Shown: positions 1 through 64,000, numbered from the stretch's first letter. The stretch: DNA of 64,000 nt from Syntrophorhabdaceae bacterium (GCA_963665295.1 OY762209.1:3328001-3392000); one strand, 5' to 3'. The notes: generated by a model not told the origin, from the letters alone. Numbers and translations: made by a program.

Positions 1-257
1 TCCTTTATGTCTTCAGGGGTGATGTAGAGGTTAAAGGAAGGCCTCGTATCGGCAAGGACCCTGCCCATCTTATCGAACATCACCCCCCGGGGCGCGATCA
101 CCTTCTTGACCCTGATGCGGTTCTGTTCGGATGCTTTTCGCATCTCGTTTCCTCTCATAATCTGAAGGTCCCAGAGACGCAAGGAAAGGACCACCATCGT
201 AATGATGAGGATCAATTTGCACCACTTATATTTCATCGGAGCGGCTTGCTGTTCCAT
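1..257 (-). CDS. mrdA: Penicillin-binding protein 2 (5' part, runs off window start)
   Basis: Manual translation from ATG 257: MEQQAAPMKYKWCKLILIITMVVLSLRLWDLQIMRG...SEQNRIRVKKVIAPRGMMFDKMGRVLADTRPSF, the PBP2 N-terminal RL..LQI / NR.R...APRG...D motif; lies directly downstream of mreD. Confidence 0.9.
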   Translation of the reverse strand, partial: MEQQAAPMKYKWCKLILIITMVVLSLRLWDLQIMRGNEMRKASEQNRIRVKKVIAPRGVMFDKMGRVLADTRPSFNLYITPEDIK

Positions 258-258
258 T

Positions 259-750
259 TTACTCCCTGCTCAAAAACTTCATATCTACATACTGTATGAA
301 GGAGAAAATGAAAATCGACAGGAAACCTGTAAATATGGCATTGGGGATTGTGTAGAACATGACATTGAGGATATTGCCTGTTTCCCCTTTCGAAAGCAGG
401 GAAAGGGCCAGAAACAGGAAAGACTCGAGTACGACATAGCCGCTGCAAACATAAGAAAAACTGTACTTGGAATCGATATAAAGCCTGTTCTTCAGAAAGG
501 CGGTAATGACAAATATGGAGAGCTTCGTAAATAGTATCGATCCCGGAGGGGCGTTGGATAGAACCTCCTGGGTCAGGCCCAGAAGAAAAGACGTGAGAAG
601 CCCCGCCGGAGCCCCGAGAAAAAGGGTCGTATAAATGATGAGGGGTATTCCGAAATCCGGCTTGAAGAACTCCATGGGCAGGAGGGAGAGCACTGATGAT
701 TCGACGGTTATCAACACGATCCCGAGCAAAATGTAGATCGCGAGTTTCAT
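259..750 (-). CDS. mreD: Rod shape-determining protein MreD
   Basis: Hydrophobic 163-aa protein with KPDF motif between mreC and mrdA. Confidence 0.85.
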   Translation of the reverse strand: MKLAIYILLGIVLITVESSVLSLLPMEFFKPDFGIPLIIYTTLFLGAPAGLLTSFLLGLTQEVLSNAPPGSILFTKLSIFVITAFLKNRLYIDSKYSFSYVCSGYVVLESFLFLALSLLSKGETGNILNVMFYTIPNAIFTGFLSIFIFSFIQYVDMKFLSRE

Positions 751-1550
751 TGTTTTTTCACTATAAGTACTTCATCGAGCCTTTTGAAATTGTTGTAAGG
801 CATGACGTCAACATCGGTGAAGATGCCGGGCTTGGCCCGGTTTACGGTGATCACTATTCCCGTGGGCACGCCTTTGGGGTATATCCCGTCTTTTCCGGAC
901 GTAACGAGTTTGTCGCCGATTTCGATTTCGTCGTTCTTGAGGATGTATTTCAGTTTGAGGGTGCTCTGGCCTGTGCCCTCGAGCATGCCCCTTGTATTTC
1001 TGCCCTCGGCAAAGACGTCCACCGAGGAGTTTGTATCGTTTATGACCATGACCTTCGAGTGCCACTTGTCGACTTCGACTGCCTGTCCCACAAGGCCTTT
1101 CGCCGTCACCACGGGCATCTTTTCCCTGACGCCGTAATCTCTTCCCTTATCGATGATAATGCACTTGAACCAGTTCTTGACGTCCTCCCCTATGACATGC
1201 GCCGCAATCATGGTATTCTTGCGCTGCTCCATAAGGTTCAAAATGGCTTTCAGTCTCTTGTTTTCGTTTTCCAGTTCCGGCAACCGCTGATTATCAAGTT
1301 CGAGGACCTCGAGCCTCTTCTTGAGCTGAACGTTTTCCTTCTTGGCTCCGATGAGACCTATGTAGGTGTCGTAGAAATATCCCACGAGCTTCGTGGGTTT
1401 TCCGATGAGCGACAGGGTGGGTCCCGCGAATTCGGCGGCACCGCCTCTTATCACCGCATATCCCCTTGCCAGGAAAGATGTGTTTGTGAATACGAGAAAT
1501 GAACCTACAAGCACCAGTATGGAAATGGCTATAACAATAGGATTCTTCAA
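747..1550 (-). CDS. mreC: Rod shape-determining protein MreC
   Basis: N-terminal TM, coiled coil ENKRLK, IIIDKG..GV, VTSG.DGIYPKG. Confidence 0.95.
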   Translation of the reverse strand: MKNPIVIAISILVLVGSFLVFTNTSFLARGYAVIRGGAAEFAGPTLSLIGKPTKLVGYFYDTYIGLIGAKKENVQLKKRLEVLELDNQRLPELENENKRLKAILNLMEQRKNTMIAAHVIGEDVKNWFKCIIIDKGRDYGVREKMPVVTAKGLVGQAVEVDKWHSKVMVINDTNSSVDVFAEGRNTRGMLEGTGQSTLKLKYILKNDEIEIGDKLVTSGKDGIYPKGVPTGIVITVNRAKPGIFTDVDVMPYNNFKRLDEVLIVKKQ

Positions 1551-1562
1551 TTCCCAGCTTTA

Positions 1563-2624
<1,062 letters not shown>

Positions 2625-2707
2625 CTAATTAAAGATATTGAAAAAACAGTCTTAATATACTATTTTAAGGAATCAAAAGCAATAATCAATAGGCATAGGG
2701 AGAGCTA

Positions 2708-4114
2708 ATGTTAAGATTCATGAGGAAGTATGCCACCGGGTACATGATAAAGGGGATATTCGGGCTGATCATCATCGTTTTCATTTTCTGGGGCGTGGGC
2801 GGAATGCAAAGCGGCGACAAGACAGTCGCGGAAGTAGGGTCCCACAAAGTTACTATGCTGGAGTACCAGGAAACGTACAACAGGCTTCTCAATATGTATC
2901 GAAATATACTCAAAGACAAGATGGACGAGAAGATGTTGAAGGCCCTCAAGCTGAAAGAGGCGGCCATGAACGACATCGTGGACAGGTACCTCCTCCTTGC
3001 GAATGCAAAGGAACTGGGAATTACCGCATCCGATGAGGACTTCCGCGAACAGTTGAACAACATGGACGCGTTCAAGAAGGATGGGAAGTTCAACAAACAG
3101 GTTTATCTGGAAGTATTGAAAGCGAACGGCATCGAACCCGGGAGGTTTGAAGAATCCCAGAAGATGGACATAGTAAGCGCGAGGATGGCCAATCTTATAA
3201 AGGATAACGGGGTTGTGGTCAATGATGCCCTGATATACGCGGCATACGTGAAGGAGAGAGGGAAGATCGATCTTGCCTATATGGTGGTTGACCCCGCGGA
3301 TTACCAGAAGAAGATAGAAGTGACGGATAAAGAGATTCAAGACCTTTATGAAAAGGAAAAAGGGTCTTATGTGGGAGAAAACCGGTACGGCCTCAAATAT
3401 ATCGCCATACCCGAGAAGGGTCCGGTGAAGGATGACGTTGCCTATATGGAACTCCTCCAGGTAAAGGATATCGATAAGTACGCCCGGGAAAAAGGGTTTA
3501 CCGTAACGAGCCTTGGTGTGATGACGGAGTCGGAAGTCCTTCAGAAGCTTAAGAGTCTCAGGCCCCAGGAATGGCTCAAAGGTCTCAGGAAAGGGGACAT
3601 CTCTCTCCCTGTGAGGGCGGCTGCGGGATCGTACATTTTTCAACTGGTCGATTTCGAGGCGGGCAAGCCCATCGATAAGCCTACGGTGATGAAGGAGATC
3701 AGGGACCGGTTGACCCGTGAGAGGGCCAAGGCCATGGCTAAAACCGACGCTCAGTCGGTGATAAACAAGAAGTCCTTCAGCGCAAAGAAAGAGACAGGGT
3801 TTTTGCCCAGGAATTCGGGCGTAATACCGAACGTGGGCGCCATCCCCCGGGAGGACGTGGCTGTAATGGGACTCTCCAAAGGACACGAGGTTTATGAAAA
3901 ACCGGTGGAAATAGGGGGAAAATACTATGTGTTCTCCCTTAAGGACGAGAAGGCCCCGGACAAAGAGGAATGGCAGAAGGACAAGGATGCATTCAAGCAG
4001 TATCTGGTAAGAAAGAACGAAGACGAGTTTTATCGATCGTTTATGACGGAATTGAAAAAGAAGAGCAAGGTCAAGATTAACTGGAAAGAGATAGCTGTCA
4101 CCGAAAGCGACTGA
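2708..4114 (+). CDS. PpiD/SurA N-terminal domain periplasmic chaperone
   Basis: MLRFMRK...IFGLIIIVFIFWG N-terminus, F..dGkFn...Y motif typical of PpiD. Confidence 0.8.
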   Translation: MLRFMRKYATGYMIKGIFGLIIIVFIFWGVGGMQSGDKTVAEVGSHKVTMLEYQETYNRLLNMYRNILKDKMDEKMLKALKLKEAAMNDIVDRYLLLANAKELGITASDEDFREQLNNMDAFKKDGKFNKQVYLEVLKANGIEPGRFEESQKMDIVSARMANLIKDNGVVVNDALIYAAYVKERGKIDLAYMVVDPADYQKKIEVTDKEIQDLYEKEKGSYVGENRYGLKYIAIPEKGPVKDDVAYMELLQVKDIDKYAREKGFTVTSLGVMTESEVLQKLKSLRPQEWLKGLRKGDISLPVRAAAGSYIFQLVDFEAGKPIDKPTVMKEIRDRLTRERAKAMAKTDAQSVINKKSFSAKKETGFLPRNSGVIPNVGAIPREDVAVMGLSKGHEVYEKPVEIGGKYYVFSLKDEKAPDKEEWQKDKDAFKQYLVRKNEDEFYRSFMTELKKKSKVKINWKEIAVTESD

Positions 4115-5112
4115 TGGTCATTCTCGGGATAGATACCTCTTGCGACGATACGTCGGTAGCGTTCATTGAGGATAAAAGTAAGATACTTTCCAATATTGTG
4201 TCGAGTCAGGTCGACCTCCACAAGGTGTTCGGAGGAGTTGTCCCTGAAATCGCTTCGAGGAAACATGTAGAGCTCATAGACGGGCTTTATGCCGAGGCCC
4301 TCGCTCTCGCTCGTATCTCCGCCGGTGATATCGACTGCATCGCTGCCACAGCGGGACCCGGTCTGATCGGTTCGGTGCTGGTGGGCCTCTCCTTTGCGAA
4401 GGGACTTGCCCTTGCCCTCAAAAAGCCGCTCATAGGCATTAACCATATCGAAGCCCATGCCATGAGCATTTTTCTGGAGAGGGAAGTGGAGTTTCCTTTC
4501 ATCGCCCTCGTCGTTTCGGGAGGGCACACCATAATCCTTCTCATGGAGGAACCGGGCAGTTTTAAGGTGTTGGGCAGTACCAGAGATGACGCGGCCGGGG
4601 AGGCCTTCGACAAGATAGCCAAATTTCTCGATATCGGTTATCCCGGAGGAAGGATAATTGAAGAGTACTCGAGAACGGGCAGGGGAGACGCCGTTGCATT
4701 CCCGAGGCCCATGGCAGGCGAGGCGAACTATGATTTCAGTTTCAGCGGCTTGAAGACATCATTCATAACTTACGTGAAGAAATACGGCGTAAGTAACGAA
4801 AATAGAAACGATATACTCGCTTCTTTCCAGGAGGCCGCCTTTGATGTCCTTTCCATGAAGACGATCAAGGCAGCCATCAAACAGGGAATACCCAGGTTGG
4901 TAGTAGGAGGCGGTGTCGCGTCGAACGGAAGAATGAGGGAAGTATTTCTGAAAAAAGGAAAGGAGTCCGGTATTGAAGTGATGTTTTCGTCCCCCGGGTT
5001 TTGTACGGACAATGCCGCCATGGTCGCGGTAACAGGGTATTTCCATCATCTGAAGGCGGGGACCGGGTCCGCGCTTGATGCCAGGGGCTATTCAAGGATG
5101 ACCTTTCACTGA
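4114..5112 (+). CDS. tsaD: tRNA N6-adenosine threonylcarbamoyltransferase
   Basis: ILGIDTSCDDT, GGVVPEIASRKH, NHIEAH, VSGGHT, CTDNAAM. Confidence 0.97.
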   Translation: MVILGIDTSCDDTSVAFIEDKSKILSNIVSSQVDLHKVFGGVVPEIASRKHVELIDGLYAEALALARISAGDIDCIAATAGPGLIGSVLVGLSFAKGLALALKKPLIGINHIEAHAMSIFLEREVEFPFIALVVSGGHTIILLMEEPGSFKVLGSTRDDAAGEAFDKIAKFLDIGYPGGRIIEEYSRTGRGDAVAFPRPMAGEANYDFSFSGLKTSFITYVKKYGVSNENRNDILASFQEAAFDVLSMKTIKAAIKQGIPRLVVGGGVASNGRMREVFLKKGKESGIEVMFSSPGFCTDNAAMVAVTGYFHHLKAGTGSALDARGYSRMTFH

Positions 5113-5114
5113 AA

Positions 5115-5891
5115 ATGCTCAAAAAGAGCCTGTCCCAACATCTGATCAAAGACAAGAATATCACCGACAAGATGGTGAGGGCGTCTCATGTCGGCCCGGA
5201 AGAGACGGTTGTGGAGATCGGGGCCGGACACGGAGACCTCACACGGTCCCTGGTCGAAAAGGCAGGCCTTGTCTACGCGGTGGAACTTGACCGCACCTGC
5301 TCGGTATACCTCGAGGCTCTCGCGGAGGAACACGCGAACCTGAAGGTCGTATTCGGGGATATTCTTGAGACGCCCCTTGCGCAGTTCAGGGGAGAGAGAA
5401 ACCTCAAGGTGATAGGTAATATTCCCTACCAGATCACGGCGCCCATAATCTTCAAGATGCTCGCCGAAAGGGCCATAATAGATAGCGTGTACCTGACCAT
5501 GCAGAAGGAGATTGCGCTCAGGATCGTAAGCAAGCCTTTTGCAAGGAGTTATGGCGCCCTGTCCGCGGTCTGCCAGATATTTGCGGATGTGAAGGTCCTG
5601 TTTCTCATGAAACCGGGACTCTTCGTCCCGCCGCCGAAGATAGACAGTGCCTTCCTGTCCATGGAATTGAAGGAGGAAGAGAAAGGAACCGACGATGGGC
5701 TGATCGAATTCATCAGGGTCTGTTTCCGTAACAAACGAAAGTATCTGAGCTACGCGCTTTCGAGGCATATCGGAGGGGAGAAACTCGCCCGTCTTTACCA
5801 TCAAATGGGCTTCCCTCCATCCATAAGAGCGGAGGAGATAGAGCCGCTAAAATTCAAGGAGATGTACGGCATGCTCAAAGCCTACGTATAG
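5115..5891 (+). CDS. rsmA: 16S rRNA m6,2A1518/1519 dimethyltransferase
   Basis: KKSLSQH, VVEIGAGHG, GNIPYQIT, F.PPPKIDS. Confidence 0.95.
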   Translation: MLKKSLSQHLIKDKNITDKMVRASHVGPEETVVEIGAGHGDLTRSLVEKAGLVYAVELDRTCSVYLEALAEEHANLKVVFGDILETPLAQFRGERNLKVIGNIPYQITAPIIFKMLAERAIIDSVYLTMQKEIALRIVSKPFARSYGALSAVCQIFADVKVLFLMKPGLFVPPPKIDSAFLSMELKEEEKGTDDGLIEFIRVCFRNKRKYLSYALSRHIGGEKLARLYHQMGFPPSIRAEEIEPLKFKEMYGMLKAYV

Positions 5892-5902
5892 GGTGGTCTC
5901 GA

Positions 5903-6898
5903 ATGGGTAATGTAATAGGTTTCACCACGACAATTCCGGTGGAGGTGCTCTTTGCGGGCGGATATTCACCTTCGGACCTGAATAACGTATTCATCACCGA
6001 CCCAAATCCCATGCGGTTTATAGAAAAAGCGGAGGCCGACGGGTTTCCCAAAAGCATGTGCAACTGGGTTAAAGGGATATACGGGGTGGTGATGGAGACG
6101 GGAGTGGATACGGTCATTACCGTAATGGAGGGCGACTGCAGCAACACCCTGGCCCTCTCGGAGATACTCCAGTACAGGGGCATAAAGACCATCCCTTTTT
6201 CTTTCCCCTATGACAGGGACGAAAAGGTCCTTAAAAGAGAGATCGAAAAACTCGTGCTGACATTTTCGGCCGACGAAGGGAGGCTCCGGGAGGTGGACAC
6301 GGGCATCGGGAAGGTACGGGAAGAGCTTGCCCTTATCGACCGTATGACGTGGAATGAGAAGGTTGTTTCCGGCGAGGAAAATCATCTTTGGCTTGTCCGC
6401 GCCTCGGACATGCTGGGAGACTATGAGGAATACGGCGCGATGGCGCGTCGTTTCATAAAAGAGGCAAAGGAAAGGGCACCCATAGAAGGCATCAATGTCG
6501 GGTACATCGGGGTTCCCCCTATCCCCCTCGATTTCTATTCGTTCATCGAGAGCGTGGGGGCCCATGTGGTGTATAACGAGGTCCAGCGGCAATTTGCGTT
6601 GCCTTTCCCCGGAAAGGACATGGTGGAACGCTACCTCCTCTACACGTACCCCTACGATGTATTCTCCAGGGTGAAGGATATCAAGGCAGAGATTCAAAAG
6701 CGGGAAATCGAAGGCATCATTCACTATGTCCAGGCCTTTTGCTTCAGAATAATGGAAGACGTGATTCTGAGGGATGCCCTGGGTGTACCTGTAATTACGA
6801 TAGAGGGGGATCTGCCGAAACCGCTCGATGCGAGGACGAAGCTCCGCATAGAGGCATTTGTCGAGGTCTTGACGGGGAGGGTCCATGGAAAGGGTTAG
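5903..6898 (+). CDS. 2-hydroxyacyl-CoA dehydratase D-component-like protein (stand-alone)
   Basis: GFTTTIPVE, GFPKSMCNW, GDCSNT, YVQAFCFR, EGD...RTKLRIEAF (HGD-D family). Confidence 0.8.
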   Translation: MGNVIGFTTTIPVEVLFAGGYSPSDLNNVFITDPNPMRFIEKAEADGFPKSMCNWVKGIYGVVMETGVDTVITVMEGDCSNTLALSEILQYRGIKTIPFSFPYDRDEKVLKREIEKLVLTFSADEGRLREVDTGIGKVREELALIDRMTWNEKVVSGEENHLWLVRASDMLGDYEEYGAMARRFIKEAKERAPIEGINVGYIGVPPIPLDFYSFIESVGAHVVYNEVQRQFALPFPGKDMVERYLLYTYPYDVFSRVKDIKAEIQKREIEGIIHYVQAFCFRIMEDVILRDALGVPVITIEGDLPKPLDARTKLRIEAFVEVLTGRVHGKG

Positions 6899-7103
6899 GC
6901 GCTTTATCATCAACAAGGAAGGAATAGGGTTTTTCAAGGCAATCCTCGAATCTTATGAGGATGTGGGGATCTTCACGGTCCTTGACGGCAAGACGGGGGT
7001 CATAGAAGTTATATACCCTTCCAACTTCGAGGAAGATATTAACTCCATAATGAAGGACATGGTGCGCTTCGGCATTGAATTTCAGGAGGTGGCGTATGTG
7101 TGA
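6885..7103 (+). CDS. DUF4911-like small protein
   Basis: IGFFKAILESYEDVGIFTVLD pattern; overlaps both neighbours in the operon. Confidence 0.7.
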   Translation: MERVRRFIINKEGIGFFKAILESYEDVGIFTVLDGKTGVIEVIYPSNFEEDINSIMKDMVRFGIEFQEVAYV

Positions 7104-8475
7104 CGGAAGGAAGATACTGCGGGCGGCCATGGGAGGTGACGCCGTATATGGCGATGTGTTTGAGGAAGAGCGGACCTACACCTATATTCAGCTCGAATCC
7201 GGCCGCATTGAGAAGATAGAGAAGGGGACCGATAAGGGAGTGGGGATTCGCGTGATCAGCCCCTGGAAGACCTTTTATGGGTCCACAAATTCTTTCAGGG
7301 AAGAGGACCTCCTGGGTATGGCGCGGGAACTCGGGAAATTTTCGAAGGAAGGGACATGGAGCGGGCCCATGGAAGGGAAGGTCCTGGATTGCCACTATCC
7401 TTTTTCCATCGTCCTTCCGCCGGAGGGCGTAGAGATGGACCGCAAGTTGGCCATGGTCAAGAGAGTGGAATCTCTCGTGAAGGGCATGGAGCCGAGGATC
7501 ACACAAGTGAGGGTGATTTACCGGGACACGCGGCAGGACCTGACTATTACCAACAGCACCGGCACCGATATCAGGGACAGGAGGACCCACGTGGTGTTGA
7601 ACCTCCTTCTTGTGGGGGAAGAGAAGGAGGAAATGCAGACCGCCTATGAGGCGGTGGGTGGGCTCTATGGATTTGAGTATTTTACGGATGAGGTAATCGA
7701 AGGACTGGCTCTTAAGACCGCCGGCAGGCTCACAGGACTACTGGGTGCCCGGGAGGCGCCTATGGGCACGAAGACGGTGGTCCTTGCGTCGGAAGCGGGT
7801 GGCACTATGGTCCACGAGGCTATAGGCCACGGCCTTGAAGCCGACCTTGCCATGGAAGGTCTCTCCTGTTACAAGGACATGATAGGCGATAAGATCGCGT
7901 CTACTCTCATCAATGTGGTGGATGACGCGACACTGCCCCATATGAGGGGCACCTACTGCTACGACGATGAGGGCACGCCGTCGGAAAGGACGGTTCTCGT
8001 TCAGGACGGGGTGCTCATGAATTACCTCTTCGACAGGTTTCACGCCCTCAAGTACGGCAGGCCTTCCACGGGCAACGGGAGAAGAGAGTCCTTCAGACAT
8101 AAACCGATCCCGAGAATGAGCAATACCATGATACTGCCCGGCAAGGATGACCCCGCAAAGATCATCTCGTCCGTGGACGACGGCGTACTCGTGGTGAAGA
8201 TGGGAGGAGGGCAGGTCGATACGGTGAGAGGCGATTTTGTCTTTGAAATATCGGAAGGTTACATCATCGAGAAGGGCCATGTGGGCCCCATGATCAAGAA
8301 TGCGACCATGATGGGCAGCGGATTGAAGGTACTCCAGGGAATCGATATGGTCGGCAGTGACCTGGGGTTCGGCATAGGCACATGCGGAAAAGACGGCCAG
8401 GGAGTGCCGGTGGCCGATGCCCAGCCCACACTGAGGATTCCCGAAATAGTGGTTGGGGGTAAATCCGCAGGGTAG
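7096..8475 (+). CDS. tldD: TldD/PmbA family metalloprotease
   Basis: HEAIGHGLEAD, DDEG, TGNGRRES, PRMSNT, CGKDGQGVPV; ATG at 7096 after GGAGGT. Confidence 0.93.
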   Translation: MCDGRKILRAAMGGDAVYGDVFEEERTYTYIQLESGRIEKIEKGTDKGVGIRVISPWKTFYGSTNSFREEDLLGMARELGKFSKEGTWSGPMEGKVLDCHYPFSIVLPPEGVEMDRKLAMVKRVESLVKGMEPRITQVRVIYRDTRQDLTITNSTGTDIRDRRTHVVLNLLLVGEEKEEMQTAYEAVGGLYGFEYFTDEVIEGLALKTAGRLTGLLGAREAPMGTKTVVLASEAGGTMVHEAIGHGLEADLAMEGLSCYKDMIGDKIASTLINVVDDATLPHMRGTYCYDDEGTPSERTVLVQDGVLMNYLFDRFHALKYGRPSTGNGRRESFRHKPIPRMSNTMILPGKDDPAKIISSVDDGVLVVKMGGGQVDTVRGDFVFEISEGYIIEKGHVGPMIKNATMMGSGLKVLQGIDMVGSDLGFGIGTCGKDGQGVPVADAQPTLRIPEIVVGGKSAG

Positions 8476-8567
8476 ACTGCAACGCGGTGACTGCCCGGAA
8501 AACGCCCGGCCGTGTCGTGCGCTTTCCGGGGAGGAGAAGGGGGGATTATGACGGAAGGCATAGAACG

Positions 8568-9380
8568 ATGAAAGGCTGCCGTTTTCTTGCCCCCTTTTTG
8601 CGCATTATTCTGCTTCCGACCCTTGTCTGTTTGTTCTTTCCTCCAGGCGACCTTTTCGCGGGACGTCCCCTGATCACCGATGACACATCGACTCAGGGCA
8701 AAGGCGGCTACCTGTTCGAAACAGGGGTTGAATACAATAGAGATGATTCGGACGGGGTAAAGGTACGAAGGAAGGCGGCTGCCGTCGAACTCGACTACGG
8801 ATTGGCCGACCCTGTCGACCTGTGTATCTCGACCACCTATCAGGCCCTCGATATTAACAACCAGGGGGACAAAAGCTCTCCTCAGGGGGTTACGGACACG
8901 TTGCTGGAGCTGAAATGGCGCTTCTACGATAACAACAGGTGGCTAAGCTTCGCCGTAAAACCGGGTATGTATCTCCCCACCGGCAACTACACGGTGGGAA
9001 CGGGAAGCGGGGATTACCGGATGGGGTCGGGGCAGGTGAGGCCCAGGCTTTACTTTGTGGGCACCGGAGTAGTCAGTACCCTCTCATTCCATCTCAACTT
9101 GGGATATATGAGAAATGTCAACCGGTACGACGCCCAGACGGACCTTTGGCATGCATCGTTGGCCGGAGAGTGGCGCCTGATAAAGGACCTGAGACTCGTA
9201 GGCAACGTGGGAGTCGATACCAACCCGGATAAGGGCACCTCCACTGATCCTGCTTTCGTTCTCGGGGGCATCATCTATTCGCTGACGGAAAAGGTCGAAC
9301 TGGACCTCGGCGTAAAATACGGCCTTGCAGAGCCCGGATACGACACGATGTTTACAAGCGGGGTATCGGTCAAGTTTTGA
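8568..9380 (+). CDS. Outer-membrane beta-barrel, MetA-pathway-of-phenol-degradation / transporter family
   Basis: Signal peptide, GRPLITDD, D..L.LKWRFY, LPTG, C-terminal Phe. Confidence 0.75.
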   Translation: MKGCRFLAPFLRIILLPTLVCLFFPPGDLFAGRPLITDDTSTQGKGGYLFETGVEYNRDDSDGVKVRRKAAAVELDYGLADPVDLCISTTYQALDINNQGDKSSPQGVTDTLLELKWRFYDNNRWLSFAVKPGMYLPTGNYTVGTGSGDYRMGSGQVRPRLYFVGTGVVSTLSFHLNLGYMRNVNRYDAQTDLWHASLAGEWRLIKDLRLVGNVGVDTNPDKGTSTDPAFVLGGIIYSLTEKVELDLGVKYGLAEPGYDTMFTSGVSVKF

Positions 9381-9561
9381 CGGCCCGGTTCCAGCCGCAA
9401 ATTTCATAATTTTCATTTTTCTACCTTTTCCCGGTATGCTAAACTGTAATCGGGAATGTGCGTTTCACACGAGGCCCAACCCTTTCTTTAGAAAGGAATT
9501 TTCCATTTCATTCCCGGAAGGGCGACGAGGTGTATTTTTTCGCGGTGAAGTGAGGCGAACA

Positions 9562-12500
9562 GTGGAAAAGAACGACCTGAACGACAGAAACGACGGTGGG
9601 AAGGATGTGATGCGCTCCGCGCTCAGACGATCTTCGCCACGGGCTATACTGGCGGCAACGATAATTGCATCTCCCTTGCCATTCCTTGTTGTGCTGATCC
9701 TTCCCTCCCGGTTCCATCATGTAGTGGACAGGGTCTTATACCTCCTTTTTCACAACGTTGCCGAGTTCTTCAGTATCATGGTCTCTCTCTCCATATTCGG
9801 CGTGGGGTGGTATACTTACAAACAATCCAGAGACCGCCACGCTCTCTTCCTCAGTTCCGCGTTTCTTGCCATAGGCCTTATGGATTTTATGCACACCCTG
9901 GCTAACGCGGCCATGCCGGCGTTTGTCACGGCGAACAGTTCCAATAAATCAACTCAATTCTGGATAGTGGCGAGGCTCATATCAGCCGCTTCGTTTCTTG
10001 TGAGTGCTTTCATCTATCAGGGGGCGCACACAGGGAGGCTGAAGAGGGTGATGTTGTCAAGGACTGTCTTGATGGCGGGCGCCCTCGGCATCCCCTTGGT
10101 ACTGTTTGCAGGGATTACGTTTTTCCCCTCCTTTGTCCCGAATACCTACATCCCCGGGGTGGGGCTTACTTCATTCAAGGTGTATTCCGAGTATCTGGTC
10201 GTTTTGCTCCTGTGCGTGGCGGCAGCGGCATACTGGAGACGGATGGTCCGGACCAACGATGGGTCGCTCATGTATTATGTAGCCGCCTTCGTTATCTGCG
10301 CCTTCGGGGAACTCGTCTTCGCGGCCTACAAAACGGTTTTTGATACGTATAACGTTCTGGGCCACGTCTATAAGATTGTGGCTTTTTTTCTGATCTATAA
10401 GGGGATGTTCATCGCATCCGTCAGGAACCCCTATATGACTCTGGCTACCTTGAACAGCAGGCTCGATGAAGAGGTCCGGGAACGGAAAGTGGCCCAGGCG
10501 GCATTGCAGCGACTCCTCGCCGACCTTGAGGTGAAGGTAACCGAGCGGACCGAAGAGCTTACCCGGGCGAACCGGTTGCTTCAGGAAGAGATCGTCGAGA
10601 GGGAGCGGGCACAGACGAGCCTGCGGGAGAGTGAGCGGCGGTGGGCCACTACCCTCGCAAGTATCGGGGATGGGGTGATTGCCACTGACCGGGACGGCTA
10701 TATTACCTTCATGAACGGAGTGGCCGAAAAACTGACCGGATGGATCTCACGGGATGCGGTTTCGAAACCGGTGATGAAGGTGTTCAACATCATCAGCGAG
10801 GAAACCCGGGAGGCAGTAAGCAATCCCGTTGTTAGAGTGCTCATGGATGGTCTGGTGGTTGGGCTTGCCAATCATACTATCCTGGTGAGAAGAGACGGCG
10901 CGGAGATCCCTATTGACGATAGCGGCGCGCCCATAAGGGACGGAAATGGAAACATCACAGGTGTGGTACTTGTTTTTCGGGACATAGTGGAGCGCAGACG
11001 GGCGGAGGAAGCGTTACATAAGGCCTATGGTGAACTCGAACACCGGGTCGAGGAGAGAACTGCGGAACTCAGAGACCTTAACTGGGCGCTTGAGGAGGGG
11101 ATAAGAGACCGGGAGAGGTTGTTCGGAGAACTGGATGAGCAGCGAGCCCGCCTGGAGGCTATTATAGCCACAATGCCCGCCGCTTTGTTTATTACAGATG
11201 ACAGGGGAGGGCTACGTTTTGCCAATGACGCCGCAAAGAAGTTGTGGGGCGGAGTTGCCCCTATGGTCGCAGGGTGCGAGGAATACGGGGTCTACAAGGG
11301 CCGGTGGGCCGATACGGGAAGACAGCTGGGGGCGTTTGACTGGAACGCCTCCCGTGCGCTTACGAGAGGTGAGACTTCGCTTGGCGAGAGGATTGAAATC
11401 GAACGGTTTGACGGCAGTACGGGTACCGCACTCTTTTCCGCCGCTCCTATAAGGAACGCGGAAGGGGCCATTCTGGGGGCCGTTACAATTGCCCTGGACA
11501 TTACGGAACAGAGGCAGATCGAAGAGCGGCTTCGTCAGGCACAGAAAATGGAGGCTATCGGTACCCTCGCCGGAGGCATCGCTCATGATTTCAACAATAT
11601 TCTCGGGGGCATAATAGGCTTCGCTGAGATGGTCCTGGATGATGTTCCCCCGGATACGCCCGCTTACCATCAATTACAACTCGTTCTCGACAGTGGATTG
11701 AGAGGCCGCGACCTCGTGAAACAGATTCTCGCCTTCAGTCGTAAGACCGAGCACAAAAGAGAGATACTGTCCCTCGCTCCCCTGGTCACCGAAACAGTCA
11801 GATTGCTCAGGGCCTCCCTGCCGGCGACTATAAGGATCTCGGTAAACGTTTCCGCCACTTCGGATATGGTCTTCGCAAACGCCTCGGAAATCCAGCAGAT
11901 TGCCATGAACCTCTGTACTAATGCCGCCCACGCCATGGGGGAGAACGGGGGAGAACTGACGATTTCCCTTGGGGACGCCGATGGAGTGCCCACCTCGGTT
12001 GTGGAGGAGCCTTTCCCGGGTGGATATGTGGAGCTTGTCGTTAAAGATACCGGGACCGGCATCGATGCCGGGGTAATTAAAAGAATATTCGAGCCTTTCT
12101 TTACTACCAAGGGCATCGGCAAGGGGACGGGCATGGGGCTTGCCGTAGTCTACGGCATAGTGAAGAGCCTCGACGGTCACGTGGCAGTAGAAAGCGAACC
12201 GGGAGTAGGCTCCACATTCAGGGTATTCCTTCCCAAAATGAAGGCTGACGCACGTCCTCCCGCCAAAGAGGTTGAGGACTTGCCGGGAGGCACGGAGCGG
12301 ATCCTCTTTGTGGACGACGAAATACTTCTGAGGGAATGGGGCAAGGCTGTTCTCGAGCGACTTGGTTATACGGTGACCGTGGCCTCTGACGGGTTGGAGG
12401 CCCTTAAGATATTCTCCGAGGATCCCTTCAACTTTGATCTTGTCTTTACGGATCAGACCATGCCGCGAATTACCGGCCATAATCTCGCGAGAGAGATCAG

Positions 12501-12672
12501 GAAGATCAGACCCGATATGGCGGTGATCCTTTGCACCGGCCACAGCGATGCAGTCTCGGCTGAGACGGCGGAGGCCGAAGGGATAGGGGCATTTCTCATG
12601 AAGCCTCTTAGGAAACATGAAATGGGGCGGACGGTGCGCAGGGTTCTGGATGGCCGGTCCGGGGTGCGGTAA
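9562..12672 (+). CDS. Hybrid sensor histidine kinase (MASE3, PAS x2, HisKA, HATPase, REC)
   Basis: YLLFHNVAEFFSI/DFMHTL MASE3 motifs; QKMEAIGTLAGGIAHDFNN; FFTTK..GKGTGMGL; receiver DQTMP. Start uncertain (GTG 9562 or ATG 9610). Confidence 0.9.
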   Translation: MEKNDLNDRNDGGKDVMRSALRRSSPRAILAATIIASPLPFLVVLILPSRFHHVVDRVLYLLFHNVAEFFSIMVSLSIFGVGWYTYKQSRDRHALFLSSAFLAIGLMDFMHTLANAAMPAFVTANSSNKSTQFWIVARLISAASFLVSAFIYQGAHTGRLKRVMLSRTVLMAGALGIPLVLFAGITFFPSFVPNTYIPGVGLTSFKVYSEYLVVLLLCVAAAAYWRRMVRTNDGSLMYYVAAFVICAFGELVFAAYKTVFDTYNVLGHVYKIVAFFLIYKGMFIASVRNPYMTLATLNSRLDEEVRERKVAQAALQRLLADLEVKVTERTEELTRANRLLQEEIVERERAQTSLRESERRWATTLASIGDGVIATDRDGYITFMNGVAEKLTGWISRDAVSKPVMKVFNIISEETREAVSNPVVRVLMDGLVVGLANHTILVRRDGAEIPIDDSGAPIRDGNGNITGVVLVFRDIVERRRAEEALHKAYGELEHRVEERTAELRDLNWALEEGIRDRERLFGELDEQRARLEAIIATMPAALFITDDRGGLRFANDAAKKLWGGVAPMVAGCEEYGVYKGRWADTGRQLGAFDWNASRALTRGETSLGERIEIERFDGSTGTALFSAAPIRNAEGAILGAVTIALDITEQRQIEERLRQAQKMEAIGTLAGGIAHDFNNILGGIIGFAEMVLDDVPPDTPAYHQLQLVLDSGLRGRDLVKQILAFSRKTEHKREILSLAPLVTETVRLLRASLPATIRISVNVSATSDMVFANASEIQQIAMNLCTNAAHAMGENGGELTISLGDADGVPTSVVEEPFPGGYVELVVKDTGTGIDAGVIKRIFEPFFTTKGIGKGTGMGLAVVYGIVKSLDGHVAVESEPGVGSTFRVFLPKMKADARPPAKEVEDLPGGTERILFVDDEILLREWGKAVLERLGYTVTVASDGLEALKIFSEDPFNFDLVFTDQTMPRITGHNLAREIRKIRPDMAVILCTGHSDAVSAETAEAEGIGAFLMKPLRKHEMGRTVRRVLDGRSGVR

Positions 12673-12747
12673 CGCTCCCCGTATGCCGACAGGCCCCGGA
12701 AAGGCTTTTGTGCGGGGATGACATGGAATGTATGTACCCTGATGAAG

Positions 12748-12775
12748 AGAGGGGCGGCTCGAAAGCCGCCCCTCT
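12748..12775. terminator. Hairpin between convergent genes (likely bidirectional terminator)
   Basis: AGAGGGGCGGCT-cgaa-AGCCGCCCCTCT perfect 12-bp stem. Confidence 0.6.
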
Positions 12776-12803
12776 GTATGAATATCTCTGTGTAGATCAC
12801 TCG

Positions 12804-14411
12804 TTACTGCTTGTCTCCCCACTTGCCGTATTTCTCTCTGAGAATCCTGTGGAGGATTTTGCCGGTAGGTGTTTTCGGCATCTCTTCGTCTTTGATGAAG
12901 GCGACATTCTTCGGGACCTTGAAGCCGGCTATCTTGCCTTTGCAGAAGGCTGAAATCTCTTCCGGTGTGGCGGTCTGTCCTTCGTGGAGGACGATAACGG
13001 CCTGCACCGTCTCGCCCCATTTCTCGTGAGGCACGCCGATGACTGCCACGTCTTTTACCTTGGGATGGGCGCCTAAGCAATTCTCAACCTCGGAAGGAAA
13101 GATATTTTCGCCGCCGGAGATAATCATGTTTGCCTTTCTGTCAACAAGGAAAAGATACCCTTCCTCATCCTTGTACCCCATGTCGCCTGCGCTGAAATAC
13201 TGTCCCTTCAGAGCAGCGGCTGTCTTTTCCTCATCTTTCCAATACCCGGTGAAGAGCTGTGGGCTTCTTGAGTACACCTCACCTACCACGTTCGGCTCGG
13301 TAATGAGCTTGCCTTCTTCATCATAAAGCTCCAGGAGATCGGTGCCGATGACCTCGCGTCCGCAGGAACCGAGCTTCGTGATCTGTTCTTCGGGTTTGAG
13401 GATCGTAACGCATCCCGCTTCCGTCGAGCCATAAGCCTCGTCAAGCTTTGAATTGGGGAACATATTGAGGATGCCCAGTTTCGTGTCTTTACGCGCAGGC
13501 GCCGAGGAGATAAGCAGTTTCTTGATACTGGTGAGATCGTATTTCTTCTTTACTTCGTCGGGAAGCGAAAGAAGCATGATGTAGTGAGTCGGTACCAGGG
13601 AAGTGAAGGTTACTTTGTGCTCTGAGAATGTCTTGAGGAGGTCTTCGGAATCGAAGCTTATCATGTTGTAGCACATGACCGTTCCGCCTACCCACGTTGC
13701 CACGAAGGAATAGTTGAGAGAGTTGATATGACAACACGGCATGACGAGGAGGTTCACGTCGTCGTGGCCGAAGAAATGGTCGTGAATCATGATGAAATAC
13801 TGAGACAACAGCGACCGGTGGCTCTTCATGACGCCTTTGGGCTTGCCGGTGGTGCCGCTGGTATACATGATGATCCAGATGTCCTCAGGATCAACAACTG
13901 TGGCAGGCTCTTCCGGGCTTGCCGCAGCAAGGGCATCCTCGTAGGTTACAAAACCGTCGTATTTGGGGTTGTCGAAGCCGAAAGCCATGTAATGGGTAAC
14001 GGTGGGGATATTCTTCTTCATACCGTTGACCATGTTTACCCATGGGAATTCCTTGCCGTCCTTCTTGTCGCTGCCGCCCTGGACGATAAAGACTTTACAT
14101 TCACTGTGATTGATATTGTATTCCATTTCCGGGGCAGACAGTCTGAACATGAGGGGAACGACAACGAAGCCGCCTTTTGCTGCGGCGCCGTACACGTCCA
14201 TCCACTCCACGCAGTTGTATGCGAGGACTGCAAAGCGGTCACCCTTCTTCATACCCATATCGGCGAGTGCGTTGGCAAGCCGGCATGTTCTCTCGTTCCA
14301 CTCTTTGAACGTGAATTCCTTGTAAAGGTCCTTGGCCCCGATCTTGTTAGGCCACTTGCTGGCGTTTACCCTTAGTGTTTCTTTTGCGGTCAACCAAAAA
14401 TCTGTCTTCAT
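12804..14411 (-). CDS. Acyl/aryl-CoA ligase (AMP-binding)
   Basis: YTSGTTGKPKG, YGSTE, GD, DRK..MIISGGENI, PKTPTGKI. Confidence 0.92.
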   Translation of the reverse strand: MKTDFWLTAKETLRVNASKWPNKIGAKDLYKEFTFKEWNERTCRLANALADMGMKKGDRFAVLAYNCVEWMDVYGAAAKGGFVVVPLMFRLSAPEMEYNINHSECKVFIVQGGSDKKDGKEFPWVNMVNGMKKNIPTVTHYMAFGFDNPKYDGFVTYEDALAAASPEEPATVVDPEDIWIIMYTSGTTGKPKGVMKSHRSLLSQYFIMIHDHFFGHDDVNLLVMPCCHINSLNYSFVATWVGGTVMCYNMISFDSEDLLKTFSEHKVTFTSLVPTHYIMLLSLPDEVKKKYDLTSIKKLLISSAPARKDTKLGILNMFPNSKLDEAYGSTEAGCVTILKPEEQITKLGSCGREVIGTDLLELYDEEGKLITEPNVVGEVYSRSPQLFTGYWKDEEKTAAALKGQYFSAGDMGYKDEEGYLFLVDRKANMIISGGENIFPSEVENCLGAHPKVKDVAVIGVPHEKWGETVQAVIVLHEGQTATPEEISAFCKGKIAGFKVPKNVAFIKDEEMPKTPTGKILHRILREKYGKWGDKQ

Positions 14412-14719
14412 AAAAAGACCTCCTCCATAAGATTTGTGTTATAACCCTCGGACCACGTTTTTCGGTTGTGTGATCCAAATCAACCCCCTGCCCGGGAAAA
14501 TCCCCCTTACGGGGGATCCCCCGAAGCGTTTTGCGACCGGATTACGATCATTTTGCACTCTGCCGTTGCGGTTTGTGCTACCCCCTGTAGCCCGTTTAGC
14601 GTGTGCCTGTCCTGAACGCAACCCAGCCCTTGAAGCCCGCTTCCTGTTTGTGTTACGACACAGCCTTCCTTACCGGGCTCTCCTTTAACCCGGTGAGACG
14701 CTGTCTTTCAACCCCATAA

Positions 14720-15484
14720 TTATTCCGCGAGAAGGGCCGCTCCCAGGGCAGCGGTAATCTGGGGCTCCTCAGAGACCAGAATACTTACACCCAGTTCCGA
14801 CTCCACGGCTTTGACAAGCCCCAGGTCCTTAGCCCCTCCTCCCGTTACCGCGCAATCCATGGTGAGCCCCAAACGGGTAACGAGATTTACGATCTTGGAG
14901 GCCATGGCCCTGTGGATGCCCTGAAGTATGTCTCCTGTGGAAGCCCCCTCGGCAACACGGGATACCGCCTCCGACTCAGCGAAGACCGCACACCCTGTGG
15001 TGAATTCCACCGGTTTGACCGCGGTGAGCGAAAGGGGACCGATATCTTCTATGTTGATGTGGAGTATGCGGGAAATGACCTGGAGGAACTTGCCGCTCCC
15101 CCCGGCGCACTTCTCGTTCATCACGAAATTCGTGACTTTCCCTGCATCGTTGATCCCGATTGCCTTGCTGAACTGCGCGCCTATGTCGATTACCGTCCGC
15201 ACCGTGGGGAACAGATAATGAACCCCCGCGGCATGAGAGGAAATGTCGGTGGCGGTCTGGTCGGCAAAGTCGACCATGGCCGCCCCATAACCCGTGGCAA
15301 CCGTGCGCGAGATGGCGTTCCGGTGAATACCGGCCTTCTTGAGGGCGTGTGCAACAACCAGATTGACTGCGTCCTTGTAGTTTCCCCCTGAAGGGATAAC
15401 CGCGTGGGACTTCACTATCCGGTTCTCGCAAATAACCGCCTTGGAATAACCTGAGCCTATATCGATACCGAGTACGTAAGTCAT
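14720..15484 (-). CDS. ASKHA-type ATP-dependent activase subunit (BcrD/BzdP/HgdC-like)
   Basis: GIDIGS, IDIGAQ, NEKCAGGSG, TGCAVFAESE. Confidence 0.88.
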   Translation of the reverse strand: MTYVLGIDIGSGYSKAVICENRIVKSHAVIPSGGNYKDAVNLVVAHALKKAGIHRNAISRTVATGYGAAMVDFADQTATDISSHAAGVHYLFPTVRTVIDIGAQFSKAIGINDAGKVTNFVMNEKCAGGSGKFLQVISRILHINIEDIGPLSLTAVKPVEFTTGCAVFAESEAVSRVAEGASTGDILQGIHRAMASKIVNLVTRLGLTMDCAVTGGGAKDLGLVKAVESELGVSILVSEEPQITAALGAALLAE

Positions 15485-15541
15485 CTGAAGTCCTTAGTTG
15501 GTGTCTGGCGGAGAGCCTCCGCTATCCGCAATTCCGGGCCT

Positions 15542-16384
15542 TCACGAGAAGAATCGCGCTTCCCGTAACCCTTGCTCGCTTCTCGTGAGCGCCTGCCCGC
15601 TTTGGACGGCGTCCTCGTATGCGCCCTTCCCGATCAGTGCCGCCCCGAGGGCCCCTGTAATGAGGGGCTCGGGCGGTACCAGTAACGGAAATCCAAACTT
15701 ATCTTCCAAAGCTTTGACCAAACCGATGTTCTTTGCCCCGCCGCCCGTGACGGCCACATCCTTTTCCACCTTCAGCTTTTTCACCATCGAATAGACGCGC
15801 GTCGCCACTGCGTCATGAATGCCTGCAACCAGACTGGCAAGGGGCTCGCCATTTGCGAGTTGGTTAATCACCTCGGCTTCGGCAAAAACCGTGCAGGTGC
15901 TGCTTACGGGACTTATCCGCTGGGCGGAAAGAGAGAGTGAGCCTAGGTCACGGAGCGGAACCCCCAGGGCGTCGGCGATCACTTCGAGAAATCGTCCGGT
16001 TCCGGCGGCGCATTTATCGTTCATGACAAAGTCGGTAACTTTGCCGTTCTTTATCTTAATACCCTTACTGTCCTGGCCTCCGACGTCGATCACGGTCCTG
16101 ACCGTCGGCAGCAGGCTGCTTAGACCTTTTGCGTGGCACGTAATCTCAGTAACCTGTCTGTCCGCGAAGGGAACGTTGATTCTGCCGTATCCCGTCGCGA
16201 TAACGTAGCTCAAGTCCTCAAATCTGAGCCCGGCCTGACCGAGGGCTTCCTCCATCACTTTGTTGGCGAGTTTCCGGTGTTCGGGCCCTGTCGGCCCTAT
16301 GAGCGAGGCTTCCAGGTGATCACTTATGATGATCACCTTGGTCATGGTTGAGCCGATGTCTATGCCGGCGAAATAGTGTTTCAT
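15542..16384 (-). CDS. ASKHA-type ATP-dependent activase subunit (BcrA/BzdQ/HgdC-like)
   Basis: GIDIGSTMTK, TGYGR, EITCHA, DVGGQDSK, MNDKCAAGTG, STCTVFAE. Confidence 0.9.
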   Translation of the reverse strand: MKHYFAGIDIGSTMTKVIIISDHLEASLIGPTGPEHRKLANKVMEEALGQAGLRFEDLSYVIATGYGRINVPFADRQVTEITCHAKGLSSLLPTVRTVIDVGGQDSKGIKIKNGKVTDFVMNDKCAAGTGRFLEVIADALGVPLRDLGSLSLSAQRISPVSSTCTVFAEAEVINQLANGEPLASLVAGIHDAVATRVYSMVKKLKVEKDVAVTGGGAKNIGLVKALEDKFGFPLLVPPEPLITGALGAALIGKGAYEDAVQSGQALTRSEQGLREARFFS

Positions 16385-16421
16385 TAGTCTTGCTCCTGTG
16401 CTCTATCAGGGCCCTGGGACC

Positions 16422-17756
16422 TTAGCCCCGTTTTTTCTTATAAGCTTCCAACGTCTCTATAAAGGCATCGATCCTGTTGTGGGTGTCCGCCTCGTTGTAA
16501 GAGCTGATATCGACAATATCGCCTTCCATGATCAAAACGGGTATTTCGCCGTATATCCTCTTGAGGACCGCTGCCTGCTGCATGATGCCCGCATGCCAGC
16601 TCCTGCAGGAGAACGCGGAATGGAATACCACGCCGTCGAGTTTGTAATCGTTGATATATTCAATTATACGCTCCACCTTGGGAGAGGACCCCGGCCGGTT
16701 TCGCGCCTTGTCATACCAGTGTGTCCAGAATCTTACCCACCGCCATGCGATGCGCTCAAGGGGATCGTTTGTCTTGGGAATGTCAAGGCGCCCGATCTTC
16801 TCGGCGTTACGGTAGGTTATTTCCGCGGGGAACACGGCGCCGTGGTCGTTGAAGTACTGGAAGTCTCCAAGGGCAAACCACGAGGGGAGTCCCGCACCCC
16901 AGAGAACACGGTACTTCTCGTTTGCAACCACGCCCTGCTTGTTTTCGTTCTTGAGTTTCAGTTCGTCATAGAGGTCTTTGTAGAAGTCGTACGCCTCCTG
17001 GGTGGCGAGGTTGAACGTGACCGGCACCATGGTGTTCATGGCGTCACCCGTGTCCATAGGGGTCGGTATCGCCTTGCGGAGTTCATATGCATCGATGAAC
17101 ATGTCCCAGGTCCGCTCCGTTAGGTCCACGAGAGCCGAAAGTTTGTCCCAGTCCATCTTCCTGCCCGTATGTTTCTCACAGAAACGGACAAGTTCGAGGA
17201 GTTCAGCCCTGCAATACTTTACGTAAATCGCTTCCTGCTCGTGGAAGTTGACGTTCGGGTCCCACTGGGGATAGTACATGTTTCCCACGAAAACGGGAAC
17301 GTCCTGGAGGTAGTGTTGGGTTGCCTGAGGCCATTTGAACCGGGGATCGCACAACTGCTGGGCGCTCCCTATAATCATGTCGGGCCGTGCCATACCGCCC
17401 CAGGGAGCTCCCGGAGGGGTGGCGCCTTCCAGTTCTTCGCGCCACATATCGAAGCCTATGGTACAGGTGGCGTACGTACAGAGGGAGCGTGAAAAGTTCT
17501 CTGCTTCCGCCTTCTGCAGGTACTTCTCTGCATCACGTTTTGCCGCGCACACGCCCGCAAAGCTTTCGCCCCAGGCCGGCACTATGTCCATGGCCCGCAT
17601 GACTTCATCCTGACCGTCGTTTATGTAGGCATACGCTACTGTTTTTCCTTCCTCTTTCGCCTTTAATGTAACCGATAAATTCCCGCGTACAAACTTTGCA
17701 ATGCTTGCTGCTGCTTTTGTTGCGAGCGATCTTGGTTGTTTTTTCTCTTCAGCCAT
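16422..17756 (-). CDS. 2-hydroxyacyl-CoA dehydratase / benzoyl-CoA reductase catalytic subunit (BcrB/BzdO/HgdA-like)
   Basis: FSRSLCTY, GGMARPD...CD, DGVVFH..SCR, EGD.VD....RIDAFIE. Confidence 0.85.
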   Translation of the reverse strand: MAEEKKQPRSLATKAAASIAKFVRGNLSVTLKAKEEGKTVAYAYINDGQDEVMRAMDIVPAWGESFAGVCAAKRDAEKYLQKAEAENFSRSLCTYATCTIGFDMWREELEGATPPGAPWGGMARPDMIIGSAQQLCDPRFKWPQATQHYLQDVPVFVGNMYYPQWDPNVNFHEQEAIYVKYCRAELLELVRFCEKHTGRKMDWDKLSALVDLTERTWDMFIDAYELRKAIPTPMDTGDAMNTMVPVTFNLATQEAYDFYKDLYDELKLKNENKQGVVANEKYRVLWGAGLPSWFALGDFQYFNDHGAVFPAEITYRNAEKIGRLDIPKTNDPLERIAWRWVRFWTHWYDKARNRPGSSPKVERIIEYINDYKLDGVVFHSAFSCRSWHAGIMQQAAVLKRIYGEIPVLIMEGDIVDISSYNEADTHNRIDAFIETLEAYKKKRG

Positions 17757-17769
17757 GTCATTATCCTCC

Positions 17770-18927
17770 CTATGCGATCATTTCCAGGAAAGCTTCAATC
17801 CTGGTTTTCATCCGGGCCAGAGTGGAGGTGGAATATTCATCCTCCAGATAGAGCACCGATGCTCCTTGAGATTCGACGAAAGTCTTGATCGCCGGAACTT
17901 CGAAGCCGTAGGGGTCGCAGTATTTGTAGATGAAGAGAATGACGCCGTCTACCTTGAAGTCTCCTATGTAATTTTTCAAATGGCCGTACCGTGATTCCAG
18001 GATTTCCTGGTACGTGTCGCCCGCGCCTACGAAGGTCGTGGGTATCTTCAGTTTTGTGAGGTATCTCTCCGCGATGCCCTGGACAGGGTCGGGTGTTGCA
18101 TCGACATCATTCCAGTACATTTTGCTTCCAATCGATATGTCATCCATAACGAGATATGCGCCCGTGCCCTCGATTGTCTGGATGACCGCCAGATCGTCGA
18201 TCTGGTCGCCCAGGAGCATAATCCGTTTCCCTTTTGCGCCTGCAGGTGCGGGTCTCGCTTTTACCTCTTCCGTGACGCTCCGGATGAGAGCACTTGACTC
18301 GTCAACGGGGAGACTCATGGCGGCCACGAGGACCTCCATCATCTCGGAACCCGAGATAAGGGGTGGATTTGACTGTCTCAAAGCATAAAGGTCTCTCATG
18401 AGACGCCTGTTCTCATTGTGGGCCTTCACCGCCTCTGTGATCATCGCATCCGTTATCTTTTTGCCGGTAAATTTTTCCAAAGTGCCGATGAATATCCGGA
18501 GAATGTCTTTCATGAACTCTACCGAAGGCGCATCGGTGACGTGAGGTACGTTCAGGAAGTGCCAATACGGCAACTTCAAGGTGTCGGCCCACACATCATC
18601 GGTTCTGTCGATGCTGTCACATTGGTGAGGCAGCACCATGCCGTCAAGGAAGTCATATTTTCCCTTTACGGCTGCATCGAAGACGTTACGCACAAAGGGA
18701 CAGACTATGGTTTCCATATAGGCGTCGCCTTTTGTGATGGCTTCAGACACATTGCCCTTCAAACGAAGAGGCACTATACCCGCAGCCGTAATGATCTCCA
18801 CCGGACCCAGGGCGGTCAGATAGCCGATCACCTGTTTCCCGGAGGCTTTCAACTCCCGTGCCCTTGATCCGTAATCCGTGTAGTACTTCTTGGCCTTTGC
18901 TAAACCGCTTTCCGCTTGTTGTGTCAT
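17770..18927 (-). CDS. 2-hydroxyacyl-CoA dehydratase / benzoyl-CoA reductase catalytic subunit (BcrC/BzdN/HgdB-like)
   Basis: PVEIITAAG, CPFVRN, HQCD, YKYCDP, KTRIEAFLEM. Confidence 0.85.
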   Translation of the reverse strand: MTQQAESGLAKAKKYYTDYGSRARELKASGKQVIGYLTALGPVEIITAAGIVPLRLKGNVSEAITKGDAYMETIVCPFVRNVFDAAVKGKYDFLDGMVLPHQCDSIDRTDDVWADTLKLPYWHFLNVPHVTDAPSVEFMKDILRIFIGTLEKFTGKKITDAMITEAVKAHNENRRLMRDLYALRQSNPPLISGSEMMEVLVAAMSLPVDESSALIRSVTEEVKARPAPAGAKGKRIMLLGDQIDDLAVIQTIEGTGAYLVMDDISIGSKMYWNDVDATPDPVQGIAERYLTKLKIPTTFVGAGDTYQEILESRYGHLKNYIGDFKVDGVILFIYKYCDPYGFEVPAIKTFVESQGASVLYLEDEYSTSTLARMKTRIEAFLEMIA

Positions 18928-19007
18928 GGTTAACTCCCCTTATGTACCCCCAGATTCATAACTGATGATTGGGGGGTAATGTGATGCGTATTGCCGCGCC
19001 CAAAGAA

Positions 19008-19074
19008 GTTTTGTGTAGAAAACACTGTTTTATACCCGAAAACAATCTTACTTAAGGAGGGATAAGTTTGTCAA
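19008..19074 (-). promoter_or_regulatory. sigma70 promoter of the reductase/dehydratase operon with downstream tandem operator
   Basis: Minus-strand TTGACA (19069-74), 18 nt, TAAGAT (19045-50); GTTTT-N-AAAAC boxes at 19008-19023 and 19027-19043. Confidence 0.6.
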
Positions 19075-19337
19075 CAAAAATCTGCGCGAAAAATGTAAAA
19101 AAACACGGCAATAATTATTTTGTCAAAAAGAATTCGGCGAAAGCGAAAAACCATGTTTTATAACAGAAAAGGGGTCATGATTCCAGTTTTTTTCAGAGAC
19201 CGTAATGTTTTAAAAAAAGGATGATTGAGTACACGAAAAACTTGGCGATGGGCGACAATAGGCGTTTATGAAAAATGGTCTGTATACGAAAGGTCCGGAC
19301 CCCTGCTCCGGGGAGCCGTTCGGGTTATTTTTTTCTG

Positions 19338-19403
19338 TTGACAAACAAAAATCGTTCCGATAGTATCATTTTGATATACAAAACATAGTTTACCAGACAA
19401 AAC
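19338..19403 (+). promoter_or_regulatory. sigma70 promoter of iorAB with downstream tandem operator
   Basis: TTGACA (19338-43), 17 nt, TAGTAT (19361-66); palindrome TTTTGATATACAAAA at 19369-83 followed by GTTTACCAGACAAAAC. Confidence 0.65.
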
Positions 19404-19625
19404 CATGGAGGCGGTGGGGGCCAATGCTTTTCCTCCATGAGGGGGCAGATCCATCCCTGGAATAGGAACGTATTTATTACGGTCGGGCTCAGGAATTCGG
19501 CACCGGGGGTTTGCCGATTCCTGATTCCGGGGAGGAAATAGAACTGGATGAAAGGAGGGTGATTCTCAGTTTCAGGGGACGGGAAGACAGTGCTTTTAAG
19601 AGGTTCTAAGCCGAAAGGAGGAAGG

Positions 19626-21446
19626 ATGAAGAAAATAATGCAGGGGAATGAGGCAATTGCCAGGGGAGCCTGGGAGGCCGGCGTGAATGCGGCCTGTGCC
19701 TATCCCGGAACGCCGAGCAGTGAGATTCTTGCAGAGATCAAAGATTACAAGGAGATTTACACGGAATGGTCCACTAACGAGAAGGTGGCTTTGGAAGTTG
19801 CCCACGGCGCCTCTCTTGCGGGAGGAAGGGCGATGGCGTGCATGAAGCATGTCGGACTCAACGTCGCCTCCGACCCCCTTATGACCATTTCCTACACGGG
19901 CGTGAAAGGCGGGCTTGTCGTGGTGGTAGCAGATGACCCCGGTCAGCACAGTTCACAGAATGAACAGGATAGCCGTCACTGGACCCGCTTTGGGAAAGTG
20001 CCCATGCTCGAGCCGGCGGACGCTCAGGAATGCAAGGATTTTACGAAGATCGCCTTTGATATCAGCGAGAAATTCGACACTCCCGTATTGCTTCGGAGCG
20101 AAACGCGAGTATCCCATTGCGATTCTCCGGTGAAAGAGGAAGAGAGAAAGGAGTCGACCATTCCCAAAGGACTTTCCCGCGAGGAGACGCCGAGACATGT
20201 TATGGTGCCCATGTATTCGAGGGTCAGCCGCGTCAAGGTGGAAGAGAGAATCGGAAAGCTGTCCGACTATAATGATACGGAATTCCCATACAACTCGATG
20301 GAGATCAACGATCCCTCGATCGGATTTATCTCGTCCGGCGCCTCGTATCTGTACACTAAAGAAGTTTTTCCGGAGTACTCGTTCCTGAAGTTGGGGATGA
20401 TCTGGCCGCTTCCGAAAAAGATGATTGCCGACTTCTTCAAGAAGGTGAAAAAGGTGGTGATCGTGGAAGAGCTTGACCCCTTCTTTGAAACAGAGATCAA
20501 GGCCATGGGTTTTAAGATATGGCATGGCAAAGACCTCCTGCCGAGTGTAAGCGAGTTGTCACCGAGCATCATCGAGAAATCGCTCAAGAAGGCGGTGCAG
20601 GGTGTGGCCTATAAGGAGCCCAAGGTAAGGGTAAAACAGGAGGACCTTCCCAGGAGACCGCCGAACCTTTGCGCAGGCTGCTCACACAGACCGCTTTTTT
20701 ATGCCCTTAAGAAACTGGGCGTTTTCGTTTTTGGAGACATCGGCTGTTATTCACTGGCTGTTGCGCCGCCCCTGTCGGCCATGCATGCGTCGACGTGTAT
20801 GGGCGCCGGTGTAGGAGGAGCTTACGGTGCGGGCAAGATTCTCGGCAAAGAAGGGCTCGGCAAGATATGCTGTGTCCTGGGCGATTCGACGTTCCTCCAT
20901 TCGGGACTTACCCCTCTTATGGATGCCGTATATAACAAGGGATACTCCACCACCATCATTCTCGACAATAGGATCACCGCAATGACGGGTCAGCAGGAGC
21001 ATCCGGGAACAGGGTTTACTATTCGGGGTGAGCCCACATCCATGGTGGACTACGAACAGTTGGTGAAAGCTGCGGGGGTGAAACATATAAGAAAGGTCAA
21101 CCCCTATGACATTAAAGAGACCATGGCCATAATCAAAGAGGAAATGTCAAGGGACGACGCGTCGGTCATCATCACGGAGAACAGCCCCTGCATGATGCTG
21201 CGCAGGGCCAACCCCCTGGAGAAATTCGAGAACCCCTTCTACGTGGTCAATAGCGACAAGTGCCGCGGCTGCAAGGTCTGTCTCGAAATCGGCTGCCCTG
21301 CCATAAGCTGGCAGGAAGGTGCGGGCACCACAGCGGACGGCCACAAGCGGAAAGGGACTGTTTATATTAACGTGGACCAGTGCGTCGGTTGCGGAGTATG
21401 CACCGAGGTATGTAAATTCGAGTCCATTCAGCCGGGCACGAAGTGA
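19626..21446 (+). CDS. iorA: Indolepyruvate/arylpyruvate:ferredoxin oxidoreductase alpha subunit
   Basis: GNEAIARGA, YPGTPSSE, KHVGLNVA.D, SSQNEQD, LCAGCSHR, GDIGCY, two C-terminal 4Fe-4S motifs. Confidence 0.95.
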   Translation: MKKIMQGNEAIARGAWEAGVNAACAYPGTPSSEILAEIKDYKEIYTEWSTNEKVALEVAHGASLAGGRAMACMKHVGLNVASDPLMTISYTGVKGGLVVVVADDPGQHSSQNEQDSRHWTRFGKVPMLEPADAQECKDFTKIAFDISEKFDTPVLLRSETRVSHCDSPVKEEERKESTIPKGLSREETPRHVMVPMYSRVSRVKVEERIGKLSDYNDTEFPYNSMEINDPSIGFISSGASYLYTKEVFPEYSFLKLGMIWPLPKKMIADFFKKVKKVVIVEELDPFFETEIKAMGFKIWHGKDLLPSVSELSPSIIEKSLKKAVQGVAYKEPKVRVKQEDLPRRPPNLCAGCSHRPLFYALKKLGVFVFGDIGCYSLAVAPPLSAMHASTCMGAGVGGAYGAGKILGKEGLGKICCVLGDSTFLHSGLTPLMDAVYNKGYSTTIILDNRITAMTGQQEHPGTGFTIRGEPTSMVDYEQLVKAAGVKHIRKVNPYDIKETMAIIKEEMSRDDASVIITENSPCMMLRRANPLEKFENPFYVVNSDKCRGCKVCLEIGCPAISWQEGAGTTADGHKRKGTVYINVDQCVGCGVCTEVCKFESIQPGTK

Positions 21447-21451
21447 GGTGG

Positions 21452-22048
21452 ATGATGACAGATAATAATAAAGTAACCAATATATTTCTCTCCGGCGTAG
21501 GCGGCCAGGGTACGATTCTCGCCAGTAATATCCTCGCTGAGGTTTTTCTGAAGGCAGGGTACGATGTGAAAAAGAGTGAAGTCCACGGCATGGCCCAGAG
21601 AGGCGGGGACGTAACCACCCACTTCAGGTTCGGCAAGAAGGTATACTCGCCCCTCATCAAGTACGGCGATGTCGACTTTCTCCTCTCCTTCGAGCTTCTG
21701 GAAGCCCTGAGATACATCAACTGGGTAAAGCCGGAAGGCAAGATCATCATCAACAGGCAGGAGATCTATCCTCCCGGCGTAAACCTGGGAACGGCGAAGT
21801 ATCCTGACGATGTGGAAAAGACATTCAAGAAGTTTTTTAAGGAAAACGTTACTGTCCTGAACGGACAGGAAATGGCGCGGAAGCTCGGGAATACCCAGGC
21901 TGCAAACGTCATTCTTGTAGGCGCCTTTTCGAACTTCTTCCCCGAAATCAAGGAAGAACAGTTCATCGATGCCATCAAGACGCTTATGAAACCGAAGCTT
22001 CACGAACTGAACATAAAAGCATTTTATGAAGGAAGGGCGGCCCTCTGA
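21452..22048 (+). CDS. iorB: Indolepyruvate:ferredoxin oxidoreductase beta subunit
   Basis: GVGGQGTIL, SEVHGMAQRGG, N..AF..G. Confidence 0.95.
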   Translation: MMTDNNKVTNIFLSGVGGQGTILASNILAEVFLKAGYDVKKSEVHGMAQRGGDVTTHFRFGKKVYSPLIKYGDVDFLLSFELLEALRYINWVKPEGKIIINRQEIYPPGVNLGTAKYPDDVEKTFKKFFKENVTVLNGQEMARKLGNTQAANVILVGAFSNFFPEIKEEQFIDAIKTLMKPKLHELNIKAFYEGRAAL

Positions 22049-22069
22049 AAAGGGGCGGCCGGATTTCCC

Positions 22070-22135
22070 TTGACAGTAATGGAAGGGGAAAGTAGGATAG
22101 ATATGATATACAGAAAACGGTTGTGTAGACAAAAC
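22070..22135 (+). promoter_or_regulatory. sigma70 promoter of the IclR gene with downstream tandem operator
   Basis: TTGACA (22070-75), 17 nt, TAGGAT (22093-98); then ATGATATACAGAAAAC GGTTGTGTAGACAAAAC. Confidence 0.6.
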
Positions 22136-22161
22136 ACAACGGCGGGGTCACGGGCAGAGAA

Positions 22162-22980
22162 ATGATTGATGAGGATAAGAAAAAGGTTGAGTACACGTCA
22201 CTGGTCCCTGCCGTGGATCAGGCGTCAAGGATTCTCATCTGCCTGGCAAAGACACCGTCCTTCAAAATGAATCTCACGGACATCTGCAAGAATGTGGGCA
22301 TACACAAAAGCAAGGGGTATGCAATCCTGAAGACCCTTTTGAATTTCAAGTTTGTGGAGAGGGACGATGAAGGGAAAACCTACACTCTGGGGCCCGGTCT
22401 GATCTCCCTGTCGCGAAGGGTTCTTGACAATCTGGAGTACAGGGACAAAGCAGGACCATTTCTGGAAAGACTGGCCCGACAGACGAATGCAACCGCCACC
22501 TTCGGCATAATAAACGCAAGAAATTTCATTGTCATAGCAAAGCGCGAAGGGAGCAGGGAAGTCTTTTTGACCATAAGGGTGGGATACCGGCTCAGCATCA
22601 CCCATGGGGCGGTGGGGAAAGCCATCGTCTCATTTCTGCCGGAAGACGAACGTGAAGAGATATTGAAGCAGGAGCGTTTGCTCTTTCACGGAGATCCGTC
22701 GCGACTGGACCGCGGCAGACTGACGGCTGAGTTCGAGCGGTGCCGGAAGATAGGATACGCGACGGACCTGGGGGAGATGTTTCCCGGTCTCAACGCCATT
22801 GCCGCACCGGTTTTTGATCACGAGGGAAGACCTACGGGGGCATTGCTCGTCACCGGGGTCTTCCCCAAATCTTTGGCCCATGAGTATGGCTCGAGGATAG
22901 CCGCGTGTGCGAGGGATTTTTCGGTCACCCTCGGGGCGGACGTTGATGAAATTTACAGGATAGACAAGCACAAGGATTAA
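22162..22980 (+). CDS. IclR family transcriptional regulator
   Basis: VPAVDQA..IL HTH, Y.LGPGL, GAVGKA, GYA.D..E...G..AIAAPVFD. Confidence 0.93.
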   Translation: MIDEDKKKVEYTSLVPAVDQASRILICLAKTPSFKMNLTDICKNVGIHKSKGYAILKTLLNFKFVERDDEGKTYTLGPGLISLSRRVLDNLEYRDKAGPFLERLARQTNATATFGIINARNFIVIAKREGSREVFLTIRVGYRLSITHGAVGKAIVSFLPEDEREEILKQERLLFHGDPSRLDRGRLTAEFERCRKIGYATDLGEMFPGLNAIAAPVFDHEGRPTGALLVTGVFPKSLAHEYGSRIAACARDFSVTLGADVDEIYRIDKHKD

Positions 22981-23143
22981 GAAATAAAGGGGGCCGTCCT
23001 CATTGATGCCTTGAAGCGGCGCAATCGGTTGAGTGCGCCGTGCGTTGATATGGGGTCGGTATGAAGGAAATGAGTTTCCTTCTGATTTCCTATTATTGCA
23101 CGCGGAGCTTCATGGCTTCGCGAAATAAAAGGGGGTATAGAGC

Positions 23144-24727
23144 ATGAGCGATGTGAATATCCATATAGGCGAAATACTGGCCAGAAACGCCAGAATGTAT
23201 CCCGATGATATTGCCCTTATAGAAAGAGTGCCCGCCGAGAAGAAGAGAACCACCATCACGTGGCACGAATTCGACGTGAAGGTAAACCAGTTTGCAAATG
23301 TTCTCATTTCCAAGGGTATAAAAAAAGGTGACAAGGTCATGCACCTCATGAACAACTCCATTGACTGGCTCATTGCCTACTTTGGCGTGGTTCGCACAGG
23401 CGCGTGGATTGTGCCGCTTAACTTCCGTTTTACGAGTTCAGATATTAAATACTGTGCCGACGTGGCTGAACCCGACATCGTGGTGTTCGGCGAGGAATTT
23501 ACGGACAGGATAGAGCCCATAAAAGGCCAGTTGTCGACTGCCCGGGGCTTTATTTGCGTGGGGAAGGAGATTCCTGCCTTCGCTGAGTCCTTTGCCGCGC
23601 TCCTTGAGGGGGCACCCATCGATCAGCCGAAGGTTGACATCTTTTTCAGCGACCCCTGCGGACTCTATTTTACGTCCGGCACCACGGGTCAGCCAAAACC
23701 GATCCTTCTCACTCATTTGAACATGCAGAATGCGTGTATCACCGAAAATATGCACCACTACCAGACGAAGAAGGACCTGTTTATCCTTATGCCGCCCCTC
23801 TATCATACAGGGGCGAAGATGCACTGGTTCGGCAGTTTCATCGTAGGCGGACCGGCTGTGATACTCAAGGGCGTCTCTCCGGAGTGGACCCTGGAGGCGG
23901 TCAGCGAAGAGGGGGGCACGATTGTATGGCTCCTCGTTCCGTGGGCGCAGGATATACTGCTGAAACTGGACAGCGGCGAATTAAAACTGTCCGACTACAA
24001 CCTGTCTCAGTGGCGGCTTATGCACATAGGCGCCCAACCGGTGCCGCCGTCACTCATAAAGCACTGGAAGAAGTATTTCCCTGATATGCAATACGACACC
24101 ACGTATGGTTTGAGCGAATCCACCGGGCCGAACACGGTGCACCTGGGTATCGAAAATACCCATAAAGTCGGTGCGATCGGGCGTCCGGGTTTTAACTGGG
24201 AAACGCGGATTGTAGATGAAACCGGAAAGGATGTCGCTCCAGGGCAGTCCGGTGAGCTTATTGTCCGCGGCAACGGCGTGATGCGGGAGTATTACAAGAA
24301 CCCGGAAGCCACGGCGCGGGCCCTGATCGACGGTTGGCTTTACACCGGCGACATGGTGAGGCAGGACGAGGACGGGTTCATCTTCATTGTAGACCGGAAG
24401 AAGGACGTCATCATCTCGGGCGGGGAGAATGTTTTCCCTGTTGAAGTTGAAGATTATCTTCACGCGAACCCGGCGGTCAAGGATGTGGCCGCTATCGGCG
24501 TTCCGGACGAGCGACTCGGCGAGATCGTCGCAGTCGTGATTGACGTGGTGCCCGGCAAGACCTTGTCCGAACAGGAAGTGCTCGACTTTTGTCAGAAACT
24601 TCCGAAATACAAGAGGCCGCGCAAGGTCTTTTTTGGCGAGGTCCCGCGGAACCCTACGGGGAAAATAGAAAAAGTGAAACTCAGGAAACAATATATAGGC
24701 ATGGCCGAAGCGTTCACAATTAAGTGA
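23144..24727 (+). CDS. Acyl/aryl-CoA ligase (AMP-binding)
   Basis: FTSGTTGQPK, YGLSE, YTGD, DRKKDVIISGGENV, PRNPTGKI. Confidence 0.92.
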   Translation: MSDVNIHIGEILARNARMYPDDIALIERVPAEKKRTTITWHEFDVKVNQFANVLISKGIKKGDKVMHLMNNSIDWLIAYFGVVRTGAWIVPLNFRFTSSDIKYCADVAEPDIVVFGEEFTDRIEPIKGQLSTARGFICVGKEIPAFAESFAALLEGAPIDQPKVDIFFSDPCGLYFTSGTTGQPKPILLTHLNMQNACITENMHHYQTKKDLFILMPPLYHTGAKMHWFGSFIVGGPAVILKGVSPEWTLEAVSEEGGTIVWLLVPWAQDILLKLDSGELKLSDYNLSQWRLMHIGAQPVPPSLIKHWKKYFPDMQYDTTYGLSESTGPNTVHLGIENTHKVGAIGRPGFNWETRIVDETGKDVAPGQSGELIVRGNGVMREYYKNPEATARALIDGWLYTGDMVRQDEDGFIFIVDRKKDVIISGGENVFPVEVEDYLHANPAVKDVAAIGVPDERLGEIVAVVIDVVPGKTLSEQEVLDFCQKLPKYKRPRKVFFGEVPRNPTGKIEKVKLRKQYIGMAEAFTIK

Positions 24728-24852
24728 GTGGGAGGAAATATGCCCGTATGTTTTGTATACGGTAGGTTTTTCCTTGAGGTTGGACGAACCTTCTGGTTTA
24801 ATACATATGGGAGTATTTTGCAGCAACACAATAATATATTTTAGGGGGCGTT

Positions 24853-25872
24853 ATGAACAAAAAAGCAGCATTGGTATCGGTTCTAAGTGTCTTGGTTCTG
24901 TTCTTCTGCGTTGCCGTTTTTCCTACGGTTTCGTCGGCACAGAAGGCGATCGCGCTCAACTACTCAAACTTCTTCCCTGCTCCACACAAAGTAAGCATTA
25001 CATCCGAGCAGTGGTGCAAGGAGATAGAGAAGAGAACGAACGGTAAGGTAAAGTTCGCCTATTTCCCCGGCGGTACGCTTACCCCGGCAGCACAGACCTA
25101 TGACAACGTAGTAAAAGGGATTGCAGACGTCGGTTTCAGTGCCCTTGCATACACAAGGGGCAAATTCCCGCTTATGGAAGCTATAGACCTTCCACTGGGA
25201 TACAGGAGCGGCACACAGGCAACAAACCTGATCAACGCATTCTATTCAAAATTCAAACCGAAAGAACTTGACGACGTAAAGGTCCTTTATTTCAGTGCTC
25301 ATGGACCCGGCATCGTCCACTCCAAGAAGGCAATAGCAAAACTTGAAGACATGAAGGGTAAGAAGATACGGGCCACCGGCCTTGCCGCAAAGATAGTGGC
25401 AGCCCTCGGGGCAGCCCCTGTGGGCGCCACCATGCCTGAGACCTATGATGCGCTCCGCACGGGCGTTGTCGATGGTTCAATGGCTCCGTATGAAGCATTG
25501 AAGGGTTGGAAATGGGGCGAGGTCGTGAATTTCACGACCCAGGATTACGGCGCAGCATACACCACCGGTTTCTTCGTCGTCATGAACAAGGCAAAATGGA
25601 ACAGCCTTCCTCCCGATGTCCAGAAGGTATTCGACGAGGTAAGCAAAGAATGGATCGTGAGACAGGGTAAGGTATGGGATGAGATCGATAAGGAAGGACA
25701 TGAGTTTGCCAAGTCCAAGGGAATGAAGGACATTGCTCTTTCAAAAGAGGAAGATGCACGTTGGGCCGCAAAAGTAAGACCTCTCCTGGACGACTATGTA
25801 AAGTCGGCGAAAGGGAAGGGGCTTCCGGGCGACGAAGCATTGAAGTTCTGCCTCGATTTCCTGAAGCACTAG
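24853..25872 (+). CDS. dctP: TRAP transporter substrate-binding protein DctP
   Basis: Signal peptide, IEKRTNGKV, YPGG-like, DMKGKKIR, ETYDALRTGVVDG, MNKAKWNSLP. Confidence 0.9.
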   Translation: MNKKAALVSVLSVLVLFFCVAVFPTVSSAQKAIALNYSNFFPAPHKVSITSEQWCKEIEKRTNGKVKFAYFPGGTLTPAAQTYDNVVKGIADVGFSALAYTRGKFPLMEAIDLPLGYRSGTQATNLINAFYSKFKPKELDDVKVLYFSAHGPGIVHSKKAIAKLEDMKGKKIRATGLAAKIVAALGAAPVGATMPETYDALRTGVVDGSMAPYEALKGWKWGEVVNFTTQDYGAAYTTGFFVVMNKAKWNSLPPDVQKVFDEVSKEWIVRQGKVWDEIDKEGHEFAKSKGMKDIALSKEEDARWAAKVRPLLDDYVKSAKGKGLPGDEALKFCLDFLKH

Positions 25873-25940
25873 AAGATATGTTCGACCGGCTGCGCGGGTG
25901 AACCGGGCACAAGGCCTGTCGGAAGATTTGGTGAGTCGGC

Positions 25941-25978
25941 GGAGGGTCCATCGCTTCAGATGGACCCTCCCTTTTTTT
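25941..25978 (+). terminator. Rho-independent terminator after dctP
   Basis: GGAGGGTCCATC-gcttca-GATGGACCCTCC followed by a T run. Confidence 0.8.
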
Positions 25979-26149
25979 GTGTGGAAAGACCGGCGCCGGC
26001 AACAAAAGCGGTTTTTGCGAAAGAAGGGTGTCATAATTTGCCCGGACTTCCGCTCTTAAATGTTCATGGAATTATCACCAGGTGTTGAGGTTATCCCTTC
26101 CCTTTCTGAAAACTGATCATGTACCGCGATTGTATCGGCTTCCCTGTTG

Positions 26150-26330
26150 AGAAGAACGGTGAAGAGGCCCTCTTACGTCGATCCCGGAATGAAGGCCATC
26201 CTTTTGGCAGGGTACGAAGCGGAGCGTGTGGTGAAGGAAAGTGCCTGGACTACGGGTCCCCGGAACTGTAGTAGAACCTTACACCATTCAGGAAGTCGAA
26301 GGAATACTGAAACCGTGATAAGAAGTTGAC
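26150..26330 (+). pseudogene. Degenerate response-regulator receiver-domain remnant
   Basis: Fragments in shifting frames: DPGMKAILLAGY..., CLDYG, EPYTIQEVEGILK, resembling the C-terminal half of a REC domain. Confidence 0.45.
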
Positions 26331-26364
26331 ATCTTCTACCCCGCGTGGTTACAATAGGCAAGAG

Positions 26365-26510
26365 CAGTTCTCAGGGCGGGGTGAGATTCCCCACCGGCGG
26401 TGATTTCGCGATAGCGCGAATAAGCCCGCGAGCGCCTGTTTAAGCGAACAGGGTCAGCAGACCCGGTGAGATTCCGGGGCCGACGGTAATAGTCCGGATG
26501 GGAGAGAACC
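26365..26510 (+). ncRNA. FMN riboswitch (RFN element)
   Basis: TCAGGGCGGGGTGAGATTCCCCACCGGCGG...AGCCCGCGAGCG...GCAGACCCGGTGAGATTCCGGGGCCGACGGTAATAGTCCGGATGGGAGAGAA; upstream of ribB; TTGACA/TACAAT promoter at 26326-26355; downstream AGCCCTGA complementary to the 5' stem. Confidence 0.97.
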
Positions 26511-26690
26511 ATAATATCCGTTTTATTCGATATGGCGGTTTCGATTTCTTTCTTTTTCTCTGTAAGCCCTGACGATAATTAAATTTGCTGCCGGTACCGG
26601 TTCGCCGTATGGAGCGGGTTACAGGAGAGTGCGTTTCCCCGCCCGTGAGTGATGGCATGAAGGTAACCGGCGCGCAGAAAAGGAGTCTCC

Positions 26691-27344
26691 ATGAATCAAT
26701 CGATGCTGTCACAATTCGGTGAATCAAAGGAACGCGTGGAAAGGGCTTTGGCCGCCCTGAGGAAAGGCAATGGGGTCCTGATCGTCGATGACGAGGACCG
26801 AGAGAATGAAGGGGATATCATCTATCCGGCGGAGACCATTACCGTGCCCCAAATGGCCTTGCTTATCAGGGAGTGCAGCGGGATTGTCTGCCTTTGCCTC
26901 ACGGACGAGAAGATCCGCGAACTGGGCTTGCCTGCAATGACGGATCACAATACAAACAGACATGAAACGGCCTTCACTGTCTCTATCGAGGCCCGGGAAG
27001 GGGTGACGACGGGAGTCTCCGCTTCCGACCGGGTTCAGACCATTCGCGCCGCCATACGAGAGGGGAGCGGTCCGGAAGACCTTTGTTGCCCGGGCCACGT
27101 ATTTCCGCTACGCGCCCGGCCGGGCGGAGTACTGTCCCGGCGCGGCCACACAGAGGGGACTGTCGATCTCATGCGTCTTGCGGGGTATACTCCCGCCGGA
27201 GTTCTCTGCGAGTTGACAAACCCCGACGGGACAATGGCCCGTCTGACAGAGGTGGTTCGTTTTGCGGCGACCCACGATATGACTGTCCTGACCATTGAGG
27301 ATATTGCCCGGTACAGGATGGGCGCCCTTGACAGAACAGGGTGA
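26691..27344 (+). CDS. ribB: 3,4-dihydroxy-2-butanone-4-phosphate synthase
   Basis: [40 protein letters not shown]. Confidence 0.97.
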
Positions 27345-27760
27345 GTCTACCGGCATGTTTGAAGCGTTGAACCGGACGATAACCGGAGGCTGGATTCACG
27401 GCGGTGCGATCCTCAGTATCGTGCTTGCGGTTACCGCTACAGTATAAGGACGTCTGAGAGCGAGTCTTACAATCCACATGATAGAGGTCCGTTTTTAATC
27501 CCAGGGCCTGCCGGAAAAGAGGTTTTGCCTGCCGCCGGGGGTCGTAATCAAACCTAATCCTCTCTCCGGGAGACGTCAAGACTGCGGTCGTGGCGGGATT
27601 TTCGGCAAGCAAAATCTGTCATGTCCCGCAAGGCAGAAAGGAGTGATACTGGTTTTAAGGGACCACCCTGTAGTATAATTAGGGGTCAACCACGGCTAAA
27701 GTCCCGTGGAACAGAACGGGAATGCCTGTTGTATCTCCGGCCCCCAAGGAGTATTGACTA

Positions 27761-29143
27761 ATGAACGATCATCAATCATTCACCTTTGAAAAGGATTCCC
27801 TGCGCATTCTGGCCTCCGCTCTGGGGAGGCTCGAAGCAGGCTTTACGGAATTGCCGCCGGTAGACAAGGTATTGGCGGATACCGCGTCAATGGAAAAGGT
27901 CCTGTCTGAAGTTGCGGACCGGCTTCACGACAACTATCCGTATTTTCATCCCCTTTATGCAGGCCAGATGCTTAAACCGCCTCATCCGGTGGCCCGGACG
28001 GCCTATGCCCTTGCCATGTGGATAAATCCCAATAATCACGCCCTCGATGGAGGCAAGGCCAGCTCCCGGATGGAAAAAGAGGCGACTGCGGAAATCGCCC
28101 GTATGTTCGGTTGGGAGACTCACCTGGGCCACCTTACGAGCGCGGGAACGACTGCGAACCTGGAGGCATTGTGGGCCGCGGGGCAGCTCAATCCCGGCTC
28201 CGTGGTTGTGGCCTCCGAACAGGCTCATTACACTCATCAACGTATCAGCGGCGTATTGAAACTCGATTTTGAATCGATCCCATGTGACCGTCGGAGCAGG
28301 CTCGATGTGGAGGCACTGGAACAGCGTCTCCGGAAAGGCGGCGTGGGGACTGTGGTTGCGACTATGGGAACCACTGCCACAGGCGCTGTCGACCCCCTGC
28401 CCGAACTTCTTGCATTGCGGGAACGCTACGGGTTCAGGCTTCACGCCGACGCGGCGTATGGGGGATACTTCCTGCTGGCCGATAATCTCGACCCGTCAAC
28501 ACGGGCGAGTTACGAACGAATGAATGAGGTTGATTCTATCGTAATCGATCCCCACAAACATGGTCTCCAACCTTATGGATGCGGATGCGTGCTTTTTCGC
28601 GATCCTTCCGTGGGACGGTTCTATAAACACGATTCCCCTTACACCTATTTCAGTTCCAGGGAACTCCACCTGGGCGAGATCAGTCTCGAATGCTCCCGGC
28701 CCGGCGCTGCAGCAGTGGCGCTTTGGGCGACCCAGCGGTTGCTGCCCCTGGTGAAGGGCGGGGAATTCGCCGGAAGGTTGGAAAAATCGCGTGCCGCCGC
28801 CCTCGCACTTCATGAGAGGCTGTCAGCGGACAAGAGGGTCGTGACATCGTTCCGGCCGGAACTGGACATTATTGCCTGGTCGCCCCGGGCAAGGCGGATA
28901 AGTGAGTCGTCGGAGATGGCAAGGGCCATCTTTTCCGGGGCTGAAAAGCGTCATCTCTTTCTCGCCCTCGCTGAATTGCCCGTTGATTTCTTCGATTTTG
29001 CAAGGGCGGGCGTGGAGCGCGACAGGGACACGGTCACGTGTCTGAGGTCCGTACTTATGAAACCCGAGCATCTTGAATGGGTCGACCGCATATGGGAGAT
29101 CCTCGATGCGGCGACGGATGAGGCGATGGAGTCAATCGGGTAA
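27761..29143 (+). CDS. Group II PLP-dependent amino acid decarboxylase
   Basis: GT.ANL.AL, AHYT, MGTT.TGAVD, HADAAYGG, SIVIDPHK, LECSR. Confidence 0.88.
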   Translation: MNDHQSFTFEKDSLRILASALGRLEAGFTELPPVDKVLADTASMEKVLSEVADRLHDNYPYFHPLYAGQMLKPPHPVARTAYALAMWINPNNHALDGGKASSRMEKEATAEIARMFGWETHLGHLTSAGTTANLEALWAAGQLNPGSVVVASEQAHYTHQRISGVLKLDFESIPCDRRSRLDVEALEQRLRKGGVGTVVATMGTTATGAVDPLPELLALRERYGFRLHADAAYGGYFLLADNLDPSTRASYERMNEVDSIVIDPHKHGLQPYGCGCVLFRDPSVGRFYKHDSPYTYFSSRELHLGEISLECSRPGAAAVALWATQRLLPLVKGGEFAGRLEKSRAAALALHERLSADKRVVTSFRPELDIIAWSPRARRISESSEMARAIFSGAEKRHLFLALAELPVDFFDFARAGVERDRDTVTCLRSVLMKPEHLEWVDRIWEILDAATDEAMESIG

Positions 29144-29219
29144 GGTCGAATAATGCGGGGAAACAGGTAGGCGGACACCGGATTCCGGCGAAATATCCCG
29201 GTCCGACAGGAGCTTTTGT

Positions 29220-29552
29220 ATGAAAACCGTGGCGTTGCTCACAATTTCGAATGTCTTTATGACTATGGCGTGGTACGGTCACCTGAAATTCAAGGAGACG
29301 GCGCTCTGGAAGGTGATCCTTTTCAGTTGGTTGATAGCTTTTGTGGAGTATTGTTTCCAGGTGCCCGCAAACCGCCTGGGACATCACCATTTCTCAGCGG
29401 CGCAACTGAAGATAATCCAGGAAGTGATTACCCTGGTGGTATTTGCCGTCTTTTCGGTGGTCTATCTCAAGGAAGGCCTCAAATGGAATTACCTGGTTTC
29501 CTTCATGATGATTATCGGGGCGGTCTTTTTTATGTTCAAGGAATGGGGATAA
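29220..29552 (+). CDS. DMT family small membrane protein (DUF486)
   Basis: SNVFMT.AWYGHLK, EYCFQVPANR, QLKIIQEVITL. Confidence 0.88.
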   Translation: MKTVALLTISNVFMTMAWYGHLKFKETALWKVILFSWLIAFVEYCFQVPANRLGHHHFSAAQLKIIQEVITLVVFAVFSVVYLKEGLKWNYLVSFMMIIGAVFFMFKEWG

Positions 29553-29616
29553 GGGTTCCTTCCCCCTGAGTATTCTGCATACCGGAACGCCGGAAAAATA
29601 TCGTAAAAAGGTTGAT

Positions 29617-31527
29617 ATGGGATTAATATGGGTCAATGAGGTTTCAATAAGCTTCGGAGGGGCGCCGCTTCTCGATGCGGTCTCTCTTCAGATTGAAGCA
29701 GGCGAAAGGATCGGCCTCCTCGGCCGGAACGGTTCCGGCAAATCCACCCTGATGAAGATGCTCGCCGGTCAGTTAGTCCCGGATGGGGGCGCAATTATCA
29801 AGGGCGGCGATGTGAGGATTGCCTATCTGCCCCAGGACGTTCCGGACGATCTGGAGGGAACCGTTTACAGTGTGGTGGCTTCGGGCGGCGGCCAATACGT
29901 GGAGCTCCTCCGGGAGTATCACGAACTCACCTTTGATATTTCGAGGGGCCATGACAACGGCCTTCTCAAGAAACTCGAACAAGTCCAGCACCGGATAGAA
30001 GCATCGGGGGCATGGCGTTTTCACCAGCGGGTGGAGGCGGCCATGGCCCGGACGGAACTGGACGAAAACGAGGAGTTCCGGTATCTTTCAGCGGGTCTCA
30101 AGCGCCGGGTCTTCCTCGCCCGGGCTCTTGCCATGGACCCTGACCTTCTTCTGCTCGACGAGCCGACCAACCACCTCGACATCAGTACCATCCTCTGGCT
30201 TGAGGATTTCCTTCTGAAATATGAGAAGACCCTCATGTTTGTCACCCATGACCGGGCGTTCCTCCAGCGGCTGGCAACACGGATTGTGGAAATCGACCGG
30301 GGCCGCCTCACATCTTTTGCCTGTGATTACGGTTCCTACCTGGAGCGTCGACAGGCCCTCCTCGAGGCGGAAGAGAAGCAGTGGCACGAGTTCGACAGAA
30401 AGCTGGCTAAGGAAGAGGTCTGGATCAGAAAGGGAATACGCGCTCGCCGTACCCGGAATGAGGGGAGAGTGAGGGCCCTTCTCGACATGCGCCGGGAGAG
30501 GGCGAAAAGGCAGGAGCAGGCAGCGGTCTCGCGGCTCGTGATTCAGGAGGCTGAACGTGGCGGCCGGATGGTGGTGGATGCGACAAAGATACACTTTTCG
30601 TGGGATGCGTTGAGGGTCGTACAAGATTTTTCCACAACCATCATCCGTGGTGACAAAGTGGGCATCATCGGCCCCAACGGTTGCGGAAAAACTACGTTGC
30701 TCAAGCTTCTTCTCGGAGACCTTGAACCTCATGAGGGGAGCATCCGCCTTGGCACCGGCATCAAAATAGCCTATTTCGACCAACTCCGGGCACAGCTCGA
30801 TGAAAGCAAGACCTTGAGAGAGAACGTGGCCGACGGTAACGATACTGTCAATGCGGGCGGCGCATCGCGCCACGTGGTAGGGTATCTTCAGGATTTTCTC
30901 TTCACACCGGAGCGCATCATGTCACCCGTAAGCTCCCTTTCGGGCGGGGAACGGAACCGCCTGCTTCTCGCGAAACTCTTCGCAATCCCGTCTAATGTAC
31001 TCGTCCTGGATGAGCCCACCAACGACCTTGACGCGGAGACCCTCGAACTGCTGGAGGACAGGCTCCTCGACTATGGCGGCACCATCCTCATGGTCAGTCA
31101 CGACCGTGAGTTTCTCAATAATGTGGTTACCTCCACGATTGTTTTCGAGGGCGACGGCCGGCTGCAGGAATATGTGGGCGGCTATGACGATTGGCTGAGG
31201 CAGAGCGTGTTTCCCGTCGAGGCGGTCACGACGCGGAGGGAGCAGAAGCAGAAGAAGGAAAGGGCCCCCAGGGAAAAACAGAAGTTGTCCTACAAGGAGA
31301 ACCGGGAACTGGAAGAACTGCCGCAGGCCATTGAGGCCATGGAGGAGGAGAAGCAACTCCTTGCTGCGACCCTGAGCTCGCCTGAATTCTATGCGAGCCG
31401 GGACATGGCAAAGATAAACGATGCCAACTCCCGGCTGAAAGCGCTGGACGAGGAACTCGATCAGGCGTACCGCCGCTGGGACGAACTGGAGGATATGGCC
31501 CGGAGATTCAGCGCAGAGCCGAAGTAA
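29617..31527 (+). CDS. uup: ABC-F ATPase, Uup-like
   Basis: Two ABC domains (GRNGSGKST, GPNGCGKTT), IRARRTRNEGR linker, C-terminal KLSYKE coiled coil. Confidence 0.9.
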   Translation: MGLIWVNEVSISFGGAPLLDAVSLQIEAGERIGLLGRNGSGKSTLMKMLAGQLVPDGGAIIKGGDVRIAYLPQDVPDDLEGTVYSVVASGGGQYVELLREYHELTFDISRGHDNGLLKKLEQVQHRIEASGAWRFHQRVEAAMARTELDENEEFRYLSAGLKRRVFLARALAMDPDLLLLDEPTNHLDISTILWLEDFLLKYEKTLMFVTHDRAFLQRLATRIVEIDRGRLTSFACDYGSYLERRQALLEAEEKQWHEFDRKLAKEEVWIRKGIRARRTRNEGRVRALLDMRRERAKRQEQAAVSRLVIQEAERGGRMVVDATKIHFSWDALRVVQDFSTTIIRGDKVGIIGPNGCGKTTLLKLLLGDLEPHEGSIRLGTGIKIAYFDQLRAQLDESKTLRENVADGNDTVNAGGASRHVVGYLQDFLFTPERIMSPVSSLSGGERNRLLLAKLFAIPSNVLVLDEPTNDLDAETLELLEDRLLDYGGTILMVSHDREFLNNVVTSTIVFEGDGRLQEYVGGYDDWLRQSVFPVEAVTTRREQKQKKERAPREKQKLSYKENRELEELPQAIEAMEEEKQLLAATLSSPEFYASRDMAKINDANSRLKALDEELDQAYRRWDELEDMARRFSAEPK

Positions 31528-31583
31528 AGACGCGCCGCGCCGACAGGCGCGTGTCCCTTGCGCCTGATTGCCCGGAGGGCCTG

Positions 31584-32747
31584 TTACAACTTCAGCGTTT
31601 TCAGACGCTTTATGGCTTCCCGAATCCTCTCTTCGTTTATGGTGATGGATATTCTGAAGTAGCCTTCGCCTTCGTCTCCGAAGCCGCTGCCCGGTGTGAC
31701 GACGATACCCGTCTCTTCAATAAGCTTTTCGCAAAAATCGGCCGATGTATAGCCTTCAGGCACCTTGGCCCATATGTAGAAGGTGGCCCGGGGTTTGTCG
31801 ACCTTGATACCCACGGAGTGAAGTCCTTCCACGACCAGATCTCTTCTCTTCTGGAATGTCTCTTTCATGGCCGCCACGGAATCCTGATTGCCCGTAAGGG
31901 CTTCAATCCCGGCATACTGGATGGCCTGGAACACCCCCGAATCGATATTGGTCTTCAGTTTTCCAAGGTTGTATATGGCGTCCGCATTACCTACGGCGAA
32001 GCCGATCCTCCAGCCGGTCATGCAGTATGTTTTCGAGAGTGAGTGAAATTCGATGGAATGCTTCTTCTCCTTATCGAATTCGAGAATGCTCCTCGGGTTG
32101 TACCCGTCATAGGCGATCTCGCTATACGCGGCGTCGTGGCAGACAAGGATATCGTATTTTTTTGCCACGTCGAGAACCTTCATGTAAAATTCGTCATCCC
32201 CGTGCGCTCCTGTAGGGTTGTTCGGATAGTTGACGAACAGGAGTTTTGCCTTCCGGAGCACGTCCTCGGGGATGAGGTCGAACCTGGGCAAATATCCGTT
32301 TTCTTCCAACAAAGGCATGATATAAGGCGTGCCTCCCGCAAGGAGGGTTGTTATCTTGTACACAGGATAGCCTGGGGAAGGGATAAGGGCGACATCCCCA
32401 CTCTCGATGTAGGCCCACGGCAGATGGGCGATTCCTTCTTTTGAGCCGATGAGGGTGACCACTTCGGTGCGAGGATCCAGGTCTACCCCGAAACGTGTGA
32501 GGTACCAGTCGGTAACGGCTTTTCGGAACTCGAACATCCCCTCATAGCTGGGGTACTGGTGATTCTTCGGGTTTGCCGTCTCTCTCTGCATGCACTCCAC
32601 GATGTTATCCGGGGTGGGGATATCAGGGTCGCCGATTCCGAAATCTATAAGGTCAATGCCCCTGCTTCTTGCCTCGGTCTTCTTTTTGTCAATCCGGGCA
32701 AACAGGTAAGGGGGAATTTTCTCAACTCTCGATGCGGGTTTGGTCAT
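31584..32747 (-). CDS. dapL: LL-diaminopimelate aminotransferase
   Basis: [46 protein letters not shown]. Confidence 0.85.
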
Positions 32748-32894
32748 GGTACGGGCTCCTCAGAATTTATTTCCCTATTCATGTAATGTTTTTTTCCCCC
32801 AAAGTAAAGTATTTTTTGTGGTCCCATCCCCTTCCGCTACCACCGTCGATGATTTTATTTGAAACCTCACCCCTTATGTGTAAAAATAAGCGGA

Positions 32895-33362
32895 ATGGAC
32901 CCGTTCCTGAAAAAAATACCCCATAATTTCCCCCTTTCCGAGAGGCCTTACAAGGTGATGGCGGAGAATGTGGGCATGAGTGAGGAGGAGTTCATAAAGA
33001 GGTTGAAAGATCTCAGGAGTGAGGGCACGGTAAGAAGGGTTGCGGCCATCCTTTATCACCGGAAGGCCTTGTACACCCATAACGCCATGGTGGTATGGAA
33101 AGTGGAAGAGAGAGATATGGAGAGGGTAGGGGAGAGTATGGCCTCCTTCCCTGAAGTGAGTCACTGCTATGAAAGAGAGACGGGAGGGTACTGGGAATAT
33201 ACGCTTTACACCATGATACACGGAAAGGACTTGGAAGCGTGCATGGACGTGGTGAAGCGTATGTCGGAAAAGACCGGTATAAAAGAATTCGAAGTCTTTT
33301 TGAGCAAAAGGGAGTTCAAGAAAACATCATTGTCGGTGGAAGAAGAGGCGTTTCCGGTTTGA
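32895..33362 (+). CDS. ahbB: Siroheme decarboxylase subunit (AhbB/NirH-like, Lrp/AsnC fold)
   Basis: FPL..RPY, NAMVVW, VSHCYER, YTMIHG, REFKKTS; upstream of hemL. Confidence 0.8.
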   Translation: MDPFLKKIPHNFPLSERPYKVMAENVGMSEEEFIKRLKDLRSEGTVRRVAAILYHRKALYTHNAMVVWKVEERDMERVGESMASFPEVSHCYERETGGYWEYTLYTMIHGKDLEACMDVVKRMSEKTGIKEFEVFLSKREFKKTSLSVEEEAFPV

Positions 33363-33407
33363 GAAACGGAAGGGTTGAGGAAAATATATGACAGCAGAAG
33401 GGCGGAT

Positions 33408-34697
33408 ATGAAAAGAGTCGAATCGGCGAGGCTATACGAACGGGCACGCCTGCTTATGCCCGGCGGGGTAAACAGTCCGGTCAGGGCTTTCCTTTCCGTG
33501 AATGACGCGCCTTTTTTTGTGAGGAATGCCAAAGGGCCTTACATTTATGACGTGGATGGGAATGAGTACGTGGATTATGTGTCCTCCTGGGGCGCCATTA
33601 TACTTGGCCATGCCCATGATGGCCTGATCCACGAGGTTGGCGACGCACTCATGGAAGGGACCAGTTTCGGCGCGTGCCACCCTCGCGAGGTCGAAATTGC
33701 GGAGATCATTAATTCCGCTTTTCCGAGCATGGAGATGTTGAGGCTCGTCAGTTCGGGGACGGAGGCGACTATGAGCGCGATCCGCCTTGCGAGAGGATAT
33801 ACGGGAAGAGACGGCGTCATCAAATTCAAGGGGTGCTATCACGGCCACGTGGATAGTCTCCTGGTGAAAGCCGGGTCGGGACTTGCCACCTTCGGCAGTC
33901 CTGATAGCGCGGGTGTTCCGAAAGACCTTGCACGTTTTACCTATGTGGCTGATTTCAATCACCTGGAATCGGTAAAGGAGATTGTCAAGGCCCATAAAGG
34001 CGAGATTGCATGCATTATCCTTGAGCCCATTATGGGAAACATGGGGGTCATCCTGCCCTACAGGTCGTTTCTTGAGGGAGTGCAGGAGATTTGCGCGGAT
34101 AACGGTATACTCCTTGTCTGCGACGAGGTGATCACAGGCTTCCGGGTTTGTTACGGGGGTGCCCAACACCTCTATAACCTGAAACCTGACCTTACGTGCC
34201 TGGGTAAGATCATAGGCGGTGGTTTCCCCATAGGAGCCTTCGGAGGCAGAAAGGAGATCATGGAGCGGCTGGCCCCTCTCGGAGACGTATACCAGGCGGG
34301 CACCCTGTCGGGGAATCCTGTGGCGGTGAGGGCGGGCATCTATGTCCTGAAATATTTGAAAGAATATTCGCCTTACAGCCTGCTGCGCGAGAAGGTCGAT
34401 TTTCTGCGTGAAGGTATAACCGGGATCGCCGCGAAGTCGGGTGTCAACTACACGATCAACGGCGTACCGGGCATGTTTACAGGTTTCTTCTCGGAGAATG
34501 AAGTAAGCGATTATGACGCCGCCTGCAAATCGAACAGGGCTTTATACGAACGATTTTTCAAACTTATGCTCGAAGAGGGCGTATCGTTTGCCCCGAGCCC
34601 TTTCGAAGCCGCCTTTGTCACCCTGAGCCATGGCGGGAAAGAGTTAAACAGGACACTCGCTGCATTCGAGAAGGTTTTTAGAAATCTGAAGGAATAA
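33408..34697 (+). CDS. hemL: Glutamate-1-semialdehyde 2,1-aminomutase
   Basis: PGGVNSPVRAF, SGTEATMSA, GCYHGHVD, DEVITGFR, GKIIGGG, YQAGTLSGNP. Confidence 0.97.
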   Translation: MKRVESARLYERARLLMPGGVNSPVRAFLSVNDAPFFVRNAKGPYIYDVDGNEYVDYVSSWGAIILGHAHDGLIHEVGDALMEGTSFGACHPREVEIAEIINSAFPSMEMLRLVSSGTEATMSAIRLARGYTGRDGVIKFKGCYHGHVDSLLVKAGSGLATFGSPDSAGVPKDLARFTYVADFNHLESVKEIVKAHKGEIACIILEPIMGNMGVILPYRSFLEGVQEICADNGILLVCDEVITGFRVCYGGAQHLYNLKPDLTCLGKIIGGGFPIGAFGGRKEIMERLAPLGDVYQAGTLSGNPVAVRAGIYVLKYLKEYSPYSLLREKVDFLREGITGIAAKSGVNYTINGVPGMFTGFFSENEVSDYDAACKSNRALYERFFKLMLEEGVSFAPSPFEAAFVTLSHGGKELNRTLAAFEKVFRNLKE

Positions 34698-34707
34698 TAA
34701 AGATACT

Positions 34708-35826
34708 ATGATAAGAATACCGAGAGCCGTTGCATATGTGGATTTGAGTGCACTGGAAGAGAACTACATGACCATAAAAACGTACCTCCCTGCGGGAGTG
34801 AAGGTCCTCTGTGTGGTGAAGGCCGATGCCTATGGCCACGGGGCTTTGGAAGTGGCCCGCAGGCTTGAGTCGAATGATGCGGACTATCTTGGGGTCGCAA
34901 CCATCGACGAAGGTATGGAACTCCGCGAGAGCGGCATCAGCACCCCCATCCTTATCATGAGCGGTATATTCCCCTGGGACGACGTGGGGGCCCTGTTCCG
35001 AAACGGGCTTACTCCGGTGGTGCACGACCTTGTTACTCTTGACAGAATCTCAGAGGAAGGCAGTCATTTCGACGAACCCTTAAAGGTACATCTTAAGGTT
35101 GATACCGGCATGGGAAGGCTCGGTTTCTCCGTAGATGATATTTCCTATGTGGCAGAGCGTGTCAAGGAGATGGGAAGTGTGAAGGTGGAGGGCTTCATGA
35201 GTCACTTCTCCGCCTCGGAGACAAGAAACGAGTACGGGACAAACCAGATAGCCCTTTTCAAGACGGCCCTTCAGACCCTGCAAGACGCAGGCGTCGATCC
35301 GGAGATTATCCACATGGCAAACAGCGGCGCCCTGACCACCTACCCCGATGCCTATTTCTCGATGATCCGGGTCGGGATCAACCTCTATGGCTCCCATGCG
35401 GCGCAGGGACTGAGAGAGAAGATGGCCTTGAGGCAAGTGATGAAGTTCGTCTCCAAGATAAGTCTTCTGAGAGAATTTCCGGAGGGAGTCACATTGAGCT
35501 ATGGCGGGACGTACACGACGAAGAAGAATACCCGGGTGGCATATATTCCTGTCGGATATGCCGACGGCTTGCCGAGGATGCTATCCAACAAGGGCTCCGT
35601 GTTGATAAAGGACAAGAGATGCAGTATCGTGGGGAGAATCTGCATGGATTGGCTCCTGGCGGACGTGACCTACCTTGATGACGTCGATGTGGGAGAAGAG
35701 GTGATAATCCTGGGCGAGGGCGACACTCAGACTATTACCGCCGACGAGATAGCTGATCAGGCGTGCACGATCCCCTATGAAATACTTTGCGGTATATCGA
35801 GGAGAGTCATGCGGGTCTACATCTGA
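34708..35826 (+). CDS. alr: Alanine racemase
   Basis: VVKADAYGHG, KVDTGMGRLG, GYADG, GRICMD, TIPYE. Confidence 0.97.
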   Translation: MIRIPRAVAYVDLSALEENYMTIKTYLPAGVKVLCVVKADAYGHGALEVARRLESNDADYLGVATIDEGMELRESGISTPILIMSGIFPWDDVGALFRNGLTPVVHDLVTLDRISEEGSHFDEPLKVHLKVDTGMGRLGFSVDDISYVAERVKEMGSVKVEGFMSHFSASETRNEYGTNQIALFKTALQTLQDAGVDPEIIHMANSGALTTYPDAYFSMIRVGINLYGSHAAQGLREKMALRQVMKFVSKISLLREFPEGVTLSYGGTYTTKKNTRVAYIPVGYADGLPRMLSNKGSVLIKDKRCSIVGRICMDWLLADVTYLDDVDVGEEVIILGEGDTQTITADEIADQACTIPYEILCGISRRVMRVYI

Positions 35827-36539
35827 GGGCCTTTATCCGGGGCGTCTGATGTGTTCTTCCGCGGTCCCCGTCGTTTCCTTATCAGGTTGAAGATAAGGGG
35901 AGTGACACTGAGAAAGGCGAGGGCGACGAAGGCGCTCAGAATATTGGGTGACAGCACGTCGCGGGCCGAGTTTATCGTATCGAGTTGGCTTCCCGCAAAT
36001 GAATAGACCAGGTCTCCCGGCAGTATCCCCACGGCCGTGGTCCATACGAAAGTCCACAGACGAATCCGCGTGAGTCCGGCGAGAATGTTGATGAGAAAGA
36101 AGGGAAAAACAGGAATGAACCGCACGGTGAGCAGGTAATTGCGACCGCGGGAGGCCATCTCGCTGTTGAACCGTTCGAGTTGTTTTTCGTACCGCCTCTG
36201 AAGCCAGTCCCCCAGAAGGTACTTCGTGATGATGAATACGATGGCTGACCCCATGGTCGCTCCCATATTGACCAGGATAGCCGCTTTGATTGTGCCGAAC
36301 AGAAACCCGCCCGCTAATGTCAATATCACCGCCCCTGGAATGGAAAGGGCGACCGCCGCCGCGTAGATGACGACATATGCCACGGGTGACTGGACCGGGT
36401 GGGCATCCACGTAGAGGTGAATCGTCTCCTTATGCGTTTTCAGGCTGTCGAAGGTGAGATAATTGCTGACACCTGAGAATTTTACGGCGGCCACGCATAG
36501 GCAGAGGGCAAGAATGAGGAGTATCTTTTTCCGTGTCAT
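35817..36539 (-). CDS. TVP38/TMEM64 (DedA/SNARE-associated) membrane protein
   Basis: SIPGAVILTLAGGFLFG, RFIPVFPFFLIN. Confidence 0.88.
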   Translation of the reverse strand: MTRKKILLILALCLCVAAVKFSGVSNYLTFDSLKTHKETIHLYVDAHPVQSPVAYVVIYAAAVALSIPGAVILTLAGGFLFGTIKAAILVNMGATMGSAIVFIITKYLLGDWLQRRYEKQLERFNSEMASRGRNYLLTVRFIPVFPFFLINILAGLTRIRLWTFVWTTAVGILPGDLVYSFAGSQLDTINSARDVLSPNILSAFVALAFLSVTPLIFNLIRKRRGPRKNTSDAPDKGPQM

Positions 36540-36551
36540 ATCCGGAATCCT

Positions 36552-37241
36552 TTAGAGGATCGCCTCTTTATTGTCCGTGATGCATGTCATTGTGGCAGAA
36601 AAACAGGGTGCGCGGTCGGTATGTTCGCGGTAGAACGCCCGCAGGTCCTCCAAAGTATCCATGTCCCTTCGTGCGGGCAGGACGCCCACGGTTAATCCTT
36701 TCCGCAAAAGGATCCCCATTGTCTCCCGGTACACCGTTTCCGTACTCCACGTGATTCCGTCGAAGGCTTCCGGGGCAAAGCGGTCCTTCTGGAAACCTAT
36801 CATGTAGTAGCCGCCGTCAAGGGCGGGTCCGACCGCCGCACCCCTTTCTTTGAGGGCCAGGAAGGCGTCGAGGATAAGGCCGCCCGTCAGACCGGGAATA
36901 TCACTCCCCACCAGGACCACTCGCGAAAAACCCTCACGAAATACGGTCAGGAAGGCGTTCCTCATCCTTGCTCCCAGATTGTTCCCCGTCTGTTCGATAA
37001 GGGTAATGTCCGGGCCGAGCCAGTTCTTTACGCTCTCATAGGAACCGGCGGGGTGGAAGGCGACTCTGAATTCGTAGGATCTCATTCGTATTGTCCTGAG
37101 GAGGTCATCTACAAAACACCTGTAAAGTTTTGTGGCGAGGGAGATGCCGAGTTGTTCCGCGAGACGTCCTTTTACCCTGGCCCGTGCAGGGTCCTTGACC
37201 ATCATGATAAGACAGGCATCGGATGCTCCGGAAGGTTCCAC
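36552..37241 (-). CDS. TIGR04282/DUF2064 glycosyltransferase-like protein
   Basis: K.P...VK.RL, Q.G.NLG.RM..AF, GSDIP, GPALDGGYY.IG, WST, D.DT.EDL. Confidence 0.88.
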   Translation of the reverse strand: MEPSGASDACLIMMVKDPARARVKGRLAEQLGISLATKLYRCFVDDLLRTIRMRSYEFRVAFHPAGSYESVKNWLGPDITLIEQTGNNLGARMRNAFLTVFREGFSRVVLVGSDIPGLTGGLILDAFLALKERGAAVGPALDGGYYMIGFQKDRFAPEAFDGITWSTETVYRETMGILLRKGLTVGVLPARRDMDTLEDLRAFYREHTDRAPCFSATMTCITDNKEAIL

Positions 37242-37328
37242 GCTTCCCCTTTCAATGGCAGGTTTTCGGGAAGTCCCGTGTTCCGAGACCTCCTTAACCC
37301 AAATATAAGGCCGCCGGACCGGGTTGTC

Positions 37329-38018
37329 CTACTCTTTTGGATAGAACTTCGCGAGCTTTTCAGGAGGGACCTTGAATACATAGAAGGCCCGGAGTATCCA
37401 GTTCCGCAGCATGCAGGCCACCACGCCTTCCTTCTGCCATCTCCTCGCCGATGTGCGTACCTTCGCAGGTATGAGGACTATCGTATGTCCCTTTGACCTT
37501 ATTCTCGCCATGAGGTCCACGTCCTCCATGATGGGTATGTCCCGATAGCCTCCTATTTCCAGGAAGTAATCCCGACGCATGAATATGGCCTGATCGCCGA
37601 AAGGCACACGTGAGATATGGGCTCTCAGGAAAGATCCCCACTCTATAGCCCGGAAGAGCAGTCCCTTTGCGTTGATGCCAAGGGCGAAAGCACCCGCCTT
37701 GTACGTCGGGTTTTCCATAGCTGCGGAGGCCATGGCAAGCCCGTTCCCGGGCAGTTCCGTATCGGCGTGGAGAAAGAGAATGATTTCTCCGGTCGCGTGG
37801 GCGGCGCCGGCGTTCATCTGGGGCCCCCGGCCCGGACGGGAGATTACCCCTGTTATGTTTTTGTGGGTTATGGAGTGAAGCGTATTCCCCGTGCCATCAC
37901 CGTCCACGACGATGATCTCGACCTCGGAGGTGTGATCGAGGGCCCTCACGTGGGCAATGATCTGATCGATCCTATCCGATTCGTTCAGTACGGGAATGAC
38001 TATGGAGATATGGGGCAT
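37329..38018 (-). CDS. TIGR04283 family GT2 glycosyltransferase
   Basis: SIVIPVLNE, GRGPQMNAGA, FLHADT, PFGDQA, PIMEDV, TSARRW. Confidence 0.9.
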   Translation of the reverse strand: MPHISIVIPVLNESDRIDQIIAHVRALDHTSEVEIIVVDGDGTGNTLHSITHKNITGVISRPGRGPQMNAGAAHATGEIILFLHADTELPGNGLAMASAAMENPTYKAGAFALGINAKGLLFRAIEWGSFLRAHISRVPFGDQAIFMRRDYFLEIGGYRDIPIMEDVDLMARIRSKGHTIVLIPAKVRTSARRWQKEGVVACMLRNWILRAFYVFKVPPEKLAKFYPKE

Positions 38019-38105
38019 GGGGGCCTTCTACCATGGCTTACGACCTGTAGCTTTGGACCGGTCCAGTGGAGCCGGTCTCAGTCGGCCCTTGAGGAAGGAG
38101 ACTTC

Positions 38106-39380
38106 TCAGTCGGGATCGCTTTTGCGCAAAGTAACGTAGGAAAACTTCTCCTTGAAGCTGTCGGGGGACATATTCGCGGTCTTGGCGAGACGCGCAAGCT
38201 GATCTCCTTCGAAATCATCTCTCTCCAGCCTTATCATATAGTTTCGCGCCACCTCATAGATCTCGGAATTGATGTTCACCTTCCGAATCTTGATACGGCC
38301 CTTGTCGTCGACCATTTCTACAAAGGGCACGGGTATGATGCGTCCTTCATACTCCACTATCATTGCCGCCGTGCCTCCTTTAAGGAGATAGCGTACGGCC
38401 CCGTAACCAAGGTTTCTTGTGTAGTCTATATCGAAAGGTAAGGGCGGTGCGGCCCTCAATTCGTACCCGATGGCTTTCTCCATCACCGTGAGCTTTATGC
38501 CCAAGGTTTTAAGCTCTTCCATTACGAGACGTTTGAGAATTCTCTCTATTTGAAGCTCCGGCAGGCTGACCCTTCCCGCTTTATCCAGTTCTACTTCGGG
38601 GAGGTCGCTCAGTTCATCGAGGTTGCATTTTTCCGCTATGCCTTCAGCAAGCACCACAACCCCGTGATCCTTTCCCATGGAAAGCCGTTTTATGATGGAA
38701 CCTGTAAGAATATCGACGATCTTCCCGAGGGACGCGGTCCCTTCCGTGAACTCTTCAGGTATAAGGCACATGGTGGCTCCCGAGGCTTTGCACATTCCCA
38801 GGGCGAGGTGCCCGGTATGGCGGCCCATGGTGGCGACAAAATACCATCTGCCCATGGTCCGTGCGTCCTCCATGAGGTTATTGATGATTTTTACGCCCAT
38901 GTGTCTGGCGGTCTGGAACCCGAACGTCGAAAACCCGCCCGGAATGGGAATGTCATTATCGATGGTTTTCGGGGTATGAACGACATTAATCAACCCCCGG
39001 CCCTCTCTTTCAATCCAGTTTGCCATGTAGAGCGTGCCCTCTCCGCCGATGGTGATAAGATGCTTTATCCCGATCTGCTTCAAGGTGTTCATGAGGGTCT
39101 TGAACTTCTTCTGCGCGTCCTCAGGCGTGTCACGGGACGTCCTCAAAATTGAGCCGCCGGTGGTGTGGAGTCGCGACACCAGGTCGATGGTGAGGGGCAT
39201 CACGCACTCGCGGTCGCCCGCAAAGAGGCGCGAAAATCCACCCACAATTCCTACCACTTTCTTTCCGTGATTGATTGCTTCTATAGTTGCCGCACTGATG
39301 ACCCCGTTGATACCCGGAGCCGGACCGCCTCCAACAACAATGCCTACCGTTTCTTTTTCCATTGTGAGACATTTTTGCAT
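38106..39380 (-). CDS. 6-phosphofructokinase (PfkA superfamily, PPi-type-like clade)
   Basis: GGPAPGIN, GGSILRTSR, GGEGT, PKTIDND, MGR, GYELR; start may be 39362. Confidence 0.9.
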   Translation of the reverse strand: MQKCLTMEKETVGIVVGGGPAPGINGVISAATIEAINHGKKVVGIVGGFSRLFAGDRECVMPLTIDLVSRLHTTGGSILRTSRDTPEDAQKKFKTLMNTLKQIGIKHLITIGGEGTLYMANWIEREGRGLINVVHTPKTIDNDIPIPGGFSTFGFQTARHMGVKIINNLMEDARTMGRWYFVATMGRHTGHLALGMCKASGATMCLIPEEFTEGTASLGKIVDILTGSIIKRLSMGKDHGVVVLAEGIAEKCNLDELSDLPEVELDKAGRVSLPELQIERILKRLVMEELKTLGIKLTVMEKAIGYELRAAPPLPFDIDYTRNLGYGAVRYLLKGGTAAMIVEYEGRIIPVPFVEMVDDKGRIKIRKVNINSEIYEVARNYMIRLERDDFEGDQLARLAKTANMSPDSFKEKFSYVTLRKSDPD

Positions 39381-39469
39381 CTTTCGGGTTGTTTATGCAA
39401 GAGTTTTCTGCGATTATTTTGCGAACAACTTATCCGTTTCCCATGTGGGAACATTGAGGCGGTGACTAT

Positions 39470-40303
39470 ATGAAACTCGGATTCCACATCTCCATTTCGA
39501 AGGGTTTTGACTGGGCTTTCAGAGAGGGGGAAAGGCTATCCTGCGAGGCCATGCAGATTTTCGTGAAAAACCCCAGATCATGGGCAGGAAAGACTTGGAA
39601 GGATGAGGACAGGGAGTCTTTCACGCGGCGGTGCCAGGATATGCCGGTTTTTGCCCATATGACCTATCTTCCGAATCTCGCCCGGGCGGATGAGGACGAA
39701 AAGCACATGAAAGGAATGCTGCAGGAGATGGATTTGTGCGTCCAACTCGGCATAGACTCCATGGTGGTCCACTGCGGTTCCAGGGAAGACAGGACGCGCG
39801 GCATCAGGGTCGTTGCGGAGGCCATCAACCGGGCCCTCGACACTCATGACATGAATATCATGCTGGAGACGGCGGCCGGTCAGGGCAGTTCGATAGGCGT
39901 GAAGCTGTCCGAACTGGCGATGATCTACGAAAACGTACGGAGAAAAGAGAAGGTATCCCTTTGCCTCGACACAGCCCATATCTTTCAGGCCGGCTACGAT
40001 ATTCGGAAGCGGAAGGTGTGGAACGGCGTTCTCCAGGCGACAGAAGGATACTTCGGAAGTGACAAGATAGGCCTCTTCCATCTGAATGATTCAAAGACCG
40101 CTCCAGGTAGCAGAGTTGACAGGCATTGGCACATCGGGGAAGGGCTGATAGGGACCGAAACCTTCAAGTTTATCATCAATGACAAAAGATTTGCCGGTCT
40201 CTCCGGGGTCATGGAGACCCCCAAGACCGGCGCGATGGACGAAATAAATATGAAAGTTATGCGATCCTTACTTTCTCCGCTGGTGTCTGGTCCTTTTGCG
40301 TAA
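39470..40303 (+). CDS. nfo: Endonuclease IV
   Basis: GFHISI, QIF..NPR, LET.AGQG, CLDTAH, HLNDSK, DRH.HIG.G, METP. Confidence 0.95.
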   Translation: MKLGFHISISKGFDWAFREGERLSCEAMQIFVKNPRSWAGKTWKDEDRESFTRRCQDMPVFAHMTYLPNLARADEDEKHMKGMLQEMDLCVQLGIDSMVVHCGSREDRTRGIRVVAEAINRALDTHDMNIMLETAAGQGSSIGVKLSELAMIYENVRRKEKVSLCLDTAHIFQAGYDIRKRKVWNGVLQATEGYFGSDKIGLFHLNDSKTAPGSRVDRHWHIGEGLIGTETFKFIINDKRFAGLSGVMETPKTGAMDEINMKVMRSLLSPLVSGPFA

Positions 40304-40360
40304 CTTACGATATTTATGCTTCCTGATCTTCTTTTTTCTCCACTTTAAAACACTTCCCAT
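40268..40360 (-). CDS. 30S ribosomal protein bS22 / AURKAIP1-COX24 domain small protein (30 aa)
   Basis: Manual translation MGSVLKWRKKKIRKHKYRKLRKRTRHQRRK*; GAGGTG RBS upstream; below the ORF track cutoff. Confidence 0.85.
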   Translation of the reverse strand: MGSVLKWRKKKIRKHKYRKLRKRTRHQRRK

Positions 40361-40580
40361 TACTCACCTCATCGTTTTGTAGAAAACTGACACCCCATCT
40401 GCGTGTGCATATTTAAGACGGTAAAAACATAACCTTCCTTTCCATTTTTTGCAACAATATAATGACGGAAACCGGCATAATTCGTCGCGAAACAGGAAGC
40501 CCATATACGCCGCACGTGATCGCAAGCCCCGGCTATGATACAAAAATACGGTCGCAGGCCCAACAATCCTTCGGATTATC

Positions 40581-40609
40581 TTGAAAGGCTCTCCAAAAAT
40601 AGCTATAAT
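40581..40609 (+). promoter_or_regulatory. sigma70 promoter of tRNA-Arg
   Basis: TTGAAA, 17 nt, TATAAT, ending 9 nt before the tRNA. Confidence 0.7.
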
Positions 40610-40618
40610 AAGACCCAC

Positions 40619-40693
<75 letters not shown>

Positions 40694-40771
40694 CATAATA
40701 GTTTCAATGGGTTACGTGAGATTCGCCCAGTCGACCAAGAGTGTCAGGCTGAAATCGGGTTGAAAGAAAGT

Positions 40772-40798
40772 AAAAACGGACTTTGAGTCCGTTTTTTT
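40772..40798 (+). terminator. Rho-independent terminator downstream of tRNA-Arg
   Basis: AAAAACGGACT-ttg-AGTCCGTTTTTTT. Confidence 0.75.
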
Positions 40799-40836
40799 AC
40801 GGCAGGGAAGGGATTTGCGCCCTGCATCTGTACTGA

Positions 40837-41218
40837 TTAGTCAAGCCTTTTAACCTCCCTATTTTTCAAAATCAGATAGTGCCTAATATTGTCGACGGAG
40901 AAAAACGATGGCTCATATCCCTTGTCTTCAAACCATTTGGCTATCACTTCACATAGTTCGTCTTCTTCGTTTAATTTTGCAAGGTAGTCATCAGCAGCAT
41001 CGCCAACCTCCTCAAAGGCTCCCTCTTGAATATTTTCGACAAAGCCGGTTATTCCATATTCAAACCAAAGATTTCATAGTAATTTTTCTCGACTCGCCTA
41101 TATAGAAATCTTCTCCGACTGGTAAGTCATCGACCATATAGTCAATAGCGTCTTGTTCAGTGTCGAAATCTTCCATATTAAACACATCATCGTCTAATGA
41201 CGTAATAAATTTCTTCAT
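40837..41218 (-). pseudogene. Frameshifted acidic phage-like hypothetical gene
   Basis: MKKFITSLDDDVFNMEDFDTEQDAID...KSLV* (stop ~41060) continues in the +1 frame as GITGFVENIQEGAFEEVGDAADDYL...YEPSFFSVDNIRHY...RLD*. Confidence 0.55.
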
Positions 41219-41412
41219 ACGTTTTTAAACAAAAATCCCGATTGTATCAGCCAACTGTTCGGAAAGCCAACTCAACGACTATTGTTTGAACAGTTGATTA
41301 GAAGTAGTTGAATAAACTAGTGATTATATTGTAGCATAGTGACAGAATTTGTAAAGTGGATAACCGAAAGGAGGGGGTTATATGCCATATAATCCAGAGT
41401 CAATAGCTAGAA

Positions 41413-43091
41413 TAGTCTCCATCCGGAAACCTAACCCCATGAAATATTTGCCCAAATCCCCACATTCCCCTGGAGTTTCGCCCCTCATCTGAGGTACAAT
41501 ATGGTTGTAACAAGGCAATATCATTACCTAACGCCTTCAGAAAGGATTCCGGAATGCGCCAGAAATTCAACCCCCAGACAGGTCTCTTCTCCCCCATGAT
41601 GCGCCATTCTATTGTAAAGGAGCTTCAGGAGATGTCAAAGGTCATAGACGCCAATCCCCGCCTTCTGGATCTGGTCTTCGGGGATATGACCTCCTTCTGT
41701 CGCACCGACACGGGAAGAGAGGGGCTCACCGCGGAACAGGTGCTCCGGATCGCCATACTCAAGCAGTACCGCCAACTGACGTATGAAGAGCTTGCCTTCC
41801 ACATGGAAGACTCCGACGCACTCCGCAGTTTCGCGAGATTGGAGATGGGACAGTACCCCTCCAAATCGGTCCTTCAGGAGAACATAAAGGCGATACGGGA
41901 AGAAACCTGGGAGGCGATCATTCAGGAAGTAAACCGCTACGCGGTAAAGGAGAAGATAGAATCCGGCCGCGTGGTAAGAGTAGACTCCACCACGGTGGAG
42001 ACCAACATCCACCACCCCACCGACTCATCGCTCATCGTGGACGGCATCCGCGTCATTACCCGGTTACTCACCGAAGGGAAGGAGCTTGCTCCCGTGCCCC
42101 GGTATGCCTACAGTGACCATAGGAGAGTAGCCAAGAAGAAGCTCATGACGATCCTCAATGCAAAGAACGACAGAACACGGAAGAGCGCCTACAAGGACCT
42201 CCTCCACTATGCGAATCTCGTGAAGGGATATGCCGAAGAGGCGATCACCGAACTCATCCCCTACGAGGGCGATAATCTCATGGACACCTTCGCTGCCCGC
42301 GAGCTTGCCCGGAGACTTGAACGCGCCGTGGGCATACTCGGGAAGGTCATCGACCAGACCGACCGGAGAGTCTTCAAGAACGAGAAGGTCCCCGCCTCCG
42401 AGAAGATCGTCTCTTTCTTCGAGGACCACACGGACATCATCGTGAAGGGGAGGAGGGATACCGAGTACGGCCATAAGGTGTTCCTTACAGGAGGACGCTC
42501 CACCATGATCATCGGGTGTCTCATCGTCCCGGGCAACCCCGCTGATACCGACCAGTATCAATCCCTCCTTGAGCAGCATAAGGAGTGGTACGGGAAGATG
42601 CCTCGCCAAGTGACGGCCGACGGGGGCTTTGCCTCAAAAGAGAACCTCGCCTATGCGAAGGAGAACCATATCAAGGATGCCGTCTTCGCCAGAAAGAGGG
42701 GGCTCTCCATCCTCGACATGGCAAAGAGCACCTGGGTCTACAAGAAGCTCAGGAACTTCCGGGCGGGCATTGAAGCAGGCATCTCCACATTGAAACGGTC
42801 CTTCGGCCTTGACCGGGCGACGTGGACAGGATGGGAAGGGTTTGCCCGGTACGTGCTCTCCAGTATCGTCTCCTACAATCTTCTCGTCATCGCCCGCATC
42901 AGGATGGCCTCATGATGAGAGAAGACTATTTTCTCAAGGGGACAAGGGTGAGCTACGCCCTGACTCTGGGGAAAACGGGCCCGATGGAGTGAAATCCGAA
43001 AAGGGATGACGGAATCACCGGACGGCTGAGCGCCCACCCTGGCAATAGACCGGGGGCTTGCTCGAAAATGGGGGTTTCCGGATGGAGACTA
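41413..43091 (+). mobile_element. IS element copy 1 (ISNCY/IS5-like DDE), 1679 bp
   Basis: Terminal IRs TAGTCTCCATCCGGAAACC / GGTTTCCGGATGGAGACTA; flanking duplication TAGAATA. Confidence 0.93.
41554..42915 (+). CDS. DDE transposase (ISNCY/IS5-like)
   Basis: RVDSTTVETNIHHPTD, ADGGF, FRAGIEAGISTLKR. Confidence 0.92.
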   Translation: MRQKFNPQTGLFSPMMRHSIVKELQEMSKVIDANPRLLDLVFGDMTSFCRTDTGREGLTAEQVLRIAILKQYRQLTYEELAFHMEDSDALRSFARLEMGQYPSKSVLQENIKAIREETWEAIIQEVNRYAVKEKIESGRVVRVDSTTVETNIHHPTDSSLIVDGIRVITRLLTEGKELAPVPRYAYSDHRRVAKKKLMTILNAKNDRTRKSAYKDLLHYANLVKGYAEEAITELIPYEGDNLMDTFAARELARRLERAVGILGKVIDQTDRRVFKNEKVPASEKIVSFFEDHTDIIVKGRRDTEYGHKVFLTGGRSTMIIGCLIVPGNPADTDQYQSLLEQHKEWYGKMPRQVTADGGFASKENLAYAKENHIKDAVFARKRGLSILDMAKSTWVYKKLRNFRAGIEAGISTLKRSFGLDRATWTGWEGFARYVLSSIVSYNLLVIARIRMAS

Positions 43092-43504
43092 GAATAAATG
43101 ATTTCTTGGGAGAATTGGCAAAAAATAACGTAAGGGCGTATAGTATTGCTCGTTCTACCTATAGAATAAACGACATAAAAGTATCAATTAGAACCACCAC
43201 TAAACTCAACCCGTATTGGTATGATATCAGCAAAAATGTTATGAGTGACGTAGAATATTTAATCTATCAAACTGATTCTCGATATCACTTTGTTCTTTTT
43301 CCCTCATCATTTTTTAGAACACGTTATGAAATGTTGCAGGATAGTAACCGACAACATGCTAAGATATTTTACATTGATTGGCCAAACAAAACATTCATAT
43401 CTAAACCACATTTTATTGAAAAGATACGAGAATATTGTTGTTCAACGTTACCAGAGAAAAATTACGGTAATTGGAAAGATGTCTTTCATTTGACTTAGGA
43501 TTCT

Positions 43505-44587
43505 CTAGTGTAGTGTCTCAGTAACGCCTTTACGGCGATTCACTTTTTCAAGTATCTCCTCGGCCTTCCTGGTCCATACGAAGGGTTTGGGGTCTTCGTT
43601 GTTGCAGCGAATATATTCTTCGATGGCGGTCACCAGTTCCTGAACGCTTTTGAAGATGCCGCGACGAATTCTCTTTCGTGTGATCTCCCCGAACCAGCGC
43701 TCCACCAGGTTAAGCCACGACGAGCTTGTGGGTGTAAAGTGGGGAACGAAACGGGGGTGTTTTTCGAGCCATGCTTTCACATTGGGGTGGGTATGAGTTC
43801 CGTAGTTGTCGAGAATCATATGGACATCGAGGCCCTTTGGCACCTGACGGTCTATGGTACGCAGGAACTTAAGAAATTCGGTATTTCTGTGGCGGGGATA
43901 GCAGGAGCCTATGACTTTTCCTTCCAGAACATTGAGGGCGGCAAAAAGACAGGTAGTGCCGTTCCTTTTGTAGTCGTGGGTCATCGTGCCGCAGCGCCCC
44001 TTCTTCATCGGTAATCCCGGCTGGGTCCGGTCCAGGGCCTGCACCTGGCTTTTCTCATCCACACAGAGTACCACCGCTTTGTCGGGAGGATTGAGATAGA
44101 CGCCCACCACATCGGTCAGTTTCTCCACGAACTTCTTGTCTCTGGACAGCTTGAAAGTTTCTACCCGATGGGGCTGTAGTCCATGGGCATCCCAGATGCG
44201 CTGCACGGTGGCATGGCTCACGCCCTTCTCCTTTGCCATGGTGCGGGTGGACCACTGAGTAGCATCTTTGGGAGTTGTATGGAGCGTGGCTTCCACGATG
44301 GTGCGCACTATCTCCGGGTTAAGGCGCCTTGAACTCGGCCCATGGGGTGCGTCCTCCGACAAACCGGAGGGGCCCTGTTCTCTGAAGCGGCCTACCCACA
44401 ATATCACCGTAGGGCGGGAGGTATTGAGCCTCTTCGCTATGGCGTTATGGGACATCCCTTCTGCCGCGAGCAGGCAGATGCGGGAGCGTAGAACCACCCT
44501 TTGGGGAGTCTTCTTTGCTTTGACCCATGTTTCCAATGTCTTTCTCTGCTCTTCCGTCATGTCTAGCGTACTGGCTGGATTCCACAT
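43505..44587 (-). CDS. IS630 family transposase
   Basis: HTH region, CVDEKSQVQAL, HDYKRNGT, ILDNYGTH, SWLNLVERWF. Confidence 0.95.
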   Translation of the reverse strand: MWNPASTLDMTEEQRKTLETWVKAKKTPQRVVLRSRICLLAAEGMSHNAIAKRLNTSRPTVILWVGRFREQGPSGLSEDAPHGPSSRRLNPEIVRTIVEATLHTTPKDATQWSTRTMAKEKGVSHATVQRIWDAHGLQPHRVETFKLSRDKKFVEKLTDVVGVYLNPPDKAVVLCVDEKSQVQALDRTQPGLPMKKGRCGTMTHDYKRNGTTCLFAALNVLEGKVIGSCYPRHRNTEFLKFLRTIDRQVPKGLDVHMILDNYGTHTHPNVKAWLEKHPRFVPHFTPTSSSWLNLVERWFGEITRKRIRRGIFKSVQELVTAIEEYIRCNNEDPKPFVWTRKAEEILEKVNRRKGVTETLH

Positions 44588-44644
44588 GCACTATGATAGC
44601 ATAGCCAAGGGTAATTGGAAAGCTATTAGTGAGACAGTACACTA
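43506..44644 (-). mobile_element. IS630 family element
   Basis: IRs TAGTGTAGTGTCTCAGTAA / TTAGTGAGACAGTACACTA (17/19 match); CTAG at both ends (TA duplication). Confidence 0.92.
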
Positions 44645-44795
44645 GGGAAGTAGTCTTTCAGGGCTGAAAATGGGCTGAGAAAACGGTTAGGAGAGGGGAT
44701 TTATAGAGAAGATGTTCCTTTACTATCCTATGCAATTATTTAACAATGCTGCTGAGTTAGCGTAACAGTGGGATATCACAAAAAGACATTTTAGC

Positions 44796-44839
44796 ACTTC
44801 TAATCCGTAGGTTCCGCGTTCGAGTCGCGGCAGGCGCGC
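44796..44839 (+). repeat. attR: duplicated 3' half of tRNA-Arg
   Basis: ACTTCTAATCCGTAGGTTCCGCGTTCGAGTCGCGGCAGGCGCGC, identical to 40651-40694. Confidence 0.95.
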
Positions 44840-44867
44840 TTAATCATTCCGAAATAAATCAGAGAGT

Positions 44868-45035
44868 CAATTCTGGGGAAGATTTGCCACCCCATCGGCC
44901 GTTAAAGTTCGTAATCTGAAGGAGCAAGATCGGTTGGAATTATCAAGGCAGGTTTCAGCTTCATTACGCGATTATATAGACGATGACGGCTTGGCCGCAC
45001 CTATGGAGTGCCACATAGTGACGGCGAATAAGCGA
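44868..45035 (+). pseudogene. Orphan C-terminal fragment, probably of a SAM-dependent methyltransferase
   Basis: Reads QFWGRFATPSA...SASLRDYIDDDGLAAPMECHIVTA with no start or N-terminus; resembles UbiE-like MTase C-termini. Confidence 0.4.
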
Positions 45036-45426
45036 ACACTCTGCATGATGACGCTGTCGCGGTGGATCGAAAGAGACTGCAGGTGTTTCCGGGCCTTCTG
45101 AGGGGGTAATTCTTGATTCACTGCAAGGGTTGTAGTGAGGATATTAATAGGTGAACTCAGTAACCGGGCTCTTCACCCGCTTCCTGAAGAACCTCGGCAT
45201 GTGGTGAATATCTTTTGTGAAATAGACGAGTTTGGATCACTATTATTGCCTTGTGGAAAGGGTTGTGGAGGAATATAATGTAAGGAAAGAGGGGTCACAC
45301 CATATTCTCATCCGATTACAATTCAGGAGGTTTGTCATGGGTACTGTCGGAAAACGCCCCATCATAAGTGTTGACAATCCGGAACAACTAACGGAAAGCA
45401 TCCGCATTTCCTTGAGTCTCCCGTTC

Positions 45427-47202
45427 ATGTCGAAAAAGAATTGCGTTTATGTGTCGGCATTCATACTTTTCTGTCTCGCCTTCCTCATTCCTGTCAATGT
45501 TCATGCCCAAGTGGACTATTGGGCTCCGTGGGTCACGAGTGTCACGACAACATCCGCCACGATCAACTGGCATGGGGCAGACGCTGCCTCGGGGTCGGTA
45601 GGGTACGCTACCTCGGCATATTATGACGAACATCATAGCTTTCAACACACCATAACCTCCACGACTACAGGAGCCTATCAGCATATCGCGCTTACGGGTC
45701 TTGATCCGAATACCTCCTACGTGTACCAAGTGGCGCCTTCGGACAATCCAAGCCGGTTCAGCAACCGTACATTCAAAACCATGCCGGTGAGTGGTCCCTT
45801 CACTTTTATCGTATTAAGCGATAGCCACGCCCAGGAAAAACGGTTCAAGCCTGTGGCCGATGCCATTGCCGCAAACGAGACCGATGTGCTCTTTGTCCTC
45901 GCCGGTGGGGACTATACGAGTTTCGATTATGAGCCTTACTGGAGCATCTTTTTCCAGTATGCCGATGGAATGCTCGGGAAGTTTCCCATTTTTCACGCCA
46001 TAGGGAACCACGAATATCATAACCACGGGCATTCGAGCGGCCCTCCTACCGACGCCGACCAGTACCATCAGACATTTGACGTGACAACAACAGGCGCCTT
46101 GAACTACTCCTTTGACTGTGCCGATATCCGGTTCGTTGTCCTTAACTCCCCGGATCCGAACAATGCGAAAGGAGACGATCCCCAACCTTCGCCGGCCCTT
46201 ACCAAGAGCCAGGTACCCTGGCTCACGGCTCAGTTGAACAACAAGATGGCCGGAACATTCACCATACATCACCATCCCATCTGGAATTACGGCAAGACCG
46301 GGACCAATTCCGCCCTTCAGCCGTGGGAAACCCTGTACCATAAGTACCCTATCAGCGCAAATTTTGCCGGCCACGTCCATAGCTACCAGAGGTATATCGT
46401 GAAGGGCATCCCCTATTTCATCGTCGCCACAGCAGGAGGCAAATTTGTCAATCTGAATCCGGGCGACCCCACTGCACAATGGTACCAGTACGGGGAAACA
46501 AGGCAACTCGGGTACCTCAAGGTAACGGTGGATCCTGAACATAACAGAGCCGCGGCACAGGAGATTTTCGTTGCCTATGTAGAAACGAATGACTCCGAGG
46601 ACCCTATAGTCTACAAAACGCCGATTGTCGCCGATACCCTGATCTTCCCCCTCAAGGCACTACCCGCCAATAAGACCCTCCTCACCGTCTCCAGATCCGG
46701 CCTCGGCACCGGTAGTGTCACCTCATCAGACTCTCACATAAATTGCGGTTCCACCTGTGAGGCGACGTACACCAAAACCGCGCACATCTCCTTCACGGCC
46801 ACCGCCGATGAGGGCTCCGTCTTCAGTGGATGGACCGGCGCCTGCAAAGGCCGGACGAAGTGCTCGATTACGATAAATCCCAAGACTGACGTGACTAACG
46901 TAGGGGCCATCTTCGAAAAAGCCTCTTGCGCCTATTACCTCGCGCCGAACAAGAAGACTTTCACATACAAGGGAGGGTACGTGTCCGTAAAAGTAACGGC
47001 GAAGGGCCACGGCATCACGGATTGTCCGGAGCCCACGATAAACAAGGATGCGGATTGGATCACTTTTGTGCCGGGTTCTTTTTCAAAAAACAAGGGCACC
47101 GTCGTGGTCACCGTGCAGCCCTATAGTGGGACCGCAGTGCAAGAGGGTACATTGGACATAGGAGGAACGGATTTTGACGTGACTCAGAAGGCGAAGCCGT
47201 AA
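45427..47202 (+). CDS. Secreted purple-acid-phosphatase-like metallophosphoesterase with C-terminal InlB-like/BACON-type domains
   Basis: Signal peptide ending VHA-Q, FN3-like LTGL.PNT.Y.Y, SDSH, GD, GNHE, HH, GHVH; Cys-rich SVFSGWTGAC repeat. ORF track start 45232 is probably too long. Confidence 0.85.
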   Translation: MSKKNCVYVSAFILFCLAFLIPVNVHAQVDYWAPWVTSVTTTSATINWHGADAASGSVGYATSAYYDEHHSFQHTITSTTTGAYQHIALTGLDPNTSYVYQVAPSDNPSRFSNRTFKTMPVSGPFTFIVLSDSHAQEKRFKPVADAIAANETDVLFVLAGGDYTSFDYEPYWSIFFQYADGMLGKFPIFHAIGNHEYHNHGHSSGPPTDADQYHQTFDVTTTGALNYSFDCADIRFVVLNSPDPNNAKGDDPQPSPALTKSQVPWLTAQLNNKMAGTFTIHHHPIWNYGKTGTNSALQPWETLYHKYPISANFAGHVHSYQRYIVKGIPYFIVATAGGKFVNLNPGDPTAQWYQYGETRQLGYLKVTVDPEHNRAAAQEIFVAYVETNDSEDPIVYKTPIVADTLIFPLKALPANKTLLTVSRSGLGTGSVTSSDSHINCGSTCEATYTKTAHISFTATADEGSVFSGWTGACKGRTKCSITINPKTDVTNVGAIFEKASCAYYLAPNKKTFTYKGGYVSVKVTAKGHGITDCPEPTINKDADWITFVPGSFSKNKGTVVVTVQPYSGTAVQEGTLDIGGTDFDVTQKAKP

Positions 47203-47740
47203 GTGGAAAGCGTCGGACACTTTGTGGCGGATGATGGGAGTTCGAGATTATTGTAAAGGCGTTATTGAGACGCTACACCAGCATATTCTCGGAGTGATGC
47301 ACCGCCCCTTCTCTGCGGGTACATTTGACTGGATGGACAAAGGCGGCAGCCTTCAGTAGTATCCACAGACCAAGTGCGGGTGACCTCCGAAATCTCATCT
47401 TCCCCTGAGACTAATAGGGGTCACCCTGAAGGAAACGTAGACTACCCCTACGGTAGGCGACAACAAAAGCTGACCACGACGCGCCTGCAGACAATGCCCC
47501 GGTTATTTGCCAATATATGTCCTCTTTTGTGTCGTATATGTCTCGTCTCAAGGAATTTAATCCGGGAAGAGCCCTTGACTTAAATTTTTCACGGAATATT
47601 CGATAAAAGGGGAGGAGAGACAAGAGCACATTGCCGGGAGGTCGGGGGAGTCAAGCTCCCAGAGGAGAAGCTTGAACTTCTACTTACGTTTCTTGTATGC
47701 CTCTGTCGCCCATGTAAACGTTGTTCTAAGGAGGATTGAA

Positions 47741-50230
47741 ATGTTACGAAACACTGAAGGTACAAAGGAGACAAGTGCGGTACACGAAGGTCTTGCCACG
47801 CACCAAGGCGACCCGGTTCATCGGAACGGCGACATCAGGCGAAGAGTGCTCGCACCGCTCTTCTTCCTCTTTCTCTTTATCGCAGCCCTGCCGCTCGAAG
47901 GGTATCCGGCAGGACCCACCTATCCGATCTCCACGCCCGTCGTGACGACACGGGTTCGCACGGTAAGTCCCCTCGCCATACCAAATGCGCCTGACCTTGC
48001 CATTGGGGAGGTCGACCAGTACGCCGCATACGGGTACAGCAGTTACAACTTCGGGGGCGGCGTCGATTACGGCATACAGGCACCGGATGGACCCTACGTG
48101 GGCTCATATAATCCGGTCGAGACGCTCCTGACTTACTTCACTATGAGCGACATCCATATCACCGACAAAGAATCCCCGGCCCAGGCCCTCTACGCGGGAT
48201 ACGTGCTCGGAACTTTTGGAAAAACCCAGATCCCCGCTTACTCTCCTGTCATTTTGTCTACGACCCACGTCCTTGACGCGGCTGTCCAAACGATCAACGC
48301 CCTTCACGAGCAGGCCCCTTTTGATTTCGGCATGTCCCTGGGCGATCATGCAAACAGCACCCAGTATAACGAAGTCAGGTGGTTTATCGACGTCATGGAC
48401 GGAAAGAGGATCACCCCCAGTACGGGAGCGCACAGAGGGGCGGGCTCCATCGACTACCAGAAGCCCTACCAGTCGGCGGGACTCAATAAGTCCATCCCCT
48501 GGTACGCGGTCGTGGGTAACCATGACCAGTTCTGGTGTGGCTCCCTCTTCGCCAACAACTATGTGCGAGAAGTCATTGTCGGCAGGAACGTCCTCAATAT
48601 GGGCTACGACGCCAGCGGGAGCCCCTCGTTCGCGTACCGTGGCAACTACATGGGCGTAGTTGACGGCACGACGCCGTATGGAACCGTCATAGACTATGGA
48701 CCGCTTTACAGTCCCATGACTCCACCGGTCGTAGCCGCCGACCCGAACCGCCGCAGCCTCACCACGACGACATCCACAACTTTGAACTGGATGAAAGAGT
48801 TTTTCAATACCACGTCAAAGCCGAAGGGTCACGGGTTCAGCCAAGCGAACCTCGACAACGACTTCGCCTGTTACACCTTCGAGCCCAAGTCGAACGTGCC
48901 GGTGAAGATCATCGTGCTTGACGACACGTGCAAGGAGAATCCTATTGGAAGCGCAGGAGGTCATGCTACATACGCGAGAGGCTGTCTGGACCAGCCACGG
49001 TATGCCTGGCTTGTCGATGAACTTGAGCGTGGTCAGGCCGAGGGTAAGCTTATGATCGTTGCCGCCCATGTCCCGGTAGGGCCTCAGATGAACGTTCCCG
49101 ACGCTATTCCAACGCCTAATCCGGTTCCCCCTCCAACGGATATACCCTACACGACGCCTGTTGCAGTCTTCGTTTCCACCTGCAACGACGGCTCAACGCC
49201 CATCGGTACGCCTTGCAACAATGGCATCGGAATTGACAACAATAATCCGGTCCCCCCCTATAGTATAGTCACCGACAGTTCTCTCCTTCAGACCCTCCAC
49301 AAATTCTCGAACCTGATTTTATGGATGTCGGGGCATCGTCACATGAACACCGTCACTCCCCAGCCCGCGCCCGACGGTCAGGGTCCGGAATTCGGCTTCT
49401 GGGAGGTGGAAACCGCGTCGCTTCGGGATCACCCCCAGACGTTTCGAACCTTTCAAATCCTTCGCAACGACAACAATACGGTATCAATATTCGTCACCTC
49501 TGTCGATCCCTCGGTCCAGGGCACGGGGTCTCCCGCTGAAAAATCCCGGGGATATTCAATTGGCGCTGCAAGGGTCTCAAATGGAACACCGGGCCTCACC
49601 AATACCGCTCCTCTTGTGTACAATGCGGAACTCATCAAACCTCTTGCCGCTCCGTATACGCTGACGGTCAACGTGACAGGACCGGGCACTGTACACACGG
49701 GTCCCTATCAAACTGCCACATGCAGCGCTTCAACCCCGTGCTCCGCAAAATATCTTCCGGGCACGGCAGTGAACCTTACGGCCGTTCCTAATCCGGGGGC
49801 CGTCTTCGCAGGATGGTCGAACTGCTCGGGCACATCCGCCTGCAATATGACTATGAGCGATGATATGACCGTGACCGCAACCTTTACCAGCGTAGCTACC
49901 CTGGCCGTCACCCCGACCTTCAAGAGCTTTGGTACCGTGAAGGCCGGCAAGAAGGCGACTGCAACCTTTACGGTCAAGAATACCGCTGTGAAGGGCGCCG
50001 GAAGCCGCACGATCGGAACCGTTTCAATCGGCGGGGCCGACGCGAGCCAGTATCAGATCGTCGCGGGCAAGGACCGCTGTTCCGGACAGACCGTTGGATC
50101 AGGCAAGACCTGCACCGTTCAGGTTTCTTTTAATCCCACTTTAACGAACACCAGGGTGGCAACGATTGCTCTCCCCTCAAATGACCCCGCGACGCCGATG
50201 AATATACCAATCACCGGTGTGGGAAAATAG
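47741..50230 (+). CDS. Secreted metallophosphoesterase (TIGR03768-like) with InlB-like repeat and Ig-like C-terminal domain
   Basis: SDIHITDKESPAQ, GD, GNHD, AH, GHRH, FWEVET.SLRD.PQ.FR; AAGGAGG RBS before ATG 47741. Confidence 0.85.
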   Translation: MLRNTEGTKETSAVHEGLATHQGDPVHRNGDIRRRVLAPLFFLFLFIAALPLEGYPAGPTYPISTPVVTTRVRTVSPLAIPNAPDLAIGEVDQYAAYGYSSYNFGGGVDYGIQAPDGPYVGSYNPVETLLTYFTMSDIHITDKESPAQALYAGYVLGTFGKTQIPAYSPVILSTTHVLDAAVQTINALHEQAPFDFGMSLGDHANSTQYNEVRWFIDVMDGKRITPSTGAHRGAGSIDYQKPYQSAGLNKSIPWYAVVGNHDQFWCGSLFANNYVREVIVGRNVLNMGYDASGSPSFAYRGNYMGVVDGTTPYGTVIDYGPLYSPMTPPVVAADPNRRSLTTTTSTTLNWMKEFFNTTSKPKGHGFSQANLDNDFACYTFEPKSNVPVKIIVLDDTCKENPIGSAGGHATYARGCLDQPRYAWLVDELERGQAEGKLMIVAAHVPVGPQMNVPDAIPTPNPVPPPTDIPYTTPVAVFVSTCNDGSTPIGTPCNNGIGIDNNNPVPPYSIVTDSSLLQTLHKFSNLILWMSGHRHMNTVTPQPAPDGQGPEFGFWEVETASLRDHPQTFRTFQILRNDNNTVSIFVTSVDPSVQGTGSPAEKSRGYSIGAARVSNGTPGLTNTAPLVYNAELIKPLAAPYTLTVNVTGPGTVHTGPYQTATCSASTPCSAKYLPGTAVNLTAVPNPGAVFAGWSNCSGTSACNMTMSDDMTVTATFTSVATLAVTPTFKSFGTVKAGKKATATFTVKNTAVKGAGSRTIGTVSIGGADASQYQIVAGKDRCSGQTVGSGKTCTVQVSFNPTLTNTRVATIALPSNDPATPMNIPITGVGK

Positions 50231-50265
50231 TAGTACTCCCGATAAAGAATTGAATCAAACCTTGG

Positions 50266-50292
50266 AGTCCCCCGACTTAAAGTCGGGGGACT
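50266..50292. terminator. Perfect 12-bp hairpin between convergent genes
   Basis: AGTCCCCCGACT-taa-AGTCGGGGGACT. Confidence 0.55.
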
Positions 50293-50368
50293 TACCCTAT
50301 GGGGTAACGGCTGCTTCCGGGGCGTTACCTTGTGCCCTGCCGCCGCGCGTTCCTGACCTTTTGCCTGA

Positions 50369-52380
50369 CTACCTTGTCCCCCTTGGGCCCCCGACGCCGG
50401 CGGAGGAAGGTATGCGAGGGCGGCTCCCGGGTTTTGCTGCCAACAGGTAGCCTTTGTAGCCGGTTATCAGGAAGTCGCGCTCGGCCAAGGATTTTGCGAG
50501 ACAGTCGGCATCGCGATGGTCTGCCCGAAAGGCAACTGCGGCGATGCGGCGCCTGTCGATGGCCTCCATGGCCTTCGTCGCAGTCAAGGCGCCCGGCTTA
50601 GCCCCTATATAGTTAAGAAGACCTTCCCGTTCCGCCAGTTCCCGATCCGGGATTGAGCCTTTTAACTTCGAGAGGTATAATCCGCGAACGCCGATCAGGG
50701 GCGGAGCATTGGCGAAGCCGGCCAGATCGACGGCTATGTCTTCGGGCGCAAGGACGAGATGGTTACCTGGAGCCAGTGCCATGAGGCGCTCGGCTACCGC
50801 ATAACCGGGAGACACCTTGAATCTGCCGATATTTGCCCACGACCAATTACCCTGGGACACAGCGGTCGGCCAGGCAAAGGCAAATACCATGACGGCGAGG
50901 CCCACCAGGAATGCCCTCAGCCGGGGCAGCGGGGGCCACCCGCTGACGGCAGCGCCCACCGTCAGGCCGAGTAGCAGAGGGACCGGCCAACTCCAATAGA
51001 TACGCCAGCCGAACACCGGCGCGAGGGCCGAGCCAAACAGCTTCGGCACCACGGGACACAGGAGGACTGTCGATGACAGTAAAACGTAACCGCAAAGCCA
51101 TCTCAACTCCCTGAGTCGCGCCACCTTCGCCAACGCGGGCAGCAAAAGCAGGGCGAGGAGGACAATACTTTTCCGGCGAAATCCGAGAACCACGTCATAG
51201 CCCATGAGAGCAGGGTCGACCCGTTCCGCTCCATGATATTGATGCACCAGATGCAACATGACTATCGCTACCGGAACGAGCGGAAGGCTGGCCGCCAAAC
51301 CCGCTATGGCTGTACGCCAGTAAAGTCGGGAAAACCGCGCCGAGGATAGCAGGACGAAGGCCGAGGCCAGGGTGCGACTACCATTCCGTTGGTTGTGAAA
51401 CCGGTAGCGGCGGACTGGAGGAGCGCCAGCAACACCCAGTTTCTCAATGTCGGCGTGTTGAGGTATTCGAGAGCGGCGCGAACCACAAGGGGAAGAACAA
51501 CTGTCAGATAGATGCATTTGCCTTGGAAGAGCTTGACGAACGCGGTGTTGCCGTAAGTGCGGTGCCCGTCTCCCCACGTGGTGAGGATCAGCGTCAACGC
51601 AGCCAACCCGGCGAGTGCGTAAAGGCGGGGCAGGAAACGGCGCAACAGACTCCAATACGCCAGGATGCCGGTCGGCGCCCACAGTGCGGGCAGAACGACA
51701 TAATAAAGGACCCGCACCGGAACACCGGTAAAAGATGACAAGACCGCCACGAAATACTCATAAGTCTGGGCAAAGTGAAGATGCTGTTCCACAAGGGGCA
51801 GCTCGCTTCTGTACAGGTTGTCGAAGCCGTAGAGCGGCGCCCCCGGGTTGTCGATCGCGGAGGCCGCAAGACTGACAAAAAAGGCGTCATCGGCGTCAGG
51901 ACAGTTTGTCCCCATGGTGAGGAGCATGGCAATTCCCGAGAGACATGCCAGGATGATCAACTCCCGGGTGGTGACTCTTGGGTCCTGCACAGGTTCGGGT
52001 AATATGGCGGCGGGAGAAAATACAAAACATGCGCCGGCCAGATAGGCGACCGAACATATCCAGAAGAACCACTCCGATCCGGTAATCCGGTAGACCCTTG
52101 CTATGACGAAGGACGCGACAAACCAGTACCATTAGGGAACGCGAAGGTTCGCGCTACTTCTTGACTCTCCGGTTCGAGAGACATCGACCTCTGTTTCACC
52201 CTTGCCGGTCCAGTAAATCAGCAAAATCAGCGCCGCAAGCACGGGAAAGGCGGACCCGGCCTTCAGGGTGGCAAAACTTGCACGAAAGATGGCGCAGGAC
52301 TGACAGTACAAGGACCACGCGCCGAACACCGCAATTCCTACGGTCAACCATCTCCCGATCGACCGATAATGCATGTTCAT
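50369..52380 (-). pseudogene. Polytopic membrane protein (GT-C/DUF6077-like), pseudogene
   Basis: Same frame continues across an in-frame TAA at 52132-52134; frameshift near 51370 (VVAP|LASAF); D.DDAFFV and F..LFQGK motifs. Confidence 0.7.
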
Positions 52381-52442
52381 TAGCCCTCTTTCTCCCGAAA
52401 TTTTGCCGCGGCCTGGATGTGGGCGGCAATGTACAGTTTATT

Positions 52443-54121
52443 TAGTCTCCATCCGGAAACCTAACCCCATGAAATATTTGCCCAAATCCCCACATTCCCC
52501 TGGAGTTTCGCCCCTCATCTGAGGTACAATATGGTTGTAACAAGGCAATATCATTACCTAACGCCTTCAGAAAGGATTCCGGAATGCGCCAGAAATTCAA
52601 CCCCCAGACAGGTCTCTTCTCCCCCATGATGCGCCATTCTATTGTAAAGGAGCTTCAGGAGATGTCAAAGGTCATAGACGCCAATCCCCGCCTTCTGGAT
52701 CTGGTCTTCGGGGATATGACCTCCTTCTGTCGCACCGACACGGGAAGAGAGGGGCTCACCGCGGAACAGGTGCTCCGGATCGCCATACTCAAGCAGTACC
52801 GCCAACTGACGTATGAAGAGCTTGCCTTCCACATGGAAGACTCCGACGCACTCCGCAGTTTCGCGAGATTGGAGATGGGACAGTACCCCTCCAAATCGGT
52901 CCTTCAGGAGAACATAAAGGCGATACGGGAAGAAACCTGGGAGGCGATCATTCAGGAAGTAAACCGCTACGCGGTAAAGGAGAAGATAGAATCCGGCCGC
53001 GTGGTAAGAGTAGACTCCACCACGGTGGAGACCAACATCCACCACCCCACCGACTCATCGCTCATCGTGGACGGCATCCGCGTCATTACCCGGTTACTCA
53101 CCGAAGGGAAGGAGCTTGCTCCCGTGCCCCGGTATGCCTACAGTGACCATAGGAGAGTAGCCAAGAAGAAGCTCATGACGATCCTCAATGCAAAGAACGA
53201 CAGAACACGGAAGAGCGCCTACAAGGACCTCCTCCACTATGCGAATCTCGTGAAGGGATATGCCGAAGAGGCGATCACCGAACTCATCCCCTACGAGGGC
53301 GATAATCTCATGGACACCTTCGCTGCCCGCGAGCTTGCCCGGAGACTTGAACGCGCCGTGGGCATACTCGGGAAGGTCATCGACCAGACCGACCGGAGAG
53401 TCTTCAAGAACGAGAAGGTCCCCGCCTCCGAGAAGATCGTCTCTTTCTTCGAGGACCACACGGACATCATCGTGAAGGGGAGGAGGGATACCGAGTACGG
53501 CCATAAGGTGTTCCTTACAGGAGGACGCTCCACCATGATCATCGGGTGTCTCATCGTCCCGGGCAACCCCGCTGATACCGACCAGTATCAATCCCTCCTT
53601 GAGCAGCATAAGGAGTGGTACGGGAAGATGCCTCGCCAAGTGACGGCCGACGGGGGCTTTGCCTCAAAAGAGAACCTCGCCTATGCGAAGGAGAACCATA
53701 TCAAGGATGCCGTCTTCGCCAGAAAGAGGGGGCTCTCCATCCTCGACATGGCAAAGAGCACCTGGGTCTACAAGAAGCTCAGGAACTTCCGGGCGGGCAT
53801 TGAAGCAGGCATCTCCACATTGAAACGGTCCTTCGGCCTTGACCGGGCGACGTGGACAGGATGGGAAGGGTTTGCCCGGTACGTGCTCTCCAGTATCGTC
53901 TCCTACAATCTTCTCGTCATCGCCCGCATCAGGATGGCCTCATGATGAGAGAAGACTATTTTCTCAAGGGGACAAGGGTGAGCTACGCCCTGACTCTGGG
54001 GAAAACGGGCCCGATGGAGTGAAATCCGAAAAGGGATGACGGAATCACCGGACGGCTGAGCGCCCACCCTGGCAATAGACCGGGGGCTTGCTCGAAAATG
54101 GGGGTTTCCGGATGGAGACTA
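52443..54121 (+). mobile_element. IS element copy 2, apparently identical to 41413-43091
   Basis: Same IRs and same 453-aa transposase; flanking duplication TATTTA. Confidence 0.93.
52584..53945 (+). CDS. DDE transposase (ISNCY/IS5-like)
   Basis: Identical translation to 41554..42915. Confidence 0.92.
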   Translation: MRQKFNPQTGLFSPMMRHSIVKELQEMSKVIDANPRLLDLVFGDMTSFCRTDTGREGLTAEQVLRIAILKQYRQLTYEELAFHMEDSDALRSFARLEMGQYPSKSVLQENIKAIREETWEAIIQEVNRYAVKEKIESGRVVRVDSTTVETNIHHPTDSSLIVDGIRVITRLLTEGKELAPVPRYAYSDHRRVAKKKLMTILNAKNDRTRKSAYKDLLHYANLVKGYAEEAITELIPYEGDNLMDTFAARELARRLERAVGILGKVIDQTDRRVFKNEKVPASEKIVSFFEDHTDIIVKGRRDTEYGHKVFLTGGRSTMIIGCLIVPGNPADTDQYQSLLEQHKEWYGKMPRQVTADGGFASKENLAYAKENHIKDAVFARKRGLSILDMAKSTWVYKKLRNFRAGIEAGISTLKRSFGLDRATWTGWEGFARYVLSSIVSYNLLVIARIRMAS

Positions 54122-54405
54122 TTTAATATGCTCACCCGAGTTTGTCTACAATTAATTGATCGTGCGGCAAGGAAGGGGAGTCCATAGGTTTTCGTTTTGC
54201 ACCTTGTGCCATGCCTTTCGTGTTCCACGGACAAGTGTCTTGGATTGTACCTCTCAAATATGCAGAATTCTTATTTAACATGTGTTAAAAATATAAGGGA
54301 ACGGCAAAAAATGGCGAAAAATGAAAATAATGATGCAATTTGTTTTTGATATAATGTCTATTCGCCACGTCGAGGGTCGTTTTAGGCAATAGTTCCAATT
54401 AAGCC

Positions 54406-56805
54406 ATGGACAAACAACATATAAGATCGCTTTTCAATACAATCGTACAAAGGAGCAGGGAGTTTGCTGCCGTATTTGTTGCCTGGCGTAAGCGCAGGGT
54501 CGCTCGCTTTCGCGGACTATCGGGCCGCCAAAAAGCGGGAGATGTAATTTTGACCTTTATCGGTATCGTGATGTTGTATGTGGTTGCAGTTGATGTTAAT
54601 TTTCTTTGGCTCTTTGGAAAATCACCTGCCTTGCGAGGCATCTTTAACCCGCCTCAGTCGGTTGCGTCCGAAATCATCAGTACCGACGGACAGGTTATAG
54701 GCAAATATTCCGATGAGAACAGGAAATTGGTTCAGTATAGAGATATCTCTCCCGAGTTAATCAACACATTGATAAGCACTGAAGATCAACGCTTCTACAA
54801 ACATTTCGGCATCGATTTCCAAGGACTCTTCGCGGCGTTTTTCGACACGCTTCACGGCAATGCCCGCGGCGCGAGCACCATCACTCAGCAGTTGGTCAAG
54901 AATATGTACAAAACCCGAAGTCAGTATTCTACCGGGCTTCTCGGCGGGTTACCGGGCCTCCGGTTGCTTATCGAAAAGACAAAGGAGTGGACCGCAGCTT
55001 GCAAGATAGAATTGTTTTATTCCAAAGAAGAGATTCTCACAATGTATCTCAATACTGTAAGCTTCAGCAGCAATGCATATGGAATTCACACTGCGGCGAA
55101 GACGTATTTTGGAACTACCCCGGACAAACTCAATTACGAACAGTCGGCGGTGCTTGTTGGATTGCTGAAGGCGACCACTACCTACAATCCCTACCTTAAC
55201 CCTGAACGCTCGAAAGAACGACGCAATGTGGTGTTACAACAGTTGGCGGAGAATAAGTTCATCACCCGTGAAATGTCTGATTATTTGCAGGCCCGTCCCC
55301 TGTCGATCAATTATGGTGTTGAAAAACAAAGCACAGGCATTGCCCCGTATTTTCGTGATCATCTTGGGCGTTTTCTTGAGAAATGGGGCAAGGCCAAGGG
55401 CTATGATATTTATGCCGATGGTCTGAAGATATATGTTACCATCGATTCCCGCATGCAGAAATATGCCGAGGAAGCCGTTCGAAAACAAATGGCACAAATT
55501 CAATCTCTCTTTCCTCCATCCTGGTCGGACCAGAATTCCCGGCGCTACGGAAACACAAATCAATCGCAAAAAGCCATCGATGAGTTCGTTAAAAGAAACA
55601 AGATATATAAGGAACTTCAGGCCAAATATAACAATAACCGTGATTCCATCGCCAAACAATTGACTCGAAAACGAAAAGTCAGGGTCTTTGATTACAATGA
55701 AAAAGGTTATAAGGAACTTGAAATGAGTCCGTTGGATTACATCCAATATATGAACCATTTCCTGCATTGCGGTTTTGTTGTCATGGAACCCGACACAAAA
55801 TACGTGAAAGCGTGGGTGGGCGATGTGAGTTACGATTACTGGCAGTACGACAAAGTGGCTCAGAGCAAACGCCAACCGGGCTCAACGTTCAAATTATTCG
55901 TGTATGCGGCGGCCATGATCGCCGGTAAGTCGCCTTGTGATAAGTTTATCGATAAACCGGTAATTTACAAATATGACGGCGGAACATGGAAGCCCAAGAA
56001 TGCAAACGGAACATACAGTGGATATCCCATAACGTATAGAGCCGCCTTTGCCCGATCTGTGAATACGATTGCAGCCCAGGTGGCACAGGAAGTCGGTGTT
56101 TCCAATGTGGCGAAATGCGCGCGCATGATGGGCGTCCGTTCCAAGTTGGTGGAAGTGCCGTCGCTGTGCCTGGGATCATCCCCTGTTTCGCTGCTTGAGT
56201 TGGTTAATGCCTATAGTACCATCGCGGCGGAGGGCATGTACCATTCTCCTGTCATTGTGACCCGGATTGAGGACAGTACCGGCAAAAGGATCTATGAGGC
56301 CGATACCAAACAAGAACGGGTAATTTCCTATGAAAATTCCTTCTTAATGACTGAGCTTCTGAAAGGTGCGGTCACGGAACCCGGTGGAACTTCCCGTGCT
56401 TTGTGGAATTGGGATTTGTTGCGTTGGAATACCGATTTTGGGGGGAAGACGGGGACATCATCAAACTATTCAGACGCATGGTACGTGGGGGTTACGCCAA
56501 AGTTAGCCGGAGGCGCCTGGGTCGGTGCCGACAGGCGTAGCGCCAGATTTAGTTCAAGCGGGCTGGGACAGGGAAGTCGTGCGGCGTTGCCCGTATTCGC
56601 AATGTTTATGGAAAAAGTGCTGGCTGATGAAAACTTCGCCCATTATCGTGCCAAGTTTCCTGCTGAACCAAAGGAGCCTATCGCCCGGATGTATAAATGT
56701 CCGTCCTATTCTGCCCCGGACACGGACGAAACAGAATCTACCACGGAAGAGAACACGCTGGAAGAATCCCCGACTCCAGATGTCGAAATGGAACAACAAG
56801 AGTGA
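54406..56805 (+). CDS. Class A penicillin-binding protein (PBP1A; transglycosylase + transpeptidase)
   Basis: EDQRFY.H.GID, GASTITQQL, YLN, RQPGSTFK (SxxK), SVN, KTGT. Confidence 0.93.
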   Translation: MDKQHIRSLFNTIVQRSREFAAVFVAWRKRRVARFRGLSGRQKAGDVILTFIGIVMLYVVAVDVNFLWLFGKSPALRGIFNPPQSVASEIISTDGQVIGKYSDENRKLVQYRDISPELINTLISTEDQRFYKHFGIDFQGLFAAFFDTLHGNARGASTITQQLVKNMYKTRSQYSTGLLGGLPGLRLLIEKTKEWTAACKIELFYSKEEILTMYLNTVSFSSNAYGIHTAAKTYFGTTPDKLNYEQSAVLVGLLKATTTYNPYLNPERSKERRNVVLQQLAENKFITREMSDYLQARPLSINYGVEKQSTGIAPYFRDHLGRFLEKWGKAKGYDIYADGLKIYVTIDSRMQKYAEEAVRKQMAQIQSLFPPSWSDQNSRRYGNTNQSQKAIDEFVKRNKIYKELQAKYNNNRDSIAKQLTRKRKVRVFDYNEKGYKELEMSPLDYIQYMNHFLHCGFVVMEPDTKYVKAWVGDVSYDYWQYDKVAQSKRQPGSTFKLFVYAAAMIAGKSPCDKFIDKPVIYKYDGGTWKPKNANGTYSGYPITYRAAFARSVNTIAAQVAQEVGVSNVAKCARMMGVRSKLVEVPSLCLGSSPVSLLELVNAYSTIAAEGMYHSPVIVTRIEDSTGKRIYEADTKQERVISYENSFLMTELLKGAVTEPGGTSRALWNWDLLRWNTDFGGKTGTSSNYSDAWYVGVTPKLAGGAWVGADRRSARFSSSGLGQGSRAALPVFAMFMEKVLADENFAHYRAKFPAEPKEPIARMYKCPSYSAPDTDETESTTEENTLEESPTPDVEMEQQE

Positions 56806-56989
56806 ATCACATTCCCCGCTTTATCGGAGCAGCACAAGAACATTTCAAGGAAAACTGAGATAAAGGCCCATCCGCCTGGCTGCAGGCGCGGTGATCTGTA
56901 ATACCCTCAACGCAATCCCAATGATCGCGGCCGGGCAGGGAGGGGTTTCACCGCCGGGGAACATCCGGGGGACCGCTCCATCTTTTTGG

Positions 56990-58264
56990 TTAAGCCTGCT
57001 GTCCCTTCCCCTTGATGCGTGTAAGCGCATCGACAACTGCCGCGGCGAACTCGCGGGAATTTATATCCGTATCGACCTCGAGCACTTCTATATCGGGATC
57101 CAGATTCTCTTTCAACGCAAGAACAAACGCTTCATCGGACTGTGGATCATAAAGCGCACCGTCCGCAACGCTGAGTGAAGAAAACCCCTTTTTGGGGATC
57201 ACGAACTTGACCATTTCCTTGTAGGTATGCCTGTTTAGTCTTTCCGCCACGGCGAGTCCTATCTGTTGCATCTCCTCGGCGGTCGTCCGTGCTTGAACCC
57301 TGACTGCATCTTGCATGAAAATCTTTCTTTCCGAGAGCCTTCTCGATACCCAGAGTTCATCTTTTTCCGCCTTTCTCTGGATAGGGCCGCAACTGATCAT
57401 ATCGAAACCACAGGGAGAGAGGATATAGGGAATTGGAAGATCCATTGCGACATCGAGACGGTTTGGTCCTGAAGCCCTGTTTCCCCCGAGGAGATATTCA
57501 CTGAACCCTGCGGGGGCAAGATCGATAAACCCGTCGAAAAATCCCTGATCTACAAAATCGATAGCTGCCCTGTCCCCTAACCCTTGCGAATGGAAGGACA
57601 CAAGTTCATAATCCTTTTCGAGAATCTCCCGCACGTACTGTGCGCCCGTGTCGCAAAAGGCAAATTCTGTCATGGCAAAGGACGGCCTCGTCTCCTCCGG
57701 GTAATTTCTGCCCGTCTCCACCATCCCCACTATGGCGTTGGCGCCATTAAGTGCAAGTGCGCTCACCAGCCTGTTCGTACCTACCGTATCGACCACTGTA
57801 TTCATTACCGTGATATCTCTGAGCCAGACGTGTTCGGCCAGCCAGGATGCGTACGCCGGCATGGCAACTACGCTTGATACCATGAGTTTGGGCACTCCGA
57901 AGGGCAAAGCATTCATTGCCGTCAACGACAGAAACGTGCCGGTCATTCCCGCTATGGCAATTACCCCTTCCAACTCGCCACACCCGCAGAGGCCTAACAG
58001 TTTTCTCTTCAAGCCCTCTGCCATGAGCGCTGCCGCCTTATTTCTTTCGGTGATAAGCATTCCTTCCGCTTCTTCGACAGAGCCTCCCGCCAGCCGCAGA
58101 ATTTCCTCACGGCACACATCTCCCCTGAGCGAAGAGGCAATTCCTCCAACTCCCATGCTGATATCTATCAGGATGGTTCGATGCCCCTTGCTCTCTATCT
58201 GGTCTTTGATGATCTTGAGAGCGCCTTCCCTTTCATCCAACATTCCAATTATAACAACCGCCAT
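56990..58264 (-). CDS. Tm-1-like ATP-binding domain protein (UPF0261)
   Basis: G.LD.R, LPFGVPKLMVS, VVDT.G.N, FH..GLG.RA, P..GFS, INS.EFA. Confidence 0.85.
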   Translation of the reverse strand: MAVVIIGMLDEREGALKIIKDQIESKGHRTILIDISMGVGGIASSLRGDVCREEILRLAGGSVEEAEGMLITERNKAAALMAEGLKRKLLGLCGCGELEGVIAIAGMTGTFLSLTAMNALPFGVPKLMVSSVVAMPAYASWLAEHVWLRDITVMNTVVDTVGTNRLVSALALNGANAIVGMVETGRNYPEETRPSFAMTEFAFCDTGAQYVREILEKDYELVSFHSQGLGDRAAIDFVDQGFFDGFIDLAPAGFSEYLLGGNRASGPNRLDVAMDLPIPYILSPCGFDMISCGPIQRKAEKDELWVSRRLSERKIFMQDAVRVQARTTAEEMQQIGLAVAERLNRHTYKEMVKFVIPKKGFSSLSVADGALYDPQSDEAFVLALKENLDPDIEVLEVDTDINSREFAAAVVDALTRIKGKGQQA

Positions 58265-58525
58265 CTATGATCCTCCTCACGCTTCGGAGTCCGTCGTCCT
58301 TCGGAATACCTCTTCACCGATTCCATGCTTATTTTCGCACCCCTCGACAAAAACTTCAAGCGGTGCTTCAGTATATCGCGGTGCATGCGAACATTCCAAC
58401 CGGCAGGTTCTCTCGAAAGTTTTGAAATGCTTTAAGAAAGTGTCGCGGAACCGGCCTGTTATCGGGTGAGAAGCCGACGCAACCATGGGGAGGCAACTAG
58501 AACTCATTCCGTGGACATGGCCTGT

Positions 58526-59467
58526 TCAGAGGCCGGTTCTTTTTTCCCTCATTTCTTCCACGAACTGACCCAGATTTTCCGCATTGCCGATGAGCTGAAG
58601 AAAATGAAGGAACCTCGACGTTGTGGGCGAAAGGGTTCTTCCTTTCAGATGAATGACATCGATGTCGAAGAAGAAGGGGCCTTCCTTGAGGGCTATAACA
58701 GCGAGTTCGCCGCGCTCCACCTCTTTTCTCACACATATCCTGGCCAGGAAAGAAACGCCTTTGTCGTTCGCCACGAGGTCTTTGATGAATTCCGTATTCC
58801 CCGCTTCTATGACCGCAGAAGGCTTAATATTTCTCTTTTCGAATTCCTTCCATATGGCCTGTCTCGTGGCGGACCTCATATCCCTTGAGATCATGGGGAT
58901 TCCGGTCAGTTCTTTGAGGGAGCTCGCGGCTTTCAACGCGAGCTTGCTGTGCGGCGAGGCAACAAGGAGTATTTCTTCCCTGCTCAGAGGGATACTCTCG
59001 ATTGCGTCCGGGTACGCCACTCCCGCAACGATCGCCACTTCATAATCCCGGGCCAGAACGCCCCTGACGAGTTCACCGGAACTGGCCTGGTCAAGGTGCA
59101 CCTGTATTGTCGGGTGCCTGTCCCTGAATGCGGAAATTATAATGGGCATCAGGTACTGAGCAAGGGCATTGGTCGTTCCCACCCGCAGGACTCCGCTCCG
59201 GAGGTCCTTCACTGCATTTATCGCGTTCTCCGCCTCATCGACGAGACGAAAGATCTTATCGGCATATTCGTAAAGCAACCTGCCCGTTTCCGTCACGGTC
59301 AGATTCTTCCCTACCTTATCCAGAAGCTTGAGCCCCAGCGAGCGCTCAAAGGAATGAACCTGGAAAAAAACGGCCGGCTCCGTGACAAAAAGGTCGCCCG
59401 CGGCCTTAGAAAAAGTCCCTTCTTTGGCGACTGAATAAAACGCCCGCAACTGGTTCAGATTGATCAT
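58526..59467 (-). CDS. LysR family transcriptional regulator
   Basis: LNQLRAF..VA..GTFSKAA..LFVTEPAV HTH; substrate-binding domain. Confidence 0.95.
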   Translation of the reverse strand: MINLNQLRAFYSVAKEGTFSKAAGDLFVTEPAVFFQVHSFERSLGLKLLDKVGKNLTVTETGRLLYEYADKIFRLVDEAENAINAVKDLRSGVLRVGTTNALAQYLMPIIISAFRDRHPTIQVHLDQASSGELVRGVLARDYEVAIVAGVAYPDAIESIPLSREEILLVASPHSKLALKAASSLKELTGIPMISRDMRSATRQAIWKEFEKRNIKPSAVIEAGNTEFIKDLVANDKGVSFLARICVRKEVERGELAVIALKEGPFFFDIDVIHLKGRTLSPTTSRFLHFLQLIGNAENLGQFVEEMREKRTGL

Positions 59468-59528
59468 CTAATGTCCCCCAGAACTTGCATTTTACAATAA
59501 TTTTAATACAACTATAAATTTAATTGCA

Positions 59529-59557
59529 TTGACCTGTCAAGAATGACCAGCCATAAT
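59529..59557 (+). promoter_or_regulatory. sigma70 promoter of the oxidoreductase operon
   Basis: TTGACC, 17 nt, CATAAT in the AT-rich LysR-divergent intergenic region. Confidence 0.55.
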
Positions 59558-59653
59558 TGGAATATTAATTGTATACAGTCCCGCAAGATAGCGGAGGGAC
59601 TTAGGGACGGTTTTTGAAACCTTATGAGAGAACTAAAACAGTAAGGAGGCGCT

Positions 59654-61294
59654 ATGAGGGAACTGGAGTTTGATGGTATCATCATTGGAGCCGGTCCAAA
59701 CGGACTCACCACTGCAGGGTACCTTGCCAAGGCCGGGCTCAAGGTGGCAATCCTGGAGCGAAGGTATGAGATTGGCGGTGGATTGGCTACCGAGAACCTT
59801 CTTCTTCCCGGCATGCTCGTCGATAGTCACGCCATTTACCACATGATGGTGGAGTATGCCCCCCCGCTGAGGGACTTCGAACTGGAGAAGAGATACGATC
59901 TTGAATGGATCTATCCCGACGTCCAGGTGGTCATGCCCTTCCAGGACGGGACGTATCTCGCGCTGTACAAGGACCCCGAGAAGTCCGCGGAATCAATTGC
60001 GAAATTCTCGGAGAAGGATGCAGAATCGTTCAGAAATTTTGTCAAGTGGTCCGACGAAGCCATGGACGTGTTCCTGGCGCCGGCGAGTTACGTTAATCCC
60101 TTGCCGAGTCTGGAACAGGCTGCAAAGCTTGAACGCCATCCGGCCACTAAGTGGGACGACGAGCTGACCGGATATACCCCGAAACAGATTATCGATGCGT
60201 GGTTCGAAAACGATAGAGTACGGACGCTGTTCCTCTATCTCGCCACTATGTGGGGGCTCGATTACGACCTTGAAGGCCTGGGATATCTTGTGCCCCTCAT
60301 GATAAACCGGGGATGGCATTTTCGACTGTCCCGCGGCGGGTCCCACCATGTGGCCCATCTTCTGGGTAAATACATCTCAGAGAATGGGAGCAGAGTGATC
60401 AGCGGCTGCGTGATCAAACGGATCATCATCGAGAACGGAGAAGCAAAAGGTGTGGAGTTGGACGATGGGACGATCATCAAGGCCCGGGATTTTGTCTGCA
60501 GCGCCCTTAATCCTCATCAGACGTTTTATGACTACGTAGGCAAGCAGTACCTCGAGGAGGAGCTGATTACGAGACTCGACCAGTGGCGGTACTCGGACAT
60601 GAGCTTTTTCACGTGCCACATGGCGCTCACGGAAATGCCCCAATTCACCGCCATCAAAGATGACCCCGTACTTTCCAAATCTCTCATCTACGTGATCGGC
60701 TATGAGTGCGAGCAGGATTTGGTAGACCATTTCGAGGCCTCAAAGAGAGGGGAACTGCATGACGGGGGATTCAACTGTTGCTTTCCCTCGATCCACGATC
60801 CCATACGCGTCCACCGTCGACCGGACAGCGCCGTGAAACATATCGGCCTGATCACCATGGAATGCGCACCCTATAAGCTCAAGGATGGAGGGGCGCTCGC
60901 ATGGAATCAGATGAGGAGGCCCTATGCGGAACGGTGTAAGAAGATCCTGGAAAAATATGCACCGAATATGAATTCAAAGACCATCGTGTGGGATTATATA
61001 GGGACGCCCCTTGACACGGAGAACAAGTTCCCCGACATGAAGAACGGTTGTTTCAAACAGGGTGCATATCTTCCGTTGCAGATGGGCTACTTCCGGCCGA
61101 ACGAGTACTGCAGCCAACACGACTCTCCGATCAAAAAGCTTTATCTGGCTGGTGCGTGCACCCATTCCGGGGGAATGATAACCTACGGCCCCGGTTTCAA
61201 TGCCGCAGAGAAGATCGCGGAAGATCTGGGTATCGAGAAATGGTGGCCTGAGCCACGCGGGGTAAAAGAAGCCAAGGACCTTGGGCTCTTTTAG
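59654..61294 (+). CDS. Phytoene dehydrogenase/CrtO-like FAD-dependent oxidoreductase
   Basis: IIGAGPNGL..A..LA.AG..V..LER...GG; TPLD.E; LYLAGA.TH.GG. Confidence 0.85.
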   Translation: MRELEFDGIIIGAGPNGLTTAGYLAKAGLKVAILERRYEIGGGLATENLLLPGMLVDSHAIYHMMVEYAPPLRDFELEKRYDLEWIYPDVQVVMPFQDGTYLALYKDPEKSAESIAKFSEKDAESFRNFVKWSDEAMDVFLAPASYVNPLPSLEQAAKLERHPATKWDDELTGYTPKQIIDAWFENDRVRTLFLYLATMWGLDYDLEGLGYLVPLMINRGWHFRLSRGGSHHVAHLLGKYISENGSRVISGCVIKRIIIENGEAKGVELDDGTIIKARDFVCSALNPHQTFYDYVGKQYLEEELITRLDQWRYSDMSFFTCHMALTEMPQFTAIKDDPVLSKSLIYVIGYECEQDLVDHFEASKRGELHDGGFNCCFPSIHDPIRVHRRPDSAVKHIGLITMECAPYKLKDGGALAWNQMRRPYAERCKKILEKYAPNMNSKTIVWDYIGTPLDTENKFPDMKNGCFKQGAYLPLQMGYFRPNEYCSQHDSPIKKLYLAGACTHSGGMITYGPGFNAAEKIAEDLGIEKWWPEPRGVKEAKDLGLF

Positions 61295-61315
61295 CACCCG
61301 GAACAGGAGGCGACA

Positions 61316-61720
61316 ATGTTTGTACGATCAACCGGTTTAGGCAGGACATTGCTCCGTGGGCGTATTTCCATAGTTGAGAGCACGACCCTGGTTCCCTCAA
61401 CCCTTGAGCCCCCCGTACCAGGCACGACTGAGCCGATGCGAATGCTTATGGCCATGGAAATTCTTCACCCTGTCCACTGGACGGTGAGGGCTTTCCTGGA
61501 TCCCGCCGACCTCAGGCATATGGTTTGGATAGTGCTGAAGAACCCGATGCTTATCCTGCGGGCCATAAAGTTCCTGCTTTCAAAGGGTCCGGTGTACGAG
61601 TCACTGGAAACAGCGGAAGCGCCCGTAGATGTAAAATCAGCTCCAGCCCCTGCAGCGCCTAAGGGCGGACCGGCACCGATACCCGCCGCGAAAGGCCCCG
61701 GGGCTATCCCGAGCAGATAG
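61316..61720 (+). CDS. Small hypothetical protein with Pro/Ala-rich tail
   Basis: AGGAGG RBS; operonic spacing between the two oxidoreductases; MFVRSTGLGRT..., HPVHWTVRA. Confidence 0.7.
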   Translation: MFVRSTGLGRTLLRGRISIVESTTLVPSTLEPPVPGTTEPMRMLMAMEILHPVHWTVRAFLDPADLRHMVWIVLKNPMLILRAIKFLLSKGPVYESLETAEAPVDVKSAPAPAAPKGGPAPIPAAKGPGAIPSR

Positions 61721-61754
61721 GGAAGGTTAAAAGAACGATACTAAGGAGGTCGAT

Positions 61755-63437
61755 ATGCCAGATAGGAAGTATGATGCAGTCATAGTAGGGGGTGGACACC
61801 ACGCAACCATCATTGCCTGTTATCTTCAAAGGGCGGGCCTCAAGACGGCCATGTTTGAGAGGTGGCACGAGATGGGCGGAGGCGCCTGCGGCGAGGAACT
61901 GCCCGTACCGGGATTCATCCAGAATGTATGCGCCCACTTTACACGTTTCTACACAAACCCCGCATACAGTGACTTCAATCTCAGGGACTACGGCCTCGTC
62001 TATCTGTTCCCGGAGAATAATGAAGCATGGATGTACCCGAACGGGAACTACATCCTCGGCAAAACGATCTTCCCGGTGGTGGACAATCAGACGGGGAGGG
62101 CCGAGTTTTCTGAAGCAGCCGCCCAATACACCATCAACGAGATCGCGAAGATCAACAAAGAGGACGCCAACACGGTTGAAGACATCATAGAAAAATTCAA
62201 GGGCAAGTGGAGAAAAGCGTTTGCCAGATATCGTTATACCGGTCCCGGTGAATGGGGCGACGGTCCGGATCCTTTGGAAGAATTATGCAACGACCCGAAG
62301 TATGGTTTGGACCCCGAAATTGCATTCGGCACCGTGGGTGAAATTGCGACCAAGATGTTCAAGAGCCCGGAGATGCAGACCTTCTACATGAGGGCGATTC
62401 AAACCTCGAACGGTCTTTTTCCTCAGGACAGGCCGGGGCCGTACTGGCACATCCATGCCCTCGGACTCATCCTGTCGGTTGACGCGGCTGCAATTGTTAC
62501 CGGCGGCACACACAGTATCACCCATGCTCTCTTAAGGGCGTTCGAGAGCTACGGGGGGGAATTCTTTGTCCTCAATGAGGTGGAGAAGGTCCTGGTCGAT
62601 AGCAACAAGGCATACGGCATCAAACTGAGAAACGGCGATACGATCAAAGCCGACATCGTCGTGAGTGATCTGAGTATCGAGCTGACCCTCGATGCCCTCG
62701 GAAAAGACTGGGTTCCCAATGAGCTATGGACAAAGGCCCAGAAGTTGAAAGAAAAACCTCCGACACTGGATGACAAGGGATATGAACGAACCCAACTCCT
62801 GTGGGGGAATATCGCCCTCATGGAAGCCCCAAAATACCCACAGAATCCGGAGCTCGGCATGGTTCCACGGCTCTATTTCGGAGAGGCCGACCCGGAGTAC
62901 TTCCTGAGCGGGCAATATCAGAAGGAGAGGTGGGCGCAGGGCATAGCCAATAAACTTTATCTCCTCGTCGCTCCCGACGTCCAGTGGGACAAGACGAGAG
63001 CGCCTGCGGGGCGATTTGCCGCCCTGGTTGAGGAATTTACCTGCCCATGGCGCAATTTCCCGGAGAAGAAATGGCTTCAGATCAAGAAGGATATTGAGTT
63101 CAAGATGGTCGAAGAGTGGGGTAAATATGCCCCGAACGTGAACCAGGAGAATTTCATCTCGGCATGGATTGCCACTCCGGACGACGTGGTCAACAGGAAT
63201 CCCTGCATGCCCCAGGGAGGATGGGGGGCGCTCGACGCGCACTACGAGTGCTCAGGCAGACTGAGACCATTCCCCGAGGTCTCCAACTACCGCATGCCGG
63301 TGAAAAACTATTACCTGTGTTCTTCGGCGGCCCATTCTGCCCACGGCATAGGCCGGGGAAGCAGCTACAATTGCTATAAGGTCATCGCCAAGGATTTGGG
63401 GCTCAAGTACAGACCCTGGGAAGAACGCGAGATTTAG
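61755..63437 (+). CDS. Phytoene dehydrogenase/CrtO-like FAD-dependent oxidoreductase (second paralogue)
   Basis: YDAVIVGGGHHA, ER...GG, GG.H....AL, RP.PE.S.YR.PV.N.YLC. Confidence 0.85.
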   Translation: MPDRKYDAVIVGGGHHATIIACYLQRAGLKTAMFERWHEMGGGACGEELPVPGFIQNVCAHFTRFYTNPAYSDFNLRDYGLVYLFPENNEAWMYPNGNYILGKTIFPVVDNQTGRAEFSEAAAQYTINEIAKINKEDANTVEDIIEKFKGKWRKAFARYRYTGPGEWGDGPDPLEELCNDPKYGLDPEIAFGTVGEIATKMFKSPEMQTFYMRAIQTSNGLFPQDRPGPYWHIHALGLILSVDAAAIVTGGTHSITHALLRAFESYGGEFFVLNEVEKVLVDSNKAYGIKLRNGDTIKADIVVSDLSIELTLDALGKDWVPNELWTKAQKLKEKPPTLDDKGYERTQLLWGNIALMEAPKYPQNPELGMVPRLYFGEADPEYFLSGQYQKERWAQGIANKLYLLVAPDVQWDKTRAPAGRFAALVEEFTCPWRNFPEKKWLQIKKDIEFKMVEEWGKYAPNVNQENFISAWIATPDDVVNRNPCMPQGGWGALDAHYECSGRLRPFPEVSNYRMPVKNYYLCSSAAHSAHGIGRGSSYNCYKVIAKDLGLKYRPWEEREI

Positions 63438-63539
63438 ACTGGCTGTCCGCAATGAGGGGTGGCAGAAATGCTGAAGGAGGGAAATCCCTTGCCGGCTCAA
63501 GAGCAAAGGGGTTTCCCTCCGGGTTGGAGGAGGAAGGCT

Positions 63540-64000
63540 TTGAAGCTTAGTCCGGAATGCAGAACCTGTATTTTCGAATGGGTGCATCAAAGGACCGCTC
63601 CCCACGTCCCGACGTGGGCAAAGTCTTCCCTATCCGACAAGATAGCCGAAGCCATAGTCAAGGGTGCATCAGGGTCCTCCAATGCCGCCCTCCTGTGCAA
63701 CAGGGCTGTCTTCTCGGCCCGGGAAATAGAATCCGGATCGGTCGCATATTACCAAGCCTTTAAGGATAAGAGCAACGCCGAAGCGAAAGAGCTACTCCCC
63801 ATGGTCCGGGAGTATCTGAAAAGGGGGACAACAAAAAGAGAAAAACTCGAACGGGCCCTCTCTGTCGCCGCTGCGGCCAACGTGGCGCCCCTCGGCGCCC
63901 CTTCGTCGGCCTTCACATTTTCAGATGTTATTGACGTGATCGAAGGCAGACTCCCACCGGTCCTTGCAGGCGATGTGCATGATGCGATCGTCACTGCACG
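63540..64000 (+). CDS. DUF89/ARMT1-like damage-control phosphatase (partial, runs off window end)
   Basis: TTG start after GGAGGAGG; MKLSPECRTC (CxxC), Y..FK..SN..A, AL..A.AAN; not in the ORF track. Confidence 0.75.
   Translation, partial: MKLSPECRTCIFEWVHQRTAPHVPTWAKSSLSDKIAEAIVKGASGSSNAALLCNRAVFSAREIESGSVAYYQAFKDKSNAEAKELLPMVREYLKRGTTKREKLERALSVAAAANVAPLGAPSSAFTFSDVIDVIEGRLPPVLAGDVHDAIVTA

Follow-up and report, generated by a model that had tools for sequence, protein, structure and literature searches.

Introduction

The fld gene set of C. sporogenes encodes the phenyllactyl-CoA dehydratase FldBC/FldI. A phenyllactyl-CoA dehydratase combined with an arylpyruvate:ferredoxin oxidoreductase in one non-fermentative anaerobe was reportedly described for Archaeoglobus fulgidus by Parthasarathy et al. 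in 2013; the phenylalanine catabolism of this archaeon, which we liken to the present locus by description, is said to use archaeal enzymes, an ADP-forming ligase and a CoA transferase. Clostridial HadBC/HadI (PDB 3O3M) and FldBC/FldI (FldABC is named in PMC13416013) consist of an alpha/beta dimer with three cluster Cys per subunit, a catalytic Glu and an ATP-dependent activator, and are tied to CoA activation, a 2-hydroxy-acid dehydrogenase and a 2-oxo-acid oxidoreductase, as is the locus described here. Unlike these systems, the locus encodes a dimer only ~20% identical to HadB and its counterparts, has two unequal activator genes whereas the known HAD activators are homodimers (PMC11574389), and uses AMP-forming ligases and a GlcDF-type dehydrogenase; its product likely proceeds to benzoyl-CoA, while theirs is reduced and excreted.

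BzdNOPQ (PDB 8S02), as presented in the available portion of PMC11971306, shares with the locus the N-O-ATPase-ATPase gene order and the equivalents of Glu65/Cys95/Tyr97/Cys128/Cys380, but the beta subunit of the locus lacks three of the [8Fe-9S] Cys, and the locus has Arg for His131, belongs to a separate clade and lacks dch/had/oah. In that same portion, BzdNO is assayed through the reverse rearomatisation of dienoyl-CoA. MbdONPQ (PDB 9G87, 9GAI) resembles the locus in having two ATPase subunits, three Cys in the beta subunit, a similar first-strand motif and no His131, with a TM score of 0.82, yet identity is ~20% and ring-fission genes occur in none of our loci.

A similar gene set appears in the available text of PMC5109826 for Desulfococcus multivorans, in which Dmul_24730-24900 comprises iorA3B3, genes for a putative reductase of phenylpyruvate and for a predicted dehydratase of phenyllactate with its activator, two ligases, TRAP genes and hbd/hydratase/thiolase genes. 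The clusters are assigned there to phenylacetate and phenylpyruvate, on which their products are formed specifically, and a class II BCR is present, as in our host genome, but next door. In contrast to our locus, to which it is likened by gene descriptions, the D. multivorans dehydratase is there one 416-aa subunit with one activator, control is two-component and all genes are in one place. Its authors call the route to benzoyl-CoA "unclear" in this text, as is that from aryl acids generally in strict anaerobes without Pad enzymes. Phenylacetate and related aryl acids accumulate in anaerobic digesters, and the present locus names a complete candidate enzyme set, an operator and a regulator for the aryl-acid to benzoyl-CoA question. 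Genes, cofactor ligands, operators, neighbourhoods and the presence of class II and dch/had/oah genes were computed, and from these we infer every substrate and reaction.

Organization of the Locus

The locus lies in a 64,000-nt window (the whole stretch analysed) of Syntrophorhabdaceae bacterium OY762209.1 and comprises ten ORFs, all intact, in two divergent arms (Table 1), with the gene content that a first-pass annotation had given it. The minus arm holds two HGD-D subunits, two BcrAD/BadFG ATPases and an AMP-forming ligase, and the plus arm iorA, iorB, IclR, a ligase and DctP. The annotation was also right that dch/had/oah are missing from the locus: none was found within the 64-kb window, and had-oah-dch lies 1.16 Mb away. 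No dctQ or dctM adjoins dctP. An FMN riboswitch-ribB unit past the closing hairpin is unrelated to the plus arm.

Table 1. Features of the locus, numbered from the first nucleotide of the window.
Feature	Position	Strand	Basis
lig1, AMP-forming CoA ligase, 535 aa; candidate aryllactate (2-hydroxy-acid) CoA ligase	12804..14411	-	PF00501/PF13193
act2, second ATPase/activator subunit, 254 aa	14720..15484	-	TIGR00241, 225.9 vs 125.4
act1, canonical ATPase/activator subunit, 280 aa; GGQDSK, MNDKCAAGTG	15542..16384	-	TIGR00241, 271.1 vs 125.4
Catalytic alpha subunit, BCR/HAD family, 444 aa, BzdO/MbdO/HadB-like	16422..17756	-	PF06050, invariant residues, model fold
Beta subunit, 385 aa, BzdN/MbdN/HadC-like, single cubane	17770..18927	-	Three cluster Cys (76, 103, 337)
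Tandem operator, two 18-bp palindromes 19 bp apart, after minus-arm -10 box	19007..19043	.	Motif search
Predicted sigma70-like promoter, dehydratase arm, TTGACA-18-TAAGAT	19045..19074	-	Sequence
Predicted sigma70-like promoter, iorAB, TTGACA-17-TAGTAT	19338..19366	+	Sequence
Tandem operator, one base past iorAB -10 box	19368..19404	.	Motif search
iorA, indolepyruvate/arylpyruvate:ferredoxin oxidoreductase alpha; ATG 19626 behind GAAAGGAGG ribosome-binding site	19626..21446	+	TIGR03336
iorB	21443..22048	+	PRK06853.1-5
Predicted iclR promoter (22070-22098), one base, tandem operator (22100-22136)	22070..22136	+	Sequence
IclR-family regulator, 272 aa, likely cognate repressor	22162..22980	+	PF09339 + PF01614
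lig2, AMP-forming CoA ligase, 527 aa; candidate arylacetate CoA ligase	23144..24727	+	Domain and neighbourhood
Single weaker operator-like site 5' of dctP	24749..24766	.	Motif search
DctP TRAP binding protein, 339 aa, aromatic-acid-binding group	24853..25872	+	NF037995, PDB neighbours
Intrinsic terminator-like hairpin, closes plus arm	25941..25970	+	Sequence

The Catalytic Dimer and Its ATPases

The HGD-D alpha and beta subunits (PF06050) carry three Cys per cubane and the catalytic Glu of the BCR/HAD radical family, and the enzyme is predicted to be an oxygen-sensitive radical enzyme. In the alpha subunit, Glu64, Cys93, Tyr95, Cys136 and Cys384 are invariant, as are Cys70, Cys98 and Arg139; Glu64 and Cys93/136/384 are kept in 81/81 aligned sequences. 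All the equivalents of BzdO Glu65, Cys95/128/380 and Tyr97 are present, and Arg139 stands where BzdO has His131. The beta subunit keeps Cys76 and Cys103 in 73/73 sequences and Cys337 in 72 of the 73, but only three of the six Cys of the BzdN [8Fe-9S] double cubane (Cys36, Cys263 and Cys293 are missing), by the ligand set in the available part of PMC11971306. A single cubane in each subunit is common to MbdN and thus not diagnostic. The predicted alpha model (pLDDT 94.6) has TM scores of 0.82 to BzdO and MbdO and 0.80 to HadB, and its fold does not discriminate between them; the best PDB sequence matches of the dimer are BzdO/BzdN, not HadB/C. HadB Ser37, a residue with a role in HadB, aligns with an invariant Ile of the alpha subunit, as in MbdO.

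The dimer is an uncharacterised BCR/HAD subfamily that falls below every curated cut-off. Scores for the encoded subunits were 173/453.8, 99.8/448.6, and 186.9 and 157.6/380.2 bits for the BZD models TIGR03190/03191/03192, and 93.2/750 and 136.5/700 bits for HadB/HadC; the BCR models TIGR02259/02260/02261/02263 were likewise failed (BcrB 80.1/486.55, BcrC 157.5/421.15, BcrD 126.7/312.85). The NF040772 model of DCCP double-cubane proteins, which are homodimers with [8Fe-9S], was also missed (194.5 and 61.1 of 350), and only three Cys are present. HadB is the best NCBIfam model, weakly, for 57 of the 60 distant relatives with any NCBIfam match. In a tree from which HadB, FldB, BcrB and MbdO are absent, the dimer stands apart from the BZD-type sequences in its own 1.00 clade of uncharacterised proteins. 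Two more dimers in the genome (69-79% identical) accompany ligases without an ATPase, which would follow from the sharing of a catalytic activator.

Both act1 and act2 pass TIGR00241 and contain both cluster Cys motifs, which places them among the BcrAD/BadFG ATPases. They are 45% identical, and each forms a supported orthologue group across four families. In act2, which is below the BzdQ/BcrA/BcrD cut-offs, the GGQD motif is changed to GAQF, resembling the GAEE of BzdP at that position; a careful tree has a branch with act2 and BzdP on the same side, but at 17/18 this branch lacks support. Two different ATPase subunits, as in class I BCRs, are therefore found at the gene level, with act1 in 59/80 and act2 in 52/80 related loci, and the one-gene homodimeric activator of HadBC, FldBC and HgdAB is not the arrangement in those 52 loci.

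Oxidoreductase, Ligases and Transport

The oxidoreductase passes its equivalog models (iorA, TIGR03336, 677.8 bits against 650.9; iorB, PRK06853.1-5, 240.3 against 230), while TIGR03334 was not reached (176.3/205.8). A second iorB, 1.93 Mb distant, encodes exactly the same protein. No NCBIfam cut-off was reached by lig1, which has four paralogues at 71-78% in the same genome; a lig1-family copy lies <=5 kb from glcD in 49/58 family genomes holding both. An orthologue of lig2 (72-75%) adjoins the sister-clade dimer in 5/9 f12 loci, and lig2 relatives adjoin iorAB or PaaK-like genes in other families. Both ligases are nearest to the fatty-acyl-CoA synthetases FadD13/FadD5 and have no characterised close relative.

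Of the nearest folds of DctP, those whose listed titles reach a ligand are described as "specific for aromatic acid ligands" or contain cinnamate, coumarate, ferulate, caffeate or 4-hydroxyphenylacetate; the listed titles of the two closest entries stop before any ligand. Among the listed PDB matches whose titles give a ligand class, those with E values from 2.5e-31 to 7.6e-27 are all of the aromatic-acid type, and binders of other ligands start at 2.6e-22; identity to the nearest solved relatives is only 26-37%, with the ligand class read from PDB titles. The TRAP binding proteins 4NAP/4PGN/4PGP have indole-acid ligands. The comparison suggests that DctP belongs in the aromatic-acid-binding group (TarP and kin), and together with the IOR scores it supports the aromatic-acid substrate class proposed earlier.

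Operator and Regulon

An 18-bp palindrome, repeated in tandem with 19-bp spacing, starts one base past the -10 hexamer at three sigma70-like promoters, including that of the regulator gene. These are repressing positions, and the predicted operator is conserved: it precedes orthologous units in 5/7 regions tested in other genomes (0-3 of 200 shuffles scored as high), and the same tandem stands directly 5' of an iclR relative (53%) from another family (locus L166). The encoded IclR is likely the cognate repressor, and the site 5' of iclR likely reflects autoregulation. The motif is generic for IclR paralogues, and the operator precedes only 5/68 beta-subunit genes. The first-pass annotation had proposed a self-contained regulon; the shared tandem operator upholds a single regulon, but not a self-contained one, because the operator also precedes a distant glcD-glcF-ligase operon and the second iorAB of the same genome, and dctQM is absent.

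Distribution and Gene Neighbourhoods

Within the host family the dimer is near-core (58/64 genomes); this is a key family of methanogenic aromatic degraders. The dimer is retained even in genomes of 1.8-2.4 Mb, and its genes have crossed into Acidobacteriota. Neighbours were counted over 80 related loci, 2.8-21 kb long. The glcF orthologue adjoins the dimer in 7/80 loci, glcD in 5/80, iorA in 7/80 and lig1 in 15/80; iorAB-ligase-(glcDF)-lig1-beta-alpha form one run at L061 and L073, with glcDF just upstream at L070. IOR, ligases and dimer co-occur non-randomly, which supports the first-pass annotation, but an IOR beside only 7 of 80 dimers does not make a dedicated ferredoxin supply a conserved design. 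Acidobacteriota copies (L012, L024) are flanked by family III CoA transferases and by LarA-family racemases, whose nearest matches are LarAH10 and malate racemases, every one of them short of the cut-off. Like HadBC, FldBC and HgdAB, the dimer is linked in the genome with CoA activation and with either a 2-hydroxy-acid dehydrogenase or a racemase. Corrinoid/methyltransferase genes flank 6/80 loci, no aminotransferase is among the recurrent neighbours, f12 copies accompany a Liv-type ABC transporter, deeper sister dimers (32-34%) accompany B12 mutases, and one family has lig2/lig3/dctPQM on the flanks of another HAD dimer (L162, L163).

No query-type dimer among the 80 loci has dch/had/oah beside it, whereas three bzdNOPQ control loci of the same phylum do (dch/had at L111, L112 and L114; oah at L111 and L112). 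Ring reduction looks to be covered elsewhere in the genome: the host has two class II bamBCD-E-F-G-H-like clusters in addition to had-oah-dch. The five Acidobacteriota carriers all hold bamB-like genes (67-81%), oah and a 74-76% iorA (four intact, one in pieces), which brings class II bam genes to all 6 carriers tested.

Proposed Function and Alternatives

We lean, with confidence only a little above even, towards an IclR-repressed module whose four-subunit BCR/HAD enzyme is an aryllactyl-CoA dehydratase acting on an aromatic-acid side chain, not a ring reductase. DctP would capture an aromatic C2/C3 acid, imported with dctQM encoded elsewhere. IorAB would interconvert arylacetyl-CoA and arylpyruvate, in a direction that may be oxidative (arylpyruvate disproportionation) or reductive (arylacetate carboxylation), and a GlcD/GlcF-type 2-hydroxy-acid dehydrogenase, 1.6 Mb away with the same operator, would interconvert arylpyruvate and aryllactate. 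The ligases would form aryllactyl-CoA (lig1) and arylacetyl-CoA (lig2). The ATPase pair would inject one low-potential electron into the dimer, which would eliminate the 2-OH and so form a cinnamoyl-type CoA ester; the enzymes of an hbd-ech-thiolase-lig1-paralogue operon (0.11 Mb) would then carry this through beta-oxidation to aroyl-CoA and acetyl-CoA, and the class II Bam reductase would attack the ring. The ten genes would likely give strict anaerobes a route from phenylacetate-type compounds to benzoate breakdown.

Dehydration, which the first-pass annotation had named as an alternative, fits better than ring reduction because dch/had/oah adjoin the bzd control loci but none of the 80 query-type loci, the neighbours are 2-hydroxy-acid enzymes, racemases, CoA transferases and IOR, class II bam and had-oah-dch are already in the genome, the operator also precedes glcD and the second iorA, the paralogous dimers have no ATPase of their own, DctP groups with aromatic-acid binders, and D. 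multivorans, in the available text, has a similar gene set whose products are formed on phenylacetate/phenylpyruvate; the HadB matches of the distant relatives add weakly to this. It is weakened by the two unequal ATPases in class I order, the remaining argument for a reductase, and by the best PDB matches and the three-Cys beta subunit shared with MbdN, a true ring reductase. The Ile at the Ser37 position, ligases without a close characterised relative, the B12 mutases of the deep sisters, the different HAD dimer flanked by lig2/lig3/dctPQM, the single 416-aa subunit and single activator of D. multivorans, and the rarity and generic motif of the operator also weigh against it, as does S. aromaticivorans UI, in which the genes are present (alpha sits behind an IS, and beta is at a distance on the scaffold) but which does not grow on phenylacetate (PMC9516798).

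An ATP-stoichiometric class I-type ring reductase, fed by IOR-reduced ferredoxin and acting on a substituted aroyl-CoA that class II cannot handle, appears unlikely. The ATPase pair, the BzdP-like act2, the conserved BzdO residues, the BzdO/MbdO matches, the three Cys of MbdN and the oah of the carriers would suit it, yet dch/had/oah adjoin none of the 80 loci, ring reduction has no use for neighbours such as a 2-hydroxy-acid dehydrogenase, a racemase and IOR, class II is in every carrier tested, paralogous dimers lack ATPases, His131 is replaced and the Bcr/Bzd/Had cut-offs and double cubane fail. The earlier emphasis on an ATP-costly class I enzyme as notable in a strict anaerobe is hence not sustained, and Bzd-type class I genes already exceed cut-off in 4/151 genomes of the host phylum. 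It is quite improbable that the dimer is an aliphatic or branched 2-hydroxyacyl-CoA dehydratase from amino-acid fermentation, with a broad-specificity IOR and an incidental aromatic link; FadD-like ligases, the Liv-type transporter, the LarA matches and the B12 mutases accord with this, but IOR exceeds its equivalog cut-off, DctP groups with aromatic-acid binders, lig2 adjoins PaaK-like genes in other families and the benzoyl-CoA pathway is present in carriers from two phyla. Least probable, in our judgement, is reverse or biosynthetic use, in which phenylpropanoid CoA esters would undergo hydration at C2 and then alpha-oxidation to arylacetyl-CoA, or imported arylacetates or cinnamates would supply the arylpyruvates needed for aromatic amino acids. 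A housekeeping role would agree with near-core status in small genomes, hydroxycinnamates are ligands of the DctP neighbours and the corrinoid/methyltransferase genes hint at methoxylated lignin acids; however, dehydration to conjugated cinnamoyl-CoA is strongly favoured, arylacetyl-CoA is a dead end without the Pad pathway and a recurrent aminotransferase is missing.

Within the dehydratase reading, we tentatively suggest, as a doubtful but possible extension, that Syntrophorhabdaceae and other strict anaerobes degrade arylacetates by chain elongation, not alpha-oxidation: reverse IOR would carboxylate arylacetyl-CoA, reduction would follow to aryllactate, and this would be re-activated by the second ligase, dehydrated by a new type of radical dehydratase whose ATPase is asymmetric and encoded by two genes, and converted by beta-oxidation to benzoyl-CoA and acetyl-CoA. 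This would explain why two ligases and IOR accompany the dehydratase, would replace an electron-releasing high-potential oxidation with a CO2-fixing, electron-consuming step, and would fill a gap in D. multivorans and D. toluolica, both without PadB and PadEFGHI. If the dimer is a dehydratase with two unequal ATPases, the usual boundary that separates HAD activators from class I BCR modules would become less sharp. At least one public record annotates the dimer as "benzoyl-CoA reductase subunit B", so bcr-based surveys such as PMC10936416 may count it as ring-reduction potential.

Gene Content of the Locus

All ten genes of the locus are intact and lie at the coordinates, and in the families, that the first-pass annotation had given them, as judged by an ORF check and profile searches. 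They form two oppositely oriented arms on a host genome that is a single 5.5-Mb contig. IorA and IorB meet their curated cut-offs in the profile search, and none of the four subunits belonging to the benzoyl-CoA reductase (BCR)/2-hydroxyacyl-CoA dehydratase (HAD) family passes the Bcr, Bzd, Had or double-cubane protein (DCCP) cut-offs. Among named relatives, those closest to the alpha subunit come from Syntrophorhabdus (86-88%). The PDB neighbours of the two CoA ligases, lig1 and lig2, give no resolution of their substrates.

Features of the window and of the host contig (prefix G000:C1)
Feature	Position	Strand	Description
Minus arm		-	beta, alpha, act1, act2, lig1; ORFs and family profiles
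Plus arm		+	iorA, iorB, iclR, lig2, dctP, then terminator-like hairpin; ORFs and family profiles
Tandem operator (predicted)	19007-19043		two 18-bp palindromes, 19-bp spacing
Tandem operator (predicted)	19368-19404		two 18-bp palindromes, 19-bp spacing
Tandem operator (predicted)	22100-22136		two 18-bp palindromes, 19-bp spacing
Lone HGD-D-family ORF	5903-6898		331 aa, PF06050 116 bits
iorB of the locus	21455-22048
FMN riboswitch and ribB	26363-27344
PLP decarboxylase	27761-29143		MfnA/tyrosine-decarboxylase kind
DDE_Tnp_1 transposase	41554-42915
DDE_3 transposase	43505-44587
DDE_Tnp_1 transposase	52584-53945
HadB-nearer dimer	G000:C1:2643624-2645974
Single ATPase	G000:C1:4552307-4553086
bam-like cluster	G000:C1:4700000-4712100
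Second iorB	G000:C1:5282886-5283479
bam-like cluster	G000:C1:5383000-5394500

Beyond the hairpin that closes the plus arm lies an unrelated unit in which an FMN riboswitch precedes ribB, and just past ribB is a PLP decarboxylase whose orthologue (70.7%) directly follows the alpha gene in one related locus (L025:5566-6957), the sole such locus found. The lone HGD-D-family ORF, flanked by ksgA-like and tldD-like genes, is unrelated to the finding. The two DDE_Tnp_1 transposase copies share length and N-terminus, and the DDE_3 transposase lies between them.

The Catalytic Dimer and Its ATPases

In alignment, the alpha subunit keeps the equivalents of Glu65, Cys95/128/380 and Tyr97, with Arg replacing His131, and the beta subunit keeps three of the six double-cubane Cys (residues as in the available portion of PMC11971306). 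Three of six Cys excludes the BZD type; ring reduction is still compatible with such a beta subunit because MbdN carries the same three Cys, and for that reason the Cys count was rejected as proof of a dehydratase. The predicted alpha model (pLDDT 94.6) gives near-equal TM values of 0.82 to BzdO, 0.82 to MbdO and 0.80 to HadB, so fold comparison was set aside as a means of separating reductase from dehydratase. In a 118-row tree, which omits HadB, FldB, BcrB, MbdO, all short and most odd-numbered representatives, the alpha subunit falls within a clade (support 1.00) of uncharacterised sequences, separate from BzdO-type proteins and from an HgdA-like protein of a Fusobacterium record. None of 110 representatives reaches a cut-off, and HadB is the best model in 57 of the 60 that have any match. 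BcrB exceeds its cut-off in none of 121 genomes, and a plasmid search returned only matches below 27%.

Among the ATPases, act1 is canonical and act2 lacks the Asp of GGQD; each is a supported orthologue group spanning four families. FastTree joins the two at 0.998 (62 rows), IQ-TREE under LG+C20 leaves the joining unsettled (24 rows), and an AU test on the pairing gives p = 0.41. With the latter two results, an origin of the pair independent of BzdP/Q was dropped. Elsewhere in the host genome, a single ATPase adjoins a glutaryl-CoA dehydrogenase-like gene.

Distribution and Gene Neighbourhoods

A total of 137 relatives were found, and the best 80 loci were kept for neighbourhood counts. The conserved unit is beta-alpha-act1-act2 (73, 80, 59 and 52 of the 80, respectively). 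Neighbours among these best 80 of 137 are an orthologue of lig1 (15), iorA (7), glcF (7), dctP (7), glcD (5) and iclR (1), and dch, had and oah occur in none of them; dch and had are carried by three genuine bzd loci from the phylum. Two related loci (L061, L073) show the run iorAB-ligase-glcDF-lig1-beta-alpha, and a third (L070) has iorAB with glcDF upstream.

Across the 64 genomes of the family, glcD is present in 62, lig1 in 59 and the dimer and iorA in 58 each, and 48 genomes have all four, so that genome-level co-occurrence within the family is non-discriminating because all of these genes are near-core. By distance, lig1 has glcD within 5 kb in 49/58 family genomes, iorA within 12 kb in 14/55 and the dimer within 12 kb in 11/53; iorA and the dimer are within 12 kb of each other in 6/52. 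The run lig1-iorA-iorB-iclR-lig2 is retained in two genomes from a different genus, where the dimer is not alongside. A sister clade (53-55%) is present in all nine genomes of family f12, where a lig2 orthologue (72-75%) adjoins the dimer at five of nine loci. Some Acidobacteriota copies have LarA-family racemases and family III CoA transferases alongside, and all five Acidobacteriota carrier genomes tested contain oah and a bamB-like gene, along with a close iorA.

Several further arrangements were observed. Upstream of beta, many related loci have small ORFs, roughly 100 aa long, that contain the motif IE(I/V)FGC (L048:7652-7990; L055:8066-8479; L060:8114-8395; L033:8291-8590; L001:6227-6535); the one scanned has no Pfam match, and the intergenic region of the window has none among ORFs of at least 90 aa. 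A corrinoid protein is near the dimer in 6 of the 80 loci (L008, L012, L014, L019, L024, L071), joined in L008 and L019 by a URO-D-family methyltransferase, which raises the possibility of O-demethylation of methoxylated aryl acids. The dimer's deep sisters (32-34%), in L156, L157 and L158 and in part L159, occur with a B12 acyl-CoA mutase and mostly also with MeaB, a thiolase, an SDR and the same two-ATPase pair; these loci are an undescribed mutase-plus-radical-enzyme cassette. A second dimer type, nearer HadB, is flanked by lig2 in family f14 (L162, L163), with lig3 and dctPQM as well in L162, and stands alone in the host genome.

The host genome also holds two additional dimers of the subfamily, with ligases alongside and ATPases absent. 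A profile search of the genome finds had-oah-dch over their cut-offs, and there are two class II bamB-C-D-E-F-G-H-like clusters, named from gene make-up and from orthologues beside oah/had/dch. Their bamB-like genes are 69% identical, and the bamE-F-G-H-like ORFs have the same length and N-terminal sequence in both.

A Predicted Operator and Its Regulon

Each of the three predicted tandem operators begins one base past the -10 hexamer of a predicted sigma70-like promoter. The 18-bp palindrome, with the consensus TGTTCTGTATACAGAACA derived from other genomes, is of the IclR type and is presumably bound by the IclR of the locus. A matrix trained on these three finds no further such tandem in the genome, and the matrices are partly circular, the first being trained on the sites of the window and the second on sites chosen with the first. 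The control consisted of shuffles of the other-genome regions, 200 each.

In other genomes, the operator lies upstream of lig1-iorAB-iclR-lig2 (L160, L161) and, in a different family, upstream of an iclR relative (L166), and it also stands between iorA and beta genes that diverge (L007, L004); in these five regions, 0-3 of 200 shuffles score as high. It is absent from two of the seven other-genome regions tested (L072, L075). Among upstream regions of beta genes, 5 of 68 carry it against 0.9 expected. In the host genome, it also precedes a glcD-glcF-lig1-paralogue unit (4.97 Mb), a second iorA (5.28 Mb) and three further iclR-type genes; in the matrix scan it is absent from the hbd-ech-thiolase beta-oxidation operon at 0.11 Mb, the last gene of which is a lig1 paralogue. 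The regulon is real, though lineage-limited; with the operator also at distant units, the regulon proposed at first stands and its self-containment does not.

The iorB of the locus and the second iorB are identical at 587 of 594 nt and encode the same protein, whereas the proteins of the two iorA partners share 73.6% identity. Judged from the sequences, the pair likely reflects recent gene conversion, which would maintain a single beta subunit to serve two alpha subunits.

Proposed Reaction and Alternatives

The neighbours point to reactions of 2-oxo acids, 2-hydroxy acids and enoyl-CoA on the side chain of an aromatic compound, with the ring step supplied elsewhere, and an aryllactyl-CoA dehydratase is therefore the favoured and somewhat probable reading of the enzyme. 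Ring reduction or dehydration had been offered as options; dehydration is retained on the evidence of the neighbours, and ring reduction ranks lower, given the failed cut-offs and the lack of dch, had and oah in the 80 loci. A class I-type reductase of a substituted aroyl-CoA, for which the enzyme is built alike but fails the BCR cut-offs and gene context, is thus unlikely. The enzyme would work like a HAD but is no member of a characterised one, by the activator rule and the failed cut-offs. A dehydratase for aliphatic substrates is improbable, and the structural neighbours of DctP are aromatic-acid binders; use in the reverse direction or in biosynthesis is quite improbable. The presence of class I genes in a strict anaerobe, earlier thought striking, is not new, as 4 of 151 genomes of the phylum pass the BzdO cut-off.

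An outside parallel to the gene set of an aryllactyl-CoA dehydratase locus is found in D. multivorans, where, in the portion of PMC5109826 available, phenylacetate- and phenylpyruvate-specific clusters contain iorA3B3, a putative phenylpyruvate reductase, two ligases, TRAP genes, a predicted phenyllactate dehydratase with its activator, Hbd5, a hydratase and a thiolase. According to the same portion, that genome is without padB and padEFGHI, and its authors term the step to benzoyl-CoA unclear. Read together, the two gene sets fit arylacetyl-CoA carboxylation by IOR in reverse, after which the product would be reduced, re-activated by a CoA ligase, dehydrated and passed to beta-oxidation; the two ligases that this route requires are present in both sets. 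Forward IOR with disproportionation of arylpyruvate or aryllactate fits as well. For benzene in a sulfate reducer, a route from phenyllactyl-CoA through cinnamoyl-CoA to benzoyl-CoA is proposed in the accessible part of PMC13416013, and the lower half of the route has therefore already been suggested in print. A literature search, with relevant subscription papers outside its reach, returned no description of the dimer subfamily and no proposal of reverse-IOR carboxylation for phenylacetate catabolism, earlier proposals in such papers being possible.

Against the reverse-IOR route, phenylacetate does not support growth of Syntrophorhabdus aromaticivorans UI, as stated in the part of PMC9516798 available. 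This is tempered by the state of its genes (L003:8642-11332), in which an IS lies directly upstream of alpha and beta sits at the far scaffold end; either the operon is split or the assembly is broken there.
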